Assembly: GCA_965248925.1 (NCBI GenBank)
Contig: CBDFLE010000006.1
Location: 3,584,001-3,648,000 of the forward strand
DNA: 64,000 bases
From: Candidatus Multivoradales bacterium
Lineage (GTDB): Bacteria; Acidobacteriota; Thermoanaerobaculia; Multivoradales; J023
Direction: 5' to 3'
The notes under the pieces were generated by a model, which saw only the letters and a program-made list of their open reading frames with translations, was not told where the DNA came from and did not search any database. Both the position numbers and the translations under genes were made by a program. Shown here one piece after another: positions 1-64,000 of this stretch; the stretch's first letter is position 1; the number at the start of each line of letters is the position of its first letter.

Positions 1-1605
1 ATAACTTTGCAGGCCCAGCTTGAGCAGAGTGCTGGGCAGGCCACGATTCGCTTGCTCGAAGCGCCTCCACCAGCGCTCTTCTTGGTCGAGTCGGTGACCC
101 CGAATTCCGGTTCCGAGAGCGGCCGCCGGGTTACCGTTCGCGGGCAAGGCTTCGCGGAGCCGGTGCGGGTGTTCTTCGGCGGCTTGCGGGCTGAGGTGAT
201 CGAGGTCGGACAGCGGACCATCGCGGTGCAGGTGCCGGCGATCGAAGAGCTGCCGGCCAACACCACGCGGACGGTTGATGTGGCGGTCACCATCAACGTC
301 AATGACCCGGTCACGCCCTCGCAGACCGACACCTTGACCCAAGGCTTTACCTACGCCGGTGAGACCGTCGATATTCCCGCCTTGACCTCGTTGACGCCGA
401 CCTCCGGTCCTAACGAGGGCGGCACCGTCGTGACCATTTTTGGTGAGGGATTCTCGCGTTCGATCCAGCTCTTCTTCGGCATTGCCTCGACCCGGATCGA
501 GGCCGAAGTGATCAATGTCTCATCGACCCAGATCAGGGCGCGGACGCCCTCCGCAACCGGCTTCAACGCGGCGAATGCGAATAGCCTGGTCGATGTCCAA
601 CTACGCAATTTAGATACCGGCTTACAAGCCACGCTGGCGCAGGCCTTCCAATACGGCACCACGGGGAATGTTGATCCATTGATTATCACCAGCGCTGCCC
701 CCACCGAAGGGCCTTATTTCGGCGGCTTCAATGTCACCGTCTTCGGCCGCGGCTTCGAGGAGCCGGTGGCGGTTGGGCTAGGTGGCTTTGCTGCCCAGAT
801 CATCTCCGTGACCGGCACCGAGATCATCGCCAGAGCGCCGCGAGTGCAGCTGGCGAGTTGTAACGACGAGACAGCGGCCATCGGGGTGACCAATATCGAA
901 ACGGGTGAGTCCGGTCTCGGACCAGATTTCACCTTCCGGGCATTGGCGCCAGCCATATTCAATGTCTCACCCACCATCTCCGGTGCGGGGGGTGGCGGGC
1001 CGGTGACCGTTACCGGGGCCAACATATTTGCTGGCGAGCCCTACCGTCTACTCTTCGGTGATACCGGCGACGAGGCTGCCGCGGGCAATATTTCGATAAG
1101 CGATGGGTTGATCACCGCTACCATTCCAGCATTTGCCGGAATGTTCGAAGAAGAGGCTTGCGATGCCAATAACGACGGTTTTGATGGCGACCGGTTCATC
1201 CCTGCCCGGGTGGATGTCACGTTGATCAACTTGGCCACCAGTTGCGACGACGTGTTCTCGAACTCCTTCACCTACACCCCAGGGGATACGAGCTGTCGCG
1301 GCGATACGGCGCCACCGCCGGCACCTGTAGCACCGACGGCGGTGTTCCTGATTGGCACCCAAAACGATGCTACCGGTGTGGTGACTTTCGTCAACCTGTC
1401 GACAGCTGGTGATCTGCCGGTGAGCTACAACTGGATCTTCCAGAACGGTAGCCCGGCATCTCACAATGCGAACGGTACGGCGGGCAGCGAGACTCCAAAT
1501 CCGCCGTCGGTGACCTTCCCCGGAACGGGCACCTACACGGTGACGTTGCAAGCCACGAACGCTGGCGGCAGCAGTACCGCGTCGGTTGATGTGGTGATCC
1601 CTTGA
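1..1605 (+). CDS. IPT/TIG-repeat surface protein with C-terminal PKD-like domain (5' end probably outside window)
   Basis: Four 'S(V/L/A)xP..G...G..VTxxGxxF'-type IPT/TIG repeats; C-terminal 'SYNWIF...GTYTVTLQATN' PKD-like motif; frame has no stop from base 1. Confidence 0.75.
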   Translation: MTLQAQLEQSAGQATIRLLEAPPPALFLVESVTPNSGSESGRRVTVRGQGFAEPVRVFFGGLRAEVIEVGQRTIAVQVPAIEELPANTTRTVDVAVTINVNDPVTPSQTDTLTQGFTYAGETVDIPALTSLTPTSGPNEGGTVVTIFGEGFSRSIQLFFGIASTRIEAEVINVSSTQIRARTPSATGFNAANANSLVDVQLRNLDTGLQATLAQAFQYGTTGNVDPLIITSAAPTEGPYFGGFNVTVFGRGFEEPVAVGLGGFAAQIISVTGTEIIARAPRVQLASCNDETAAIGVTNIETGESGLGPDFTFRALAPAIFNVSPTISGAGGGGPVTVTGANIFAGEPYRLLFGDTGDEAAAGNISISDGLITATIPAFAGMFEEEACDANNDGFDGDRFIPARVDVTLINLATSCDDVFSNSFTYTPGDTSCRGDTAPPPAPVAPTAVFLIGTQNDATGVVTFVNLSTAGDLPVSYNWIFQNGSPASHNANGTAGSETPNPPSVTFPGTGTYTVTLQATNAGGSSTASVDVVIP

Positions 1606-1806
1606 TCCTGAGTAGGTGATCGGGGCGGTCGATTCGGCGGCTGAGAAAGTGCAGGCCCGGCGATATGGATTGCCGGGCCTGTTGTAGTTGGAGCGGTACA
1701 GGGCAGTTTGCACTGCTGTCTCAGGCTGTAGTCTCACAGCGTTGTTCACCAGTGTTGCTCCGCTTCCTAGACGACTGGTCGACACGCTCCGTATACTGAC
1801 TTCGAG

Positions 1807-3105
1807 ATGAGTAAGAAAACGATCCACCTCGGCCTTCTCGCGCTGTTCGTCTTGACTGTGATCTGGGCCTGTGACAGCGCCAATCCTGTAGCTCCGAACG
1901 GCGCCACCCTCAGTGTTAGCGCCAATCCGACCCAGATCGGACTGTCCGGGAGTTCAGTGCTCACCGTCACCGGCTTCAAGCCGGACGGTAACCGCCTAAA
2001 TCCAGGCACCCAAATTCAGTTCTCGACCTCAATAGGCATCCTCTCTGCGGCGGTCGTCTCAGTAGACAACGAAGGCCGCGCGATCGCCGTGCTCAGCGGC
2101 ACTGGGCAGCAAGGAACAGCGACTGTCACGGTCACCACCAGCGGTAGTGACAGCGAGACCACGATCGATGTGCTGATCGGTGAGGACGACACCACCCGGC
2201 CGGTGCTGACCATTACCGCGAATCCGAGTGATCTGGGCTTCGAAGAGCTTTCGGATATCGTCGTTCAGGTAACCAATGCCGACGGCTCTTCTGGCGGATC
2301 CGGAAACGTGGTCAGCTTTCGTAGCACTCTCGGCACCATCGCGGCCATCAACGGTGGTCGCACCAATGGCAGCGGCCTCGCCCGTGCCACGCTCACAGCG
2401 GAGACCATTCCGGGTACGGCAACTGTCACTGCGACGATGCCGCCCGCGGTGGATGTCGAAACCGCGGTTACGATCGCCGATCGCATGGTCGATCTGACGG
2501 TGACCGCTAACCCCGATTCGGTGGTTGCAGGGGAGGGTGAGGACTCTCAGTCCATCATCACTATTCTGGCTCGAGATGGAAATGGCCAGCCGTTGCCTAA
2601 CCTCACCGCACAGGTCTTCACCAATCTGGGCGCAGTCGCCAGCCCGGTTGTCACTGGCGAGGACGGAATCGCTATCTCGGCCTTCACTGCTGGCAACATC
2701 TCCGGTAGCGCATCGATCGCAGTGATCGCTGGCTCTGGTGAATCAGCGCCGGTTACGATCGAGATTCGCGACGTCATCGGGCAGCTGTTCGTCACCGCCG
2801 ACGAGTCGCGAATCGACGTAGAAGACACCACGTTCACGGTTCGAGCGCAGGCCCTCGACACCGCTGGCCGGGCTCTGAACGGGGTCATCGTGACCTTCGA
2901 GACCGACCCGCGGATTGGCAACCTAACGCCCTTCTCCGACGTGACAGCGGGCGAGGGCATCGCCGAGTCGACCTTCACCGTTACCCAGGCGGAGGTGCAG
3001 AGCTTCGGGCCGGATGCCTTCGACATCATTGGAACGGCGACTTCGGAGGGTGCAACCCGCACCGGCCGAGTGAGGGTCGTCATTGTTCGTGGGGCCCAGC
3101 CGTAG
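1807..3105 (+). CDS. Lipoprotein with invasin/intimin-type Ig-like (Big_1) repeats
   Basis: Lipobox IWA-C after a hydrophobic signal; repeated 'T(V/I)TANP...F.(S/T).LG...G.A...L' units. Confidence 0.75.
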   Translation: MSKKTIHLGLLALFVLTVIWACDSANPVAPNGATLSVSANPTQIGLSGSSVLTVTGFKPDGNRLNPGTQIQFSTSIGILSAAVVSVDNEGRAIAVLSGTGQQGTATVTVTTSGSDSETTIDVLIGEDDTTRPVLTITANPSDLGFEELSDIVVQVTNADGSSGGSGNVVSFRSTLGTIAAINGGRTNGSGLARATLTAETIPGTATVTATMPPAVDVETAVTIADRMVDLTVTANPDSVVAGEGEDSQSIITILARDGNGQPLPNLTAQVFTNLGAVASPVVTGEDGIAISAFTAGNISGSASIAVIAGSGESAPVTIEIRDVIGQLFVTADESRIDVEDTTFTVRAQALDTAGRALNGVIVTFETDPRIGNLTPFSDVTAGEGIAESTFTVTQAEVQSFGPDAFDIIGTATSEGATRTGRVRVVIVRGAQP

Positions 3106-3132
3106 TCTGACCTCGGTCTAGCTGCTGGGCTG

Positions 3133-3160
3133 GAGAACGCCTCCTTCGGGGGGCGTTCTC
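3133..3160 (+). terminator. Stem-loop with TTCG loop downstream of the Ig lipoprotein gene
   Basis: gagaacgcctcc-TTCG-gggggcgttctc, 28 bp after the stop; weak U-tract. Confidence 0.55.
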
Positions 3161-3222
3161 TGCGTTCAGGCTAGTGCTATACTGCCCGCTCAAACCACTG
3201 AGGATTGTTGTCTTTAGAAGCA

Positions 3223-4488
3223 ATGGACGAGAGAATGTCTGATTCGGCCCAAAGCAATCAACGGCTAGCAGATCTGAAGCGCCGCTTCGAGGCCGATCCT
3301 GAGTCAAGGATCTACCTCCAACTGGCTGATGAGTACCGCCATTTGGGCCACCATCCCGAAGCGGTCGAGGTACTGCAATCTGGCCTACAGCATCGGCCAC
3401 GAGATCTCTCGGGCCTGATGGCCTTGGGGCGCTGCCAGCTAGAGATGGGTTCAGCCCGCGCCGCCGCCGAAGTGCTCGCAGGAGTGGTCGAGCGTGATCC
3501 CACCCACATCGTCGGTAACAAGTTGCTACTCGAAGCACACTTGCAGCGCGAAGACTTCGACAGGGCTAGCCAGCGAATTGAAATCTACCGCCTTCTCAAC
3601 GACCGCGATCCTGAGCTGGACCACCTGCAGTTTCGCCTCGACAGGCTTCGCGAAGATCCTTCGGAGGTGCCAACGGAAGTGATGGATCAGCACAGCATCT
3701 TCGACTTTCCCACCGCAAAGTCGGCGGCGCCGGCTGGAGAGCAAGTGTTTAACCTGGACGTCGCTGCACCGAAAGACATGGCTATAAGGGCAGATATTTT
3801 CGCCTTCATCTCTACTCCAGATTCCACGGCCCCGCTGTCGGTGGAATCTGGTGTCGCCGACCTTTTTGACTTTCTCGATCCCCGCCCCAAGGCTGCCGAG
3901 CTACCTTTGGCGACTTTGTTGCCAGCAGCCGCAAGTGTTGGCGAGACGCTGCCCGAGCCCGCTGACGAGCCGCCGCTGGCCCCGCAAGCACGGGTCGGCG
4001 AAGCTGTGGAATCCGCACCGCCGGTGGCTGAAGAGAGCGCCGCGGTTGTGCCGCAGGAGAGCGCCGTGGCGTTCGAAGCTGAGTCGGCAGTGGCAACAGC
4101 GCAGCCTGTGATCGAGCCCGAGACAGTTGCTGAAGCTCCAAAGTCGACGGTTACCTTGGCTGAACTCTATCTCGAGCAAGGGCATCTGGGTGACGCCGAG
4201 AAGATCCTGCGCGAGATCCTCGACCGCGAGCCTGAAAATGCGGCTGCGCAAGCCAGCTTGCGCCAGGTCGAAGCCAGTGCCGCTGGCGAATTGACCGCCA
4301 GTGAGTTTACTATCAGTGAGTTAGGCGCCAGTGAGTTAGGCGCCAGTGAGTTGGCCGCCAGTGAGTTAACCGCCAGTGAGTTGGCCGCCGAGGTCGAGGA
4401 GCCGTGGCCTCACGGTCTGACTGAACGCAAGATCACCCTCTTGAAACGCTACTTACTACGATTGCGTGGGGCACAGAATGTTCGGTGA
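3223..4488 (+). CDS. Tetratricopeptide repeat protein
   Basis: N-terminal TPRs (YLQLADEYR, ALGRCQLEMG) and C-terminal 'TVTLAELYLEQGHLGDAEKIL' TPR separated by an acidic Pro/Ala linker; start uncertain (3205/3223/3235). Confidence 0.75.
   Translation: MDERMSDSAQSNQRLADLKRRFEADPESRIYLQLADEYRHLGHHPEAVEVLQSGLQHRPRDLSGLMALGRCQLEMGSARAAAEVLAGVVERDPTHIVGNKLLLEAHLQREDFDRASQRIEIYRLLNDRDPELDHLQFRLDRLREDPSEVPTEVMDQHSIFDFPTAKSAAPAGEQVFNLDVAAPKDMAIRADIFAFISTPDSTAPLSVESGVADLFDFLDPRPKAAELPLATLLPAAASVGETLPEPADEPPLAPQARVGEAVESAPPVAEESAAVVPQESAVAFEAESAVATAQPVIEPETVAEAPKSTVTLAELYLEQGHLGDAEKILREILDREPENAAAQASLRQVEASAAGELTASEFTISELGASELGASELAASELTASELAAEVEEPWPHGLTERKITLLKRYLLRLRGAQNVR
4291..4390 (+). repeat. 15-bp intragenic tandem repeat (about 6.5 copies, ASEL(T/G/A) pentapeptide)
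   Basis: Repeated (gcc)agtgagtt core at 15-bp period. Confidence 0.85.
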
Positions 4489-4834
4489 ACGTTTGCAGCG
4501 GGTCGCTGATCGGATCGAGGGCACCTTGGCCCTGTCGCTGATCGCTGGCGACGGAATTCCGGTGGAATCGCAGGTAAATGATCGCGGCCTGGATCTTGAG
4601 GTGCTGGCCGCCGAGCTGATGGCTCAGGTCAAGGCTATTGGCAGTGATCAGCGTGAGCTCGGGGTGGGGGATGTGCGCCACTTCGCGGTCGCCACCGACA
4701 GCCGGCTGTTGATGATCACCTACGTTAGGGCGAACTACTACCTGATGCTGGTCGCTGATGCCGACACCCACTCGGGGCGAGCGCGCTTCGAGCTGCGTCG
4801 CGCCATTCTCTTGTTCGAAGACGATCTGATCTGA
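4478..4834 (+). CDS. Roadblock/LC7 (MglB-like) domain protein
   Basis: About 118 aa, '[12 protein letters not shown]...LAAE...GRARFELRR' roadblock pattern; overlaps the TPR gene stop. Confidence 0.75.
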
Positions 4835-4880
4835 GTCATCCAACGGCTGCTGCCGCTGGTCGGCGAGGAAGGAACGAGTC

Positions 4881-5363
4881 GTGCTGAGTTTCGACGAAAT
4901 CAAAGAGCTTATCGAGCTGGTGGGCAAACATCAGATGTCAGGCCTAGAGCTAGAGCGCTCCGGCTTCAGGCTGCGTATCGAGGGGGCTTCGGTGCTCGCC
5001 GCATTGCCGACGTCGCCAGCTGTTCTCAGCTCGCCGCCAGCAGCCGCGATGCAGGCGTCGAATGTTGCCGAACCCGCCGAACTGCCGGCCGCCAGCGCTG
5101 CCAAGGGCGAATTGCCGGCCGGGGCTCACCAAGTGACTTCGCCAATCGTCGGCACCTTCTATCGTCAACCCAGTCCCGATCAGAAGCCCTTCGTCGAGAT
5201 CGGCTCACAGGTCAGCAAGGGACAGGTGCTGTGTATTGTCGAGGCGATGAAGTTGATGAACGAGATCGAATCGGACGTCGACGGCACGGTACTCGAGATC
5301 TACGTTCAAGATAGGCAGCCGGTCGAGTATGGCGAGCCCATCTTCGCCATCGCCGCTGACTGA
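4881..5363 (+). CDS. accB: Acetyl-CoA carboxylase biotin carboxyl carrier protein
   Basis: SPIVGTFY and EAMKLMNEI biotinylation motif. Confidence 0.97.
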
Positions 5364-5387
5364 GAACTAGCCTGAAGCGCTCGCCGG

Positions 5388-6752
5388 ATGTTCAAGAAAA
5401 TCCTGATCGCCAACCGCGGAGAGATCGCTCTGCGCATCATTCAGGCGTGTCGCGAACTCGATATTGCCACCGTGGCGGTGCATTCGACCGCTGATCGCGA
5501 CAGCCTGCACGTCACCTACGCCGATGAAGATATCTGCATCGGCCCACCGGCCTCAGTGGACAGCTATCTCGACATCAACAGCGTCATTGCCGCCGCCGAA
5601 ATTACCGGTGCCGAGGCGGTGCATCCGGGCTATGGCTTTTTGGCCGAGAACGCCCATTTTGCCGAGGTGCTGGCGGAGTGCAAGGTGGCGTGGATCGGCC
5701 CGCGCCCAGAGACCATTCGCATGATGGGCGACAAGGCCAACGCGCGCCGGGTGGCGCTCGAGGCCGGCGTACCGGTGCTGCCAGGCAGCTCTGAGCCGTT
5801 AGCCGACGCGGCCGCGGCGCGCAAGTTGGCGCTGGAAGTGGGCTTGCCGGTGATTCTCAAAGCCTCCGCCGGCGGTGGCGGCCGAGGGATGCGGATTGTC
5901 GAGCGTGAAGATCAGATCGACAGCCAGTTCAGTACCGCTAGCCGCGAGGCGCAGGCGGCGTTCGGCGATGGAACGATGTACCTTGAGAAGTACCTGGTAC
6001 AACCGCGGCACATTGAATTCCAGATCTTTGGTGATCACCACGGCACGGTCATCCATTTGGGTGAGCGTGAGTGCTCGATCCAGCGTCGGCACCAAAAACT
6101 GCTCGAAGAATCGCCTTCCACGGCCCTCGATCAGGAGTTGCGCGACCGCATGGGAGATGCAGCGGTGCGTCTGGCCGCGGCCGTGGGCTATGTGAACGCC
6201 GGCACCATTGAGTTCTTGCTCGACGAGGATGGCAGCTTCTACTTCATGGAGATGAATACTCGTGTCCAGGTAGAGCATCCGGTGACCGAGATGGTGATGG
6301 GCGTGGATCTGGTCAAGGAGCAGCTGCGGGTAGCTGCGGGCGAGAAATTGTCGATGGCGAGTGGCTTGCGGCCGCGCGGCCATGTCATCGAATGCCGCAT
6401 CAACGCTGAAGATCCGGAGAAATTCACCCCGTCTCCGGGTGAGCTGACCACTTTTCACCTGCCGGGCGGGCCAGGAGTGCGGGTCGATACCCACGCCTAT
6501 GAAGAGTACGTCATTCCTCCCTTCTACGACTCGATGATCGCCAAGTTGATCGTCCAAGGTCGGGACCGCGCGGAGGCGATCTCGCGCATGTCGCGGGCTC
6601 TCGACTTCTTTGTCGTCGAGGGCATCAAGACCACCATTCCGTTGCACCGGCAGATTCTCCAGGATGAGTTGTTCTGCCGTGGTGAGTTGTCGACCCGCTT
6701 CATGGAAAGTTTCCAGGAGCGCCGCGCAGCGGCCGTGAAAGCTGATTCTTGA
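5388..6752 (+). CDS. accC: Biotin carboxylase
   Basis: [42 protein letters not shown]. Confidence 0.98.
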
Positions 6753-7378
6753 TCGTGCCCGCGCTCTACGCTCTGGCCGACTGCGACGCTTTGGGAGCCG
6801 AACAGCTGCCGGCCGCGGTAGAGGCGATGGGCGAGGCCGGTGTGGGTTGGGTGCAGGTGCGTGCCAAGGGGTTGGCGGGAGGCCAATTGCAGCGCTTGGT
6901 GGCAGCATGTCAAGCGCGGCTCGCCGCGCACGAAACCTTGCTGTGGATTGACGACCGGGTCGACCTTGCTGCCTTGAGCGCGGTCGGTGGAGTACATCTC
7001 GGACAGCGGGACCTGCCGCCCGCGGCGGCCCGTCGGTTAGTCGGCGAGTCTTGCTTGATCGGTTTCTCGACTCACGACATGGCGCAGTTGGCGGCGGCGG
7101 ATCGCGACCCGGCGGTCGATGTGATCGCCCTGGGGCCGATCTTCGCGACCGTCAGCAAGACCGATGCGCAGCCGGTGGTTGGTCTCGACACCCTGCGCTG
7201 CGCTCGCCGGCTGACCCAGAAACCGCTGGTGGCGATCGGCGGTATCGACGCTGGCAACGTTGCCGCGGTTCTGGCCGCGGGGGCGGATACGGCGGCGGTG
7301 CTGAGCGCGGTGTGTCGGGGCGATGTGGCGAGCAATTGCGCGCGATTGTTGGCCGTCGCGAAGGGAGCAGCGAGATGA
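6749..7378 (+). CDS. thiE: Thiamine-phosphate synthase
   Basis: [33 protein letters not shown] motifs. Confidence 0.9.
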
Positions 7379-8829
7379 CTCAGAGAGAGCAGTTCGGCAG
7401 TCGGTGGGGGCTGGTGTTGGCCACTCTCGGTATGGCGGTCGGTACTGGCAACATCTGGCGTTTTCCACGGGTGGCGGCGTCGAACGGCGGTGGCAGCTTC
7501 TTGGTTGCCTGGGTGGTTTTCCTCTTTCTGTGGTCAGTGCCGCTGATTATCCTTGAGTTCTCCTTTGGCAAACACTCTCGGCGTGGCACGGTGGGTGCGT
7601 TTGCGCGTCTCGGCGGCGGCGGCGTGGCCTGGATGGGGGGGTGGGTGGCGCTGTGCGCGACCGCCATAATGTTCTACTACTCGGTGGTCACCGGCTGGTG
7701 CTTTCGGTTCCTCGCGGCAGCGCTGAGCGGCCAGCTGAGCGACGGCGCGGCAGGGGGCCAGCTGTGGGCCTCCTTCGCCGGTACTCCCAAGGCGCTGGTC
7801 ACCCATCTGCTGGCGATGGCCCTTGGAGTGGCGGTGGTGTGGTTCGGCGTGCGCGGTATCGAGCGGGTCGCCAAAGTGCTGATTCCGACCCTCTTCGCGT
7901 TGGTCATCATTCTGGCCATTCGTGCCGTCACCTTGCCGGGCGCCGAAGCTGGTTTGGCATTCCTCTTCACCCCCCATTGGGGCGATTTGGCGAGTCCGGG
8001 TCTGTGGTTACAGGCGCTGACCCAAAATGCTTGGGATACGGGCGCTGGCTGGGGCTTGGTGTTGACCTACGCGGTCTACATGCGAGTGCGCGAAGATGTG
8101 CCGCTGAACGCTTTCATGATCGGTTTTGGCAACAACTCCATGTCGCTGCTGGCCGGCATCATGGTGCTCTGTACTGTGTTTGCGATCAATCCTGGCGCTC
8201 AAGCGGAGATTGTTGGCGCCGGCAACGAGGGCCTGACCTTCACTTGGATGCCGCAGCTCTTTGCCGCCATGCCCGGCGGTTCGGGGTTCATGGTTCTGTT
8301 CTTTCTCGCTTTGTCCTGCGCCGCTCTGACCAGCCTGATCTCAATGCTCGAACTCGCCACCCGGGTGCTGATGGATCGTGGACTGCCGCGCCGCCAGGCC
8401 CTGCCGTGGGTGGCTGGTGCTGGATTGGTTCTGGGAGCGCCCTCGGCCTTGTCGATGGAAGTGTTCGCCAATCAGGATTGGGTCTGGGGAGTTGGTTTGA
8501 TGCTCTCGGGCCTGTTCTTCGCCATCGCCGCGATCCGCTTCGGTGTCGACAAGCTTCGCCGCCAGGTGGTCAACGGAGAGGGCTGTGATCTGCCTATTGG
8601 CCGCTGGTGGGTCGTGGCGGTGGGGGTGCTGGTGCCGGTGCAAGCGGTGACCTTGATGGCTTGGTGGCTACACGATGCTTGGCAAGCCGATCCGGGCTGG
8701 CTGAAGCCTTTCGGCGCTTACAACGCCGGTACGGTGCTGTTTCAATGGGCGGTTGCGTTGGCGGCGTTGGGATTTCTCAACCGGTTCTTGGCGGCAGCTG
8801 GCAACGACAACAAGGAGACAGGGGTATGA
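7375..8829 (+). CDS. Sodium-dependent transporter (NSS/SNF family)
   Basis: REQFGSRWG..GMAVGTGNIWRFP signature, many TM segments; true start is ATG 7375 overlapping the thiE stop. Confidence 0.93.
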   Translation: MTQREQFGSRWGLVLATLGMAVGTGNIWRFPRVAASNGGGSFLVAWVVFLFLWSVPLIILEFSFGKHSRRGTVGAFARLGGGGVAWMGGWVALCATAIMFYYSVVTGWCFRFLAAALSGQLSDGAAGGQLWASFAGTPKALVTHLLAMALGVAVVWFGVRGIERVAKVLIPTLFALVIILAIRAVTLPGAEAGLAFLFTPHWGDLASPGLWLQALTQNAWDTGAGWGLVLTYAVYMRVREDVPLNAFMIGFGNNSMSLLAGIMVLCTVFAINPGAQAEIVGAGNEGLTFTWMPQLFAAMPGGSGFMVLFFLALSCAALTSLISMLELATRVLMDRGLPRRQALPWVAGAGLVLGAPSALSMEVFANQDWVWGVGLMLSGLFFAIAAIRFGVDKLRRQVVNGEGCDLPIGRWWVVAVGVLVPVQAVTLMAWWLHDAWQADPGWLKPFGAYNAGTVLFQWAVALAALGFLNRFLAAAGNDNKETGV

Positions 8830-8942
8830 CGCCACTGGCGATGTGGACGATGGCGATCATCTGCGGCTCAGTGTGGGGCGGATTTCTGTTCTTGGTGATC
8901 CGCGCCTATCGCCGCGAAAGCGCCAAGCGACGTGGCGAGTAG
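8826..8942 (+). CDS. MetS-like small subunit of NSS transporter (38 aa)
   Basis: MTPLAMWTMAIICGSVWGGFLFLVIRAYRRE: single TM with the WGG motif, ATGA overlap with the transporter stop. Confidence 0.7.
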   Translation: MTPLAMWTMAIICGSVWGGFLFLVIRAYRRESAKRRGE

Positions 8943-8956
8943 CCAGGGTGGGCTAG

Positions 8957-9484
8957 GTGGTAGCTGCGCGGCGGGTCTTCTTGGTCGGTTTCATGGCGGT
9001 GGGCAAAACCGTAGTAGGTAAGGCGCTGGCGGCCGAGCTGGGGTATCCTCTCGTCGACATCGACCGTGAGGTCGAGACCGCAGCCGGCTTGTCGGTGGCC
9101 GAGATCTTTGACCGTTGTGGCGAAGCTGCTTTTCGCGCTCTTGAGCACACCTGCATTCGTCACGCTGCTGCTGGACCGGCGGTGGTGGTGGCTACCGGCG
9201 GCGGGGCTTTCACTTGCGAACGCAATCGCGATTTGATCGGGGGCGGTGGGGTCAGTTTTTGGCTGGACCTCCCGTTCGAGGTGTTGCTGGAGCGTCGGGC
9301 GCATCCGGCGGAGGCGGAACGTCCCTTGTTTCGCGATGTCGAGGGTGCGGGTCGGCTTTACCTGGAGCGCAAGCCAGCCTATGAGCTGGCTGACCATAGG
9401 ATCAGCATCGGGGAGCACGAGACCATCCCAGAAGTAGCTGCTAGAATCCTGGCCAAACTGCGAGAGAGCCCTTGCGATATCTGA
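8957..9484 (+). CDS. aroK: Shikimate kinase
   Basis: LVGFMAVGKT P-loop, GEAAFRALE, ATGGG, RPL. Confidence 0.93.
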   Translation: MVAARRVFLVGFMAVGKTVVGKALAAELGYPLVDIDREVETAAGLSVAEIFDRCGEAAFRALEHTCIRHAAAGPAVVVATGGGAFTCERNRDLIGGGGVSFWLDLPFEVLLERRAHPAEAERPLFRDVEGAGRLYLERKPAYELADHRISIGEHETIPEVAARILAKLRESPCDI

Positions 9485-10215
9485 TTCTGTCCGACATGCA
9501 TGGCAACTGTGACGCTTTTGAAGCCGTGTTACAGCATGCCGACCCGTCTAGTTTCGACGCTATCTTGGTGCTCGGGGACCTGGTGGGTTACGGTGCTGGC
9601 CCCAACCAAGTGGTGAATATCGTGCGTGACCTCGAGGGCGACGTGACCGTCGTCCGAGGCAATCACGACAAGGTAGTGGCCGAACTCGAGGATGGCTCGA
9701 ATTTCAATCAGCCGGCGCTTGCCGCTGCGCGTTGGACCACCGACCGGCTGACCGCCAGCAATCTGCTCTATATTCGTGAGCTACCCAAGGGGCCGCTCGA
9801 GATCACCGACGACGTACACGTCTGTCATGGTTCGCCGCTCGATGAAGATGCCTACGTGTTCTCAATCTACGATGCCTACGAGATTTTCTCCAACTATTCG
9901 GCAGCGGTGACTTTCTTCGGCCATACCCACATTCCCTCCTTATTTGTGCTCCATGCCAAAGGCATCGAAGTGGCGGTGGTGCAGGGAGAGAATTCCAGTC
10001 TGGAGCTCGAAGAAGGCAAGCGCTACCTGCTCAATCCGGGATCGATCGGTCAACCCCGCGATCGGGATCCGCGAGCTGCCTACTTGATTTTCGATAGCGA
10101 GGCGCGGCGGGTCACTTGGCAGCGGGTCGACTATCCGATTGCGGCGGCCCAGGACCGCATTGTTGACGCCGGTTTGCCCAAGGTGCTGGCCGATCGGTTA
10201 GAGATGGGGATTTGA
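9472..10215 (+). CDS. Metallophosphoesterase
   Basis: SDMHGN, LGDLVGYG, RGNHD, GHTH, NPGSIGQPRD. Confidence 0.92.
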   Translation: MRYLILSDMHGNCDAFEAVLQHADPSSFDAILVLGDLVGYGAGPNQVVNIVRDLEGDVTVVRGNHDKVVAELEDGSNFNQPALAAARWTTDRLTASNLLYIRELPKGPLEITDDVHVCHGSPLDEDAYVFSIYDAYEIFSNYSAAVTFFGHTHIPSLFVLHAKGIEVAVVQGENSSLELEEGKRYLLNPGSIGQPRDRDPRAAYLIFDSEARRVTWQRVDYPIAAAQDRIVDAGLPKVLADRLEMGI

Positions 10216-10259
10216 TCGCCGCGGGAGGGTACCGGGCCTCTGCTCTAGCCGACATGTAG

Positions 10260-11681
10260 ATGGTTTTCACTTCCCACGTTTTCGTCTTTTATTTCCTGCC
10301 CCTGGTTCTCGCCTCTTACTACCTGGCGCCAGCTCGGCTGCGCAATACCGTGTTGTTGCTGGCGAGCTACCTCTTCTACGCGTGGTGGAGTCCGTGGTTC
10401 GTCACCTTGATGGCGGCTTCGACGTTGATCGACTATGGCTGTGGCCACTTGCTAGGGGAGCCTCTACGCTCGCCCCGGCTTCGTCGGCTGCTGTTGACCT
10501 GCTCGGTGAGCGCCAATCTAGGTTTGCTGGGCTTCTTCAAGTACAGCGGTTGGCTGTTGCGCACTGTTGAGCCGCTGTGGCGGGTGGTGGGCGGTGGTGC
10601 TCTGCCGTTGTGGCATGTGGTGTTGCCGGTGGGGATCTCGTTCTACACCTTCCAGTCGATGTCATACACCATCGACCTCTATAGGCAGCGGACTCGGCCG
10701 GCGGCTTCGCTGCTCGACTTCGCCGCTTATGTGTCGTTGTTTCCGCAATTAGTAGCTGGGCCGATCGTACGCTATCGCGAGTTGGCCGATCAGTTGCGGC
10801 ACCGCAGCCACTCGTTCGACCGGCTGGCCTTGGGGCTGTCCTATTTTGCTTTTGGTTTTGCCAAGAAGTTGGTGCTTGCCGACAATCTGGCGCCCATCGC
10901 CGACGCTGCTTTCGAGGTCGATGCCGCCAGTTGGCATCTGGCTTGGATCGGCGCAATAGCCTATGGGTTGCAAATTTACTTCGACTTCTCGGGCTACTCT
11001 GACATGGCGATCGGGCTGGGCCACATGTTTGGTTTTCGCCTGCCGCGCAACTTCGCTTCGCCGTATCGAGCCGAGTCGATCACCGACTTTTGGCGCCGTT
11101 GGCATATCTCCCTCTCGACCTGGTTGCGGGACTATCTCTACGTCCCGCTGGGTGGCAACCGGTTGGGCAGACGGCGGACCTATCTCAATCTCAGCGCTAC
11201 GATGCTGCTCGGCGGTCTGTGGCACGGCGCGCAGTGGAGTTTTGTCTTGTGGGGGGCCTGGCATGGCCTGCTGCTCGCCGCTGAACGGGCTCTGGGCAAG
11301 AGCAGTCCATGGGCCTCGCTACCGCGGCCCTTGCGAGTCTTGGCAACGATGTTCTTGGTGACCCTCGGTTGGGTCCTGTTTCGCGCTCCCAGTTTGGCCG
11401 ACGCCGGGCGGTATCTGGCCAGCATGTTCAGCTGGCGGCTGCCGACTGCGAGCTCGTCGGTGGCCGAAGCGGTGGTCTATGCTCCATTTCCGCTGTTGAT
11501 CCTGGGGCTCGCCGCCATCCTCGCTAGCTTGCCCCGGCGCACCGAACATTGGGTGGAGGGTCCTGCCGGCGGCTTGCAGACCTCGTTCTGGCGAGTCGTT
11601 TGGGTCCCGGTGTTATTCTTCTTGGGCTTGCTCGAGTTGGCGTTGTCGGGGCATCAGCCTTTCTTGTATTTTCAGTTCTAA
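10260..11681 (+). CDS. MBOAT O-acyltransferase (AlgI/PatA-like)
   Basis: LPVGISFYTFQ, FPQLVAGPI, FDFSGYSDMA, FWRRWHISLS, GLWHGA. Confidence 0.93.
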   Translation: MVFTSHVFVFYFLPLVLASYYLAPARLRNTVLLLASYLFYAWWSPWFVTLMAASTLIDYGCGHLLGEPLRSPRLRRLLLTCSVSANLGLLGFFKYSGWLLRTVEPLWRVVGGGALPLWHVVLPVGISFYTFQSMSYTIDLYRQRTRPAASLLDFAAYVSLFPQLVAGPIVRYRELADQLRHRSHSFDRLALGLSYFAFGFAKKLVLADNLAPIADAAFEVDAASWHLAWIGAIAYGLQIYFDFSGYSDMAIGLGHMFGFRLPRNFASPYRAESITDFWRRWHISLSTWLRDYLYVPLGGNRLGRRRTYLNLSATMLLGGLWHGAQWSFVLWGAWHGLLLAAERALGKSSPWASLPRPLRVLATMFLVTLGWVLFRAPSLADAGRYLASMFSWRLPTASSSVAEAVVYAPFPLLILGLAAILASLPRRTEHWVEGPAGGLQTSFWRVVWVPVLFFLGLLELALSGHQPFLYFQF

Positions 11682-11692
11682 GAGTCTGAGCA

Positions 11693-13249
11693 ATGCATCG
11701 AGCCGAGCCCCAGAGTTCCCCCGACGACCGTTCGCCAAGGCCGGTGGTGGTTGGGGTCTTGATCAGCATGGGTCTGCTGATCCTGGCTCCACCGCTCTAC
11801 CAGCTGTTGACTGACCTGGCGCTGGGTGCGCGGCCGGTGCTTGCCGATCTGGGTAGCGCTGCCCCCAAGAGTGCGCGTCTGCGGCAACTCGAAAGGCGTT
11901 TGCAGAAGCACTCCGCAATCGAAGGTTGGCTGCGACCGCGCTGGGCGGCGCTCGGTGACCATTTGCTCGAGCGAGGCAACGATCAAGTGAGCTTTGGTCG
12001 TGGCGATGGGCTTTTTCTGCGCGACAGCCTGCGCTATCTCTGGGCACCAGCCTACGGCTCTCCGCGGGCGGAGCGAGCCCTTGGACCGCCTGCGGGAGAG
12101 GATCCTCTGGCGGTGATTCTCGATTTTCACCGCCAGCTGAAAGAGCGCGATATCGAGCTGCTCTTGCTGCCGGTGCCGACCAAAGCAACGGTGCAACCCG
12201 ATCGTCTAGGGCGGCGCCTGGCTGCCGAGTCGAGACCGCAGAATCCTGGCTTTGGTGCCTTTGTGCAGACTTTGACCGCGGCGGGTGTCGAGGTCTTCGA
12301 TCCTACGGCCAGCCTGCTCGAAGCTCGGCGGCAGCGGACCGGGGTTTTCCTGGTCCGCGATACTCATTGGTCGCCGGAAGGTATGCGACGGGTGGCTGAG
12401 GAACTTGCGGAGCGGACTCGGCAGCAGTCCCTTTGGCACCTGCTCGGCCCGACAGCGGCGGCTTTCGACGAGCGCCATGTGACGGTCGAGGGAGAGGGAG
12501 ATCTGGCCGCCTTGCTCGATTCGGCGGGGTGGCTGGAGAGCCAGCCAATGCGGGTCGACGTTCAGCAAGTGATCGCCCGTCGCGATGGGCGGCCGCCCAT
12601 CGACCGTCGATCGCCGCTGCTCTTGCTGGGCGACAGTTTTACCCAGGTTTATGCCAACGCCGAGCTGGGTTTCGGTATCCGTGGCGGCTTGGGGGAGAGC
12701 CTGGCTGCCGAGCTTGGGCTGCCGATCGATGTGATCGCCATACCCGGAGGTGGCGCCAATCGCGCACGTCAAGCGTTGGCCTTGCGCCGCGCTGGCCTGG
12801 CCGGCAAACGCTTGGTGATTTGGCAGATCAGCCAGCGCGATCTGCTCTTCGCCCGCGAAGGGTGGTCGCGGGTCGAATTGCCACCGGTCGTCGCCTTCTC
12901 GCCGGCCGAACCTACCGCCGAGCGGATGCGGCATAAGGTGCTGGCTTTCGTCGAGCAGATGACTCCGCTGCCGCCGGTGCTGGACTATGCGGAGTGTTTG
13001 ATCAGTGCCGAGTATTGGCTGATCGATGGCTATTTACCGGTGGAAACACAGCGCGTTTTCTACGTTTTCCACCCTGGCTGGAGCGATTTCAAGCCTAGTC
13101 GCTGGGCGCACCTCGCTCCCAGCACGGTGCTGGAGTTGGAATTGGAGCCGTTGGCCGAGCATGTCGATCTTGAGGATTCTTGTTGGATCGACAGGGTTGG
13201 AGTTCGGGGTCGCCCCTGGTGGGTGATCTCGGCGCGGGAGCATCGCTGA
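11693..13249 (+). CDS. AlgJ/AlgX-like SGNH O-acetyltransferase
   Basis: PVPTK, DTHWS and LLLGDSF motifs; N-terminal TM; follows the MBOAT gene. Confidence 0.8.
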   Translation: MHRAEPQSSPDDRSPRPVVVGVLISMGLLILAPPLYQLLTDLALGARPVLADLGSAAPKSARLRQLERRLQKHSAIEGWLRPRWAALGDHLLERGNDQVSFGRGDGLFLRDSLRYLWAPAYGSPRAERALGPPAGEDPLAVILDFHRQLKERDIELLLLPVPTKATVQPDRLGRRLAAESRPQNPGFGAFVQTLTAAGVEVFDPTASLLEARRQRTGVFLVRDTHWSPEGMRRVAEELAERTRQQSLWHLLGPTAAAFDERHVTVEGEGDLAALLDSAGWLESQPMRVDVQQVIARRDGRPPIDRRSPLLLLGDSFTQVYANAELGFGIRGGLGESLAAELGLPIDVIAIPGGGANRARQALALRRAGLAGKRLVIWQISQRDLLFAREGWSRVELPPVVAFSPAEPTAERMRHKVLAFVEQMTPLPPVLDYAECLISAEYWLIDGYLPVETQRVFYVFHPGWSDFKPSRWAHLAPSTVLELELEPLAEHVDLEDSCWIDRVGVRGRPWWVISAREHR

Positions 13250-14388
13250 TGAAGGGTCGCAGCGGAGTTCTCACCCTGGTCGGCTTGGCCTGGTTGCTGG
13301 GGCTGGGGGGTTGTCGACCGTCACCGGCGGGAGATCCCGAGGCGACCACGGCGAGCCAGAGAATCGCCCGGTTGCGAGCCGAGACTGCCAGTGCGATGGA
13401 GTTGCTGGCTGACCCCCCGCCGTGGCTTGCCGCCTTGCCAGAACTCGACAATCGTGATCGGCCGAGTCCCTCCGGTTTTCTCGCCCGGGCTTCTTCCGAG
13501 CGGGTGATCTGGGACGGTGAGTTGGTCGATCGGGTGATCGAGCCACTGCCCGAGGATCGCCAAGAGTGGCGCGGGCCGCTGGCCACTCTGGTTGCTTTTG
13601 CCGACGATTTGCGGCGGCTGAAGATTGACCTGCTGGTGGTGCCGATTCCGCCACGGGCGGCGGTGCTGTCACAAGAGCTACTCGGCGAGGCGGCCGAGCA
13701 ACGACTGTACGACGGGCATTTTCGCCGTTTCTTGCTAGCTCTGGAGGAGCAAGGGGTCGAGGTGGTGGATTTGCTGCCGGGGCTCCGGCGCCAGCCTCAC
13801 CGCGAATTTACCGGTGAGCTGCCAGCGGACATTGCGACTTTTCGCGAATCGGTTTTTCGCCGCCAGGACAGCCATTGGACGACCTATGGCAGTGGCCAGG
13901 CGGCAGTCGCCATTGCCCAGCGTGTTCGCCGTTTTGCTTGGTTTGCCGGGGTGGCCCAGGTGCAAGGTCGGGCGCGGTTGGTCAGTGAGGTGGAATGGAA
14001 ACGGCGACTGGGACCGATCGCCCGTCGCTTGCAAGCAGCGTCGCGGCCACCTGCCGAGATCGAGCCCGAACTGTATTTGCGGCGGCGAGTGCGAATCGTT
14101 GGCGAGCGCTGGAGTTTTGAGCATCGGCAGTCGCCGGTGCTGCTGATCGGCGACAGTTTTGTGCAACCTCAACACGGCTTGGCCGACCACCTGCTCGAAG
14201 AGCTTGGCTTCAGGGTCGATCGGATTGGGGTTAGTGGTGAGATCCCATCGGGCGCGCTCACCGCTCTGGCCTACCGCGGCGACCGGCTGCGCGGCAAGCG
14301 CCTGGTGATCTGGGTCTTTGCCAGCTACTCGCTAAATCGCTGGCAGCAGTGGCGGCCGGTGCCAATGAGCGGCGCAGAAGGCGAGTAA
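13249..14388 (+). CDS. Second AlgJ/AlgX-like protein, probable lipoprotein
   Basis: DSHWT and LLIGDSF motifs; lipobox LGG-C; TGATG coupling. Confidence 0.75.
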   Translation: MKGRSGVLTLVGLAWLLGLGGCRPSPAGDPEATTASQRIARLRAETASAMELLADPPPWLAALPELDNRDRPSPSGFLARASSERVIWDGELVDRVIEPLPEDRQEWRGPLATLVAFADDLRRLKIDLLVVPIPPRAAVLSQELLGEAAEQRLYDGHFRRFLLALEEQGVEVVDLLPGLRRQPHREFTGELPADIATFRESVFRRQDSHWTTYGSGQAAVAIAQRVRRFAWFAGVAQVQGRARLVSEVEWKRRLGPIARRLQAASRPPAEIEPELYLRRRVRIVGERWSFEHRQSPVLLIGDSFVQPQHGLADHLLEELGFRVDRIGVSGEIPSGALTALAYRGDRLRGKRLVIWVFASYSLNRWQQWRPVPMSGAEGE

Positions 14389-14398
14389 TCCCGGCCGG

Positions 14399-15775
14399 CT
14401 ACACCACCCCGTAAGCCAGCATGGCATCGGCAACTTTCACGAAGCCGGCGACATTGGCGCCGCGCACGTAGTTGACGTAGTTGTCAGCGCCGTTGCCGTG
14501 CTCGACGCAGCGGCGATGGATATTGGCCATGATTTCCTGCAAGCGCTGATCGACCTCTTCTCGGGTCCAGGAGATGCGCAGCGCGTTCTGACTTTGTTCT
14601 AGCCCGGACACTGCCACCCCGCCGGCGTTGGCTGCTTTGCCGGGACCGAACAGCACTTTGGCTTCGAGGAAGGCATGCACGGCGTGCAAGTCGCAGGGCA
14701 TGTTGGCGCCTTCGGCCACTGCCTTTACACCGTTGGCGATCAATTTGCGGGCATCGTCAAGATTGAGTTCGTTTTGGGTTGCGGAGGGGAATGCGAGGTC
14801 CACTGGGATACCCCATGGCCGCTGATTCTTGAGGTACCGGGCGCTGGCGAAGCGGCGGGCGTACTTGCTGATGCGCCCACGGCGCACCTCTTTGAGATTC
14901 TTCAACCAAGCCAACTTATCCTCGTCGATACCCTCGGCATCGTAAATCGTGCCCGAGGAGTCCGAGGCGGTCACTACCTTGGCGCCGAGCTGGATAAGCC
15001 GCTCGATGGTGTAGAGCGCTACGTTGCCGGAGCCGGACACCGCACAGATCTTGCCCTCTAAGTCCTCGCCGGCGTGCTCGAGCATGTTTTGCATGAAGTA
15101 GACCGTGCCGTAGCCGGTAGCTTCGGTTCGCACCAGGCTGCCGCCGAAGCTCAATCCCTTGCCGGTGAGGATGCCGGCAAAGCGGTTCTGCATCCGCTTG
15201 TACTGGCCGAACATGTAGCTGATCTCGCGCCCGCCGACGCCAATGTCGCCCGCCGGAACATCGGTGTCTTCGCCGATGTGGCGGTGCAGCTCGATCATCA
15301 GCGAATGGCAGAAGCGCATCACTTCGCGGTCGCTTTTTCCCTTGGGATTGAAGTTCGAGCCTCCCTTGCCGCCGCCCAGGGGCAGCCCGGTGAGGCTGTT
15401 CTTGAACACCTGCTCGAAGCCGAGAAACTTGAGCACGCTGAGATCGACTGAGGGGTGGAAGCGCATCCCGCCCTTGTAGGGGCCGATAGAATTGTTGAAT
15501 TGTACTCGCCAGGCGCGATTGGCGCGGATATTACCTTTGTCGTCTTCCCAGGTGACTCTGAAGATAATGATCCGATCGGGCTCGGTCATCCGTTCGAGGA
15601 TCTGGGCCTCGCGATACTGCGGATGCTCGATGACGAACGGCATCAAGCTCTCGACCACCTCGCGCACCGCTTGATGAAACTCATGCTCGCCCGGATTGCG
15701 CCGCACCAGCCCGAGCATGAACTTCCGTACCTCGGTCTTCGGGTTCGCCTTCGCCGCTTTTGCCGCCTGCGTCAT
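14399..15775 (-). CDS. gdhA: NADP-specific glutamate dehydrogenase
   Basis: GPYKGGMRFHP, GGGKGG, DVPAGDIG, SGSGNVA, EGANMP. Confidence 0.97.
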   Translation of the reverse strand: MTQAAKAAKANPKTEVRKFMLGLVRRNPGEHEFHQAVREVVESLMPFVIEHPQYREAQILERMTEPDRIIIFRVTWEDDKGNIRANRAWRVQFNNSIGPYKGGMRFHPSVDLSVLKFLGFEQVFKNSLTGLPLGGGKGGSNFNPKGKSDREVMRFCHSLMIELHRHIGEDTDVPAGDIGVGGREISYMFGQYKRMQNRFAGILTGKGLSFGGSLVRTEATGYGTVYFMQNMLEHAGEDLEGKICAVSGSGNVALYTIERLIQLGAKVVTASDSSGTIYDAEGIDEDKLAWLKNLKEVRRGRISKYARRFASARYLKNQRPWGIPVDLAFPSATQNELNLDDARKLIANGVKAVAEGANMPCDLHAVHAFLEAKVLFGPGKAANAGGVAVSGLEQSQNALRISWTREEVDQRLQEIMANIHRRCVEHGNGADNYVNYVRGANVAGFVKVADAMLAYGVV

Positions 15776-15911
15776 GCCGATACCTCCTGACCGTGTCGGG
15801 AATCCCGACCGACCAGCTATAGAAGGTTCTTCGAGGGGTCGTGTCCAGCGAGGGATGGTAACCGTTTTTGCCCAAATTTGGCAGCTCTTGAGCAGAAATT
15901 GCTGTCCTTGC

Positions 15912-16346
15912 TTAGACCGCGGAGGTGGTATAGAGCCGCAGCATGGTCTCGAAATGCCGCTGGCGAGTTCGCAAGCGCTCTTCTTTCTCGGTCTTCTCCA
16001 ACCATGCTTGCTGTATCGATGCCTCGAATGCGTGGCGGCGAGTGCGCCGTAGGTCTTCGAGTAATTCTTCGCTCAGAATTTTTTTTTCTGGCAACAGCCA
16101 GCTCTCGGAGCGCCTGGCGGCAACCATTTCGCTGGCTTGCTGGCGCAGTGTCCGCCGGCGTACCCACTGATTGTCGTCTTCAAGCAGCTGGCTCCACTTG
16201 CCGTGGCGCATTACTTCGAGCATTTCGGGCAGGTTCTCACCGAGGACTTCCTCGATCAGCCGCTGGGCCATCAGATCTTCGGTGAGCAGGGCCACCAGGC
16301 GCAGAGCGTTTTTCATCGATCTCCCAACGGTGACAGCCGGCGGCAT
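15912..16346 (-). CDS. Hypothetical charged helical protein
   Basis: Protein-like composition filling an intergenic gap; start may be 16316. Confidence 0.45.
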   Translation of the reverse strand: MPPAVTVGRSMKNALRLVALLTEDLMAQRLIEEVLGENLPEMLEVMRHGKWSQLLEDDNQWVRRRTLRQQASEMVAARRSESWLLPEKKILSEELLEDLRRTRRHAFEASIQQAWLEKTEKEERLRTRQRHFETMLRLYTTSAV

Positions 16347-16569
16347 TCGCTGACGTCAATTGGAGTATTCATGTTATGCCTTAGATTACACTAGCCAACT
16401 GTGCACCAGATCTCACCACGGCTGGAAAACTTGCCCGCTGCTAGCCGCGTACCAGGTAGAAGCTGATAGAAAGGTCACGAACCACTGGTTACCGGCTCCC
16501 GGTGTCGCCCTCCTACTAGGAGCAGTGCGGAGGTGAGCGGTCGCCGGCTTGCAAGGAGGTAGATTCGCT

Positions 16570-17841
16570 ATGAGTAAACCACCCGTCGCCAAGGTTGCTG
16601 GCCGTAAGCTAGCTCTGGCCCTGCTGTTGATCTCTGTCGCCCTGGTGGCGACGCTGGCTGCCGAGCCGGCGTCGCGGTGGGCGCAATGGGGCGGCCCGAA
16701 CCGCGATTTCCAGGCTCCCGCTGCCGGGTTGGCCGCGAGCTGGCCGGAGGATGGCCCCAAGAAGCTGTGGAGCCGCGATTTGGGGGATGGCTATTCGACC
16801 GTCTTGGTCGATGGCGAACGTCTCTACACCATGTACCGCGCCGCGGACAAAGAGGCGGTGATTGCCCTCGAGCGCAAGACCGGAAAGACCATCTGGGAGC
16901 AGCGCTACGACTCGGCGCCGCGCGATGGGCATATCAGTCAATTCGGCGACGGGCCGCGGGCAACGCCGCTGCTCAGCGGTGATCGGCTCTACACCATCGG
17001 TGTCTCCGGCATGATGCACAGCCTGAAGACCGCGGACGGCTCCGTGGTGTGGTCGCACGATCTGTGGGGCGAGGGCTTTGACGGCAGTTTCCTCAACCAC
17101 GGCTATTCGTCGAGCCCGGTGGAGTATGGCGATACGGTCATCGCGCTGGTAGGTGGCGAGGGCGCGAGCCTGGTGGCTTTCGCCAAGCAAGACGGCAAGG
17201 TGGTGTGGAAGAGCCAGAGTTTCAAGAACAGCTATTCAGCACCACAGATTCTGCATGCCGCCGGCCGTGATCAGCTGATCACCTACATGGCCGAGGAGCT
17301 GGTCGGCATCGATCCCGCGACCGGTGAGCTGCTGTGGCGCTACGAGATTGCCAATCAGTGGAAACAGAACATCAGCATGCCGGTGCTGGTCGAGGGGCGC
17401 TATCTCTTCCTGACCTCCATTCAGGCTGGTGCTCGGGGTCTCGAGTTGGTCGCGAAAGACGGCAAGATTGAAGTGCTAGAGCATTGGTCGACGCGTAAGA
17501 TCCAGTTGCATCATTCGAACGTGGTTCGTCAGGGTGATTGGGTCTATGGCACCACCGGCGGCGGTGGGGTCTACTTCATGGCGGCGGTCAATGCCAGGAC
17601 CGGCGAGATCGGCTGGCGAAAACGGGGCTTTGCTAAAGCCAACTGCATTGGCGCCGACGGCAAGCTGCTGATTCTCGATGAGAATGGCAAACTTTATCTG
17701 GCCACCGCGACGCCAGAAGACTTGGTGATTCATGCTGAGGCGCAGATTCTGGAGAAAGCCGCCTGGACGGCTCCCACCATTGTTGGTAACACGATGTATG
17801 TGCGCGATCTGAAGACCATCGCGGCCCTCGATCTAAGCTAG
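16570..17841 (+). CDS. Secreted PQQ-binding-like beta-propeller protein
   Basis: Signal peptide, WAQWGGPNRD, repeated 'A(L/V)...(T/D)GKxxW' PQQ-type blades; RBS aggagg upstream. Confidence 0.85.
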   Translation: MSKPPVAKVAGRKLALALLLISVALVATLAAEPASRWAQWGGPNRDFQAPAAGLAASWPEDGPKKLWSRDLGDGYSTVLVDGERLYTMYRAADKEAVIALERKTGKTIWEQRYDSAPRDGHISQFGDGPRATPLLSGDRLYTIGVSGMMHSLKTADGSVVWSHDLWGEGFDGSFLNHGYSSSPVEYGDTVIALVGGEGASLVAFAKQDGKVVWKSQSFKNSYSAPQILHAAGRDQLITYMAEELVGIDPATGELLWRYEIANQWKQNISMPVLVEGRYLFLTSIQAGARGLELVAKDGKIEVLEHWSTRKIQLHHSNVVRQGDWVYGTTGGGGVYFMAAVNARTGEIGWRKRGFAKANCIGADGKLLILDENGKLYLATATPEDLVIHAEAQILEKAAWTAPTIVGNTMYVRDLKTIAALDLS

Positions 17842-17861
17842 CTGGCAAGGAGGAAGAATCG

Positions 17862-18650
17862 ATGATGAAGAAAGCAATCACGGTTGTCGCGATGCTTGGT
17901 TGTCTGCTGGCCCTGCCTGGCCGAGGCGAGGAGCCGGCTGCTGCTGCGCCAGTCGAGGACACTCGGGCGGCGGCGCTCGAGGTCCTGGAGAAGGCCGGAG
18001 CAGCTGCCGCCAAGGTGCGTTCGGTGCGCTTCAAGGCATTCACCAAACCCACCGGTATCGTCAACAGTTTCGTCGGCTCGGCAGCGGGCGAGGGCTACAT
18101 GGAAGGTTGGGATGCTGCGACCCAGCGGCCGCAGAAGTTTTGGGTCCATGTCCAGGCCAGTCCTCCCGGAAAGGAAGAGACCTCAGAGCTGACCGGCGGT
18201 GGTGACGGGGAGACCTACTTCCTGATCGACCATAAGAACAAGAAAGCTTATGAGGATCTGGATCCAGGAGTTCTCGGTACGGGTGGCCAGACCTTGCAGA
18301 CGATCGGCTTGGTGCAGTTCGTTCACCCCGACCCATACCAGCGCGAACTCGAGGGCAAGAGCCTCGAACTGTTGGGAACCGAGAAGGTGAGTGGTGTCGA
18401 GTGCTACCTGGTCAAGGTTGCCTACGCTGGCGGAGGTCCGGGTGGAGCGGAAGTTGGCTCGATCTGGAGCTTTTCGACCGAGGACTATCTGCCCCGCCGG
18501 CGGGTGCGGCAGTTCGCCGTGCCGCAGCAGGGCGTGGGAGAGCTGGAGATCGTCCTCACCGATCTAGAGATCGATGCCGAGGTCACAGCTGATCTGTTCA
18601 AGCTCAAGTTGCCCGAGGGTTACGAGCAGATCGACGACTTCGCTCCCTGA
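17862..18650 (+). CDS. Secreted LolA-like fold protein
   Basis: Signal peptide; 'GTEKVSGVECY' and C-terminal 'DLFKLKLPEG' typical of LolA-like sorting proteins. Confidence 0.55.
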   Translation: MMKKAITVVAMLGCLLALPGRGEEPAAAAPVEDTRAAALEVLEKAGAAAAKVRSVRFKAFTKPTGIVNSFVGSAAGEGYMEGWDAATQRPQKFWVHVQASPPGKEETSELTGGGDGETYFLIDHKNKKAYEDLDPGVLGTGGQTLQTIGLVQFVHPDPYQRELEGKSLELLGTEKVSGVECYLVKVAYAGGGPGGAEVGSIWSFSTEDYLPRRRVRQFAVPQQGVGELEIVLTDLEIDAEVTADLFKLKLPEGYEQIDDFAP

Positions 18651-18715
18651 GCGGAGCTTTTGCTCTCTGTCTGTGCGCCGATCTACGAATGGGTGCCTGC
18701 CAGCCAAAGACCGTG

Positions 18716-21004
18716 CTAGGCACTCTCTTTGGCTGGTAGTAGATCCGCTTTCTTGGCGTTGCGGAAGCGATGGAGAGTCGAGATCCCGCCACCGATGAGA
18801 ATCACGTAGAGTCCGTACCAGACCAGCCGGATCAGCGGCTTGCGGGTCAGGTCCAACGAAAGCTTGGCTGCCTCTGCCGGCTTGGAATCCAGCCCAGCAA
18901 GATCCAGTTGCACCTTGCCGTTGGCCGGTCGAATACCGGTCATGGCGATCATCCCGCCCCCTGGCAGGCCGACCGATGGAGTGACCACTCGGCCACCACT
19001 TAGGAAGTTGTAGGCGGTTTGTAGCGGTGTTGCCACGCCATCGCGGATGATCTCCAAGTTAGCGGTCAAGGTCATCGGGCCGCCGCGGTTGAGGGCCGGC
19101 ATCTGGCGCCGGATCTCGGCCATGTCGAGACCCAGGAAATGCACCTCGATGTCGCCAACTTGGGCGCTCTCGCCGCCGGCTAACACCAGCCGGCGCTCGA
19201 CCCCTGGCGGTTGCGCCGGTTCGTATTGGATCGGCGAGAAGTAGAGGTCTTGTAGCAGTTCTCTGCGGATGTCCGGGTTGGGCATCAACTGCCGGGTGCG
19301 ATCGTTGATGAACAGTTTTGGATAGGCCAGGAAGGTCTTACCATCAGCCGTCGCCACCTGCACCTCCATGCTCTCCTTCTGCCGCCCTTGACGGGGGACA
19401 AAGCGGTTGAAGGTCAGGGTCAGGCCGTCGACCAACTGCGGCACTCCCTGCACCAAGGTGACCTTAGTGCTGCGGTCATAGGCCGAAGAGGCCAGCACGC
19501 CGATCAACATGATGCCGACGCCGACATGCGATAGATAGCCGCCGGCTCGACCCAAGCCACCGCTCCGGGACAGTTCGAGGGTCTTGTGCAGGTTGGCGAA
19601 CAAAGCGCAAGCGGCGAGCAACACCAGCAGGATATGAAAAGGCTCGTGCACTCCCAGCCCGACCGCCAGAATGGCGATCAGCACGCCACCAACCGTCGCT
19701 GGTACTAGTTTGCGGGCCAGCTGCCGCGGCTCAGTACCCTTCCAAGTCAGGAACGGCACTGCGGCCATCAGCAGGGCGACCAGGATGGTTAACGGCGAGT
19801 TCACCCGATTGTAGAACTCCGGCCCCACTTGCGCTTGGTTGTCCATCATGCCGGCGGAGATCAGCAGCTTGGTGATCAGCGGTCCCGAGGTCCCAAGGGT
19901 AATCACGATCGCTGAGAGCAGCACCGTGGAGGTACCCAGCACGAGAAAGAAACCGCGCGACAAGAAGGTGTCGCTATTGGGCTGGGTGGCGACCTTGGGC
20001 AAGCGGAAGATCAGTAGCCCCAGCGACAGCAGGCCATAGAAAAGTAGGATCGCCAGCAGCCAGCGCGACAGCCCGAGGTCGACGAAGCTATGCACCGAGA
20101 AATCAGCCAGAACGCCCGAGCGGGTCAGGAAGGTGCCATACAGTACCGACATGTAGAGCAGACAGGCCAGCACCAGATTGGCGCGGCGAAAGCGCCCGCG
20201 AGTGCGTTCCAAGTAGAGGCCGTGGATTAGCACTATGCCGATCAGCCAGGGAATCAGCGAGGCGTTCTCGACCGGATCCCAGCCCCAATAACCGCCCCAG
20301 CCGAGGGTGCGGTAGGCCCAATAGCCGCCCATCAGGATGGCTGTGCCGAGCACCATGAAGCCACCCAGGGCCCAAGGAAATGCGCGGGCCGCCCAGCGCC
20401 GGGTGTCGCCGCGCAGCATGGCGCCGACCGCGAACGAGAATGGAATCGCCCCCGCCGCATAGCCGATGAACATCACCGGAGGGTGGATCACCATCCAATC
20501 GTCTTGCAGCAGCGGATTGAGTCCTTCGCCGTCGACCGGGGTGTGGTCGAGCATCACGAAAGGGTTCTCGCGCACCAAGATGAAGAGCAGGCCGAAAACG
20601 GTCAGGGTGTAGACGAACATCACCGACGCTTCGTCTTTGCCGCAGGTGCGCCGGACCAGCAAGCCGATCAGCGAAGCCCACAGCAGCCAGATCATGAAGC
20701 TGCCTTTCTGGCCGGCCCAGAAAGCGGCGAATTGGAAGCGCTCGGAGAGGTCGAGGCCCGAGTACTGGAAGACGTACTCAATGCGGAAATCGCGCCGCAC
20801 CAGGCAGATCCCTAGAATGACCGCGGACAACACAATCGACAGGGCGTAGAAACTGTAGGCGCGCTGGGCGAAACGCAGGGTGGCGGCGTCACCTCCAGAG
20901 CGCATTGCCTGGCTGTAACCCCACAGAGCGGCGACGGCAAAGAACAGCGCGCACCAGATCGGCACCGCGCCAGGCAGATACAGAGTGGAGATTTGCGACA
21001 GCAT
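18716..21004 (-). CDS. ccmF: Cytochrome c biogenesis heme lyase
   Basis: GLNPLLQ, IHPP, WGGYWGWDPVEN, GTFLTRSG..SVHSF; start ATG 21004. Confidence 0.92.
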   Translation of the reverse strand: MLSQISTLYLPGAVPIWCALFFAVAALWGYSQAMRSGGDAATLRFAQRAYSFYALSIVLSAVILGICLVRRDFRIEYVFQYSGLDLSERFQFAAFWAGQKGSFMIWLLWASLIGLLVRRTCGKDEASVMFVYTLTVFGLLFILVRENPFVMLDHTPVDGEGLNPLLQDDWMVIHPPVMFIGYAAGAIPFSFAVGAMLRGDTRRWAARAFPWALGGFMVLGTAILMGGYWAYRTLGWGGYWGWDPVENASLIPWLIGIVLIHGLYLERTRGRFRRANLVLACLLYMSVLYGTFLTRSGVLADFSVHSFVDLGLSRWLLAILLFYGLLSLGLLIFRLPKVATQPNSDTFLSRGFFLVLGTSTVLLSAIVITLGTSGPLITKLLISAGMMDNQAQVGPEFYNRVNSPLTILVALLMAAVPFLTWKGTEPRQLARKLVPATVGGVLIAILAVGLGVHEPFHILLVLLAACALFANLHKTLELSRSGGLGRAGGYLSHVGVGIMLIGVLASSAYDRSTKVTLVQGVPQLVDGLTLTFNRFVPRQGRQKESMEVQVATADGKTFLAYPKLFINDRTRQLMPNPDIRRELLQDLYFSPIQYEPAQPPGVERRLVLAGGESAQVGDIEVHFLGLDMAEIRRQMPALNRGGPMTLTANLEIIRDGVATPLQTAYNFLSGGRVVTPSVGLPGGGMIAMTGIRPANGKVQLDLAGLDSKPAEAAKLSLDLTRKPLIRLVWYGLYVILIGGGISTLHRFRNAKKADLLPAKESA

Positions 21005-21017
21005 GGCCGGACGCGGC

Positions 21018-21434
21018 TTAGCCGTATTCCTTCGCCTCGTAGTCGCCCTTGCTCGACTCCAGGCCCTGGTATTTGCTCGGACACTTGACCAGCAACTTGT
21101 CGGCCGCGAAGATCTCGGTTGCTGGGTCGTAGCTGCCGATGGCAACAATGCTTATCGCGTCTTCAAAGTTGGCTGGCTTGACCCCCTGGTAACGCACCGG
21201 CATGGTGCTCTGGTCTTTCTCGTCGACCAGGGTGAAGAGCAGGCTGTGGCTGGACTCGTCGTAGCCCGAGCTGTCTTTGTCCAGGCCGCCGGCCACTTGC
21301 ACGCTGCGACCGCTAGCGCGGGCGTCGGCGTAGGAGACGTAGGGAGTCAACGACTCTTGGAAGGCTGAAAGAGCGAAGCCGCCAAAGGCCAGCAGTAACG
21401 CGGCTCCGAGGAAATAAGTAGCTTTCTTGCTCAT
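21018..21434 (-). CDS. ccmE: Heme chaperone, CxxxY type
   Basis: N-terminal TM, VRYQGVKPANF, LVKCPSKY. Confidence 0.88.
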   Translation of the reverse strand: MSKKATYFLGAALLLAFGGFALSAFQESLTPYVSYADARASGRSVQVAGGLDKDSSGYDESSHSLLFTLVDEKDQSTMPVRYQGVKPANFEDAISIVAIGSYDPATEIFAADKLLVKCPSKYQGLESSKGDYEAKEYG

Positions 21435-21547
21435 TGCTCTTCTTCCCTCCGGCTGATTTGCCGGTCGAGTTTCAACAGGTAGAGGAACAACCCGGCCCAA
21501 ATGATCAGGTTGACCGCCGCCAACCAAAGTACGCCACCATCGTTCAT
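21431..21547 (-). CDS. ccmD: CcmD-like small membrane protein (38 aa, not in the ORF track)
   Basis: MNDGGVLWLAAVNLIIWAGLFLYLLKLDRQISRREEEQ between ccmC and ccmE; RBS and ATGA overlap. Confidence 0.75.
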   Translation of the reverse strand: MNDGGVLWLAAVNLIIWAGLFLYLLKLDRQISRREEEQ

Positions 21548-21616
21548 TGCCTCGTCTCCTCTTCCAGCCGTAGGTTCTTGTCCCGAGGCAGCAGTAGAAT
21601 CTGGGGATTCAAATCC

Positions 21617-22276
21617 TTACACATCGTCAAGTTGCTCGAATGCCAAGATGCGACGCCGCAAGCTGTGCATCCAGAAGAGTAATGCGATAAAGCCGGCCAT
21701 CCCCGCCAATACCACCGACAGAATTGGCGATGCCATCTCGGCCTTGCCAGGAGTCGGGTGCAAGGAGAAGCTGGCCATGCGCGGCATCACGAAGTAGAGG
21801 AACGGCGCCACCACCAAGCCGAGCACGGCGTAGACCGCCGCCAGTCGGGCACGGGTTTCAGCGTCTTCGACCGCGCCGCGCAGGGTCAGATAGGCGCCGT
21901 AGAAGATCAATGCCAAGGCAATGCTGGTTTGGCGCGGGTCCCAGTTCCAGTAGGCTCCCCACTGCACCTTGGCCCACACCGCGCCGGTGACCGTGGCCAG
22001 TATGGCGAACACTAGCGATACCTCGACCGCTGCCAAACTGGCCCAGTCGTGGCGTTGCTGGCGGCGAATCAAGTAGAGCGCGCTCCACACGCCGGCAGCG
22101 AGAAAGCCGATGAACGAAGCCACCGCCAGGGGCACATGGAAGTAAACAATGCGGCTCGATTGTGGGCTGTCTCCAGCCAGGCCGCTAAAGCCGCTCGACA
22201 TCGGGGCGGCGAGCAGGGCGGCCAAGATCACCGCTGAGATCCACAGAAAAAGCAGCCAGGACAGAGCTTTCTTCAT
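21617..22276 (-). CDS. ccmC: Heme exporter C
   Basis: IVYFHVP, WAKVQWGAYWNWDPR (WWD motif), SLHP. Confidence 0.92.
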   Translation of the reverse strand: MKKALSWLLFLWISAVILAALLAAPMSSGFSGLAGDSPQSSRIVYFHVPLAVASFIGFLAAGVWSALYLIRRQQRHDWASLAAVEVSLVFAILATVTGAVWAKVQWGAYWNWDPRQTSIALALIFYGAYLTLRGAVEDAETRARLAAVYAVLGLVVAPFLYFVMPRMASFSLHPTPGKAEMASPILSVVLAGMAGFIALLFWMHSLRRRILAFEQLDDV

Positions 22277-22340
22277 CACGTCCTCGTACGATTTCTTCGA
22301 ATTCTGGTTCGTCACCCCAAGCCGCATGGGTACCTTCGAC

Positions 22341-23024
22341 TTATGGATTCCACACCACGGGGAAGAGCATCAGAGCGGCCACTGTCAAGGTCCCATCATA
22401 CAGCAGAGTCTGCATCAGTGCCGAACTGCTTGGCTCGCCGAGCACCGCGCTGCGGGTGAGTTGGATGGCGAAGAGCAGCAGCGGTAACAAGACCGGGAAC
22501 GCCAGCACTGAGAACAACGCTCCGCGCGAGCGCGCCTGTGCCACCATGGCGGCAATCAGGGTACTGGCCACCGCCAGCCCATAGCCGCCCACCGCCAGGG
22601 CGCCTAGCAGCCGCGGCGCCGAACTCACTGGCATTTGCAGCATCGCCAGGTAAAGCGGCACGACGATCAGTTCGAGCAAGCCGAGCAGCGCCAGGTTATA
22701 GAGCAGTTTGCCGCAGAACAGCGCCGACGGCCGCGCTGACAGGCGTAATGCCGCCGCGGTGCCGAGTTCCTCCTCCTGCACGAAACTGCGCGGTAAGCCC
22801 GCCGAAGAGGCGAAGAGCAGGATCAACCACAGAATCACCGCCAGGGTGTTGAGCCCGTCGCTAGAGGTGCCGATGGGCCCTAACGCCATGCTCACCATGA
22901 CCAGGGTCGAGAAGGCGAAAAGACCGACGGTGTTCAGGGCATACCGAGTGCGCAGCTCGCAGCGCCACTCCTTGCCGGCGACCGCCAGCGTTTCATGAAT
23001 CCAGATCGAGGCGTGTCGTGACAC
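22341..23024 (-). CDS. ccmB: Heme exporter B
   Basis: Six TM segments, SFVQEEELGT, FPVLLPLL; position in the ccm operon. Confidence 0.88.
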   Translation of the reverse strand: MSRHASIWIHETLAVAGKEWRCELRTRYALNTVGLFAFSTLVMVSMALGPIGTSSDGLNTLAVILWLILLFASSAGLPRSFVQEEELGTAAALRLSARPSALFCGKLLYNLALLGLLELIVVPLYLAMLQMPVSSAPRLLGALAVGGYGLAVASTLIAAMVAQARSRGALFSVLAFPVLLPLLLFAIQLTRSAVLGEPSSSALMQTLLYDGTLTVAALMLFPVVWNP

Positions 23025-23655
23025 GGGGTAGCTCCAAATCGTCCGGGTTGGCGACTACTGCCAGGCTCCCGTCATCCAGGTGTTGCTCGAGCAGTCGCCT
23101 GACATCGCGCCGCCCTTGAGCGTCGAGGTTCTGTAGTGGCTCGTCGAGCAGCAGCAGGCGCGGCCGATGAGCCAGTGCCCAGCACCAACGCAGCCGTTGG
23201 CGCATGCCCGAAGACAAGGCGGCAGCCTCGCGACCGCGGGGCAAGCCGAGGTGGTCGAGCAGTTGGCGACCGTGTTGCGGTTCGATACCGCGTAGGCGGG
23301 CAAAGAAGTCGAGATTCTCAAGGGTCGTCAGCTGGGGGTAGAATTCCAAGTCGGGAGCGACCCAGCCGACGGCCCGTCGCCGTTCCTCGGTGCTGAGCTG
23401 GTGGCCGCCCAGCCGGTATTCGATAGTGCCCCGCTGGGCCACCAACAAGCCGCTGAGACAGCGCAGCAAGGTGCTCTTGCCCGAGCCGTTGGATCCGGTC
23501 ACCAACAGCAGATCGCCGGGGTCGACCTGGCCAGAGACCCCGCGCAACACTCGCAGCCGGCCGTAGGAGCGGCGCAGGTCGCGAAATCGCAGCCGATCTT
23601 GGCCCGGATGGTCCCCGGGTCGCCGGTCCGCCGTGTCCTGTAGATCACTACCCAT
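22993..23655 (-). CDS. ccmA: Heme exporter ATP-binding protein
   Basis: GSNGSGKS, LSSGMRQR, LLLDEP. Confidence 0.88.
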   Translation of the reverse strand: MGSDLQDTADRRPGDHPGQDRLRFRDLRRSYGRLRVLRGVSGQVDPGDLLLVTGSNGSGKSTLLRCLSGLLVAQRGTIEYRLGGHQLSTEERRRAVGWVAPDLEFYPQLTTLENLDFFARLRGIEPQHGRQLLDHLGLPRGREAAALSSGMRQRLRWCWALAHRPRLLLLDEPLQNLDAQGRRDVRRLLEQHLDDGSLAVVANPDDLELPRVTTRLDLDS

Positions 23656-23795
23656 GGCGGTGGATTATAGGCCCAGTGCCGGGGTATTCGCAGCCGTATT
23701 CAAGGTGGTGTCGACGGTGGTGTTGACGGTGGCATTCAAAGTGGTCTTGAATCTCTATGGATGGCCGAGTCGGCCAGGGGACGTGCTGACGCCGG

Positions 23796-25904
23796 TTGTT
23801 TCGTATCCGGGCAGGACGTAGGATCATGCTCATGTCGGATGCACTAGATGGTGACGGGATCGACTCCCGCGGGCCTTTGAGGGCAGCGTCGCTGGCGCTG
23901 CCGCGAACCTTGTTGGCCTTGGTGATGGTGAGCGTTCTTAGTTGTGCTGGTAGTACGCCTCCCGCCAGTCGTCCTGCGCTGCCGGTCGCCGCTGTCGAGC
24001 AGGCCCATCTCGAGGAGCATGCGCTGTTGCTTTTGCTCGCGGATCGGCGTACCTACGAGCCTTTCACCTTGCAGCAATCACTCGATGGCGATGTCGAGCT
24101 ACGCCGCGCCCTGGCCGCGGCGGTAGGTTGGTTGGGCGATCCGCGAGGCGCTGGCCTACTCGCGGTGTTGGCCACCGACGTCGATCTGCAAGTACGGCGG
24201 GCGGCGGTGTTCAGCTGTGGTGAGTTGGGAGAGAAAGGGGCCTCTGGCTGTGCCGACACCCTACTCCGGCGGCTTGACGACGAAGATCGTCAGACGGGTA
24301 GATTGGCGGTCGAAGGGCTAGCCAAGATCGGCGTGCCCTTCGACAGCATTCTGCCGGTGTTGAGCGAGATGAGCGCGGAGGAATTCCTTGCTCGTCTAGT
24401 GCCTTCGTTGTCGCAATGGGCGCGTGCGGGAGTCGCGGTTCAGGGCTGGGCTGAGTTGGGCCTGGCCAGTTCGGATCCCCAGATCCACGCCCTGGCCGCC
24501 CACTCACTGACTCGCGAGCCGCAGCCCGAATCACGGGTCGCGATTCGCGGCCTGTTGGGCGATGCCGACCCCTGGGTGCGCTCTTGGGCGGCGCGGGCGA
24601 TGGGCTGGGTGGGGGCGCGCGAAGATCTAGAGCTGCTGCGTCCGTTGCTTGAGGATTCCCACCTAGGACCCGCTGTGCAGGCGTTGCGAGCCGCCCATCG
24701 TCTGCTGCGCGAAGGCCGCGCGGCGCCACCTGCTGCTTGGCGCGACCGATTGCTCGAGCTGTTTTCCGATCCCCGGCCGGCGGTGCGCCACAGTGCTATT
24801 GAGGCGAGTGCCGGTTGGTTGCTTGACAGGCAGCTGGAGGAGGCCTTAAAAGGCCTTGCCTTTGCCGAGGTGGCGCGAGATCGGCAGCTGGCGGTGCTTG
24901 CTCTGGCGGCCGCCGCCAGCCCGGCTGCGGAGCTTCTGAACGCCCGTTTGGCCCGCCATCCCGAAGCCGCGGAAAGGGCGGTCGCCGCGCGTGCGGCAGG
25001 GCGGCTAGGCAGCGAGACCCTGCTTGCCGAGTTGGCTGAAGATCCCGCGGCGGGAGTCCGCTTGGCGGCACTGTCGGTCTACTTGCAGCGCGACGACGCC
25101 AGCGCCGAGTCTCAGGCTCGAAGAGCATTGGCGGACCCTGATTCGGCAGTTCGTGCCTTGGCTATCGAATGGACCGTGGACCATCCGGTGGTCGAGCTGC
25201 GCGCCTTGGCGCCAGCGTTCTCGCCGTTGCGTCGCGAACGCGGTATCAGTCCCTTCTTGGCCGGCGCCAAGAGTCTGGCGGCGCGGGCGCGGGTGGAACC
25301 GCTGGAGCGCGGTACCGCGGTAGCTTTGCTTGAGGACCTGGCCGCTGATCAGCGGTATTTGGTGCGTCGGGCTGCGATTGAAGAACTTGGCAGTCTAGGG
25401 CGCCCGCGGCCCGCGCTAGGCACCGTCGACAGTGGCCGTTCGGTGTCTACGTATCGGGAGCTGGTGCTGCGTAGCCGGCGTCCGCGAGAGGTAGAGATTG
25501 TCACCAGTCGGGGTAAGATGACGGTACGCTTGGAATGCCCGCTGGCACCCTTGACCTGTTTGAATTTCTTGCAGCTTGCCGGCCAAGGCTACTACGACGA
25601 CATGTCTTGGCGGCGAGTGGTGGCGGATTTCATCGTCCAGAGTGGCGATCCGCGTAGCGACGCTGCGGCGGGTCCCGGCTACACGGTGCGCGATGAAGTC
25701 AATCCGCTGCGCTTCGAGCGAGGTGTCTTGGGCATGGTGCTGGAGGGTCCCGACACGGCGGGCAGTCAGTTTTTCATCACCCTGTCGCGACAGCCACACC
25801 TCGATGGCGTATACACTGCTTTCGGTCGGCTAGTGGACGGAGAGTTGGTGCTCGATCAGCTGGTCCAAGGCGACCGTATCGTTACCATTCGGGAGGTGGC
25901 TTAG
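23796..25904 (+). CDS. HEAT-repeat protein with C-terminal cyclophilin-type PPIase
   Basis: HEAT repeats (D.D..VR..A); C-terminal NFLQLA..GYY, QSGDP, DTAGSQFFI, HLDGVYTAFG; true start probably downstream, possible lipobox VLS-C. Confidence 0.85.
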   Translation: MFRIRAGRRIMLMSDALDGDGIDSRGPLRAASLALPRTLLALVMVSVLSCAGSTPPASRPALPVAAVEQAHLEEHALLLLLADRRTYEPFTLQQSLDGDVELRRALAAAVGWLGDPRGAGLLAVLATDVDLQVRRAAVFSCGELGEKGASGCADTLLRRLDDEDRQTGRLAVEGLAKIGVPFDSILPVLSEMSAEEFLARLVPSLSQWARAGVAVQGWAELGLASSDPQIHALAAHSLTREPQPESRVAIRGLLGDADPWVRSWAARAMGWVGAREDLELLRPLLEDSHLGPAVQALRAAHRLLREGRAAPPAAWRDRLLELFSDPRPAVRHSAIEASAGWLLDRQLEEALKGLAFAEVARDRQLAVLALAAAASPAAELLNARLARHPEAAERAVAARAAGRLGSETLLAELAEDPAAGVRLAALSVYLQRDDASAESQARRALADPDSAVRALAIEWTVDHPVVELRALAPAFSPLRRERGISPFLAGAKSLAARARVEPLERGTAVALLEDLAADQRYLVRRAAIEELGSLGRPRPALGTVDSGRSVSTYRELVLRSRRPREVEIVTSRGKMTVRLECPLAPLTCLNFLQLAGQGYYDDMSWRRVVADFIVQSGDPRSDAAAGPGYTVRDEVNPLRFERGVLGMVLEGPDTAGSQFFITLSRQPHLDGVYTAFGRLVDGELVLDQLVQGDRIVTIREVA

Positions 25905-25955
25905 CACGGAGCGAGGTAGCGGCCTCGCACTGAGCGGAAGACCACCCAGAGATTC

Positions 25956-25981
25956 TGCAACCTTCGTTTAAACCTCACGTA
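25956..25981 (+). promoter_or_regulatory. Putative autoregulatory ECF promoter
   Basis: TGCAAC-N16-CGTA, one mismatch from the SigW-type TGAAAC-N16-CGTA, 8 bp before the sigma ATG. Confidence 0.6.
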
Positions 25982-25989
25982 GCTAGGCA

Positions 25990-26577
25990 ATGTCGAGAGA
26001 AGCGGTGCGACCCACAGATGAAGAGCTGGTTGCGTCGGTCCTTGACGGCGAGTCGGAGCTTTACGGCCAGGTAGTGGCCAGGTACCAAGGCCGCTTGGTC
26101 AACTACCTCTACCGGATGCTGCGCAACGTGGATGATGCCCACGACTTGGCGCAGGAAGTTCTCTTCAAGATCTACGGCGCGCTCGATCGGTTCGATCCCA
26201 GCTATCGCTTCTCGACCTGGCTCTTTAGGGTGGCCCAGAACGCGGCCATTGACCGAATTCGCAAACGCCGGCTCAAGCTGGTGTCGATCCACCGCCCAGA
26301 TACCGGCGATGGAGATGGTGGCGATTGGCAGTTGCCTAGCGACGATCCGACGCCCTATCAGACGACCCGCAATATCGAGCGCGGCGTGGCTATCGAAGAG
26401 GCGATCGAGAGCCTGCCCTGGGAGTACCGCGAGTTGATTGTGATGCGGCACTATGGCGAGCTGTCCTACGACGAGATCGCCAAAGCCAAAGGGATGCCAC
26501 TCGGCACAGTGAAGAACAAGCTGTTCCGGGGTCGGCAGATGTTGAAGCAGAAGCTGCGAGAGTTTTTGACCGATTAG
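25990..26577 (+). CDS. ECF RNA polymerase sigma factor (RpoE/SigW-like)
   Basis: DLAQE, FSTWLFRVAQN..ID, region 4 SYDEIA...PLGTVKNKLFRGR. Confidence 0.93.
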   Translation: MSREAVRPTDEELVASVLDGESELYGQVVARYQGRLVNYLYRMLRNVDDAHDLAQEVLFKIYGALDRFDPSYRFSTWLFRVAQNAAIDRIRKRRLKLVSIHRPDTGDGDGGDWQLPSDDPTPYQTTRNIERGVAIEEAIESLPWEYRELIVMRHYGELSYDEIAKAKGMPLGTVKNKLFRGRQMLKQKLREFLTD

Positions 26578-26649
26578 ATGTTGCACGAGAGCGGTTAGAA
26601 GCCAGATCTCAACAACGACAGCACAAAGAACAGCACAGAGACCAGACTC

Positions 26650-27252
26650 ATGAGCACCCAAAACTCAACAGACGCCGCCACCCTCGAGATGTGGCTGGAC
26701 CAAGACCTGGGCGGCACCCTGGCGATCGACGATCGGCAAAGGCTCGATCGCTGCGCCGCCGCCGGTGTCGCCACCGCGACGTTACGGCAGGAGCTGCAAT
26801 CGCTGCACGCCTTGCTGGCCGAGAGCCGGATCGAGGTGCGAGCTGATTTTCGCCAGCAATTGATGGCCCGGTTGCCAGTTGCCACTTGGGAGCCGCGACG
26901 TTCTCCGGCTTGGGCCTTGCCACTGGCTTTGGCTCTGTCGTTGGCGCTTGCTGCCGGTCTGTTGCTTGCCAGGTCCGACTTCACTAGCGGACCGTCGTTT
27001 GGTACAGCGCTGGCTCTGGTCGATTTTCTGCAAGCCGCGTCCTTGGCCGGGGCGGGCCTGTGGGCGGCGACTTGGCGCGGATTTGGTTTGGGTCTGGAAG
27101 AGCTGATGGCTGCTTCCAAGCTCAACCTGCTGGCATTTGGTTTCGGTGTGCTATGTCTCAACCTGCTGTTCTTCCGCCTGTTGCGCCGACCGGCGTTAGC
27201 GACTGCTGAGAGTTCCTCCGCAAGGGTAAGTTCCAGCCGGGAGCAGGGCTGA
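26650..27252 (+). CDS. Putative membrane anti-sigma factor
   Basis: Directly after the ECF sigma; soluble N-terminus followed by TM segments. Confidence 0.55.
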   Translation: MSTQNSTDAATLEMWLDQDLGGTLAIDDRQRLDRCAAAGVATATLRQELQSLHALLAESRIEVRADFRQQLMARLPVATWEPRRSPAWALPLALALSLALAAGLLLARSDFTSGPSFGTALALVDFLQAASLAGAGLWAATWRGFGLGLEELMAASKLNLLAFGFGVLCLNLLFFRLLRRPALATAESSSARVSSSREQG

Positions 27253-27309
27253 ATCGTCCCTTCGCTGCTAGTAATCCTACGCCACGCTAGCCCCTGTTAA
27301 GGTGGGGTA

Positions 27310-28257
27310 GTGAGCCACCAAATCCCCAGTCGAAGACCGAGCGACCCGTCCTGGCGGCGGGTTCTCTTGCTGGCCTTGGCTATCGTCTTGGCCACGGCCG
27401 CTTTCGAGAGCCCCGCGGGCGAGCGGCGCGGGCCGGCCTACCGGCTTGAGAACGGAGGTTTGGCACGCAGCCGAATCGTTGCTCTGGGGCGCGATGTGAT
27501 GCTTGATGGCGAGGCCCGCAGCCACGTTGTGGCGCTGTCGGGCTCGGTCTTCATCACCGGTGAGGTGGCAGGTGACGTGATCGTTATCGATGGCGAGGTA
27601 CATTTGTCGCCCACGGCCCGGGTGGAGGGCGATATTTTCGTCCTTGGCGGGCGCATCGCAGCAGCGCCTAATGCTCAGATCGGCGGCCGATCGGTGGCCT
27701 ATCCCGACGCCGCGGCGGTGTGGATGTCATTGCTCGAAGGGCCGGCGCTGGGGCGATCGGCGGGATCCAAGGTGGTGCTGGGAGCGCGGATGGCGTTAAT
27801 GGCATTTTGGGCCTTGGTTGGCGTGTTGTTGTTCGCCATCGCCGGCCGGGAAGTGGTCAGCACCTCCGAGAGCATTCGCTTAGAGCCCTTCCGCAACTTC
27901 TTTGTTGGTCTTACCGGCGTTTTGGCGATGGTGCTCACTGCCCTCTTTTTCAGCTCCTTCGCTGGTGCCTTTCTTGGCATTCCCTTGTTAGTGTTGGTCG
28001 GCGTTGTTGCCCTGGGACTGCGTTTTTGGGGCATGGTGGCGGTGTTTCACGCCCTCGGTAGTTGGCTCGCTCGCACCCTTGGGCGCCGCCCGCCTTTGCC
28101 GCTGAGCGCCGCGACTCTCGGCCTGGTCGCCCTCGGAGTGGTCAAATTCCTCCCTTGGTTCGGCATCCTGGCCTGGACCGTTGCCACCTTCATCGGCGTC
28201 GGCGCGGCCCTCTCCACCAAGCTCGGCCGCCGCGAAGCCTGGTTCCAGACTGGCTGA
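27310..28257 (+). CDS. Membrane protein with bactofilin-like beta-helix repeats
   Basis: 'V.LDGE..GDV.V.DG.V.L...A.VEGDI.VLGG' repeats then about 5 TM segments. Confidence 0.65.
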   Translation: MSHQIPSRRPSDPSWRRVLLLALAIVLATAAFESPAGERRGPAYRLENGGLARSRIVALGRDVMLDGEARSHVVALSGSVFITGEVAGDVIVIDGEVHLSPTARVEGDIFVLGGRIAAAPNAQIGGRSVAYPDAAAVWMSLLEGPALGRSAGSKVVLGARMALMAFWALVGVLLFAIAGREVVSTSESIRLEPFRNFFVGLTGVLAMVLTALFFSSFAGAFLGIPLLVLVGVVALGLRFWGMVAVFHALGSWLARTLGRRPPLPLSAATLGLVALGVVKFLPWFGILAWTVATFIGVGAALSTKLGRREAWFQTG

Positions 28258-28335
28258 GCTTTGCTAGCTGGGCGTCTCGAAAACTACACAAATCACTGAA
28301 AACAGGTATCTTACTCTTCGTCCCGCCAGGGACGT

Positions 28336-28375
28336 CACAGCATAGCGAGTGATTTCAATCACTCGCTATGCTGTG
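28336..28375. repeat. Perfect 19-bp inverted repeat
   Basis: cacagcatagcgagtgatt-tc-aatcactcgctatgctgtg. Confidence 0.9.
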
Positions 28376-28612
28376 GCTGGGACATCGGCCAGCTGCGGCA
28401 ATGCGCCAACAGCTCACAAGCCGCCGCATTGCACATCCAAAATGTTAATCGGCCCAGCCAAATGAACACGCAAGCGGCACATCCCCGCCGGGCGGCAAAT
28501 CGCCGACCGATGCAACCGAGTGGGAAGTCGCAAGCCCAGAAAAGAAGTCTAACTCTTCTGCTATTGTCGGCTGCGAGTCAAGAAAGCTATAGGAATCCAG
28601 GGGAGGATCACC

Positions 28613-29245
28613 ATGAAGCTCGACCACCACCACGCCTTGCTCGCGGACGCTGCTAGGGACAGCTTGCAGAAGATCCGGCAGGATAAGCGCAAGCTCAACA
28701 AAAGGCTCAAGCCCCCACTAGCGCGCCTGGAAAAAGATCTCTTTCTGTCCGAAATGGACGTTGCCAGGCTGCGGCTGGATTGCAAAATCGGCGATCGCGC
28801 GGTGGGCAGCGAGATTGGCCGCGTGCTGGGCGTGCCATTGCAGACCTATATTAGAGACCGCCGTTTGGAGACGGCGGTCCGGCTGCTGGGACGTACCAAT
28901 CTGAATCACGGCGAGATCAGTGAGTTGCTGGGCTGCTATTCGAGCACTTCAGCTTTTTGCCGCTCCTTCAAGCGCTGGTGCAACCTGCAGCCGGGTGCCA
29001 TGCGCCGGCAACTTCGAGCCAATTCGCCGCAGGCCGGCGCGCCAGCCGACGAGATGCTAAACCGCGAATTCTGGTACCCGGCGATGTTCGGCAAGCTAGA
29101 TCCGGAGCAAGAATACCGATTCACCCGCCATGTGCAGGCTCTCTACCCCAGGTCCCTCCAGCTAGCTTGCACCGAGGCGAATGACGACTCAGAGCCCCAC
29201 CAGGAGCACATTGACGGACGCCGATTCGAGCGTTTCCATGCCGAA
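28613..29245 (+). pseudogene. AraC-type HTH protein truncated by IS21
   Basis: YIRDRRLETAVRLL..EISELLG..S.SAFCRSFKRW; frame runs into the IS end at 29246. Confidence 0.7.
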
Positions 29246-29600
29246 TGCCTATTCCGACGAAACTGACCAGCCATTCCGATCGAAACCGACCACTTGTCGG
29301 AGCGAAGCGACGCTGGCGCTCTCCTCAGTTGTAAGTGTCCACTTTCGCTGTAGCTGGAGCCCTCCTTCCGGCTCTTCTTCTTGATTGATTGTATTCAAAT
29401 AACCCGTCGTCGGGGCTGTGCGTAGCTGTGGGAAACGCAGGTTGGGGGGCAGGGGGGCGTTTTCCAAGCGGTTGTGGGAATCGCAGAGCGATTTCCACAA
29501 CCGCGGCAGCTTCCACAGTCCATCTTGGGTCGGGTCCGGATCGGGCCGCAGGCCCGCTGATGGGTCAGAATCGGCGATCGCTTCAGCATGCTCTTGGATC

Positions 29601-30365
29601 TCACCTTGCCTCTCGCTGGGCGGCCTTGCGAATACCGCCGGCTCTCTTCGCCCGCATGGAGTCACCGTCCACCGCGAGCTTGTAGGCGCCGTGGACAGTG
29701 CGATCGAGGATGGCGTCGGCCAAGGTCGGATCGCCGATGACCTCGTACCAGCTCTCAACCGGTAGCTGGGAGGTCACCAGCGTGGAGCGGTTGCCGTAGC
29801 GGTCCTCAAGAATCTCGAGCAGGTCGCGCCGCTCGCTGGCCCCGATCGGCGCCAGCCCCCAGTCGTCGAGGATGAGCAGGTCTGTGCGAGCATAGCTCTT
29901 GAGCAGCTTCTCGTAGCTACCATCACCCCGCGCGATGGCGAGCTGGCGAAACAGCCTCGGCACCCGCAGGTACAAAGCGGTGTAACCCTCCCGACATGCC
30001 TTGTGCGCGAAGGCGCAGGCGAGAAAGGTCTTGCCCACCCCGGCCTTGCCGGTGATCAGCACGTTGAGATGCTCGGCGATCCACTGGCACGAGGCCAGGC
30101 GCAGGATCTGGCCTTTGTCCAGGCCCCTCTTGGCTCGCCAGTCGATGTCTTCGATGGCCGCCTGCTCGCGCAGCTTGGCTTTTCGCAACCGCGCTATCAA
30201 GCGGCGGCTGGATCGCTCGGTCGCTTCGCGCTCGACCAGCAGCCCGAGGCGCTCTTCGAAGGAGAGCTCTGAGACATCGACCATCGACAGCTGCTCCTCA
30301 AAGGCTTTGGCCATACCGTGGAGCTTGAGCGCGGCGAGTTGATCGAGCGTCGCGTGCCTCAGCAT
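29601..30365 (-). CDS. istB: IS21 helper ATPase
   Basis: GKAGVGKT, LILDDWG, TSQLP, ADAILDR. Confidence 0.95.
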   Translation of the reverse strand: MLRHATLDQLAALKLHGMAKAFEEQLSMVDVSELSFEERLGLLVEREATERSSRRLIARLRKAKLREQAAIEDIDWRAKRGLDKGQILRLASCQWIAEHLNVLITGKAGVGKTFLACAFAHKACREGYTALYLRVPRLFRQLAIARGDGSYEKLLKSYARTDLLILDDWGLAPIGASERRDLLEILEDRYGNRSTLVTSQLPVESWYEVIGDPTLADAILDRTVHGAYKLAVDGDSMRAKRAGGIRKAAQREAR

Positions 30366-31933
30366 GGCGGCGTCTCCTCGCGGCGCGCGGCACTGTAGTA
30401 GCTGGCGCCGCGGACGTTGCGGTGCTCGATCGGCGCCGTCACTTCGGTGGGCTCGGGCGCTGCTTGCTGGTCCAGGCCGCTCTTCAGGATCGACTTCACG
30501 CTCTTGTAGGACAGGCCGTGAATGGCGAGCGCGCGGCGGCACGCAGCCTCCAAACGATTGGCACCATAGGTCTTGCCCAGGCGCATCAGCCCCAGACACG
30601 AGCGAAAGCCGTGCTGAGGATGGGAGCGGTTAAGCATGATGGTCTCCACCAGTTCGGCCGTCGCCTGGCCTGTTTTCGCCGCCCAGCTGATCAGCCGTGT
30701 CGGTGTCCACTCCAGGTACGCCTGGTGCGCTTTGGGCATGTGCTCGCTCTGGGTCGTGTGCCGACCCCGACACCGATTGCGACGATGAGCAGCCACACGC
30801 TTGCCGCGATCGAGCACCTCCACCAGTTGCGCCGTCGCCCGCAGATCGAGCTGCTTCTTGATCAGCTGGTACGGCACACTGTAATAGTGGCCCTCGAACT
30901 CGACGTGGTAGTCCGGGGCAACGCGTACCTTCTTCCATTCGGCAAGCTCGTAGGGCTGGAGCGGCAAAGCACCCAGAGCAGGACGATCGACCTGCTCGAA
31001 CAGCGCTCGGCGCGAGACGCCCAACACCTTCAGCGGACGGTCGTTAAGCTCGACCAGAAGCTTCGCGATGCTCTCGTTGAGCTCTCGCAGGCTGAAGAAC
31101 TGCTGGTTACGCAGCCGGGCCAGAATCCAGCGCTCCACTTGCAATACACCGTTTTCGACCTTCGCCTTGTCTTGGGGCTTCCTCACCCGCGCCGGCACCA
31201 CCGCCACGCCGTAGTGCTCGGCCAACTCCGCGTAGGTGCGATTGATCTCCGGCTCGTAGCGGCACGGGCTGGTCACGCCGCTCTTCAGATTGTCCGGCAC
31301 CACCAGCTCGCTCACCCCGCCCAGAGCCGCGAAGGTCCGCACATGAGAGCCGATCCAGCCCTCCAGGCCCTGGCTCCACGTTGATTCGGCATAGGTGTAG
31401 TTGCTCGCCCCCAGCACCGCCACGAAGATCTGCGCTTCGCGCGCTTTGCCAGTCGCCGGGTCGATCACCCTCACGGTCTGTCCGGCATAGTCGACGAACA
31501 GCTTCTCGCCCGCCCGGTAGGCTTGGCGCAGGCACACATCCAGGCGCCCTTCCCAGATCCGGTACAGCTGACAGAAGCGGCTGAGACCGTAGCCGTCGGG
31601 ATGGTCCTCCCGGTACTCCTGCCACAGCAGCGACAGGGTTACGCCCTTCTTCTTCAGCTCGCCATGCACCTTGGTCCAGTCGGGCAAGGCTCGCTGACCA
31701 CCCCTCCGAAGCGGCTGCGGCCGAGGGTACAGGCGTTGCTCCAGCTCAGCGTCGCTCAAAGCTGCTACTTGCTCCCAGCTCAGGCCTTCAACCTTGGCTC
31801 GCAGCAGGTAGTTGCACACCGTCCCGTGGCCCAGCCGAACCGACCGTCCGATCTGGCGGTGCGACAGGCCATGCTGCCATTTCAGTCTCAGTACCTCGCG
31901 TATCTTGCGCATCGATGTCCTCACTCTCGGCAT
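30359..31933 (-). CDS. istA: IS21 DDE transposase
   Basis: MRKIREVLRLK, FVDYAG, VPDNLKS, DKAKVE. Confidence 0.95.
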   Translation of the reverse strand: MPRVRTSMRKIREVLRLKWQHGLSHRQIGRSVRLGHGTVCNYLLRAKVEGLSWEQVAALSDAELEQRLYPRPQPLRRGGQRALPDWTKVHGELKKKGVTLSLLWQEYREDHPDGYGLSRFCQLYRIWEGRLDVCLRQAYRAGEKLFVDYAGQTVRVIDPATGKAREAQIFVAVLGASNYTYAESTWSQGLEGWIGSHVRTFAALGGVSELVVPDNLKSGVTSPCRYEPEINRTYAELAEHYGVAVVPARVRKPQDKAKVENGVLQVERWILARLRNQQFFSLRELNESIAKLLVELNDRPLKVLGVSRRALFEQVDRPALGALPLQPYELAEWKKVRVAPDYHVEFEGHYYSVPYQLIKKQLDLRATAQLVEVLDRGKRVAAHRRNRCRGRHTTQSEHMPKAHQAYLEWTPTRLISWAAKTGQATAELVETIMLNRSHPQHGFRSCLGLMRLGKTYGANRLEAACRRALAIHGLSYKSVKSILKSGLDQQAAPEPTEVTAPIEHRNVRGASYYSAARREETPPC

Positions 31934-32147
31934 CCAATCCTCCTTTCAAGGAGGCTGGAATACCCCAATTGTGAGGAGCGCGCTACCGTCGAACTCCGCC
32001 GTGGCCAGGATTCCGATCCAATCTGACCACCCATTCCGATCGATCCGGAAAAGTGGTCACTTTCGATCGGAATCGGTGGTCATATTCCGTTGGAATCACT
32101 GGTCACTTTCAATCGGAATCGGTGGTCGAATTCCGTCGGTGCAGGCA

Positions 32148-32610
32148 GGTCCAGGCTGCGGTATTGAATGGCCTCGGCGGCATGCGCTGCCCGAATCTCC
32201 GCCGAACTGTCGAGGTCGGCGATGGTGCGGGATAGCTTGAGGATGCGGCTGAGTGCCCGTGCCGACAGCTTGAGCTTGTCGAAGGCGGTGTCGACCAAGC
32301 GCTGGGCATCGGGCGCTAGCACGCAATGCTGCTCGATGCCGTCGCTCCCCAGGGAGGCATTGACCGGCAGGTCCGTCTGGGAGCCGAATCTACTGCGCTG
32401 GATCTCTCTCGCCTGGCGCACTCTCCACGCTACTTCCCGAGTCCCTTCGGTGGCTTCGCTGCGCAACTCGGCAAGGCTCACCGCGGGTACCTCGACATGC
32501 ATGTCGATGCGGTCGAGCAGCGGCCCTGAGACCCGACTGCGATAGCGCTCGATCATCTGTGGCGAGCATTTGCAGTGATGCCGATCGTCCCCCAAATGCC
32601 CGCACTTGCA
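32148..32610 (-). pseudogene. comM: 3' fragment of ComM/YifB Mg-chelatase-like ATPase (copy 1, end cut by IS21)
   Basis: CKCGHLGD..HCKCS...YRSRVSGPLLDRID...SARALSRILKLSRTIADL. Confidence 0.88.
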
Positions 32611-33119
32611 TGATTGCGGCCCCCTTTTGCCATGTCCAGTTGAGAGGACGTATCCCCAAGATTGCGGGGTATCCGCGAGAACTTGTTACGATTGGTAACC
32701 ACATCAAGAGATGTCGGCTTGATCGTGGTCAGTTGCAGAAAGACGTTGCCCGAACGCTCGGCGTCTGTCTGGGTTCGATAGTAAATTGGGAACATGACAG
32801 GGGCTACCCGGAAGTCCGGTTTTGGCCGGCACTCACGGACTGGCTTGGCTACGATCCAAACCCTGAGCCCGAGAATGTGGCTGAGCTGCTGATGGCTTTG
32901 CGGCGCAGGCTCGGATTTTCGCAGCGCTCTCTCGCCACGGTCATCGACGTGGCACCAGAGACGATTTCGGGATGGGAGCAGCAGGCGCACCGGCCGTCAG
33001 GAAAAGCACGCCGACGACTGAGCGGCTGGATTGAGTCGCTGGAGGTCGGAGACGATCTCGCGAGGTGTGCTGCTCGGGTGGTGGTGCTGTTGCGGGGGCG
33101 GAGTGCCGTGGTGGAGTGA
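32610..33119 (+). CDS. Double-HTH XRE-family regulator (copy 1)
   Basis: IKRCRLDRGQLQKDVARTLGV..SIVNWE and LRRRLGFSQRSLA..IDVAPETISGWE. Confidence 0.75.
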   Translation: MIAAPFCHVQLRGRIPKIAGYPRELVTIGNHIKRCRLDRGQLQKDVARTLGVCLGSIVNWEHDRGYPEVRFWPALTDWLGYDPNPEPENVAELLMALRRRLGFSQRSLATVIDVAPETISGWEQQAHRPSGKARRRLSGWIESLEVGDDLARCAARVVVLLRGRSAVVE

Positions 33120-33456
33120 GCGCTTATTGGTCTTTTGCGAGTTGCGCGAGCAGTGCCCGCCGAATGACCTCGGGATTGGATGTGCGGCTATCGAATGCAC
33201 GCCGCGATTTTGACCATTGATATATGTAGACAATATCAGAATATCGAAAACAAGGAGTTCCCTCGCGTGCAATCTCTGTCATTCAGTGGATCGAGGGGAA
33301 ACGGTTCATTTCCAGCCTGCCAAAATGAACCGTTTGGTCTCTAACATCTTTTCCCATAGCTTGTTTGACGAAACAAAGTCGAGCGGGAACCTGGTGGGCC
33401 TAGGGCCAGTCCAAGCAAGAGAACGAATCTAGAATCTTCCAGAAAGTGAGGTAGCC

Positions 33457-33891
33457 TTGAGAGACAGAATCCCCAGATGTTCGATCCTAAACGCCGCCTG
33501 CCTACTGGCAGTCGCAGTCGCCGCCGCCACCGCCCACGCTCAATGCAACAGCACCCCCATCGCCTCGGGCGACAACGCCGAAGCCGCCTCCGCCCCGATC
33601 CTGATTGATGTCCTGGCCAACGACACCGAGCCCGACGGCGAAGCCCTGACTGTCACCGTCCTCGCCAGCACCTGCCCGGCGAGCACCGAGATCGTGCTCG
33701 ATCTGATCCGATTGACCCCGAACCCGTCGATCGATGCCAACTGCACTTTGACCTACCGCATCGAAGACGAGACCCACCACAGCACCTCGGCCACCGTCGC
33801 CGTCAAGTCCATCGCCGTGCTCTTTGGCGACAACTTTGAGTCTGGCAATGCCAATCAATGGGATAGCACCTGCCCCGGCAGCGGCTGCTGA
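33457..33891 (+). CDS. Small secreted Ig-like (cadherin/Big_9-like) protein (copy 1)
   Basis: Signal peptide AHA-Q, PIASGD..IDVLANDTEPDGE.L, TLTYRIED, tail LFGDNFESG. Confidence 0.75.
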   Translation: MRDRIPRCSILNAACLLAVAVAAATAHAQCNSTPIASGDNAEAASAPILIDVLANDTEPDGEALTVTVLASTCPASTEIVLDLIRLTPNPSIDANCTLTYRIEDETHHSTSATVAVKSIAVLFGDNFESGNANQWDSTCPGSGC

Positions 33892-33905
33892 AGGAGTCCA
33901 AGACT

Positions 33906-36900
33906 ATGCAACAGAAAATTCTCATCGCCTCACTTCTCTACGTTGCCCTCGCCGGGCCGACCGCCGCGCAACAGCCCCAGAGCCACCAGCGGGGCGTCAC
34001 CGCCGACACCGCCTTCCAAGTCGGCGCCATCGATTCGATCAACCTCTTCTCGGGGAATCTGTCGCTCCGCCTGCCCCTCGGCCAGAGCTACCCGGTGGGT
34101 CCCACTCTGAGCTACGGCTTCACCCTGACCTACAACTCCAGCGGCTGGGACTTTGACGACCAACAGAGCTGCACCGAGGGCACGCCGCCCAACCAGATGC
34201 TGGTTTCCTACAACTTGCCGATTCAAGATCTCGATGCGAATTCTGGCTGGGGGTGGCGGGTCAATCTTGGCCAGTTGGTGCGCTCCGAAGGCGGCAATCC
34301 CGCGCCACCCTTCAGCGGGTTTTCCTATTTGAGCCCTGACGGCGGGCAACACGCCTTCCACGATTTCCTCCACCCGGCCCAGAGCGGCACCTACCCGCCC
34401 GCCGGCACCCAGCCCAACACCTGGTTCACCCGCGACAGTACCTACCTGAGAATGCGCTACTACCCATTCGCCTCGAGCCCCTGCGAGACGCCGTCGAATC
34501 TGCTCGACCAGGATTGCCGGACGGTGGAATTCCCAAGTGGTGAGATGCATGAATTCCATAACATCAGCCACACCAGCTTCGATTGGCGGGTGACCAAGAT
34601 GCTCGACCGCTTCGGCCATTGGGTCAAGATAGCCTACGCCTCGGGCGGCGATTGGAGCGTCACCGATTCCGCCAACAGGAGTCATTCCCTCGATTTCACC
34701 GCCGGCCGACTGGAGAAGGTCACCCTCGCCGCTTTCAACAACCAAAGCGCCGTCTACGATCTAGTCTACTCCGGCCCGGTCGACCTGGAGCGCCAAGGCG
34801 CGCAGCCTTCGTGTGTGCCCGAAGGGGACACCCTTTCCGGCGTCCGCCTGCTCGAACGCCTGGTCTTGCCCGACGACTCGTTCTACCAAATGGACTACTA
34901 CCGCACCGACAATCCGGGAGAGAAGCTCTCGGGCGGCATCAAGTTCCTCCGTCTTCCCACGGATGGCGCCTTCGGCTGGCGGTACCAACAGATCGATTTT
35001 CATGCCCAAAGCCCAGATGTGCCCGAGGGCCGGGAGTGGGCCAACATCGGCACCGGCGTGGCCACCAAGTCGACGTTCTTGAAAGACAGCGACTATCCAA
35101 ACTCGCCCCACGGCACCTGGATCTATGACTACGATCCCCAAGGAGTGCTCGGTCCCGGCCAGATCTCCTGCTACCACACGCTCACCTTGACCGACCCGCT
35201 AGGCAACGACACGAAGCACTGGTTTAACTCCGCGGGCGCTAATCGCCAAGGCTTTGGCCTGCCCTTCACCCGCTGCACACCGGGCACCAACGACTACTAC
35301 AACAACAGCCCGCCCTACTTGTCGCAAGAGATCTATCAGGGCTCGGTGGCCAGCGGCACCAAACGCCGCTCGATCTTCCTGGAGTACGAGAACGACGGCC
35401 CGTCCGGCTTCTACGCCGACCGCAACCACCGGATGAAGTACCGCAAAGTCATCTACCACGACGACGGTGACAAGTTCCGCGAGGTCACCCACTCGGACTT
35501 CGATGGCCTGGGGCATTTTCGCACCACCACCACCGGCGGCAACTTCGCCAGTGGCAACGTGCGCGCGAGCGAGACCTTCTACAACCAGAATCGCGGCTCC
35601 TACTTGATCGCCAACAGCGATACCGGCGCCATCGACCCGGCCACCGATTTCGCCATGTTCGGCCAGACCCAGCCCTGGGTGCTAGAGACCTTCAACTCGC
35701 AATCGGTGACCGAGAACGGCGTCACCGAGACCACCGAGTATGACTTTGCGCTGCTGAACGGCTTCCTGCGCAAACGTCGGGTGCTGGCTGGCAGCTCGCG
35801 GCAGTCGAACGACTTACTAAGCATCTTCGTGCAAGCCGGCACTACCGGCTTCGTCGCCGCTGAGTTGCAGTACGGCGGCGACAGCCAGGCGATCAGCACC
35901 GCAAGCCTGGGCAACATCAACCCGGCCCACTCCGGCGCCCTTTACCGCACCAACCACAGCTACCAGTACGGCGTGCTGAGAAACTCCACGGTGGTCAACC
36001 CCTGCGCCACCAGCGAGGTGCTGCTCAAGCTGGCCGACTACGATCTCGACAAAAACACCGGCCTGGTCAAGCGCAGCCGAGACAGCGCCGGGATCAAGAT
36101 CGACTTCCTCTATGACCGGCAGGGCCGCTTGACCCATGAGTTTCCCGAGAGCGAAGCGGTGCGCCGCTACACCTACCGTTTGGCCACCCAGAGCAACTTC
36201 AACCTGATGCCGCTGCTGACCGAAGAGCAGTGCGTCACCACCGCCGCCTGCTCGGGCTCCGGCCTGCTGGCCTACCGCCAGCACACTTTCGACGGCCTCG
36301 GCCGTAGGGTCAAAGAGCAGGTGCAGTTGCCCGGCGGAGTGCGCTGGTACCGCCACATGAGCTTCAACCCACGGGCCTGGAAGACCGCGGAATCGGTGTG
36401 GACCCTCAACGCCACTTCCGACAGCCGCGTCACCAAGTACGAGCAGTACGACAACTTCGGCCGCCCCGGCAGGATCACCCCACCAAGCCAGCCGGCCACA
36501 TTCCTCAGCTACGAGGGCGAACGCACCAAGACGCGGCGGTTCAAAGTGATGCTCGCCTCCGGAGTGCAAGAAGACACCTACAACACCGAGATCTCCGATG
36601 GCCAGGGCCGATTGTTCGAGGTTTGTGAAGGCAGATCGGCGGCCTGGAATGGCAGCTGCAACGCGGGCGGCTTGCTGACTCGCTACGCCTACGACGCCGG
36701 CTCGCGGCTCACCCACGTTTGCCAGAATCGGACTGGATCGACCTGTGGCCAGCAACGCTTCTTCAACTATGACGGTCGCAGCTTCCTGACCTCCGAGACC
36801 CATCCCGAAGTCGGCCCAGTGGGCAACGGCGCCACGACCTATTCCTATGATGCTCGTGGCAGCGTTTTGAGCAAACGCATCGGTGGCTCCACCGAATTCG

Positions 36901-39026
36901 ACCTCGACTACTTCTACGATCCAGCCGGACGCCTGATCCGAGTTGACGAGAGCAACGGTGGCTCGCCGCGCAAGCTCAAGGAGTTCCGCTACGGCCGCAA
37001 GAACGTCGGTGCCGACAAGCGGGCCGGCAAGCTGGTGCAGACCACCCGCCACAATTGGGTGGATCTGGTGAATCCGCTGAACGCCAATCCTGGCTTCCTC
37101 GATGTCCGAATCTCCGAGAGCTTCGTCTACGCGGGTCGTGGCGGCCGGATGTCCGAGCGCCAGACCCGCTATCAGCTCGGCGTCGGTCACTACGCCTTCC
37201 AGAGTGGGTTCTCCTATGACCTGCAAGGCAACCTCGCGACCCTCGACTATCCCGACTGTCTGCACACCAACGACAGCTGCGACCAGGTCAGCCCACCGCG
37301 GCAGGTGAGCTTCGCTTACGACAAAGGCTTCCTCACCGCGGTGCCCGGCTTCGCCTCCAGCCTCAGCTACCAGAGCGGCGGCATGCTGACCCAGATCAGC
37401 CACCAGAGCGGCATCACCGAAACTCGCCAGGTCGATCCCTCCGGCCTCGCCCGGCCCGAGCGCATCTCCACCAACGCCGGCTGGGACACTGGCACCTTCG
37501 ACTACGACGGATCGGGCAACATCCACCGCATCGGCTCGCTGACCTACCGCTATGATCGTTTGCAGCGGCTGGTCAGCGGCGAGGCCAAGGTGGGAAGTAG
37601 CGACCGCCTGCAAACCGCGTCATATGACAACTTCGGCAATCTCACCCAGATGATCACCAACGGCGCCAGCCAGAGCATGAGCCCGAGCAGCAGCACCAAT
37701 CGCCTCGGCTTGAGCGGCACGGTGTACGATGCTGGGGGCAACCTGACCCGCGTGCGTTACAGTAGCTCGGAGATCTACCAGTACACCTACGACGCCGCCA
37801 ACATGATGAAACACCTGCAAAGCAACACAGATCAGGCGAGCGTGTACATCTACAACGCTGATGACGAGCGCATCGTCACCTTCAGCTGCTTCAGCGCCGC
37901 CGGCAGCAGCTGCGTCAGCAGCCCCGCCAGCGAGACCTGGACCTTGCGCGGGCTCGGCAACGAGGTGCTGCGGGTCTTCACCCATCCGCGGGGCGAAAGC
38001 TTCGAGTGGGAGCGGGACTACGTCTACCGGGGTGGACAGCTCCTAGCCTCGATAGACCCGGACTCCAGTGGTGTCGAGGAGACCTTCAGTTTCCATCTTG
38101 ATCATCTCGGCACGCCGCGGCAGGTAACGAAGAGTGGTAGCCAGGTGGCGCTGCACAGCTACTATCCGTTTGGGCAGGAGGCGACCAGCGCTAGCTCAGA
38201 CGAGTTTCAGCTGAAGTTTACCGGGCATGAGCGGGATCAGAACGGGGTGGGGGCGAAGAGCGAGCTGGACTACATGCATGCCAGGCATTGCAGTCCGGTG
38301 GTGGGGAGGTTCTTGGCAGTTGATCCTGTCCGGGGAAAACAGGCGTTGCCTCAGAGCTGGAACCGATTCTCCTATGTCCTGAATAATCCCCTTGCCTATA
38401 CCGATCCAGAAGGAGAGCGGACGGCGGCGCAGCTAGGACAGGCCGGGCAGGACTTGCTCTTCGATCTGACTGAGGAGGCGACGGCCCGCACGGGAGTGGG
38501 TCCGCTTAGTGTTGCTGTCGACACAGCCCTCGGAATGGGTCGAGATCTTGCGAGTGGTGTTCTCGACATCATGAAGGCTGGTGACGGGATTGGCACCGTT
38601 CTTGGGGGCGGAGCGACCGGCGGGGCAGCAGTGCTCGAGATCGGCAAGGATGTTCTCAGAGTCTCTGCGTTGGCTGGGGGCGGAGCGGTTGTTGTTCGCT
38701 CAGCAGCAAAGAAAAGCCTTGTTTCAGGGGGAGAAGCGGCTCTGTCTAAAGCGGCGGGGGCAGCTGACCGCAATGGGCTAACAAAGGCAGGACGGTCTCT
38801 TCAAAAGCATTCGTCCAGACCGGGTAGCGCATTCAATACATCGGCCACACGGGCTAAGGATCTGAACGCTGCGGGCCAGTCCGTTGTCGATGACATTCTT
38901 ACGGCACCTGGGTCGATCCAGAGAACAAACCGCCTCGGGGGTGTCGATGTCGGCCTACCAAACGGCCGAGGTATTCGCTACAACGCGGACGGGTCGTTCC
39001 GGAATTTCTTGGAGCCGAACGGATAG
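33906..39026 (+). CDS. Full-length Rhs/YD-repeat polymorphic toxin 1 (signal peptide; toxin tip CT1)
   Basis: YD repeats, Rhs core FTGHERD..LDYMHAR..GRFLAVDP, NPLAYTDPEG, divergent C-terminus AGRSLQKH...GRGIRY...FLE. Confidence 0.93.
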   Translation: MQQKILIASLLYVALAGPTAAQQPQSHQRGVTADTAFQVGAIDSINLFSGNLSLRLPLGQSYPVGPTLSYGFTLTYNSSGWDFDDQQSCTEGTPPNQMLVSYNLPIQDLDANSGWGWRVNLGQLVRSEGGNPAPPFSGFSYLSPDGGQHAFHDFLHPAQSGTYPPAGTQPNTWFTRDSTYLRMRYYPFASSPCETPSNLLDQDCRTVEFPSGEMHEFHNISHTSFDWRVTKMLDRFGHWVKIAYASGGDWSVTDSANRSHSLDFTAGRLEKVTLAAFNNQSAVYDLVYSGPVDLERQGAQPSCVPEGDTLSGVRLLERLVLPDDSFYQMDYYRTDNPGEKLSGGIKFLRLPTDGAFGWRYQQIDFHAQSPDVPEGREWANIGTGVATKSTFLKDSDYPNSPHGTWIYDYDPQGVLGPGQISCYHTLTLTDPLGNDTKHWFNSAGANRQGFGLPFTRCTPGTNDYYNNSPPYLSQEIYQGSVASGTKRRSIFLEYENDGPSGFYADRNHRMKYRKVIYHDDGDKFREVTHSDFDGLGHFRTTTTGGNFASGNVRASETFYNQNRGSYLIANSDTGAIDPATDFAMFGQTQPWVLETFNSQSVTENGVTETTEYDFALLNGFLRKRRVLAGSSRQSNDLLSIFVQAGTTGFVAAELQYGGDSQAISTASLGNINPAHSGALYRTNHSYQYGVLRNSTVVNPCATSEVLLKLADYDLDKNTGLVKRSRDSAGIKIDFLYDRQGRLTHEFPESEAVRRYTYRLATQSNFNLMPLLTEEQCVTTAACSGSGLLAYRQHTFDGLGRRVKEQVQLPGGVRWYRHMSFNPRAWKTAESVWTLNATSDSRVTKYEQYDNFGRPGRITPPSQPATFLSYEGERTKTRRFKVMLASGVQEDTYNTEISDGQGRLFEVCEGRSAAWNGSCNAGGLLTRYAYDAGSRLTHVCQNRTGSTCGQQRFFNYDGRSFLTSETHPEVGPVGNGATTYSYDARGSVLSKRIGGSTEFDLDYFYDPAGRLIRVDESNGGSPRKLKEFRYGRKNVGADKRAGKLVQTTRHNWVDLVNPLNANPGFLDVRISESFVYAGRGGRMSERQTRYQLGVGHYAFQSGFSYDLQGNLATLDYPDCLHTNDSCDQVSPPRQVSFAYDKGFLTAVPGFASSLSYQSGGMLTQISHQSGITETRQVDPSGLARPERISTNAGWDTGTFDYDGSGNIHRIGSLTYRYDRLQRLVSGEAKVGSSDRLQTASYDNFGNLTQMITNGASQSMSPSSSTNRLGLSGTVYDAGGNLTRVRYSSSEIYQYTYDAANMMKHLQSNTDQASVYIYNADDERIVTFSCFSAAGSSCVSSPASETWTLRGLGNEVLRVFTHPRGESFEWERDYVYRGGQLLASIDPDSSGVEETFSFHLDHLGTPRQVTKSGSQVALHSYYPFGQEATSASSDEFQLKFTGHERDQNGVGAKSELDYMHARHCSPVVGRFLAVDPVRGKQALPQSWNRFSYVLNNPLAYTDPEGERTAAQLGQAGQDLLFDLTEEATARTGVGPLSVAVDTALGMGRDLASGVLDIMKAGDGIGTVLGGGATGGAAVLEIGKDVLRVSALAGGGAVVVRSAAKKSLVSGGEAALSKAAGAADRNGLTKAGRSLQKHSSRPGSAFNTSATRAKDLNAAGQSVVDDILTAPGSIQRTNRLGGVDVGLPNGRGIRYNADGSFRNFLEPNG

Positions 39027-39032
39027 CTGGCC

Positions 39033-39275
39033 ATGGAAAGCGGTGATTTTGAAGTTCAGGTAATGGATGATCCAGACCACGAGGATCTCATTGCCGAGGT
39101 TCTCTACAAGGGGGAGTTTTGTTTCTTGATAAGCCAGGAGACAGGTTTTCGGAATCTGGAGATTCAGGTCCAGAGTCGGCAATCAGGCCAACCATGGCGG
39201 TTCAGTGTGGCTGAGATGGAGGACTCGATCAAACGAGCCAAGAAGCGCCTTTGGGAGCTGCAGCGTGTCGAGTGA
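39033..39275 (+). CDS. Putative immunity protein for CT1 (copy 1)
   Basis: 80-aa acidic ORF 6 bp after the rhs stop. Confidence 0.75.
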   Translation: MESGDFEVQVMDDPDHEDLIAEVLYKGEFCFLISQETGFRNLEIQVQSRQSGQPWRFSVAEMEDSIKRAKKRLWELQRVE

Positions 39276-39313
39276 TTGACACCGTCCTGGCCTAGTACAA
39301 GCCGCTTCGCATC

Positions 39314-39333
39314 AGCCCGGCTCCGGCCGGGCT
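39314..39333. terminator. Hairpin between convergent immunity and XRE genes
   Basis: agcccgg-ctccgg-ccgggct followed by ttcgt; a related hairpin lies at 58375-58399. Confidence 0.55.
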
Positions 39334-39348
39334 TTCGTGCGTCTGGCT

Positions 39349-39711
39349 TCAGGTCGTGGCGTAGGACTGCCGGGTTCGCGCATCGCGGATGAGTCCGTCG
39401 ACCAAGTAGAGGATCCGGTCGCGATCTTCTCCAGAGATCTCTTCGAGGGCCTTCCAGCGGTCGAGCATCTCGCGGTCCTGGAGAGCGTGCGGCAAGGAGT
39501 TCTCGTTGACGAGGTAATCGACGGTGACCCCAAAGATGCTGGCCAGCTTGCGTGCAACCTCGACCGAAGGTGTCATGGCCCCTCGCTCGTAGCGCCCAAT
39601 GATGGTTCCCGAAGTACCGAGCTTCTCGCCAAGTACAGGTTGGGACCACCCCTTGCTCTTCCTCAGCTCGTGAATTCGGTGTCCGAGAGGGCTGTCGGAT
39701 CGCTTTGCCAT
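39349..39711 (-). CDS. XRE-family repressor (copy 1)
   Basis: IHELRKSKGWSQ..LGEKLG....IGRYERG..TPS.....LA..FGVTVDYL. Confidence 0.9.
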   Translation of the reverse strand: MAKRSDSPLGHRIHELRKSKGWSQPVLGEKLGTSGTIIGRYERGAMTPSVEVARKLASIFGVTVDYLVNENSLPHALQDREMLDRWKALEEISGEDRDRILYLVDGLIRDARTRQSYATT

Positions 39712-39796
39712 GACCTAATCATCCTGAAATCAACGGTTTTGGCTCCTAACACATCACATTAGCGGACGTTTTCGTGCTGGTCAAGACGGCAGGGGC

Positions 39797-39826
39797 TTGA
39801 CAGTTAGTAGACGAATCGGTCATCAT
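39797..39826 (+). promoter_or_regulatory. Putative sigma70 promoter for the symE-primase-recombinase operon
   Basis: TTGACA-N18-CATCAT in the divergent xre/symE gap. Confidence 0.45.
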
Positions 39827-39868
39827 CGGGACGAAAAGGTTCTGATGAAGAAAATCGAGGAGAGCAAA

Positions 39869-40081
39869 ATGATCGACCGCACCCTGACCATCTCCAGCCT
39901 CTACCCGTCCTCATCGGCTCCCTCGGGCTGGCGCTCGGTGCGCCAGGCTCGTCGGCAGCGGGCAGTGCCCTTTCTGCGGCTATCGGGCCGGTGGCTGGAA
40001 TCGGCGGGCTTCGAGATCGGCTCGAAGGTGCGGGTAGTGGTCGAGGCAGATCGCCTGGTGGTGGAGCCGGCGGATGTGTGA
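39869..40081 (+). CDS. SymE-family protein 1
   Basis: VPFLRLSGRWLESAGFEIGSKVRVVVEADRLVV matches the SymE pattern; RBS gaggag. Confidence 0.82.
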   Translation: MIDRTLTISSLYPSSSAPSGWRSVRQARRQRAVPFLRLSGRWLESAGFEIGSKVRVVVEADRLVVEPADV

Positions 40082-40295
40082 GCAGAGGCTTCGGGTGTCG
40101 AGCTTCTACCGCCCCGGTTGGCCGGCGGCACCTGCTCTGGAGCGGCCGTCGCCGCTCCTGCTGCTGGTGGGCTCGTGGCTGGCTGAGGCGGGGTTTGCTC
40201 CTGGGGATGAGGTGCGGGTGTCGGGGGGGGATGGGCGGTTGCAGGTCGTTCGGCGGGAGCTGGGCGAGAATACGCCGGCTTGGGGAGGGCGGTAG
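40074..40295 (+). CDS. SymE-family protein 2 (divergent)
   Basis: PLLLLVGSWLAEAGFAPGDEVRVSGGDGRLQV; overlaps the first symE stop. Confidence 0.65.
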   Translation: MCEQRLRVSSFYRPGWPAAPALERPSPLLLLVGSWLAEAGFAPGDEVRVSGGDGRLQVVRRELGENTPAWGGR

Positions 40296-40297
40296 GG

Positions 40298-43200
40298 GTG
40301 AGCAGGATTCCCGAAGCTGAGGTTGAGCGGCTAAAGCGAGAGGTGTCGGTGGAGCGCCTGGCCTTGGCCCGGGGGGTGAAGCTGAAGCGGCATGGAGCGG
40401 ACCTACTGGGGCTGTGCCCGTTTCACGACGACCGCGAGCCGTCGCTGGTGATCTCGCCGAAGAAGAATCTGTGGCACTGCCTGGGCGCCTGCCAGGCAGG
40501 CGGGTCGGTGATCGATTGGGTGATGCGGGATCGCGGGGTGTCGTTTCGCCACGCGGTGGAGCTGCTGCGCTCGGACCTGCCGGCGGCGGTCGCAGCGGCT
40601 CCGGCCACGGCTCCGGCTCTGCCGTCGCCGGTGGTGGCGGAGGCTGAGGATGCGGAGCTGCTCGGCCAGGTCGTCGGCTACTACCACGAAGCCTTGAAGG
40701 AGAGCCCGGAGGCGCTGGCTTACCTGGAGAGTCGGGGTTTGAAGCATCCGGAGATGATCGAGCATTTCCGGCTTGGCTTTGCCAATCGGACGCTGGGCTA
40801 CCGGCTGCCGCCGAAGCAGGTGAAGGCGGGCAAGGAGATGCGGGGTCGATTGCAGAAGCTCGGTGTGCTGCGCAAGTCGGGGCATGAGCACTTCAATGGC
40901 TCGATCGTCTTTCCGGTCTTCGATTCCACAGGCCAGGTGGCGGAGATGTACGGGCGCAAGATCACGCCGAATCTCCGGAAAGGAACGCCGCTGCATCTCT
41001 ACCTGCCGGGGCTGCACCGGGGCATCTTCAATCCGGAAGCTCTGGTGGCCTCGACCGAGATCATTCTCTGCGAGTCGCTGATCGACGCCTTGACCTTCTG
41101 GTGCGCGGGCTACCGCAACGTCACCAGCGCCTACGGCATCCAGGGCTTCACCGACGAGATGCTAGTGGCCTTTGGCGGTCATGGCACCCGCCGAGTGCTG
41201 ATTGCCTACGACCGGGACGACGCCGGCGAGAAGGCGGCCGGGAAGCTGGCCGAGCAGCTGATGGGTGCCGGGATCGACTGCTACCGAATCCACTTTCCGC
41301 GCGGCATGGACGCCAACGAGTACGCGCTGAAGGTGACCCCCGCCTCGAAGTCGCTGGGGGTGGCCATCCGCCGAGCACAGTGGCTCGGCAAAGGCAAGGC
41401 GCCCGAGGTGAAGCTGGGTTTTGAGCCCGTAGAGGGCGAGGTGGCGCCGCCAGCCGAGCCAACGACATCGCCACACACAGCCGCAGAGGCGGTATTGGTG
41501 CCGCCAGTCCCGGCCGAAGCCTCTCCGCTACCGCCGCCGCCACCGTCGGATGTGCCGGCCGAGGTGCGTGAGCAGGAGGTGGTGCTGTCGCTCGGCGATC
41601 GCCGCTATCGGATTCGCGGCCTGCCGAAGAATCTGGCCTACGACGTGCTCAAGGTCAACGTCCTGGCGTCGCAGGGTGACAGCTTCCACGTCGATACCTT
41701 CGATCTCTACTCGGCACGGCCGCGCTCGGTGTTTCAGCGAGCGGCGGCCGCTGAGCTGGGGGTCGAGGAGCAGGTGGTCAAGAAGGATCTGGGCAAGGTG
41801 CTCTTGAAGCTCGAGGAGCTGCAAGACGAGCAGATCCGCTCGGCGCTTGAGCCGCAGTCGGTGGCCATCGCGCTGTCGGAGGAAGAGAAGGAAGCGGCGC
41901 TTGAGCTGCTGCGCTCGCCGGAGCTGCTCCAGCGCATCCTTGAGGACTTCGAGCGCTGCGGGGTGGTGGGCGAGGAGGTCAACAAGCTGATGGGCTACCT
42001 GGCGGCTACCTCGCGCTTTCTGGAGCGCCCTTTGGCGGTGGTGGTGCAATCGAGCTCAGCGGCCGGCAAGTCGGCGCTGATGGAGGCGGTGCTGGCGCTG
42101 ATGCCGGGTGAGGAGCAAGTGAAGTACTCGGCGATGACCGGGCAATCGCTGTTCTACATGGGCGAGACGAACCTGCAGCACAAGATCTTGGCGATCGTCG
42201 AGGAGGAAGGCGCCGAGCGAGCGAGCTATGCGCTCAAGCTCCTGCAGTCGGAAGGTGAGCTGACGATTGCCTCGACTGGCAAGGACGCTTCAACGGGCAA
42301 GCTGGTGACGCACGAGTACCACGTCGAAGGGCCGGTGATGATCTTCTTGACGACCACGGCGATCGACATCGATGAGGAGCTGCTCAACCGCTGCCTGGTG
42401 CTGTCGGTAGACGAGGCGCGGGAGCAGACGCGGGCGATTCACCGGCTGCAGCGCGAGCGGCGGACCCTCGAAGGGCTGCTATCACGCACCAGGCGCGACG
42501 GGGTGACGGCATTACACCAGAACGCACAGCGGCTGCTGCGGCCGCTGGCCGTGGTCAATCCATTCGCTCCGGAGCTGACCTTTCTCGATACCCAGATCAG
42601 GACGCGGCGGGATCACGAGAAGTACCTGACGCTGATCGATGTGATTGCTCTCCTGCACCAGCACCAGCGGGAGGTGAAGCGGGCGGTGGTCGACGGGCGA
42701 GAGGTCGAGTACGTGGAGGTGGTGGCCACGGACATCGAGACCGCCAACCGCCTGGCGCACGAGGTGCTGGGGCGCTCGCTCGATGAGCTACCACCGCAGA
42801 CGCGGCGCTTGCTGGGGCTGATCGACGCGATGGTCAGCGAAGCCTGCGAAGCGCTGGCGATGGATCGCCCGGACTACCGCTTCAGCCGGCGAGCGGTGCG
42901 CGAGCACACCGGCTGGGGCAACACGCAGCTGAAGCTGCACCTGCGCCGTCTCGAGGAGCTGGAGTATCTGCTGGTGCATCAGGGTGGGCGGGGGCAGAGC
43001 TTCGTCTACGAGCTGGTCTACGTGGCCGGCGACGAGTCCGAGCGGCCGCGACTGCCGGGGCTGATCGAGGTCGAAGCACTCCGGTACGACGGAAAGAAGT
43101 CGGGCCAGGCTGGCGAGAAGTCGGGGCCAAGTCGGCCCCAAGTCGGGGGGGTATCGGGGGGTGGTCGGGGTGCAGTTTCCCCAGCAGAATCAACAGCTTC

Positions 43201-43318
43201 GGCCGGAAATCGTGGGGTTTCGTCGAAAAACGCACATAGGGGGGTGCAAGAAAACGGCTCGTCATATCGTAAATCAACACGTCGTACCCACGACTCAGAG
43301 ACGGCCGAGAGTGCGTGA
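40298..43318 (+). CDS. CHC2 zinc-finger/TOPRIM primase fused to a P-loop NTPase (primase-helicase)
   Basis: GLCPFHDD..WHCLGAC, CESLIDAL, AYDRDDAG, SSSAAGKS Walker A. Confidence 0.88.
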   Translation: MSRIPEAEVERLKREVSVERLALARGVKLKRHGADLLGLCPFHDDREPSLVISPKKNLWHCLGACQAGGSVIDWVMRDRGVSFRHAVELLRSDLPAAVAAAPATAPALPSPVVAEAEDAELLGQVVGYYHEALKESPEALAYLESRGLKHPEMIEHFRLGFANRTLGYRLPPKQVKAGKEMRGRLQKLGVLRKSGHEHFNGSIVFPVFDSTGQVAEMYGRKITPNLRKGTPLHLYLPGLHRGIFNPEALVASTEIILCESLIDALTFWCAGYRNVTSAYGIQGFTDEMLVAFGGHGTRRVLIAYDRDDAGEKAAGKLAEQLMGAGIDCYRIHFPRGMDANEYALKVTPASKSLGVAIRRAQWLGKGKAPEVKLGFEPVEGEVAPPAEPTTSPHTAAEAVLVPPVPAEASPLPPPPPSDVPAEVREQEVVLSLGDRRYRIRGLPKNLAYDVLKVNVLASQGDSFHVDTFDLYSARPRSVFQRAAAAELGVEEQVVKKDLGKVLLKLEELQDEQIRSALEPQSVAIALSEEEKEAALELLRSPELLQRILEDFERCGVVGEEVNKLMGYLAATSRFLERPLAVVVQSSSAAGKSALMEAVLALMPGEEQVKYSAMTGQSLFYMGETNLQHKILAIVEEEGAERASYALKLLQSEGELTIASTGKDASTGKLVTHEYHVEGPVMIFLTTTAIDIDEELLNRCLVLSVDEAREQTRAIHRLQRERRTLEGLLSRTRRDGVTALHQNAQRLLRPLAVVNPFAPELTFLDTQIRTRRDHEKYLTLIDVIALLHQHQREVKRAVVDGREVEYVEVVATDIETANRLAHEVLGRSLDELPPQTRRLLGLIDAMVSEACEALAMDRPDYRFSRRAVREHTGWGNTQLKLHLRRLEELEYLLVHQGGRGQSFVYELVYVAGDESERPRLPGLIEVEALRYDGKKSGQAGEKSGPSRPQVGGVSGGGRGAVSPAESTASAGNRGVSSKNAHRGVQENGSSYRKSTRRTHDSETAESA
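43097..43170 (+). repeat. Helically phased TCGG repeats at the primase 3' end
   Basis: TCGG at 43121, 43132, 43143, 43154, 43165 (11-bp period) plus 43100. Confidence 0.75.
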
Positions 43319-44391
43319 TGGCGCGCCGTGGTCAGCGCAAGATCCGCCTCTTGCCGGGTGATCCTACTGATCCCAGAGGTTTCATGGTGATGGTTAGCAA
43401 GTACCTGGAGTGGATGGCGGTCAAGAGCTACTCACCGCACACCATCGAGGCCCGCCACCTCTACCTCAGCCACCTCATCATCTGGTGTGAGCAGCGCGGG
43501 GTAACGCGGCCGGCGGAGGTGACCAAGCCGATCCTGGAGCGCTACGCGCAGTGGCTCTACCACTACCGCAAGCCCGCGAACGGACGACCCTTGAGCTTTC
43601 GCACGCAGCTCACGCGGCTAGTGCCGGTGCGCGCCTTCTTCAAGTGGGCGGCACGGGCCAATTACTTGCTCTACAACCCGGCCTCGGAGCTAGAGCTGCC
43701 GAAGCCAGAGCAGCGGCTGCCGGCAGCGGTGCTCACTGCCGCAGAAGCCGACCAGGTGCTCAACCAGCCGGACACGATGGACCCGCTTGGCTTGCGGGAC
43801 AGAGCGATCCTCGAAGTCTTCTACTCGACCGGCATACGCCGGGCCGAGATGATCGGGCTGGGGCGCTACGATCTCGACGTCAACCGGGAAACGCTGATGG
43901 TGCGTCAGGGCAAGGGACGCAAGGACCGGATGATCCCCCTCGGCGAGCGGGCGCTGGCCTGGGTCGACCGCTACGTCACCGAGGTACGGCCCCATCTGGT
44001 GGTCGAGCCGGACGATGGAGCGCTCTTTCTCACCAACGATGGAATGTCCTTCACGACGTCATGGATGACCCCGCTGGTGCGCGGTTACGTGGTGGCCGCC
44101 GATATCGGCAAACCGGGCGCCTGCCACCTCTTTCGCCACACCATGGCGACGCTGATGCTCGAAGGTGGGGCGGATATCCGCTTTGTCCAGCAGATGCTCG
44201 GCCACGCCAGGCTAGAGACGACGCAGATCTACACTCAGGTCTCGATCCGCAAGCTGAGAGAGATTCACGCCACAACGCATCCGGGGGCGAAGCTGGGGAG
44301 CCGGGTGGTGCAGTCGGCGGAAGAAGACGGTAGCAATGAAGTGACCGCCGAGGACTTACTCGATGCGGTGGAGGAAGAAGCGGAGGACTGA
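43318..44391 (+). CDS. XerC/D-like tyrosine recombinase
   Basis: RDRAILEVFYSTGIR, GKGRKDR, HLFRH, LGH...TTQIY catalytic set. Confidence 0.93.
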   Translation: MARRGQRKIRLLPGDPTDPRGFMVMVSKYLEWMAVKSYSPHTIEARHLYLSHLIIWCEQRGVTRPAEVTKPILERYAQWLYHYRKPANGRPLSFRTQLTRLVPVRAFFKWAARANYLLYNPASELELPKPEQRLPAAVLTAAEADQVLNQPDTMDPLGLRDRAILEVFYSTGIRRAEMIGLGRYDLDVNRETLMVRQGKGRKDRMIPLGERALAWVDRYVTEVRPHLVVEPDDGALFLTNDGMSFTTSWMTPLVRGYVVAADIGKPGACHLFRHTMATLMLEGGADIRFVQQMLGHARLETTQIYTQVSIRKLREIHATTHPGAKLGSRVVQSAEEDGSNEVTAEDLLDAVEEEAED

Positions 44392-44806
44392 CCCTGCCCC
44401 CCACCCGAAGCGGTCCGGGTCTCCGTGCTCGGGCTGCGGCCGGCCTGGCGGCCGTCCTCCGCTCCTGCGCGCGCAGCCCTCGGCTGTGTTTGTTTTCTCA
44501 CCCCTGCCCGCCCCGGTCCGAGCGTCCGTGATCCACCGCCCGTACCCTCCGGTCACCGGCCCAGAGCGGGGCTTCAAGTAGTCCAAGAAAAGAGTCTTCG
44601 AAAGCTCACCCCAAGCTCCGCCGAGGCGTGTGTCCCTCCGGTCGCTACGCTCCCTGCGGGCACGGGCCAGCCGCTGCGGCAAGCCGGGCGCCCGCCGGCC
44701 CCCACCCCTGGCCCTCCGTCGGTCACCCGGCTTGCAATCTCCGCTGTCCGATAGTGCGCCACTATCCGACCTGGCCCTCACAAGCCCCGGCTCCGGGCCT
44801 GCGGCC

Positions 44807-44832
44807 TTTCCATAACGCGTGCATTATGGAAA
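44807..44832. other. dif/cer-like inverted-repeat site
   Basis: TTTCCATAA-cgcgtgca-TTATGGAAA; a second palindrome gtccgatagtg-cgc-cactatccgac at 44746-44770. Confidence 0.6.
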
Positions 44833-45596
44833 CTTGGGGTGAGCACGCTGGTGGCCTGCGGTGGTCAGCGGCTTCGGAACCACGCCCCGCTCTGGGCCTC
44901 CTTGCCGAGATCCACCAGCCAGCACTCAGGCGGCTCGGGCCGGACACCCGTCCGCCCCCTCAAGGGGGCTCCCCATCCTCCTCCCAAGACCCACCCGGCG
45001 CCAGGTCCTCCGTACCCTGCGCGCGGCGCCCTGCGGTCGCCGTGCTCAGCTCCGGCCCCACCGCCACCCACCCGAGAAGAAGACCCCCGCCCACCCCGTC
45101 CACCAGCTGCGCTCATGGCCGGCCGCCCCCACGCACCCAACGTGCAGCTTGGCTTGCCGGCTACGCCGCCGGCACCAAACTGCCGGGAAGACCCGCACTC
45201 GCTGCGACGATCAGCCCGACGAAAACGACCTAAGAAAACACCCACCGCCCGAAGAACACAGCCTAAGAAAACCGCATCCCGCCCCACCGCACCAACCACC
45301 CTCCCTCCTTTAGCCGCCGTCTTCGAGCACCAACAGCGGCGTAGAATGGCCCAGCATGAGGCAGGCAGCTAAAGGAAGAAGCATCTGGCGATCGCGCTCG
45401 GCTTGGTCGTCGTGCTTCTGGCCGTGACGATACCGGCGGCAGTGATCGCATCGGCGATGCACCGAGCTACGCCAAAACTCGCCTCTGGGTCTTCGAGAGC
45501 CAAGACCCCGCAGGCATCAGGTACGAGCGAGCTTAAGTGCAAACAGCTCTATGGGATACGTCGCGTCTTGCCCGAAACTTGCGTCGGGGTGTCCAC

Positions 45597-47757
45597 TTTG
45601 AGCAAACGCATCGGTGGCTCCACCGAATTCGACCTCGACTACTTCTACGATCCAGCCGGACGCCTGATCCGAGTTGACGAGAGCAACGGTGGCTCGCCGC
45701 GCAAGCTCAAGGAGTTCCGCTACGGCCGCAAGAACGTCGGTGCCGACAAGCGGGCCGGCAAGCTGGTGCAGACCACCCGCCACAATTGGGTGGATCTGGT
45801 GAATCCGCTGAACGCCAATCCTGGCTTCCTCGATGTCCGAATCTCCGAGAGCTTCGTCTACGCGGGTCGTGGCGGCCGGATGTCCGAGCGCCAGACCCGC
45901 TATCAGCTCGGCGTCGGTCACTACGCCTTCCAGAGTGGGTTCTCCTATGACCTGCAAGGCAACCTCGCGACCCTCGACTATCCCGACTGTCTGCACACCA
46001 ACGACAGCTGCGACCAGGTCAGCCCACCGCGGCAGGTGAGCTTCGCTTACGACAAAGGCTTCCTCACCGCGGTGCCCGGCTTCGCCTCCAGCCTCAGCTA
46101 CCAGAGCGGCGGCATGCTGACCCAGATCAGCCACCAGAGCGGCATCACCGAAACTCGCCAGGTCGATCCCTCCGGCCTCGCCCGGCCCGAGCGCATCTCC
46201 ACCAACGCCGGCTGGGACACTGGCACCTTCGACTACGATGGATCGGGCAACATCCACCGAATCGGCTCGCTGCAATACCGCTATGATCGTCTGCAGCGGC
46301 TGGTCAGCGGCGAAGCCAAGGTGGGCAGCAGCGACCGCCTACAAACCGCGTCGTATGACAACTTCGGCAACCTCACGCAGATGATCACCAACGGCGCAAG
46401 CCAGAGCATGAGCCCGAGCAGCGCCACCAACCGCCTCGGTCTCAGCGGCACCACCTATGACGCTGGCGGCAACCTGACCCGCGTGCGTTACAGTAGCTCG
46501 GAGATCTACGAGTACACGTACGACGCCGCCAACATGATGAAACACCTGCAATCCAACACCGACCAGGCGAGCGTGTACATCTACAACGCTGATGACGAGC
46601 GCATCGTCACCTTCAGCTGCTTCAGCGCCGCCGGCAGCAGCTGCGTCAGTAGCCCGGCCAGCGAGACCTGGACCCTGCGCGGGCTGGGCAACGAGGTGCT
46701 GCGGGTCTTTAGCCATCCACGTGGGGAGAGCTTCGAGTGGGAGCGCGACTACGTCTATCGGGGTGGACAGCTCCTAACCTCGGTAGACCCGGACGCCAGT
46801 GGTGTCGAGGAGACCTTCAGTTTCCATCTTGATCATCTCGGCACGCCGCGGCAGGTAACGAAGAGTGGTAGCCAGGTGGCGCTGCACAGCTACTATCCGT
46901 TTGGGCAGGAGGCGACCAGCGCTAGCTCAGACGAGTTTCAGCTGAAGTTTACCGGGCATGAGCGGGATCAGAACGGGGTGGGGGCGAAGAGCGAGCTGGA
47001 CTACATGCATGCCAGGCATTGCAGTCCGGTGGTGGGGAGGTTCTTGGCAGTTGATCCTGTCCGGGGAAAACAGGCGTTGCCTCAGAGCTGGAACCGATTC
47101 TCCTATGTCCTGAATAATCCCCTTGCCTATACCGATCCAGAAGGAGAGCGGACGGCGGCGCAGCTAGGACAGGCCGGGCAGGACTTGCTCTTCGATCTGA
47201 CTGAGGAGGCGACGGCCCGCACGGGAGTGGGTCCGCTTAGTGTTGCTGTCGACACAGCCCTCGGAATGGGTCGAGATCTTGCGAGTGGTGTTCTCGACAT
47301 CATGAAGGCTGGTGACGGGATTGGCACCGTTCTTGGGGGCGGAGCGACCGGCGGGGCAGCAGTGCTCGAGATCGGCAAGGATGTTCTCAGGGTCTCTGCG
47401 TTGGCTGGGGGCGGAGCGGTTGTTGTTCGCTCAGCAGCAAAGAAAAGCCTTGTTTCAGGGGGAGAAGCGGCTCTGTCTAAAGCGGCGGGGGCAGCTGACC
47501 GCAATGGGCTAACAAAGGCAGGACGGTCTCTTCAAAAGCATTCGTCCAGACCGGGTAGCGCATTCAATACATCGGCCACACGGGCTAAGGATCTGAACGC
47601 TGCGGGCCAGTCCGTTGTCGATGACATTCTTACGGCACCTGGGTCGATCCAGAGAACAAACCGCCTCGGGGGTGTCGATGTCGGCCTACCAAACGGCCGA
47701 GGTATTCGCTACAACGCGGACGGGTCGTTCCGGAATTTCTTGGAGCCGAACGGATAG
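45597..47757 (+). CDS. Orphan Rhs 3' cassette carrying CT1 (no native N-terminus)
   Basis: Rhs homology starts abruptly at tttgagcaaacgc; same toxin tip as Rhs 1. Confidence 0.85.
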
Positions 47758-47763
47758 CTGGCC

Positions 47764-48006
47764 ATGGAAAGCGGTGATTTTGAAGTTCAGGTAATGGATG
47801 ATCCAGACCACGAGGATCTCATTGCCGAGGTTCTCTACAAGGGGGAGTTTTGTTTCTTGATAAGCCAGGAGACAGGTTTTCGGAATCTGGAGATTCAGGT
47901 CCAGAGTCGGCAATCAGGCCAACCATGGCGGTTCAGTGTGGCTGAGATGGAGGACTCGATCAAACGAGCCAAGAAGCGCCTTTGGGAGCTGCAGCGTGTC
48001 GAGTGA
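47764..48006 (+). CDS. Putative CT1 immunity protein (copy 2)
   Basis: Identical translation to 39033-39275. Confidence 0.75.
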   Translation: MESGDFEVQVMDDPDHEDLIAEVLYKGEFCFLISQETGFRNLEIQVQSRQSGQPWRFSVAEMEDSIKRAKKRLWELQRVE

Positions 48007-48079
48007 TTGACACCGTCCTGGCCTAGTACAAGCCGCTTCGCATCAGCCCGGCTCCGGCCGGGCTTTCGTGCGTCTGGCT

Positions 48080-48442
48080 TCAGGTCGTGGCGTAGGACTG
48101 CCGGGTTCGCGCATCGCGGATGAGTCCGTCGACCAAGTAGAGGATCCGGTCGCGATCTTCTCCAGAGATCTCTTCGAGGGCCTTCCAGCGGTCGAGCATC
48201 TCGCGGTCCTGGAGAGCGTGCGGCAAGGAGTTCTCGTTGACGAGGTAATCGACGGTGACCCCAAAGATGCTGGCCAGCTTGCGTGCAACCTCGACCGAAG
48301 GTGTCATGGCCCCTCGCTCGTAGCGCCCAATGATGGTTCCCGAAGTACCGAGCTTCTCGCCAAGTACAGGTTGGGACCACCCCTTGCTCTTCCTCAGCTC
48401 GTGAATTCGGTGTCCGAGAGGGCTGTCGGATCGCTTTGCCAT
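48080..48442 (-). CDS. XRE-family repressor (copy 2)
   Basis: Identical translation to 39349-39711. Confidence 0.9.
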   Translation of the reverse strand: MAKRSDSPLGHRIHELRKSKGWSQPVLGEKLGTSGTIIGRYERGAMTPSVEVARKLASIFGVTVDYLVNENSLPHALQDREMLDRWKALEEISGEDRDRILYLVDGLIRDARTRQSYATT

Positions 48443-48599
48443 GACCTAATCATCCTGAAATCAACGGTTTTGGCTCCTAACACATCACATTAGCGGACGT
48501 TTTCGTGCTGGTCAAGACGGCAGGGGCTTGACAGTTAGTAGACGAATCGGTCATCATCGGGACGAAAAGGTTCTGATGAAGAAAATCGAGGAGAGCAAA

Positions 48600-48687
48600 A
48601 TGATCGACCGCACCCTGACCATCTCCAGCCTCTACCCGTCCTCATCGGCTCCCTCGGGCTGGCGCTCGGTGCGCCAGGCTCGTCGGC
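48600..48687 (+). pseudogene. Truncated symE copy
   Basis: Matches 39869-39956, then breaks at the RAYT-flanking motif. Confidence 0.8.
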
Positions 48688-48710
48688 CAGAGAAATAGGT
48701 GCCAGGCACA

Positions 48711-49652
48711 TTATGAAGAGTCAGAAGGGGTGTTGGTGTCAACGAATTTTGGTCTTGGCGGGAAGGAGTTTTCAGGAAATCCGCTAGGTGCTCCACGGCT
48801 TCGAAGTTTCTCCGCGGCCGTACGGTATGCAGTGAGGAATTCGCCCAAGGCCAAGCGCATCGCGTGCCGGACTTTCTTCCGATAGACGTGAAAGAAGGGG
48901 GGTGGGTTTGTCGGTTGCTGGCCGGGGCGTCGATGTGTCTGCTGCTGGCCGACGAGGAATGCGCCGAGGGGCTCGGTTCCTCGGTCTTGATGGAGTCTTG
49001 CAGTATCTCTCTCGATCTTCTCGATGAGTTCCAAGATGTGTTGCTGCCGAGCTTCTGGCGCAAGATGCTTCCAGCATGGCAGGGTGTCGAGCTTTAACTC
49101 GACGTCGGTTTCGAAGTCGGACTCCTCGGTGTCGGCCTCGCGCTGGCTCGCCGCCCATTGCCGAGTGCGGTCGATCCAGATTCCCCTCAGCGGATAGCCC
49201 GTCAGGAGCGCTCCTGCGCAGTGGGCTCCCGGCCACTCGAGGGGTGACATCACGAGACTTTTTTTGCACCCTTGAGAGAGGATGTATTCGAGGCGCTTGA
49301 TCTGAGCTTCCTCTTCGTCGCTGACCGGAATCATGGTGTAGCGCCGGTCGAACATCGAGCCGGGCCAGTCGTGGAGACGACCTATTTCTTTGGCTATGTT
49401 GGTCTTGAGGTGTCCCATAAATCGCGCAATCTGTTCGACGGTGGCCGGTGAAGCGAGTAGGTGGAAGTGATTTGAGAGGACGGCGATCGCCTGGACGGCG
49501 AGCTCGGTTTCTTGCTGGGCTTTGGCAAGAATTCCGATTAGAAGCTGATTGAGACGCCGGCTCGGTCGTAGGAGGTAGCGCCCTTGCAGAGTCCGCTGGG
49601 TGATCTCGACCAAGCAGCCGGGACGCGGCAAGTAGCGTGGTAAACGTGGCAT
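48711..49652 (-). CDS. HUH/Y1 transposase, REP-associated (RAYT-like)
   Basis: MPRLPR...EITQRT, AVLSNHFHLL (HUH), FDRRY, YIL..G....LV..P.EWP; start overlaps the comM stop (TGATG). Confidence 0.8.
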   Translation of the reverse strand: MPRLPRYLPRPGCLVEITQRTLQGRYLLRPSRRLNQLLIGILAKAQQETELAVQAIAVLSNHFHLLASPATVEQIARFMGHLKTNIAKEIGRLHDWPGSMFDRRYTMIPVSDEEEAQIKRLEYILSQGCKKSLVMSPLEWPGAHCAGALLTGYPLRGIWIDRTRQWAASQREADTEESDFETDVELKLDTLPCWKHLAPEARQQHILELIEKIERDTARLHQDRGTEPLGAFLVGQQQTHRRPGQQPTNPPPFFHVYRKKVRHAMRLALGEFLTAYRTAAEKLRSRGAPSGFPENSFPPRPKFVDTNTPSDSS

Positions 49653-50134
49653 CAGCCTCGCTCCGATCGCTGGTCCAGGCTGCGGTATTGAATGGCCTCG
49701 GCGGCATGCGCTGCCCGAATCTCCGCCGAACTGTCGAGGTCGGCGATGGTGCGGGATAGCTTGAGGATGCGGCTGAGTGCCCGTGCCGACAGCTTGAGCT
49801 TGTCGAAGGCGGTGTCGACCAAGCGCTGGGCATCGGGCGCTAGCACGCAATGCTGCTCGATGCCGTCGCTCCCCAGGGAGGCATTGACCGGCAGGTCCGT
49901 CTGGGAGCCGAATCTACTGCGCTGGATCTCTCTCGCCTGGCGCACTCTCCACGCTACTTCCCGAGTCCCTTCGGTGGCTTCGCTGCGCAACTCGGCAAGG
50001 CTCACCGCGGGTACCTCGACATGCATGTCGATGCGGTCGAGCAGCGGCCCTGAGACCCGACTGCGATAGCGCTCGATCATCTGTGGCGAGCATTTGCAGT
50101 GATGCCGATCGTCCCCCAAATGCCCGCACTTGCA
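49652..50134 (-). pseudogene. comM: 3' fragment of ComM/YifB (copy 2, native stop retained)
   Basis: Same as copy 1, ends YRSLDQRSERG*. Confidence 0.88.
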
Positions 50135-50643
50135 TGATTGCGGCCCCCTTTTGCCATGTCCAGTTGAGAGGACGTATCCCCAAGATTGCGGGGTATCCGC
50201 GAGAACTTGTTACGATTGGTAACCACATCAAGAGATGTCGGCTTGATCGTGGTCAGTTGCAGAAAGACGTTGCCCGAACGCTCGGCGTCTGTCTGGGTTC
50301 GATAGTAAATTGGGAACATGACAGGGGCTACCCGGAAGTCCGGTTTTGGCCGGCACTCACGGACTGGCTTGGCTACGATCCAAACCCTGAGCCCGAGAAT
50401 GTGGCTGAGCTGCTGATGGCTTTGCGGCGCAGGCTCGGATTTTCGCAGCGCTCTCTCGCCACGGTCATCGACGTGGCACCAGAGACGATTTCGGGATGGG
50501 AGCAGCAGGCGCACCGGCCGTCAGGAAAAGCACGCCGACGACTGAGCGGCTGGATTGAGTCGCTGGAGGTCGGAGACGATCTCGCGAGGTGTGCTGCTCG
50601 GGTGGTGGTGCTGTTGCGGGGGCGGAGTGCCGTGGTGGAGTGA
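50134..50643 (+). CDS. Double-HTH XRE-family regulator (copy 2)
   Basis: Identical translation to copy 1. Confidence 0.75.
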   Translation: MIAAPFCHVQLRGRIPKIAGYPRELVTIGNHIKRCRLDRGQLQKDVARTLGVCLGSIVNWEHDRGYPEVRFWPALTDWLGYDPNPEPENVAELLMALRRRLGFSQRSLATVIDVAPETISGWEQQAHRPSGKARRRLSGWIESLEVGDDLARCAARVVVLLRGRSAVVE

Positions 50644-50927
50644 GCGCTTATTGGTCTTTTGCGAGTTGCGCGAGCAGTGCCCGCCGAATGACCTCGGGAT
50701 TGGATGTGCGGCTATCGAATGCACGCCGCGATTTTGACCATTGATATATGTAGACAATATCAGAATATCGAAAACAAGGAGTTCCCTCGCGTGCAATCTC
50801 TGTCATTCAGTGGATCGAGGGGAAACGGTTCATTTCCAGCCTGCCAAAATGAACCGTTTGGTCTCTAACATCTTTTCCCATAGCTTGTTTGACGAAACAA
50901 AGTCGAGCGGGAACCTGGTGGGCCTAG

Positions 50928-52424
50928 CAGCCCGTGGTGAAAGTCCCGATTACGGCCGTCTTGGCGATCTTCCCTGGTAGAATCTTTCCACCCGAGGGAG
51001 GTAGCGACCATGGCGATGGGCAGGCGAAGCAAACGAAGACAGCGGCAGCTCTGGGTGGAAACCCAGGCGCTGGCCAAGTCCCCAGGACATCCTTTCTACG
51101 AGCGTCTGTCCAAGATTCTCGACAAGCACGGTTTCGATCGCTTTATCGAGGAGCAGTGCGCGAGGTTTTACGCTACGAGGATGGGACGGCCTTCGCTGGC
51201 GCCCGCGGTGTATTTTCGGTTGCTGTTGATCGGCTTCTTCGAGGGTATCGACTCTGAGCGAGGTATCGCATGGCGGCTTGCGGATTCGATGACTCTGCGC
51301 GACTTTCTGGGCTTCGAACTCTCGGACCAGACCCCGGACCATTCGACGCTCTCTCGGACCCGTCGCCTGATCGATCTCGAGACCCATGAGGCGGTGTTTG
51401 CTTGGGCTTTGCAAGTACTGGCGAAGGCTGGCTTGCTCCGGGGAAAGACGCTGGGCATCGATGCGACGACCCTCGAGGCGAACGCGGCGATGCGCAGCAT
51501 CGTGCGTCGAGACTCGGGCGAGAGCTACGAAGAGTTTCTCACGCGCCTGGCCGAGGCTTCGGGTGTGGAGACCCCGACGCGAGCGGATCTGGCGCGTTTT
51601 GACCGCCAAAGGAAGAACAAAAAGACGTCGAACGGCGACTGGAAGAACCCCCACGATCCCGACGCCAAAGTCACGCGAATGAAGGATGGGCGGACGCATC
51701 TGGCGCACAAAGCCGAGCATGCGGTGGATATGGAGACGGGTGCGGTTGTGGCGGTGACGGTGCAACCTGCAGACCGAGGGGACACGTCGAGCCTAGAGCG
51801 GACGTTGGATGAAGTCGCTGCGGTGCTGGAAGATGTCGTTGAGGATTCGGAGGCTGGCGATCACTTGAGCGAGAAAGTCCGTTCAGAGCTGGTGGCTGAC
51901 AAGGGCTATCACAGTAACGCGGTCATGAAGGCACAGCGTCAAGGGAAGATTCGAACCTATATTTCGGAACCGGATCGAGGCCGACGCAACTGGTGCGGCA
52001 AAGAGGCGGAGAAGCAAGCGGTGTATGCCAACCGTCGACGGATCAAGGGTCGTCGAGGCCGCGAGCTGTCGCGGCGTCGAGGAGAGAAAGTAGAACGCAC
52101 CTTTGCCCATTGCTACGAGACTGGCGGTATGAGAAGGACCCACCTTCGAGGTCACGACAACATCCGCAAAAGGTTGCTGATTCACATCGCGGGATTCAAT
52201 CTTGGGCTGCTGCTTCGTCAAATGTATGGAGCCGGCACTCCACGGGCCCTTCAGGGCTTTCTTTCGGCTCTCGAACAGGGCTTTCGCGCCGTATATAGCT
52301 TGCTGAGCTGGCTTCTGCCGCACGAGAGCGGATATTGGCCACTAAGATCTTCGATCAGACCACCTGCGCCGGCTGGCCTCAATTTAGGCCACATTTTGTA
52401 GAAACGGACTTCTGCCACGGGCTG
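50928..52424 (+). mobile_element. IS5/IS1182-like insertion sequence, 1497 bp, CTAG target duplication
   Basis: IRs cagcccgtggtgaaagtcc / cagcccgtggcagaagtcc; CTAG at 50924 and 52425; empty site at 33400. Confidence 0.95.
51010..52401 (+). CDS. DDE transposase (IS5/IS1182-like)
   Basis: GRPSLAP, PDHSTLSRTR, IDATTLEANA, VADKGY, VERTFA. Confidence 0.93.
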   Translation: MAMGRRSKRRQRQLWVETQALAKSPGHPFYERLSKILDKHGFDRFIEEQCARFYATRMGRPSLAPAVYFRLLLIGFFEGIDSERGIAWRLADSMTLRDFLGFELSDQTPDHSTLSRTRRLIDLETHEAVFAWALQVLAKAGLLRGKTLGIDATTLEANAAMRSIVRRDSGESYEEFLTRLAEASGVETPTRADLARFDRQRKNKKTSNGDWKNPHDPDAKVTRMKDGRTHLAHKAEHAVDMETGAVVAVTVQPADRGDTSSLERTLDEVAAVLEDVVEDSEAGDHLSEKVRSELVADKGYHSNAVMKAQRQGKIRTYISEPDRGRRNWCGKEAEKQAVYANRRRIKGRRGRELSRRRGEKVERTFAHCYETGGMRRTHLRGHDNIRKRLLIHIAGFNLGLLLRQMYGAGTPRALQGFLSALEQGFRAVYSLLSWLLPHESGYWPLRSSIRPPAPAGLNLGHIL

Positions 52425-52481
52425 CTAGGGCCAGTCCAAGCAAGAGAACGAATCTAGAATCTTCCAGAAAGTGAGGTAGCC

Positions 52482-52916
52482 TTGAGAGACAGAATCCCCA
52501 GATGTTCGATCCTAAACGCCGCCTGCCTACTGGCAGTCGCAGTCGCCGCCGCCACCGCCCACGCTCAATGCAACAGCACCCCCATCGCCTCGGGCGACAA
52601 CGCCGAAGCCGCCTCCGCCCCGATCCTGATTGATGTCCTGGCCAACGACACCGAGCCCGACGGCGAAGCCCTGACTGTCACCGTCCTCGCCAGCACCTGC
52701 CCGGCGAGCACCGAGATCGTGCTCGATCTGATCCGCTTGACCCCCAACCCCTCGATCGATGCCAACTGCACCCTGACCTACCGCATCGAAGACGAGACCC
52801 ACCACAGCACCTCGGCCACCGTCGCCGTCAAGTCCATCGCCGTGCTCTTTGGCGACAACTTTGAGTCTGGCAATGCCAATCAATGGGATAGCACCTGCCC
52901 CGGCAGCGGCTGCTGA
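52482..52916 (+). CDS. Small secreted Ig-like protein (copy 2)
   Basis: Same protein as 33457-33891 with synonymous SNPs. Confidence 0.75.
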   Translation: MRDRIPRCSILNAACLLAVAVAAATAHAQCNSTPIASGDNAEAASAPILIDVLANDTEPDGEALTVTVLASTCPASTEIVLDLIRLTPNPSIDANCTLTYRIEDETHHSTSATVAVKSIAVLFGDNFESGNANQWDSTCPGSGC

Positions 52917-52930
52917 AGGAGTCCAAGACT

Positions 52931-55900
52931 ATGCAACAGAAAATTCTCATCGCCTCACTTCTCTACGTTGCCCTCGCCGGGCCGACCGCCGCGCAACAGC
53001 CCCAGAGCCACCAGCGGGGCGTCACCGCCGACACCGCCTTCCAAGTCGGCGCCATCGATTCGATCAACCTCTTCTCGGGGAATCTGTCGCTCCGCCTGCC
53101 CCTCGGCCAGAGCTACCCGGTGGGTCCCACTCTGAGCTACGGCTTCACCCTGACCTACAACTCCAGCGGCTGGGACTTTGACGACCAACAGAGCTGCACC
53201 GAGGGCACGCCGCCCAACCAGATGCTGGTTTCCTACAACTTGCCGATTCAAGATCTCGATGCGAATTCTGGCTGGGGGTGGCGGGTCAATCTTGGCCAGT
53301 TGGTGCGCTCCGAAGGCGGCAATCCCGCGCCACCCTTCAGCGGGTTTTCCTATTTGAGCCCTGACGGCGGGCAACACGCCTTCCACGATTTCCTCCACCC
53401 GGCCCAGAGCGGCACCTACCCGCCCGCCGGCACCCAGCCCAACACCTGGTTCACCCGCGACAGTACCTACCTGAGAATGCGCTACTACCCATTCGCCTCG
53501 AGCCCCTGCGAGACGCCGTCGAATCTGCTCGACCAGGATTGCCGGACGGTGGAATTCCCAAGTGGTGAGATGCATGAATTCCATAACATCAGCCACACCA
53601 GCTTCGATTGGCGGGTGACCAAGATGCTCGACCGCTTCGGCCATTGGGTCAAGATAGCCTACGCCTCGGGCGGCGATTGGAGCGTCACCGATTCCGCCAA
53701 CAGGAGTCATTCCCTCGATTTCACCGCCGGCCGACTGGAGAAGGTCACCCTCGCCGCTTTCAACAACCAAAGCGCCGTCTACGATCTAGTCTACTCCGGC
53801 CCGGTCGACCTGGAGCGCCAAGGCGCGCAGCCTTCGTGTGTGCCCGAAGGGGACACCCTTTCCGGCGTCCGCCTGCTCGAACGCCTGGTCTTGCCCGACG
53901 ACTCGTTCTACCAAATGGACTACTACCGCACCGACAATCCGGGAGAGAAGCTCTCGGGCGGCATCAAGTTCCTCCGTCTTCCCACGGATGGCGCCTTCGG
54001 CTGGCGGTACCAACAGATCGATTTTCATGCCCAAAGCCCAGATGTGCCCGAGGGCCGGGAGTGGGCCAACATCGGCACCGGCGTGGCCACCAAGTCGACG
54101 TTCTTGAAAGACAGCGATTATCCAAACTCGCCCCACGGCACCTGGATCTATGACTACGATCCCCAAGGAGTGCTCGGTCCCGGCCAGATCTCCTGCTACC
54201 ACACGCTCACCTTGACCGACCCGCTAGGCAACGACACGAAGCACTGGTTTAACTCCGCGGGCGCTAATCGCCAAGGCTTTGGCCTGCCCTTCACCCGCTG
54301 CACACCGGGCACCAACGACTACTACAACAACAGCCCGCCCTACTTGTCGCAAGAGATCTATCAGGGCTCGGTGGCCAGCGGCACCAAACGCCGCTCGATC
54401 TTCCTGGAGTACGAGAACGACGGCCCGTCCGGCTTCTACGCCGACCGCAACCACCGGATGAAGTACCGCAAAGTCATCTACCACGACGACGGCGACAAGT
54501 TCCGCGAGGTCACCCACTCGGACTTCGATGGCCTGGGGCATTTTCGCACCACCACCACCGGCGGCAACTTCGCCAGTGGCAACGTGCGCGCGAGCGAGAC
54601 CTTCTACAACCAGAATCGCGGCTCCTACTTGATCGCCAACAGCGATACCGGCGCCATCGACCCGGCCACCGATTTCGCCATGTTCGGCCAGACCCAGCCC
54701 TGGGTGCTAGAGACCTTCAACTCGCAATCGGTGACCGAGAACGGCGTCACCGAGACCACCGAGTATGACTTTGCGCTGCTGAACGGCTTCCTGCGCAAAC
54801 GTCGGGTGCTGGCTGGCAGCTCGCGGCAGTCGAACGACTTACTAAGCATCTTCGTGCAAGCCGGCACTACCGGCTTCGTCGCCGCTGAGTTGCAGTACGG
54901 CGGCGACAGCCAGGCGATCAGCACCGCAAGCCTGGGCAACATCAACCCGGCCCACTCCGGCGCCCTTTACCGCACCAACCACAGCTACCAGTACGGCGTG
55001 CTGAGAAACTCCACGGTGGTCAACCCCTGCGCCACCAGCGAGGTGCTGCTCAAGCTGGCCGACTACGATCTCGACAAAAACACCGGCCTGGTCAAGCGCA
55101 GCCGAGACAGCGCCGGGATCAAGATCGACTTCCTCTATGACCGGCAGGGCCGCTTGACCCATGAGTTTCCCGAGAGCGAAGCGGTGCGCCGCTACACCTA
55201 CCGTTTGGCCACCCAGAGCAACTTCAACCTGATGCCGCTGCTGACCGAAGAGCAGTGCGTCACCACCGCCGCCTGCTCGGGCTCCGGCCTGCTGGCCTAC
55301 CGCCAGCACACTTTCGACGGCCTCGGCCGTAGGGTCAAAGAGCAGGTGCAGTTGCCCGGCGGAGTGCGCTGGTACCGCCACATGAGCTTCAACCCACGGG
55401 CCTGGAAGACCGCGGAATCGGTGTGGACCCTCAACGCCACTTCCGACAGCCGCGTCACCAAGTACGAGCAGTACGACAACTTCGGCCGCCCCGGCAGGAT
55501 CACCCCACCAAGCCAGCCGGCCACATTCCTCAGCTACGAGGGCGAACGCACCAAGACGCGGCGGTTCAAAGTGATGCTCGCCTCCGGAGTGCAAGAAGAC
55601 ACCTACAACACCGAGATCTCCGATGGCCAGGGCCGATTGTTCGAGGTTTGTGAAGGCAGATCGGCGGCCTGGAATGGCAGCTGCAACGCGGGCGGCTTGC
55701 TGACTCGCTACGCCTACGACGCCGGCTCGCGGCTCACCCACGTTTGCCAGAATCGGACTGGATCGACCTGTGGCCAGCAACGCTTCTTCAACTATGACGG
55801 TCGCAGCTTCCTGACCTCCGAGACCCATCCCGAAGTCGGCCCAGTGGGCAACGGCGCCACGACCTATTCCTATGATGCTCGTGGCAGCGTTTTGAGCAAA

Positions 55901-57967
55901 CGCATCGGTGGCTCCACCGAATTCGACCTCGACTACTTCTACGATCCAGCCGGACGCCTGATCCGAGTTGACGAGAGCAACGGTGGCTCGCCGCGCAAGC
56001 TCAAGGAGTTCCGCTACGGCCGCAAGAACGTCGGTGCCGACAAGCGGGCCGGCAAGCTGGTGCAGACCACCCGCCACAATTGGGTGGATCTGGTGAATCC
56101 GCTGAACGCCAATCCTGGCTTCCTCGATGTCCGAATCTCCGAGAGCTTCGTCTACGCGGGTCGTGGCGGCCGGATGTCCGAGCGCCAGACCCGCTATCAG
56201 CTCGGCGTCGGTCACTACGCCTTCCAGAGTGGGTTCTCCTATGACCTGCAAGGCAACCTCGCGACCCTCGACTATCCCGACTGTCTGCACACCAACGACA
56301 GCTGCGACCAGGTCAGCCCACCGCGGCAGGTGAGCTTCGCTTACGACAAAGGCTTCCTCACCGCGGTGCCCGGCTTCGCCTCCAGCCTCAGCTACCAGAG
56401 CGGCGGCATGCTGACCCAGATCAGCCACCAGAGCGGCATCACCGAAACTCGCCAGGTCGATCCCTCCGGCCTCGCCCGGCCCGAGCGCATCTCCACCAAC
56501 GCCGGCTGGGACACTGGCACCTTCGACTACGACGGATCGGGCAACATCCACCGCATCGGCTCGCTGACCTACCGCTATGATCGTTTGCAGCGGCTGGTCA
56601 GCGGCGAGGCCAAGGTGGGAAGTAGCGACCGCCTGCAAACCGCGTCATATGACAACTTCGGCAATCTCACCCAGATGATCACCAACGGCGCCAGCCAGAG
56701 CATGAGCCCGAGCAGCAGCACCAATCGCCTCGGCTTGAGCGGCACGGTGTACGATGCTGGGGGCAACCTGACCCGCGTGCGTTACAGTAGCTCGGAGATC
56801 TACCAGTACACCTACGACGCCGCCAACATGATGAAACACCTGCAAAGCAACACAGATCAGGCGAGCGTGTACATCTACAACGCTGATGACGAGCGCATCG
56901 TCACCTTCAGCTGCTTCAGCGCCGCCGGCAGCAGCTGCGTCAGCAGCCCCGCCAGCGAGACCTGGACCTTGCGCGGGCTCGGCAACGAGGTGCTGCGGGT
57001 CTTCACCCATCCGCGGGGCGAAAGCTTCGAGTGGGAGCGGGACTACGTCTACCGGGGTGGACAGCTCCTAGCCTCGATAGACCCGGACTCCAGTGGTGTC
57101 GAAGAGACTTTCAGCTTCCATCTTGATCACCTTGGTTCGCCGCGGCAGGTGACAAAGGGCGGCAGCCAGGTGGCGCTGCACAGCTACTATCCCTTCGGGC
57201 AAGAGGCCACCAACTCCAGCTCGGATGAGTTTCAGCTGAAATTTACCGGCCATGAGCGGGATAAAAACGGGGTGGGGGCGAAGAGCGAGTTGGACTATAT
57301 GCATGCTCGGCATTGCAGTCCGGTCGTGGGGAGGTTTCTTGGTGTAGACCAGCGAAGAGTAAGCTCTTTCCAGTTTGGAAAGTCCGAAGAACAGGAGGAG
57401 TTCGCCCGATCGCTACGGCAAACTCAGTCTTGGAACCGGTATTCATACACTCAGAACAACCCTCTGAAGTACCTCGATCCCGACGGAAACAACGAAGTTC
57501 TTGCATTGAGTTGGGCCTTCGAACTTGCTGGTGGGGGAGCGGGTACAGCCACGAGCGCCACAGGGGCTGCAGTTGCGTTGCCTCTCGTTGCCGCCGCGGG
57601 CGTTGGCGTAGCGCTAGGCTACGGAGTGAACCAGATGCCCGGAGTGAGCGACACCTTGACCAGCGATCGAATGTCCGGGATGTTGTCGAATGTCATCTTC
57701 TCTTCTCGCGCGAACGACAGTCGACAATTTATCAACAGCAAGGTGCTTACAACACTAGAACACATAGGAAGATATGCTCCTCCTGATCCCAACGACCCAA
57801 ATGACTTGAATAATAATAAGAATATCTATGAGAGAATGAAGAAACATTTGGAAGCAGCTGAGAAAAGGCTGAACAGGCTCCGGGGAAAATCTCGCGCTGA
57901 CGCCGAAGCTCTGATTCGAAGAACCTTGGACCAACTTGAAAAGTGGTGGAGTGGAGGTGGCCAGTGA
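52931..57967 (+). CDS. Full-length Rhs toxin 2 (toxin tip CT2)
   Basis: Same protein as Rhs 1 until HLDHLG; NPLKYLDPDG then an unrelated lower-GC C-terminus. Confidence 0.93.
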   Translation: MQQKILIASLLYVALAGPTAAQQPQSHQRGVTADTAFQVGAIDSINLFSGNLSLRLPLGQSYPVGPTLSYGFTLTYNSSGWDFDDQQSCTEGTPPNQMLVSYNLPIQDLDANSGWGWRVNLGQLVRSEGGNPAPPFSGFSYLSPDGGQHAFHDFLHPAQSGTYPPAGTQPNTWFTRDSTYLRMRYYPFASSPCETPSNLLDQDCRTVEFPSGEMHEFHNISHTSFDWRVTKMLDRFGHWVKIAYASGGDWSVTDSANRSHSLDFTAGRLEKVTLAAFNNQSAVYDLVYSGPVDLERQGAQPSCVPEGDTLSGVRLLERLVLPDDSFYQMDYYRTDNPGEKLSGGIKFLRLPTDGAFGWRYQQIDFHAQSPDVPEGREWANIGTGVATKSTFLKDSDYPNSPHGTWIYDYDPQGVLGPGQISCYHTLTLTDPLGNDTKHWFNSAGANRQGFGLPFTRCTPGTNDYYNNSPPYLSQEIYQGSVASGTKRRSIFLEYENDGPSGFYADRNHRMKYRKVIYHDDGDKFREVTHSDFDGLGHFRTTTTGGNFASGNVRASETFYNQNRGSYLIANSDTGAIDPATDFAMFGQTQPWVLETFNSQSVTENGVTETTEYDFALLNGFLRKRRVLAGSSRQSNDLLSIFVQAGTTGFVAAELQYGGDSQAISTASLGNINPAHSGALYRTNHSYQYGVLRNSTVVNPCATSEVLLKLADYDLDKNTGLVKRSRDSAGIKIDFLYDRQGRLTHEFPESEAVRRYTYRLATQSNFNLMPLLTEEQCVTTAACSGSGLLAYRQHTFDGLGRRVKEQVQLPGGVRWYRHMSFNPRAWKTAESVWTLNATSDSRVTKYEQYDNFGRPGRITPPSQPATFLSYEGERTKTRRFKVMLASGVQEDTYNTEISDGQGRLFEVCEGRSAAWNGSCNAGGLLTRYAYDAGSRLTHVCQNRTGSTCGQQRFFNYDGRSFLTSETHPEVGPVGNGATTYSYDARGSVLSKRIGGSTEFDLDYFYDPAGRLIRVDESNGGSPRKLKEFRYGRKNVGADKRAGKLVQTTRHNWVDLVNPLNANPGFLDVRISESFVYAGRGGRMSERQTRYQLGVGHYAFQSGFSYDLQGNLATLDYPDCLHTNDSCDQVSPPRQVSFAYDKGFLTAVPGFASSLSYQSGGMLTQISHQSGITETRQVDPSGLARPERISTNAGWDTGTFDYDGSGNIHRIGSLTYRYDRLQRLVSGEAKVGSSDRLQTASYDNFGNLTQMITNGASQSMSPSSSTNRLGLSGTVYDAGGNLTRVRYSSSEIYQYTYDAANMMKHLQSNTDQASVYIYNADDERIVTFSCFSAAGSSCVSSPASETWTLRGLGNEVLRVFTHPRGESFEWERDYVYRGGQLLASIDPDSSGVEETFSFHLDHLGSPRQVTKGGSQVALHSYYPFGQEATNSSSDEFQLKFTGHERDKNGVGAKSELDYMHARHCSPVVGRFLGVDQRRVSSFQFGKSEEQEEFARSLRQTQSWNRYSYTQNNPLKYLDPDGNNEVLALSWAFELAGGGAGTATSATGAAVALPLVAAAGVGVALGYGVNQMPGVSDTLTSDRMSGMLSNVIFSSRANDSRQFINSKVLTTLEHIGRYAPPDPNDPNDLNNNKNIYERMKKHLEAAEKRLNRLRGKSRADAEALIRRTLDQLEKWWSGGGQ

Positions 57968-58281
57968 AGAGCCTAAACAAGATCCAAGAGAAGAATCAAC
58001 GACAATTTGACCTCATCTCATCTCAGCTCACTCGGCTTAGTGCGGATGAGCGTATTCCAGAAGGTCTCGTTGGTGACGTTCATGATTTGAAGGTCACTCT
58101 TGAGAAGACAATAGACAGATTAAACAGTATGTTTTTCTTGAAGAATGGAAACCTGCCAGAGGAGCTCACTCGGGATAGCGTTTTCGCCCTTGAGCTGATG
58201 ATTGAAGAGGAGCTTGGCTGGATTGTCTCTGATATCTTGAGTGGACTAAAGAGCCTGAGAGAGTCAGGTGAGAACTCTTGA
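57964..58281 (+). CDS. Putative immunity protein for CT2
   Basis: GTGA overlap with the rhs stop; AT-rich, about 105 aa. Confidence 0.7.
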   Translation: MKSLNKIQEKNQRQFDLISSQLTRLSADERIPEGLVGDVHDLKVTLEKTIDRLNSMFFLKNGNLPEELTRDSVFALELMIEEELGWIVSDILSGLKSLRESGENS

Positions 58282-58430
58282 CATTCCAGAAGCCCCGCCG
58301 ACTAGGTGCTGAATAGCCCTGAATATGTGCTAGCCTATTCGCAAGCCACCTAGGATCAGCCACTTGCATTGAGTGAAGCCCGGTGCGAGCCGGGCCTTCG
58401 GTACACCTGAGATTCGGGCATCGCTATCTT

Positions 58431-58665
58431 CTAAGGAGCCGCGCTACCGGCGCCTACCGCACCCTGGGCCCGGTGCTTGAGAATCATCGCGTCGATGAGT
58501 CTGATGATGGCTTCCTGGTCCTCTGCCTCGAAGCCCTCCAGTGCCCGAAACCTGTCGAGAAGCCGCGAGCTGTGCAGCGGTACAGCCTCCGTGGTGTCCC
58601 CGGCTAGGAGGAAGTCGACGGTGGTATCGAGGACTCCTGCAAGCTCGATGAGCTTCTCCGGTGGC
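58431..58665 (-). pseudogene. 5'-truncated XRE repressor related to 39349-39711
   Basis: PPEKLIELAGVLDTTVDFLL...LLDRFRALE....DQEAIIRLIDAMI aligns with the C-terminal half of the intact XRE. Confidence 0.7.
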
Positions 58666-59012
58666 GGGGCGTGTGCAGCCCGCTCTCGTACTTGTTGAGC
58701 TGCGAGAAACGGGTATCGATCTTGGCTGCTATTTGACTTCAAGCTGCGCGAGCAGTGCCCGCCGAATGAACTCGGCCTTTGAGACTCGATCTCGCCGAGC
58801 ACGAGCTGCGAGCAATTCTGCCTCATCAGGGAAGAGGTAGGTCACCTCTCGCACTCGGTTTGTGCCGTGGAAGAGTCGGGGGGTCGTCGAAGCCGTGCCC
58901 GTCTGCTTTTTCTCGTCTGCCAGAGAAATAGGTGCCCAGATCAGGTGCCACCCTTCTCGTATCCCCTTGTTATCAGTAGCTTACGCCAAGAAGCCAAAGA
59001 AGCCACCGAAGG

Positions 59013-61037
59013 TTGATCCGCGTCGACGATAACAACGGGGGCTCGCCGCGCAAGCTCAAGGAGTTCCGCTACGGCCGCCAGAACGTCGGCAGTGACAAGC
59101 GGGCCGGCAAGCTGGTGCAGACCACCCGCCACAACTGGGTGGATCTGGTGAATCCGCTGAACGCCAATCCTGGCTTCCTCGATGTCCGGACCTCCGAGAG
59201 CTTCGTCTACGCTGGCCGCGGTGGGCGGATGTCCGAGCGCCAGACCCGCTACCAGCTCGGCGTCGGCCACTACGCCTTCCAGGCCGGCTTCACCTTCGAT
59301 CTGCAAGGCAACCTCGCGACTCTCGACTATCCTGACTGCCTGCACAGCAACGACAGCTGCGACCAGGTCAGCCCGCCGCGGCAGGTGAGTTACGCCTACG
59401 ACAAGGGCTTCCTCACCGCGGTCCCCGGCTTCGCCTCCAGCCTCAGCTACCAGAGCGGCGGCATGCTGACCCAGATCAGCCACCAGAGCGGCATCACCGA
59501 GACCCACCAGGTCGATCCCTCCGGCCTCGCCCGGCCCGAGCGCATCTCTACCAACGCCGGCTGGGACACCGGCACCTTCGACTACGACGGATCGGGGAAC
59601 ATCCACCGCATCGGCTCGCTGACCTATCGCTATGATCGCTTGCAGCGGCTGGTCAGCGGCGAAGCCAAGGTGGGCAGCAGCGGCCGCCTACAAACCGCGT
59701 CGTATAACAACTTCGGCAATCTCACCCAGATGATCACCCACGGCGCCAGCCAGAGCATGAGCCCGAGCTCTTCCACCAACCGCCTCGGTCTCAGCGGCAC
59801 CAGCTACGACGCTCGCGGCAACCTGATCCGCTTGCGTTACAGTAGCTAGGAGATCTACCAGTACACCTACGACGCCGCCAACATGATGAAGCACCTGCAA
59901 TCCAACACTGACCAGGCGAGCGTGTACATCTACAACGCTGATGACGAGCGCATCGTCACCTTCAGCTGCTTCAGCGCCGCCGGCAGCAGCTGCGTCAGCA
60001 GCCCGGCCAGCGAGACCTGGACCTTGCGCGGGCTGGGTAACGAAGTGCTGAGGGTCTTCAGTCATCCACGCGGGGAGAGCTTCGAGTGGGAGCGGGACTA
60101 CGTCTATCGGCGTGGGCTGCTGCTGGCCTCGGTGGACTCCGACGCCAGTGGTTTCGAAGAGACTTTCAGCTTCCATCTTGATCACCTTGGCTCGCCGCGG
60201 CAGGTGACAAAGGGCGGCAGCCAGGTGGCGCTGCACAGCTACTATCCGTTTGGGCAGGAAGCGACCAGCTCTAGCTCGGATGAGTTTCAACTGAAATTTA
60301 CCGGTCATGAGCGGGATAAAAACGGGGCGGGGGCGAAGAGTGAGCTGGACTACATGCATGCGCGGCATTGTAGTCCGGTTCTAGGGCGGTTCCTGAGTAT
60401 AGATCCTGCGGTTGGTAGGAAGACGAGGTCGCAGTCTTGGAATCGATACACTTATGGGTTGGATGGCCCAGTGCGATTCGTAGACCCGAATGGATTGGAG
60501 CCGCTGGATGCCACAATTTTACAATTCTACAACACTGCGCTAGGAGATGATTTTGGTAATGTTGACCTTCGCCTTGATTCCAAGAGAGTACCTAAGAACT
60601 TTGGCGGTATTACGATCGGTCGAAATCTTCATCTTGCCAGAACGGAGAGTAACGACTATCGAAATCGAGCTCTTGATGGTATCGTTCTAGTTGGGCATGA
60701 ACTGGTTCCTGTTGGTCAGTATCGAAAGCATGGAAAGATTGGTTTTCTGAAGAGATATCTGAGAGAGTATCGTAGGAATCGAAAGCAGGGTCAGACCAAG
60801 AACGAAGCATATCGAAACATAAGTTTTGAAGAGCGAGCTGCGGAATTTGGAGAAAATGTCAGAGCTTTCCTTAAAGCAAATCCGGAAATTCTTGGAAAAC
60901 TACAAGAAGGAGAAGAGCTGAATGAAGCAGATATCACTGCAGTCAATCGCGCACTTCGTGAAGCTCTTGATGAGAGTGGAATCCAAGAGGGCTATCAATT
61001 CATCGGAGGGAGGGTTTTCTATGTACGCATTCAGTAG
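59013..61037 (+). pseudogene. Orphan Rhs 3' cassette with CT3; in-frame TAG at 59847
   Basis: Close Rhs-core homology; TCG to TAG versus other copies; RFVDPNG then a zincin-like tip. Confidence 0.85.
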
Positions 61038-61500
61038 GCGATACTTCGCACGCGGATGGCGAGATTATCTCGTGTTTGGTTTGTTGGTGGTTGGCGCAAT
61101 TGGCTGCGACCCGTCGTTTAGGTACCATCCTGTTGGGTGGCAGGATGTCCTTGACAACGAGAGGATACTAATATGGGAAGGAGTTGAGTTCAGGGCTCTT
61201 GGTGCGGGTGGGTTGACGGGCTCAAGTTGGATCGACCCTGAGTTTATTGTCAGAAATTCAAGCAATCTTGAACTCAAATTTCGAGACGTGTCATTAGAGG
61301 GCGCTGGCGGAGAGTATCAGGGTGAAATCTTAGGGTCGCGAATTATTGGAGCTAAGGAAGATGGGAGAATAGTCTTTACATTTGATCTCGGCAAAGAAGC
61401 TACAGGAGTTCTTGGGCATACTTGTTTATTGGACATTAACTTGCTTCTCGGAGAAGAAGATCGAGTTTTGGTGATACGATATTCTCGTAGTGCATTCTGA
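61021..61500 (+). CDS. Putative lipoprotein immunity protein for CT3
   Basis: Overlaps the CT3 stop; hydrophobic stretch and lipobox AIG-C. Confidence 0.65.
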   Translation: MYAFSRRYFARGWRDYLVFGLLVVGAIGCDPSFRYHPVGWQDVLDNERILIWEGVEFRALGAGGLTGSSWIDPEFIVRNSSNLELKFRDVSLEGAGGEYQGEILGSRIIGAKEDGRIVFTFDLGKEATGVLGHTCLLDINLLLGEEDRVLVIRYSRSAF

Positions 61501-61611
61501 CGAGAGTGCTTTTTCCTGGCTTGTCAGCGAAGAAGTGTTGAGTGCGGTGTCGAGAGGGGCAAGCCGATCAGGTGCCACCCTTCTCGTATCCCCTTGTTAT
61601 CAGTAGCTTAG

Positions 61612-61769
61612 CAGCCTGTGGTAAGAGTCTCGCAACGCTCCGAGCGGCCATTGTTCGCCAGCTCCGCGTTGCAAAACCTCGCAAGATTCCCAATATTCCT
61701 GCGATTTTGCGCCTTGATCTGACGAAAACTTGCTCGCTCTCGCAAGCGGCAGACTTCCACCACAGGTTG
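61612..61769. mobile_element. 158-bp MITE with TTAG target duplication
   Basis: IRs cagcctgtggtaagagtct / caacctgtggtggaagtct; TTAG at 61608 and 61770; empty homologous site at 58981. Confidence 0.85.
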
Positions 61770-62357
61770 TTAGGCCAAGAAGTTAAAGAAGACCACCGAA
61801 GGCTGATCCGCGTCGACGAGAACAAACGGGAGCAGTTCAGATGCCTCCCAAGAAGGCGAAGCCTTCCGCCACTACCTCTACCATCCCTTCCGGGAATCTT
61901 GCTTGGCCGAACTCTCACCCGCTCGCGCGGAGCTGGTGCGCCGCTTCGGCATCCTGATGTACACCGCGCTGGGCGCGTCTGCCTTCTCCGGGCACGATCG
62001 AGGAGGTACGCGGCGGACTGCTCGACATCGAGCACGCCTTGCGAGCGTTCGGTGAGTACACGGGCGATGGCGAGACTCCGCTGTGCCCGCCCCTCAGAAG
62101 CTGGTGCAAGCGCCTTTGGGTAATTGCCACCGAGATGCGAGAGGCTTTCGGCTTCTTGCCCGGCGAGCTGCCGGGCGCGGTTGCTGCTACGGAGACGGAT
62201 GCCAGGCCAATAGGGGTGGATCTAGAGGGAAGACTGCGTTCCGAAGGCGGCTGAATCCGTCACTATTGCGCGACTTGACTTGTCTATTTAGAGTTTGTAG
62301 GCTTTGTGCGTTTCGCTCTAGCCGACTTGCTGTTGGATGTTCTAGGAGGATTGAAGT

Positions 62358-62723
62358 ATGACTGTTCGGACTTTTCTGGCTCTTCTTCTCATAGTAGTTT
62401 TGGTTTGTTTGCAGGCAAGCCCGGCTCAGGCGGGCTGTTGGCGCTGTGACGAAAATGCCAAGTGCAAGCAGCAATATACCGGCAGTCAAGGAAAGACTCG
62501 TTGCGAGAGCAGGACTTTCTGCTTGGCGTTCTGCATCACAGAGTGCGCCCTGACAGGGAATGGCTGCACTGGTTCTGGCGGAGACCCCGACTGCGGCCCC
62601 GCGAAAGAGTGCCCCGACATCATATTTGCACCCGAAACTGTGCCCAATGGGAAGCCCTCGGTGGCTTTCGGTACTCAACCGCCAGCTGCCGTGCCCAAGA
62701 AACCCCCTGAAGAGGACAGCTGA
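62358..62723 (+). CDS. Small secreted cysteine-rich protein
   Basis: RBS aggagg, signal peptide AQA-G, 10 Cys in about 60 mature residues, Pro-rich tail. Confidence 0.7.
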   Translation: MTVRTFLALLLIVVLVCLQASPAQAGCWRCDENAKCKQQYTGSQGKTRCESRTFCLAFCITECALTGNGCTGSGGDPDCGPAKECPDIIFAPETVPNGKPSVAFGTQPPAAVPKKPPEEDS

Positions 62724-62725
62724 GG

Positions 62726-64000
62726 ATGGCGGCGCTGAAGGCGCTGCTCCTTCTTTTGGCTGTTTCGGCGCTGCCAGCCGAGAGGGTGGTGACAGCACAG
62801 CTGAGCCCTCCTCCGGAGGCCGGTACCGCGGTCGTGGTGCAAGGATGGGCCAGGCCTGGCGAGGGTCCGCCACAGTCTTTCGAGGTTTCCGCGACCACCG
62901 GGGAAGGTGGTTTGCTCGAACTCACCATCCCCTTGTCGCGGGCGGTCGATCTTCGCTTGGCAGTGGCTGGTCGAGCGCCGGTTTACTTTTGGAATTTGCA
63001 GGCGGATGCCGAGCAAATCGGCGAGATCCGGCTGGCTGCTGGGGGTTCGATCTCGGGTTATATCCGCGATGGCGTGACCGAAGATGCCGCGGTTAGCGCC
63101 GTGGTGCGCTTGGCGGGGTCGGGGGCTGGCTTGACCCCTGAGGAGCGCCGCAGGCAGGCGAATTTGGCCATCAGCACGCACGCAGATTCGCGGGGCTGGT
63201 TTCAGCTCAGTGGAGTACCTGCTGGGCGCTGGTGGCTCGAAGTGAGGGCTGAGGGCCGGGCGAGCACCCGCGAGGCAGTCGAAGTCACCGCTGATGCTGA
63301 GACCATCGTCGACCTCGTCGTGATGGGGCGGCTGGCGTTGACCGTGGCGGTAGACCCATTGCCACCAGCGGCGGGAGTCTGGTTTCTATTCTTGAGACGA
63401 ACTGACGATAGCGGCAGCAGCCTCTCGGTGCCGTTCGACGGTCAAGGGCTGGGTTTCGTCTCCGAGCTTGATCCGGGCCTCTACGAAGTCGGAATCCAAG
63501 TGGAAGAGGCTGGCCGAGTAGCGAATATTTGGCGCGAAGAGATAGAGCTGGCGGCAGACACTTTTCTACCTGTCGAGCTGGAAGTCGTGGAGTTGCGTGG
63601 GCGAGTACGGCTCGGCTCGCAGCCGCTTTCCGGGGCTGCCATCGAGCTTCGTACCGGTGCCGGCGACAGCTGGCGTTTTACCACCGATGCCAACGGTGAG
63701 CTATCCGGCTTGGCTCGGGTGCCGCGGCGCCAGGCGCTCTTCGCCAGCATCCGCTCAGCCGAGCCGAAGATCGAGACCGATCTGAGGATTCGGGACTATG
63801 AGCTGACCGATCAAGCGCTTGAAATCGAAATCAAGCTCTCACCTGCTGAGATCTCTGGCGTTGTGCTGATGCCGGAGGGTCGACCGGCTGCTGGAGCCAC
63901 CGTGCAGCTGGAAGCGCAGGAGCTGAGTGCGGTAGAAGGTGCCGCTACCAAAGTCGATGACAAGGGGCGTTTTGAGCTGCGGGGGCTTCCCCAAGGCCGA
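62726..64000 (+). CDS. Secreted protein with carboxypeptidase-regulatory-like repeats (runs off window; not in the ORF track)
   Basis: MAALKALLLLLAVSALPA...; repeats GSISGYIRD..DSRGWFQLSGVPAG, ISGVVLMPEGRPAAGATV..DDKGRFELRGL. Confidence 0.78.
   Translation, partial: MAALKALLLLLAVSALPAERVVTAQLSPPPEAGTAVVVQGWARPGEGPPQSFEVSATTGEGGLLELTIPLSRAVDLRLAVAGRAPVYFWNLQADAEQIGEIRLAAGGSISGYIRDGVTEDAAVSAVVRLAGSGAGLTPEERRRQANLAISTHADSRGWFQLSGVPAGRWWLEVRAEGRASTREAVEVTADAETIVDLVVMGRLALTVAVDPLPPAAGVWFLFLRRTDDSGSSLSVPFDGQGLGFVSELDPGLYEVGIQVEEAGRVANIWREEIELAADTFLPVELEVVELRGRVRLGSQPLSGAAIELRTGAGDSWRFTTDANGELSGLARVPRRQALFASIRSAEPKIETDLRIRDYELTDQALEIEIKLSPAEISGVVLMPEGRPAAGATVQLEAQELSAVEGAATKVDDKGRFELRGLPQGR

Follow-up and report, generated by a model that had tools for sequence, protein, structure and literature searches.

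The window analysed here, a stretch of DNA of 64,000 nucleotides, contains four copies of the 3′ part of an rhs gene. According to self-BLAST, these belong to the genes Rhs1 and Rhs2 and to the cassettes OrphA and OrphB (Table 1). RHS/YD repeats were detected in both genes (PF05593, E 1.5e-19 for Rhs1 and 2.6e-18 for Rhs2), and TIGR01643 was matched as well. The Rhs-associated core domain TIGR03696 is located at aa 1419–1503 of Rhs1 (58.1 bits, cutoff 32.5), and it also precedes the variable tip in Rhs2, OrphA and OrphB. The nucleotide homology among the paralogues ends at 38315–38326 and gives way to variable C-terminal tips, of which 40 clusters were counted among 59 core ends. With repeats, core domain and variable tip all present, Rhs1 fits the description of an Rhs/YD-repeat polymorphic toxin, as judged from its sequence.

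Table 1. Coordinates of the features of the rhs region within the window
Feature	Position	Strand	Description
IS21-family element	29246–32147	-	IstA 30359–31933, IstB 29601–30599; Pfam IstB_IS21, rve, Mu-transpos_C_2
comM-like C-terminal fragment, module A	32080–32595	-	
Upstream module A, Rhs1 unit	32148–33403	.	Corresponds to 49672–50927 of the Rhs2 unit, 99.9% identity; Pfam
HTH gene, module A	32559–33119	+	
Small Big_9/cadherin-like ORF	33457–33891	+	Just 5′ of Rhs1; PF17963, E 1.7e-12
Rhs1	33906–39026	+	Intact open frame, 1706 aa, chimeric
seg1	36866–37507	+	642 bp; Rhs1, Rhs2 and OrphA identical (four-way alignment)
seg2	37508–38064	+	No differences between Rhs1 and Rhs2; OrphA differs at 48 sites
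Exchange interval	38065–38077	+	13-bp identity block ccagtggtgtcga; aa 1387–1391 of Rhs1
OrphA-lineage part of the Rhs1 locus	38078–39956	+	Core end, tipA, 80-aa ORF, XRE, start of SymE-like ORF; corresponds to OrphA 46809–48687
XRE gene, Rhs1 locus	39349–39711	-	Pfam
SymE-like ORFs of the element region	39797–40081, 40074–40295		Pfam
Primase-integrase element	39858–45596	+	Pfam; conserved right terminus ends at 45596
Primase of the element	40280–43318		Pfam
Tyrosine integrase of the element	43315–44391		PF00589, E 2.8e-36
OrphA	45597–48687	+	5′-truncated rhs cassette: core from the 36866-equivalent, tipA, ORF, XRE, truncated SymE-like ORF
Q	48688–49671	.	First part of the repeated [Q-A-rhs] unit; before Rhs2 and three C5 units
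IS5-like insertion	50928–52424	+	Rhs2 unit only; transposase 51010–52401; CTAG duplication
Rhs2	52931–57967	+	1678 aa; source lineage of the Rhs1 core; own tip from 57103
OrphB	59013–61037	+	Second orphan cassette; in-frame stop 59847–59849

Neither tipA nor tip2 has a match in Pfam or NCBIfam; the Atlas clusters nearest to tipA are alternative C-termini of CdiA and MafB (scores 0.90–0.94), which serve as a lead only. An ORF of 80 aa (39033–39275) starts 7 nt past the stop codon of Rhs1. It has no family match in Pfam or NCBIfam and is the putative immunity gene of tipA. The first 300 aa of Rhs1 gave no Pfam match; by eye, the N-terminus resembles a signal peptide. No T6SS genes were found among the 24 ORFs of the window scanned with Pfam.

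OrphA is 98.4% identical to the region 36866–39956 of Rhs1 in self-BLAST, and the tips of the two are 100% identical at the protein level. The two regions form direct repeats of 3.09 kb around the 5.6-kb primase-integrase element; OrphA is bordered by the right terminus of the element on the left and by Q on the right. OrphA is located downstream of Rhs1 only, and not of Rhs2. Q is missing from the Rhs1 unit. The Q ORF (48784–49833, minus strand) and 44628–45233 gave no matches in Pfam and NCBIfam. The left side of the Rhs1 unit is truncated by a rearrangement scar of the IS21-family element, which is present in the genome in approximately 25 copies with >99% identity; the ends of the copy in the window are defined, and it shows no target-site duplication. 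The second orphan, OrphB, is approximately 90–91% identical to the other copies in the core (59014–60408).

The four-way alignment of the rhs 3′ copies contains 81 informative sites within the shared core 36866–38316. In seg1 the three sequences Rhs1, Rhs2 and OrphA cannot be told apart, and the next nearest paralogues differ from them at 15–18 sites. At the 48 sites of seg2, Rhs1 carries the Rhs2 alleles. From 38078 to 38316, Rhs1 agrees with OrphA and Rhs2 differs at 33 of 33 informative sites, and there is no site at which Rhs1 alone differs. This 48|33 partition has no exceptions; its probability by chance is 3.7e-23, and the observed value of the max-chi-square test was reached in none of 20000 permutations. 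Sites of the Rhs2 type extend to 38064 and those of the OrphA type set in at 38078, which places the switch within 38065–38077. The first-pass annotation had described Rhs1 as a chimera with a crossover in exactly these 13 bp, and the single clean switch seen in the alignment of the four copies with their informative SNPs confirms both statements.

The comparison with further paralogues indicates which of the copies is the recombinant. Over 32148–38064, the Rhs1 and Rhs2 units differ by 7 mismatches in 5917 bp, and, among 11 paralogues, the bases 38052A and 38064T are shared by Rhs1 and Rhs2 alone. On the other side, the Rhs1 locus differs from the OrphA lineage by 1 mismatch in 1892 bp up to 39956, at 38660. 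Rhs1 shows no differences to Rhs2 in seg2 and none to OrphA in seg3, whereas OrphA differs from all other paralogues at 38–63 sites in seg2 and at 25–35 sites in seg3. Since OrphA stands apart from all paralogues to the left and to the right of the switch, it is OrphA that preserves the native linkage; Rhs1, by comparison with 11 paralogues, jumps between lineages and is identified as the recombinant. We are confident that Rhs1 is a genuine, recent, in-frame recombinant of an Rhs2-lineage core with an OrphA-lineage cassette. The exchange interval lies approximately 30 aa N-terminal of the Rhs-associated core domain in Rhs1, which implies that the core-end domain, tipA, the probable immunity gene and the XRE gene travel together. 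Both sources persist, and the process must thus have copied DNA and not only deleted it. The assumption that parent, donor and product all lie in the window holds as far as both source lineages are found there. OrphA itself, however, is a mosaic and no untouched donor: over its first 642 bp it does not differ from Rhs1 and Rhs2, and a second event is needed to account for this.

Read evidence for the junction was taken from the contigs of four runs, which all stem from a single sample, probably that used for the assembly; run X1, with a share of words of 0.07, belongs to another study and was left out. In all four runs a contig of 104 letters begins exactly at 38065 and matches the unitig predicted from the assembly. 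In a k=31 graph this unitig would be 121 letters long if the hybrid 31-mer were absent, and the contig start at 38065 thus implies that the hybrid 31-mer is present in the reads. The 30-mer 38065–38094 occurs only twice in the genome, in Rhs1 and in OrphA. The 47-letter hybrid contig is not among the contigs listed, so the junction is supported indirectly, through a contig boundary; bins without cover in X3–X5 (for example 37781–37889) carry no information. For the tipA contig, a depth of 46.4 was measured in X2 and of 34.4 in X5, whereas the Rhs1-specific right junction reached 21.5 and 16.9, respectively. This junction (39956|39957) is bridged by contigs in X2, X3 and X5. An assembly or polishing artefact, in which the merging or mis-polishing of Rhs2 and OrphA reads produced a spurious hybrid or a spurious additional copy, is scarcely credible. 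Repeats of 3–6 kb at >99% identity do assemble poorly, the data resemble community or enrichment data with 9–30 million contigs per run, and a single sample stands behind all runs. On the other hand, the 13-bp shared interval is shorter than any usual k-mer, the contig start in four of four runs demands two left contexts for a 30-mer restricted to Rhs1 and OrphA, and the tipA depth is double that of the bridged junction. The suspicion that Rhs1 is an assembler chimera, its two allele sets never meeting in a single read, is at odds with the hybrid 31-mer.

The element between Rhs1 and OrphA has approximately 15 relatives in the genome at 81–89% identity. For the primase, at least 564 relatives were counted. 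Its conserved terminus is found in 14 of 14 genome matches of the element end, the window's own included. The family is tied to Rhs cassettes in 13 of 14 genome copies and in 43 of 75 loci from other phyla, and 13 of the 14 genome elements sit between two rhs core ends. All 11 orphans of the typical elements begin at one same base, and the lineage switches of their main genes coincide with the element-end junction, with the first differences at +2 to +8. The single rhs position of these 11 copies may reflect shared descent instead of recurrent insertion. The element of the window and one C4 copy adjoin other rhs positions, that of the window being the 36866-equivalent. In five arrays every cassette unit carries a tyrosine integrase and a primase, and the same gene order is found again across phyla. 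Exact terminal overlaps of 28–127 bp were observed in 5 of 50 whole-contig loci from other genomes, which fits circles and collapsed tandem units equally well. The tips of the C5 array follow the order B B A A A C C D, and the 3′ end of its main gene (core end, tip and downstream DNA) recurs in the first orphan unit with 100% identity over 4516 bp. Such a repeat is a hint that cassette units are commonly duplicated in tandem or inserted as multimers here.

We tentatively favour, at somewhat less than even chances, a route in which OrphA and Rhs2 recombined and the excised circle was re-inserted beside the element. Homologous recombination between the direct repeats OrphA and Rhs2, with pairing helped by their 642 identical bases, would have released a circle with the hybrid gene and the content [core end-tipA-ORF-XRE-truncated SymE-like ORF-Q-upstream module-Rhs2 core]. 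Circles of this orphan by main gene type are proposed in the accessible part of Jackson 2009 (PMC2935791). The circle would then have entered a sister chromosome, its 99-bp remnant of the element left end recombining with the left end of the intact element, and an IS21-linked rearrangement would have removed the Q copy together with whatever stood upstream. The Rhs1 unit equals 49672–57089 plus 46796–48687 without Q and the later IS5, that is, a circular permutation of the interval between the exchange points (46796–57089) minus the later insertion and Q, which would be leftmost after opening of the circle. The identity of Rhs1 and OrphA stops at 39956, exactly where the homology of OrphA to the element left end stops; both identities are equally young, with 7 mismatches in 5917 bp and 1 in 1892 bp; and the IS21-family element lacks a target duplication. 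These observations argue for the circle. Several others weigh against it. The homology for re-insertion is at most 99 bp. A former neighbour on the upstream side of the element, of which nothing is seen, has to be assumed, as has a deletion; an additional, earlier conversion is needed for the 642-bp identity of OrphA to Rhs1 and Rhs2; the exchange took place in a 13-bp block despite nearby blocks of up to 86 bp; and the read evidence is indirect and from one sample. No circle, empty site or intermediate was seen in the contigs, which cannot reveal rare forms. Observed are the mosaic, the junction from the reads, the depth of tipA corresponding to two copies and the borders of the segments; the circle, its re-entry and the sequence of steps are deductions. 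Two simpler schemes were rejected: if OrphA and Rhs2 had simply undergone unequal sister exchange, the chimera would lie between OrphA on the left and Rhs2 on the right and be followed by Q, contrary to the order observed, and a single Campbell insertion of a cassette circle at 38065–38077 is insufficient, as it predicts different tips to the left and right of the element. A gene conversion from OrphA to Rhs1 with both ends in homology has become less likely, as the identity reaches the last base of OrphA homology (39956) and no sequence is left in which the right end could be resolved. The ancestral locus was not recovered when 40 related genomes were searched with 36866–39956, the best identity being 65–70%.

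In-situ tip replacement and homogenisation of the core stand beside the circle as alternatives. In the former, which we consider unlikely but not negligible, the element was preceded by a resident Rhs1 (a sister duplicate of the Rhs2 unit); tandem duplication or multimer insertion of the cassette unit [core fragment-tipA-ORF-element] followed, recombination of the main core with the first cassette copy at 38065–38077 deleted the old tip, and the second element copy was later cut to 99 bp. The canonical array order in the genome (main gene, tip, element, orphan), with 13 of 14 elements between two core ends, agrees with this, as do the common neighbouring duplicated units of the C5 array (tips B B A A A C C D); the identical 4516-bp repeat of the C5 main 3′ end favours such a replacement over the circle. 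Duplication followed by main-orphan recombination is also what Koskiniemi 2014 (PMC3967940) proposes in the part consulted. More events are required, the truncated second element must end exactly where Q starts, and it has to be explained separately why the Rhs1 and Rhs2 units are 99.9% identical over 5.9 kb; moreover, no trace of a replaced, older Rhs1 tip is found in the window. It is less probable still that the tip is old and the core new, i.e. that Rhs1 had a native OrphA-like core with tipA, that OrphA is a duplicate of its 3′ part, and that a gene-conversion tract from Rhs2 overwrote Rhs1 up to 38064. The tipA of Rhs1 is contiguous with an intact element while the OrphA copy ends inside the SymE-like ORF, the paralogue cores are mosaic throughout (between C5_702k and Rhs1 there are 4 differences in seg2 but 18 in seg1), and a tract could plausibly stall where divergence climbs from 8.6% to approximately 14%. 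Against this, the tract must span at least 0.56 kb and probably 5.9 kb with the upstream genes, the origin of OrphA needs a separate duplication and its first 642 bp another conversion, and its end exactly at the start of Q is unexplained. Very improbable, finally, is a site-specific joint, with the 13-bp interval as the crossover core of the element's tyrosine integrase and the junction as attL instead of a product of homologous recombination. The lineage switches at the element-end junctions of typical elements (first differences at +2 to +8), the shared start base of 11 of 11 typical orphans and the exchange in a short block rather than the longest one would suit it. The typical junction, however, corresponds to approximately 38125–38128 in Rhs1, 50–60 nt downstream of the interval, the window's own element adjoins rhs at the 36866-equivalent, and the 13-mer and the typical junction, compared by eye only, show no similarity.

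Rhs and other polymorphic toxins diversify through tip swaps, a step that is seldom seen in natural genomes, and a vehicle that moves tips between genomes has been hypothetical since 2009. The window holds a clear case from nature, mapped to within 13 bp, in which both source lineages survive and the exchanged unit begins shortly before the core domain. The first-pass annotation regarded the locus as a snapshot of toxin-tip replacement. The in-frame chimera with Rhs1 as the recombinant bears this out in part, but with no trace of a replaced tip that history is too simple: instead of having its tip swapped, Rhs1 may have arisen as a new gene copy or had its core overwritten. The recombination in Rhs1 is an event of the expected kind, but it occurred in an array built by a mobile element, and this element may be the mover of such cassettes. 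Primase-integrase elements could be, at chances that we put just short of even, the vehicles of Rhs C-terminal displacement: self-replicating, integrating units of approximately 7–9 kb with a core-end fragment, a tip and an immunity gene, which would insert at one set position immediately ahead of the Rhs-associated core domain, provide the resident toxin gene with a new tip and shift the old one downstream. If so, the Rhs1/OrphA repeat would be a by-product of element traffic. The family is spread over Acidobacteriota, a number of proteobacterial classes and further phyla. Searches of openly accessible full texts brought to light no account of primase-integrase units with Rhs tips; a paper on plastomes of Bryopsidales proved unrelated, with rhs and primase in different species. 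Some known integrative elements enter a gene at its 3′ end and bring a substitute for that end with them, and P4-like satellites combine an integrase with a primase. The elements described here resemble them in the tyrosine integrase next to a large primase, the conserved terminus at the 3′ part of the target and the tandem accretion at one site, and differ in that the new 3′ end would specify another toxin and insertion would thus alter the gene product. A 2026 paper in Current Biology that is cited for Rhs poly-immunity arrays and Xer-type recombination may bear on the novelty of these units.

The analogy drawn earlier with main/orphan recombination in Salmonella is valid in part. As in the consulted part of the report on Salmonella Typhimurium LT2 (Koskiniemi 2014, PMC3967940), homologous recombination within the core fuses the tip of a 5′-truncated orphan in frame to a full-length core, and duplication retains copies of the ancestral arrangement. 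In that case the shared stretch measures 522 bp at 95% and recombination was witnessed in evolving cultures, whereas here the event is inferred from a single assembly. The Salmonella model places the orphan immediately 3′ of its main gene, whose own tip and immunity gene are lost from the recombined copy; in the window the order is reversed, with the core source Rhs2 following OrphA, both sources are kept, a primase-integrase element separates product and orphan, and the orphan is itself a mosaic. Integrase genes near Rhs arrays were also noted in the bee-gut Snodgrassella and Gilliamella, with the suggestion that they aid Rhs capture; the sections consulted of that work (Steele et al. 2017, PMC5727410) describe no primase, unit structure, junctions or insertion site, unlike the present analysis. 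The strings of dissociated tips with core fragments of variable length correspond to those in the accessible part of Jackson 2009 (PMC2935791), as does the circle of orphan core and main core with homologous re-insertion that is proposed here. That model predicts that the old tip is shunted downstream, while the orphan downstream of Rhs1 carries the same tip as Rhs1. Beyond Jackson 2009 (PMC2935791), as far as its accessible part goes, each cassette unit of the five arrays comes with its own tyrosine integrase and primase, and the location of the event inside such arrays, whose gene order recurs across phyla, makes the movement of tips directly testable.

The window contains two full-length rhs genes, Rhs1 and Rhs2, and two orphan cassettes, the 5′-truncated OrphA and OrphB. 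Self-BLAST of the window gives 99.2% identity between 33400-38316 and 52425-57342, and 99.9% between 32145-33403 and 49669-50927. OrphA aligns without gaps to positions 36866-39956 of Rhs1 (98.4%), and OrphB, the fourth copy, shares ~90-91% with the other three. The OrphB tip gives a weak match to eCIS_core (PF13699), and a 62-bp repeat of 87% identity adjoins the 45-bp repeat on both sides of this cassette. A small Big_9-domain ORF lies upstream of each full-length gene. The N-termini of both proteins (Rhs1 33906-33980) resemble Sec signal peptides, judged by eye; neither PAAR nor any other Pfam domain was found in their first 300 aa. The genome (7.98 Mb, 6 contigs) carries 11 copies of the Rhs1-type subfamily. 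Genome-wide there are 59 Rhs core ends with tips in 40 clusters (≥60% identity), which makes for a very large toxin repertoire.

Features of the rhs region and locations of the element family (window positions unless a contig is named)
Feature	Position	Properties
IS21 element	29246-32147	2.9 kb
comM-like C-terminal fragments (Mg_chelatase_C)	32080-32595, 49652-50119 (-)	
Big_9-domain ORF of Rhs1	33457-33891	
Rhs1	33906-39026	1706 aa; full-length; RHS/YD repeats; Rhs-associated core domain aa 1419-1503
XRE gene	39349-39711	divergent orientation; adjoins SymE_toxin-domain ORFs
SymE_toxin-domain ORFs	39797-40081, 40074-40295	E 1.1e-13, 1.4e-7; adjacent, left end of element
Primase-integrase element	39858-45596	
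Other locations of the element family	C5:921000-986000; C6:3492401-3519638; C6:1342569-1350565; C4:68000-79000	
OrphA	45597-48687	
Q, start of repeated unit before Rhs2	48688-49671	
IS5-like insertion	50928-52424	in Rhs2 unit
Rhs2	52931-57967	1678 aa; full-length; RHS/YD repeats; Rhs-associated core domain aa 1419-1519
45-bp exact repeat bracketing OrphB cassette	58939-58983, 61566-61610	
OrphB cassette	59013-61037	stop codon in frame at 59847-59849
OrphB, aligned copy	59014-60408	

In a four-way alignment of the rhs 3′ copies, Rhs1, Rhs2 and OrphA show no differences over 36866-37507. Over 37508-38064 OrphA stands apart at 48 sites, at all of which Rhs1 equals Rhs2; over 38078-38316 Rhs2 stands apart at 33 informative sites, at all of which Rhs1 equals OrphA. 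Past 38316 the Rhs2 tip is unrelated. There are no exceptions to this pattern and no sites private to Rhs1. The probability of such a perfect partition is 3.7e-23, and the observed max-chi-square value was reached in none of 20000 permutations. The first-pass annotation had described Rhs1 as a chimera with a crossover within 13 bp and had proposed this alignment as a check. The faultless 48 | 33 partition bears out the chimera, and the same 13-mer, 38065-38077, is recovered as the gap between the final Rhs2-type and the earliest OrphA-type informative site. At the protein level the joint lies at aa 1387-1391, ~30 aa ahead of the Rhs-associated core domain.

OrphA differs from other paralogues at 38-63 sites left of the interval and at 25-35 sites right of it. 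As it belongs to a separate lineage left and right of the switch, its linkage is native, and the change of lineage in Rhs1 marks Rhs1, on these alignments, as the recombinant copy. On the left, one C5 copy has only 4 differences from Rhs1; on the right, Rhs2 differs from all copies at 23-40 sites. Among the 11 copies, the alleles 38052A and 38064T occur in Rhs1 and Rhs2 only, so the Rhs1 core beside the joint belongs specifically to the Rhs2 lineage. Rhs1 and Rhs2 have 7 mismatches over 32148-38064, only two within the ORF; the other five, grouped before the start codon at 33711-33748 (38 bp) within the Big_9 ORF, probably reflect a short patch converted from another paralogue. Rhs1 and OrphA have 1 mismatch (38660) over 38065-39956. 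Both identities are evidently very young.

The stretch is contained in four sequencing runs of one sample; the assembly was probably made from them, and they are thus not independent. The read sets are k=31-derived contigs, which were placed at ≥99% likeness on 36800-40050. A 104-letter contig covering exactly 38065-38168 is found in all four runs. The assembly predicts this unitig together with a 47-letter Rhs1-specific one (38048-38094), and the latter is not among the contigs listed for this placement, which makes the read support for the joint indirect. Only Rhs1 and OrphA contain the 30-mer 38065-38094; a contig start at 38065 therefore requires two preceding letters in the reads, the G of OrphA and the T of Rhs1, so a hybrid 31-mer linking 38064T with 38078G, 38084C and 38090T must be present. 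An assembler chimera, in which no read would carry both allele sets, had been named in the first-pass annotation as what would refute its claim. Taking the Rhs1 3′ part out of the k-mer set yields a single 121-letter unitig on the OrphA path, at odds with the 104-letter contig of all four runs, and an artefact is highly improbable. Contig depths agree with a genuine additional copy: the contig of tipA, the toxin region common to Rhs1 and OrphA, reaches 46.4 in read set X2, where the junction piece found only in Rhs1 (39927-40050) has 21.5; in X5 the two depths are 34.4 and 16.9. A single X3 contig spans from 38286 past 39956 into the element, and a contig loose end at 39956 corresponds to the OrphA|Q continuation.

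Positions 36866-39956 of Rhs1 and OrphA form 3091-bp direct repeats (period 8731 bp) on either side of a 5.6-kb element, which carries genes for a 1012-aa primase and a tyrosine integrase besides two SymE-like ORFs. The repeat stops at 39956, within the first SymE-like ORF and 99 bp past the start of element-family homology, which means that OrphA holds a cut-off remnant of the element left end, followed directly by Q. Three C5 units identify Q as the true start of a repeated unit of Q, upstream module and rhs. The OrphA module ends exactly at the Q start. In the C5 units (C5:710092, C5:701482, C5:687904) partial tandem repeats of the opening 13-31 bases of Q lie ahead of this start. The Q start (48688-48720) looks like a recombination hotspot or an att-like site at the unit boundary. 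A comM-like fragment is present in every unit, which suggests that accretion of islands at a comM-type site gave rise to the units. The first 642 bp of OrphA are identical to both Rhs1 and Rhs2, and the closest paralogues after these have 15-18 differences. OrphA is thus evidently a mosaic itself, and another recent event is needed. What looks like the left end of the Rhs1 unit is just the edge of an IS21 element (~25 genome copies, >99% identity) without a target-site duplication, which marks a rearrangement scar; at least one other copy has a duplication (GTGAGAG). The IS5-like insertion in the Rhs2 unit, absent from Rhs1, is recent; it has a CTAG duplication and is 100% identical to other copies (~15 in the genome at >99%).

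Thirteen of the 14 integrases in the genome with ≥77% aa identity to that of the window have an Rhs core end on either side, both on the same strand; the fourteenth, C4:257251, has only a weak upstream core-end match. They form arrays that repeat every ~7.85 kb in the order core end::tip, small ORFs, primase, integrase. All 14 element-end matches, the window's own included, show one conserved terminus followed by rhs coding sequence, and eleven abut the same rhs base (~38125-38128 by Rhs1 numbering). The window's element abuts the 36866-equivalent, and one C4 copy abuts another rhs family. Main genes of the other rhs family that belong to different cassette lineages share identical sequence over 80-600 bp before the junction and show their first difference at +2 to +8 from it. 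A crossover by homologous recombination cannot fall on the outermost edge of homology; the pattern thus suggests site-specific insertion, though the copies are not fully independent. At least 564 primase relatives exist outside the genome. From these, 75 loci (L022-L096) with 55-76% identity were kept, nearest in Acidobacteriota and also from several proteobacterial classes and others, in MAGs and isolates. The integrase immediately follows the primase in 66 of them. A Rhs core end lies within the fetched flank in at least 43, a lower bound since many of the contigs are just 2-9 kb long, and both features occur together in 42. Core-end matches lie on the primase strand in 94 of 96 cases. The gene order Rhs core end, primase, integrase, Rhs core-end fragment recurs across several phyla. 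Exact terminal overlaps in 5 of 50 whole-contig loci (L025, L036, L039, L047, L054; 7.1-8.7 kb) fit circles and collapsed tandem units equally.

Any history of Rhs1 requires one homologous exchange between an Rhs2-lineage core and an OrphA-lineage cassette at 38065-38077, and, because both sources persist, a copying step. The Rhs1 unit equals exactly 49672-57089 plus 46796-48687, a circular permutation of the interval between the exchange points, less Q and IS5. We tentatively favour a route, somewhat short of an even chance, in which direct-repeat recombination between OrphA and Rhs2 would excise a circle that re-enters the sister chromosome via the 99-bp remnant of the element left end. Re-entry would place the hybrid gene immediately upstream of the element, stop the OrphA identity at 39956 and leave Q leftmost in the insert, beside the present IS21 scar. 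In-situ replacement, once the cassette unit had undergone tandem duplication or multimer insertion, is less likely, though a serious competitor. It is favoured by the C5 array, where the tip order is B B A A A C C D and the main gene 3′ end with downstream DNA (4516 bp) is 100% identical in the first orphan unit. This repeat of core end, tip and downstream DNA occupies reverse-complement coordinates 5847-10362 and 16295-20810 of C5:970000-985000; an IS21 copy sits between the two. Homogenisation of the core, with Rhs2 as donor of a long conversion tract, is unlikely, and a joint made by the integrase is more doubtful still. Among 40 genomes searched for the ancestral state no close relative was found, the best showing 65-70% identity.

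The initial reading of toxin-tip replacement, with parent, donor and product in one window, holds in that Rhs1 joins an Rhs2-lineage core to an OrphA-lineage cassette and both sources remain. Its history is too simple, given the mosaic OrphA, the element between the repeats and the IS21 scar. A literature search over the main texts of openly accessible papers returned no description of primase-integrase units bearing Rhs tips. The consulted part of Steele 2017 (PMC5727410) reports Rhs-linked integrase-like genes in bee-gut bacteria and gives no mechanism there, and the discussion of a 2026 preprint places Xer-type systems beside Rhs poly-immunity arrays. As an event the Rhs1 joint is clean, though to be expected; the element setting offers a testable candidate vehicle for Rhs tip exchange. 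Tip exchange via core recombination is established by Koskiniemi 2014 (PMC3967940) and Jackson 2009 (PMC2935791), and our favoured route is the same as the circle step of the latter model. The chimera is a new example of this known process, and the element context around it is a new variation.
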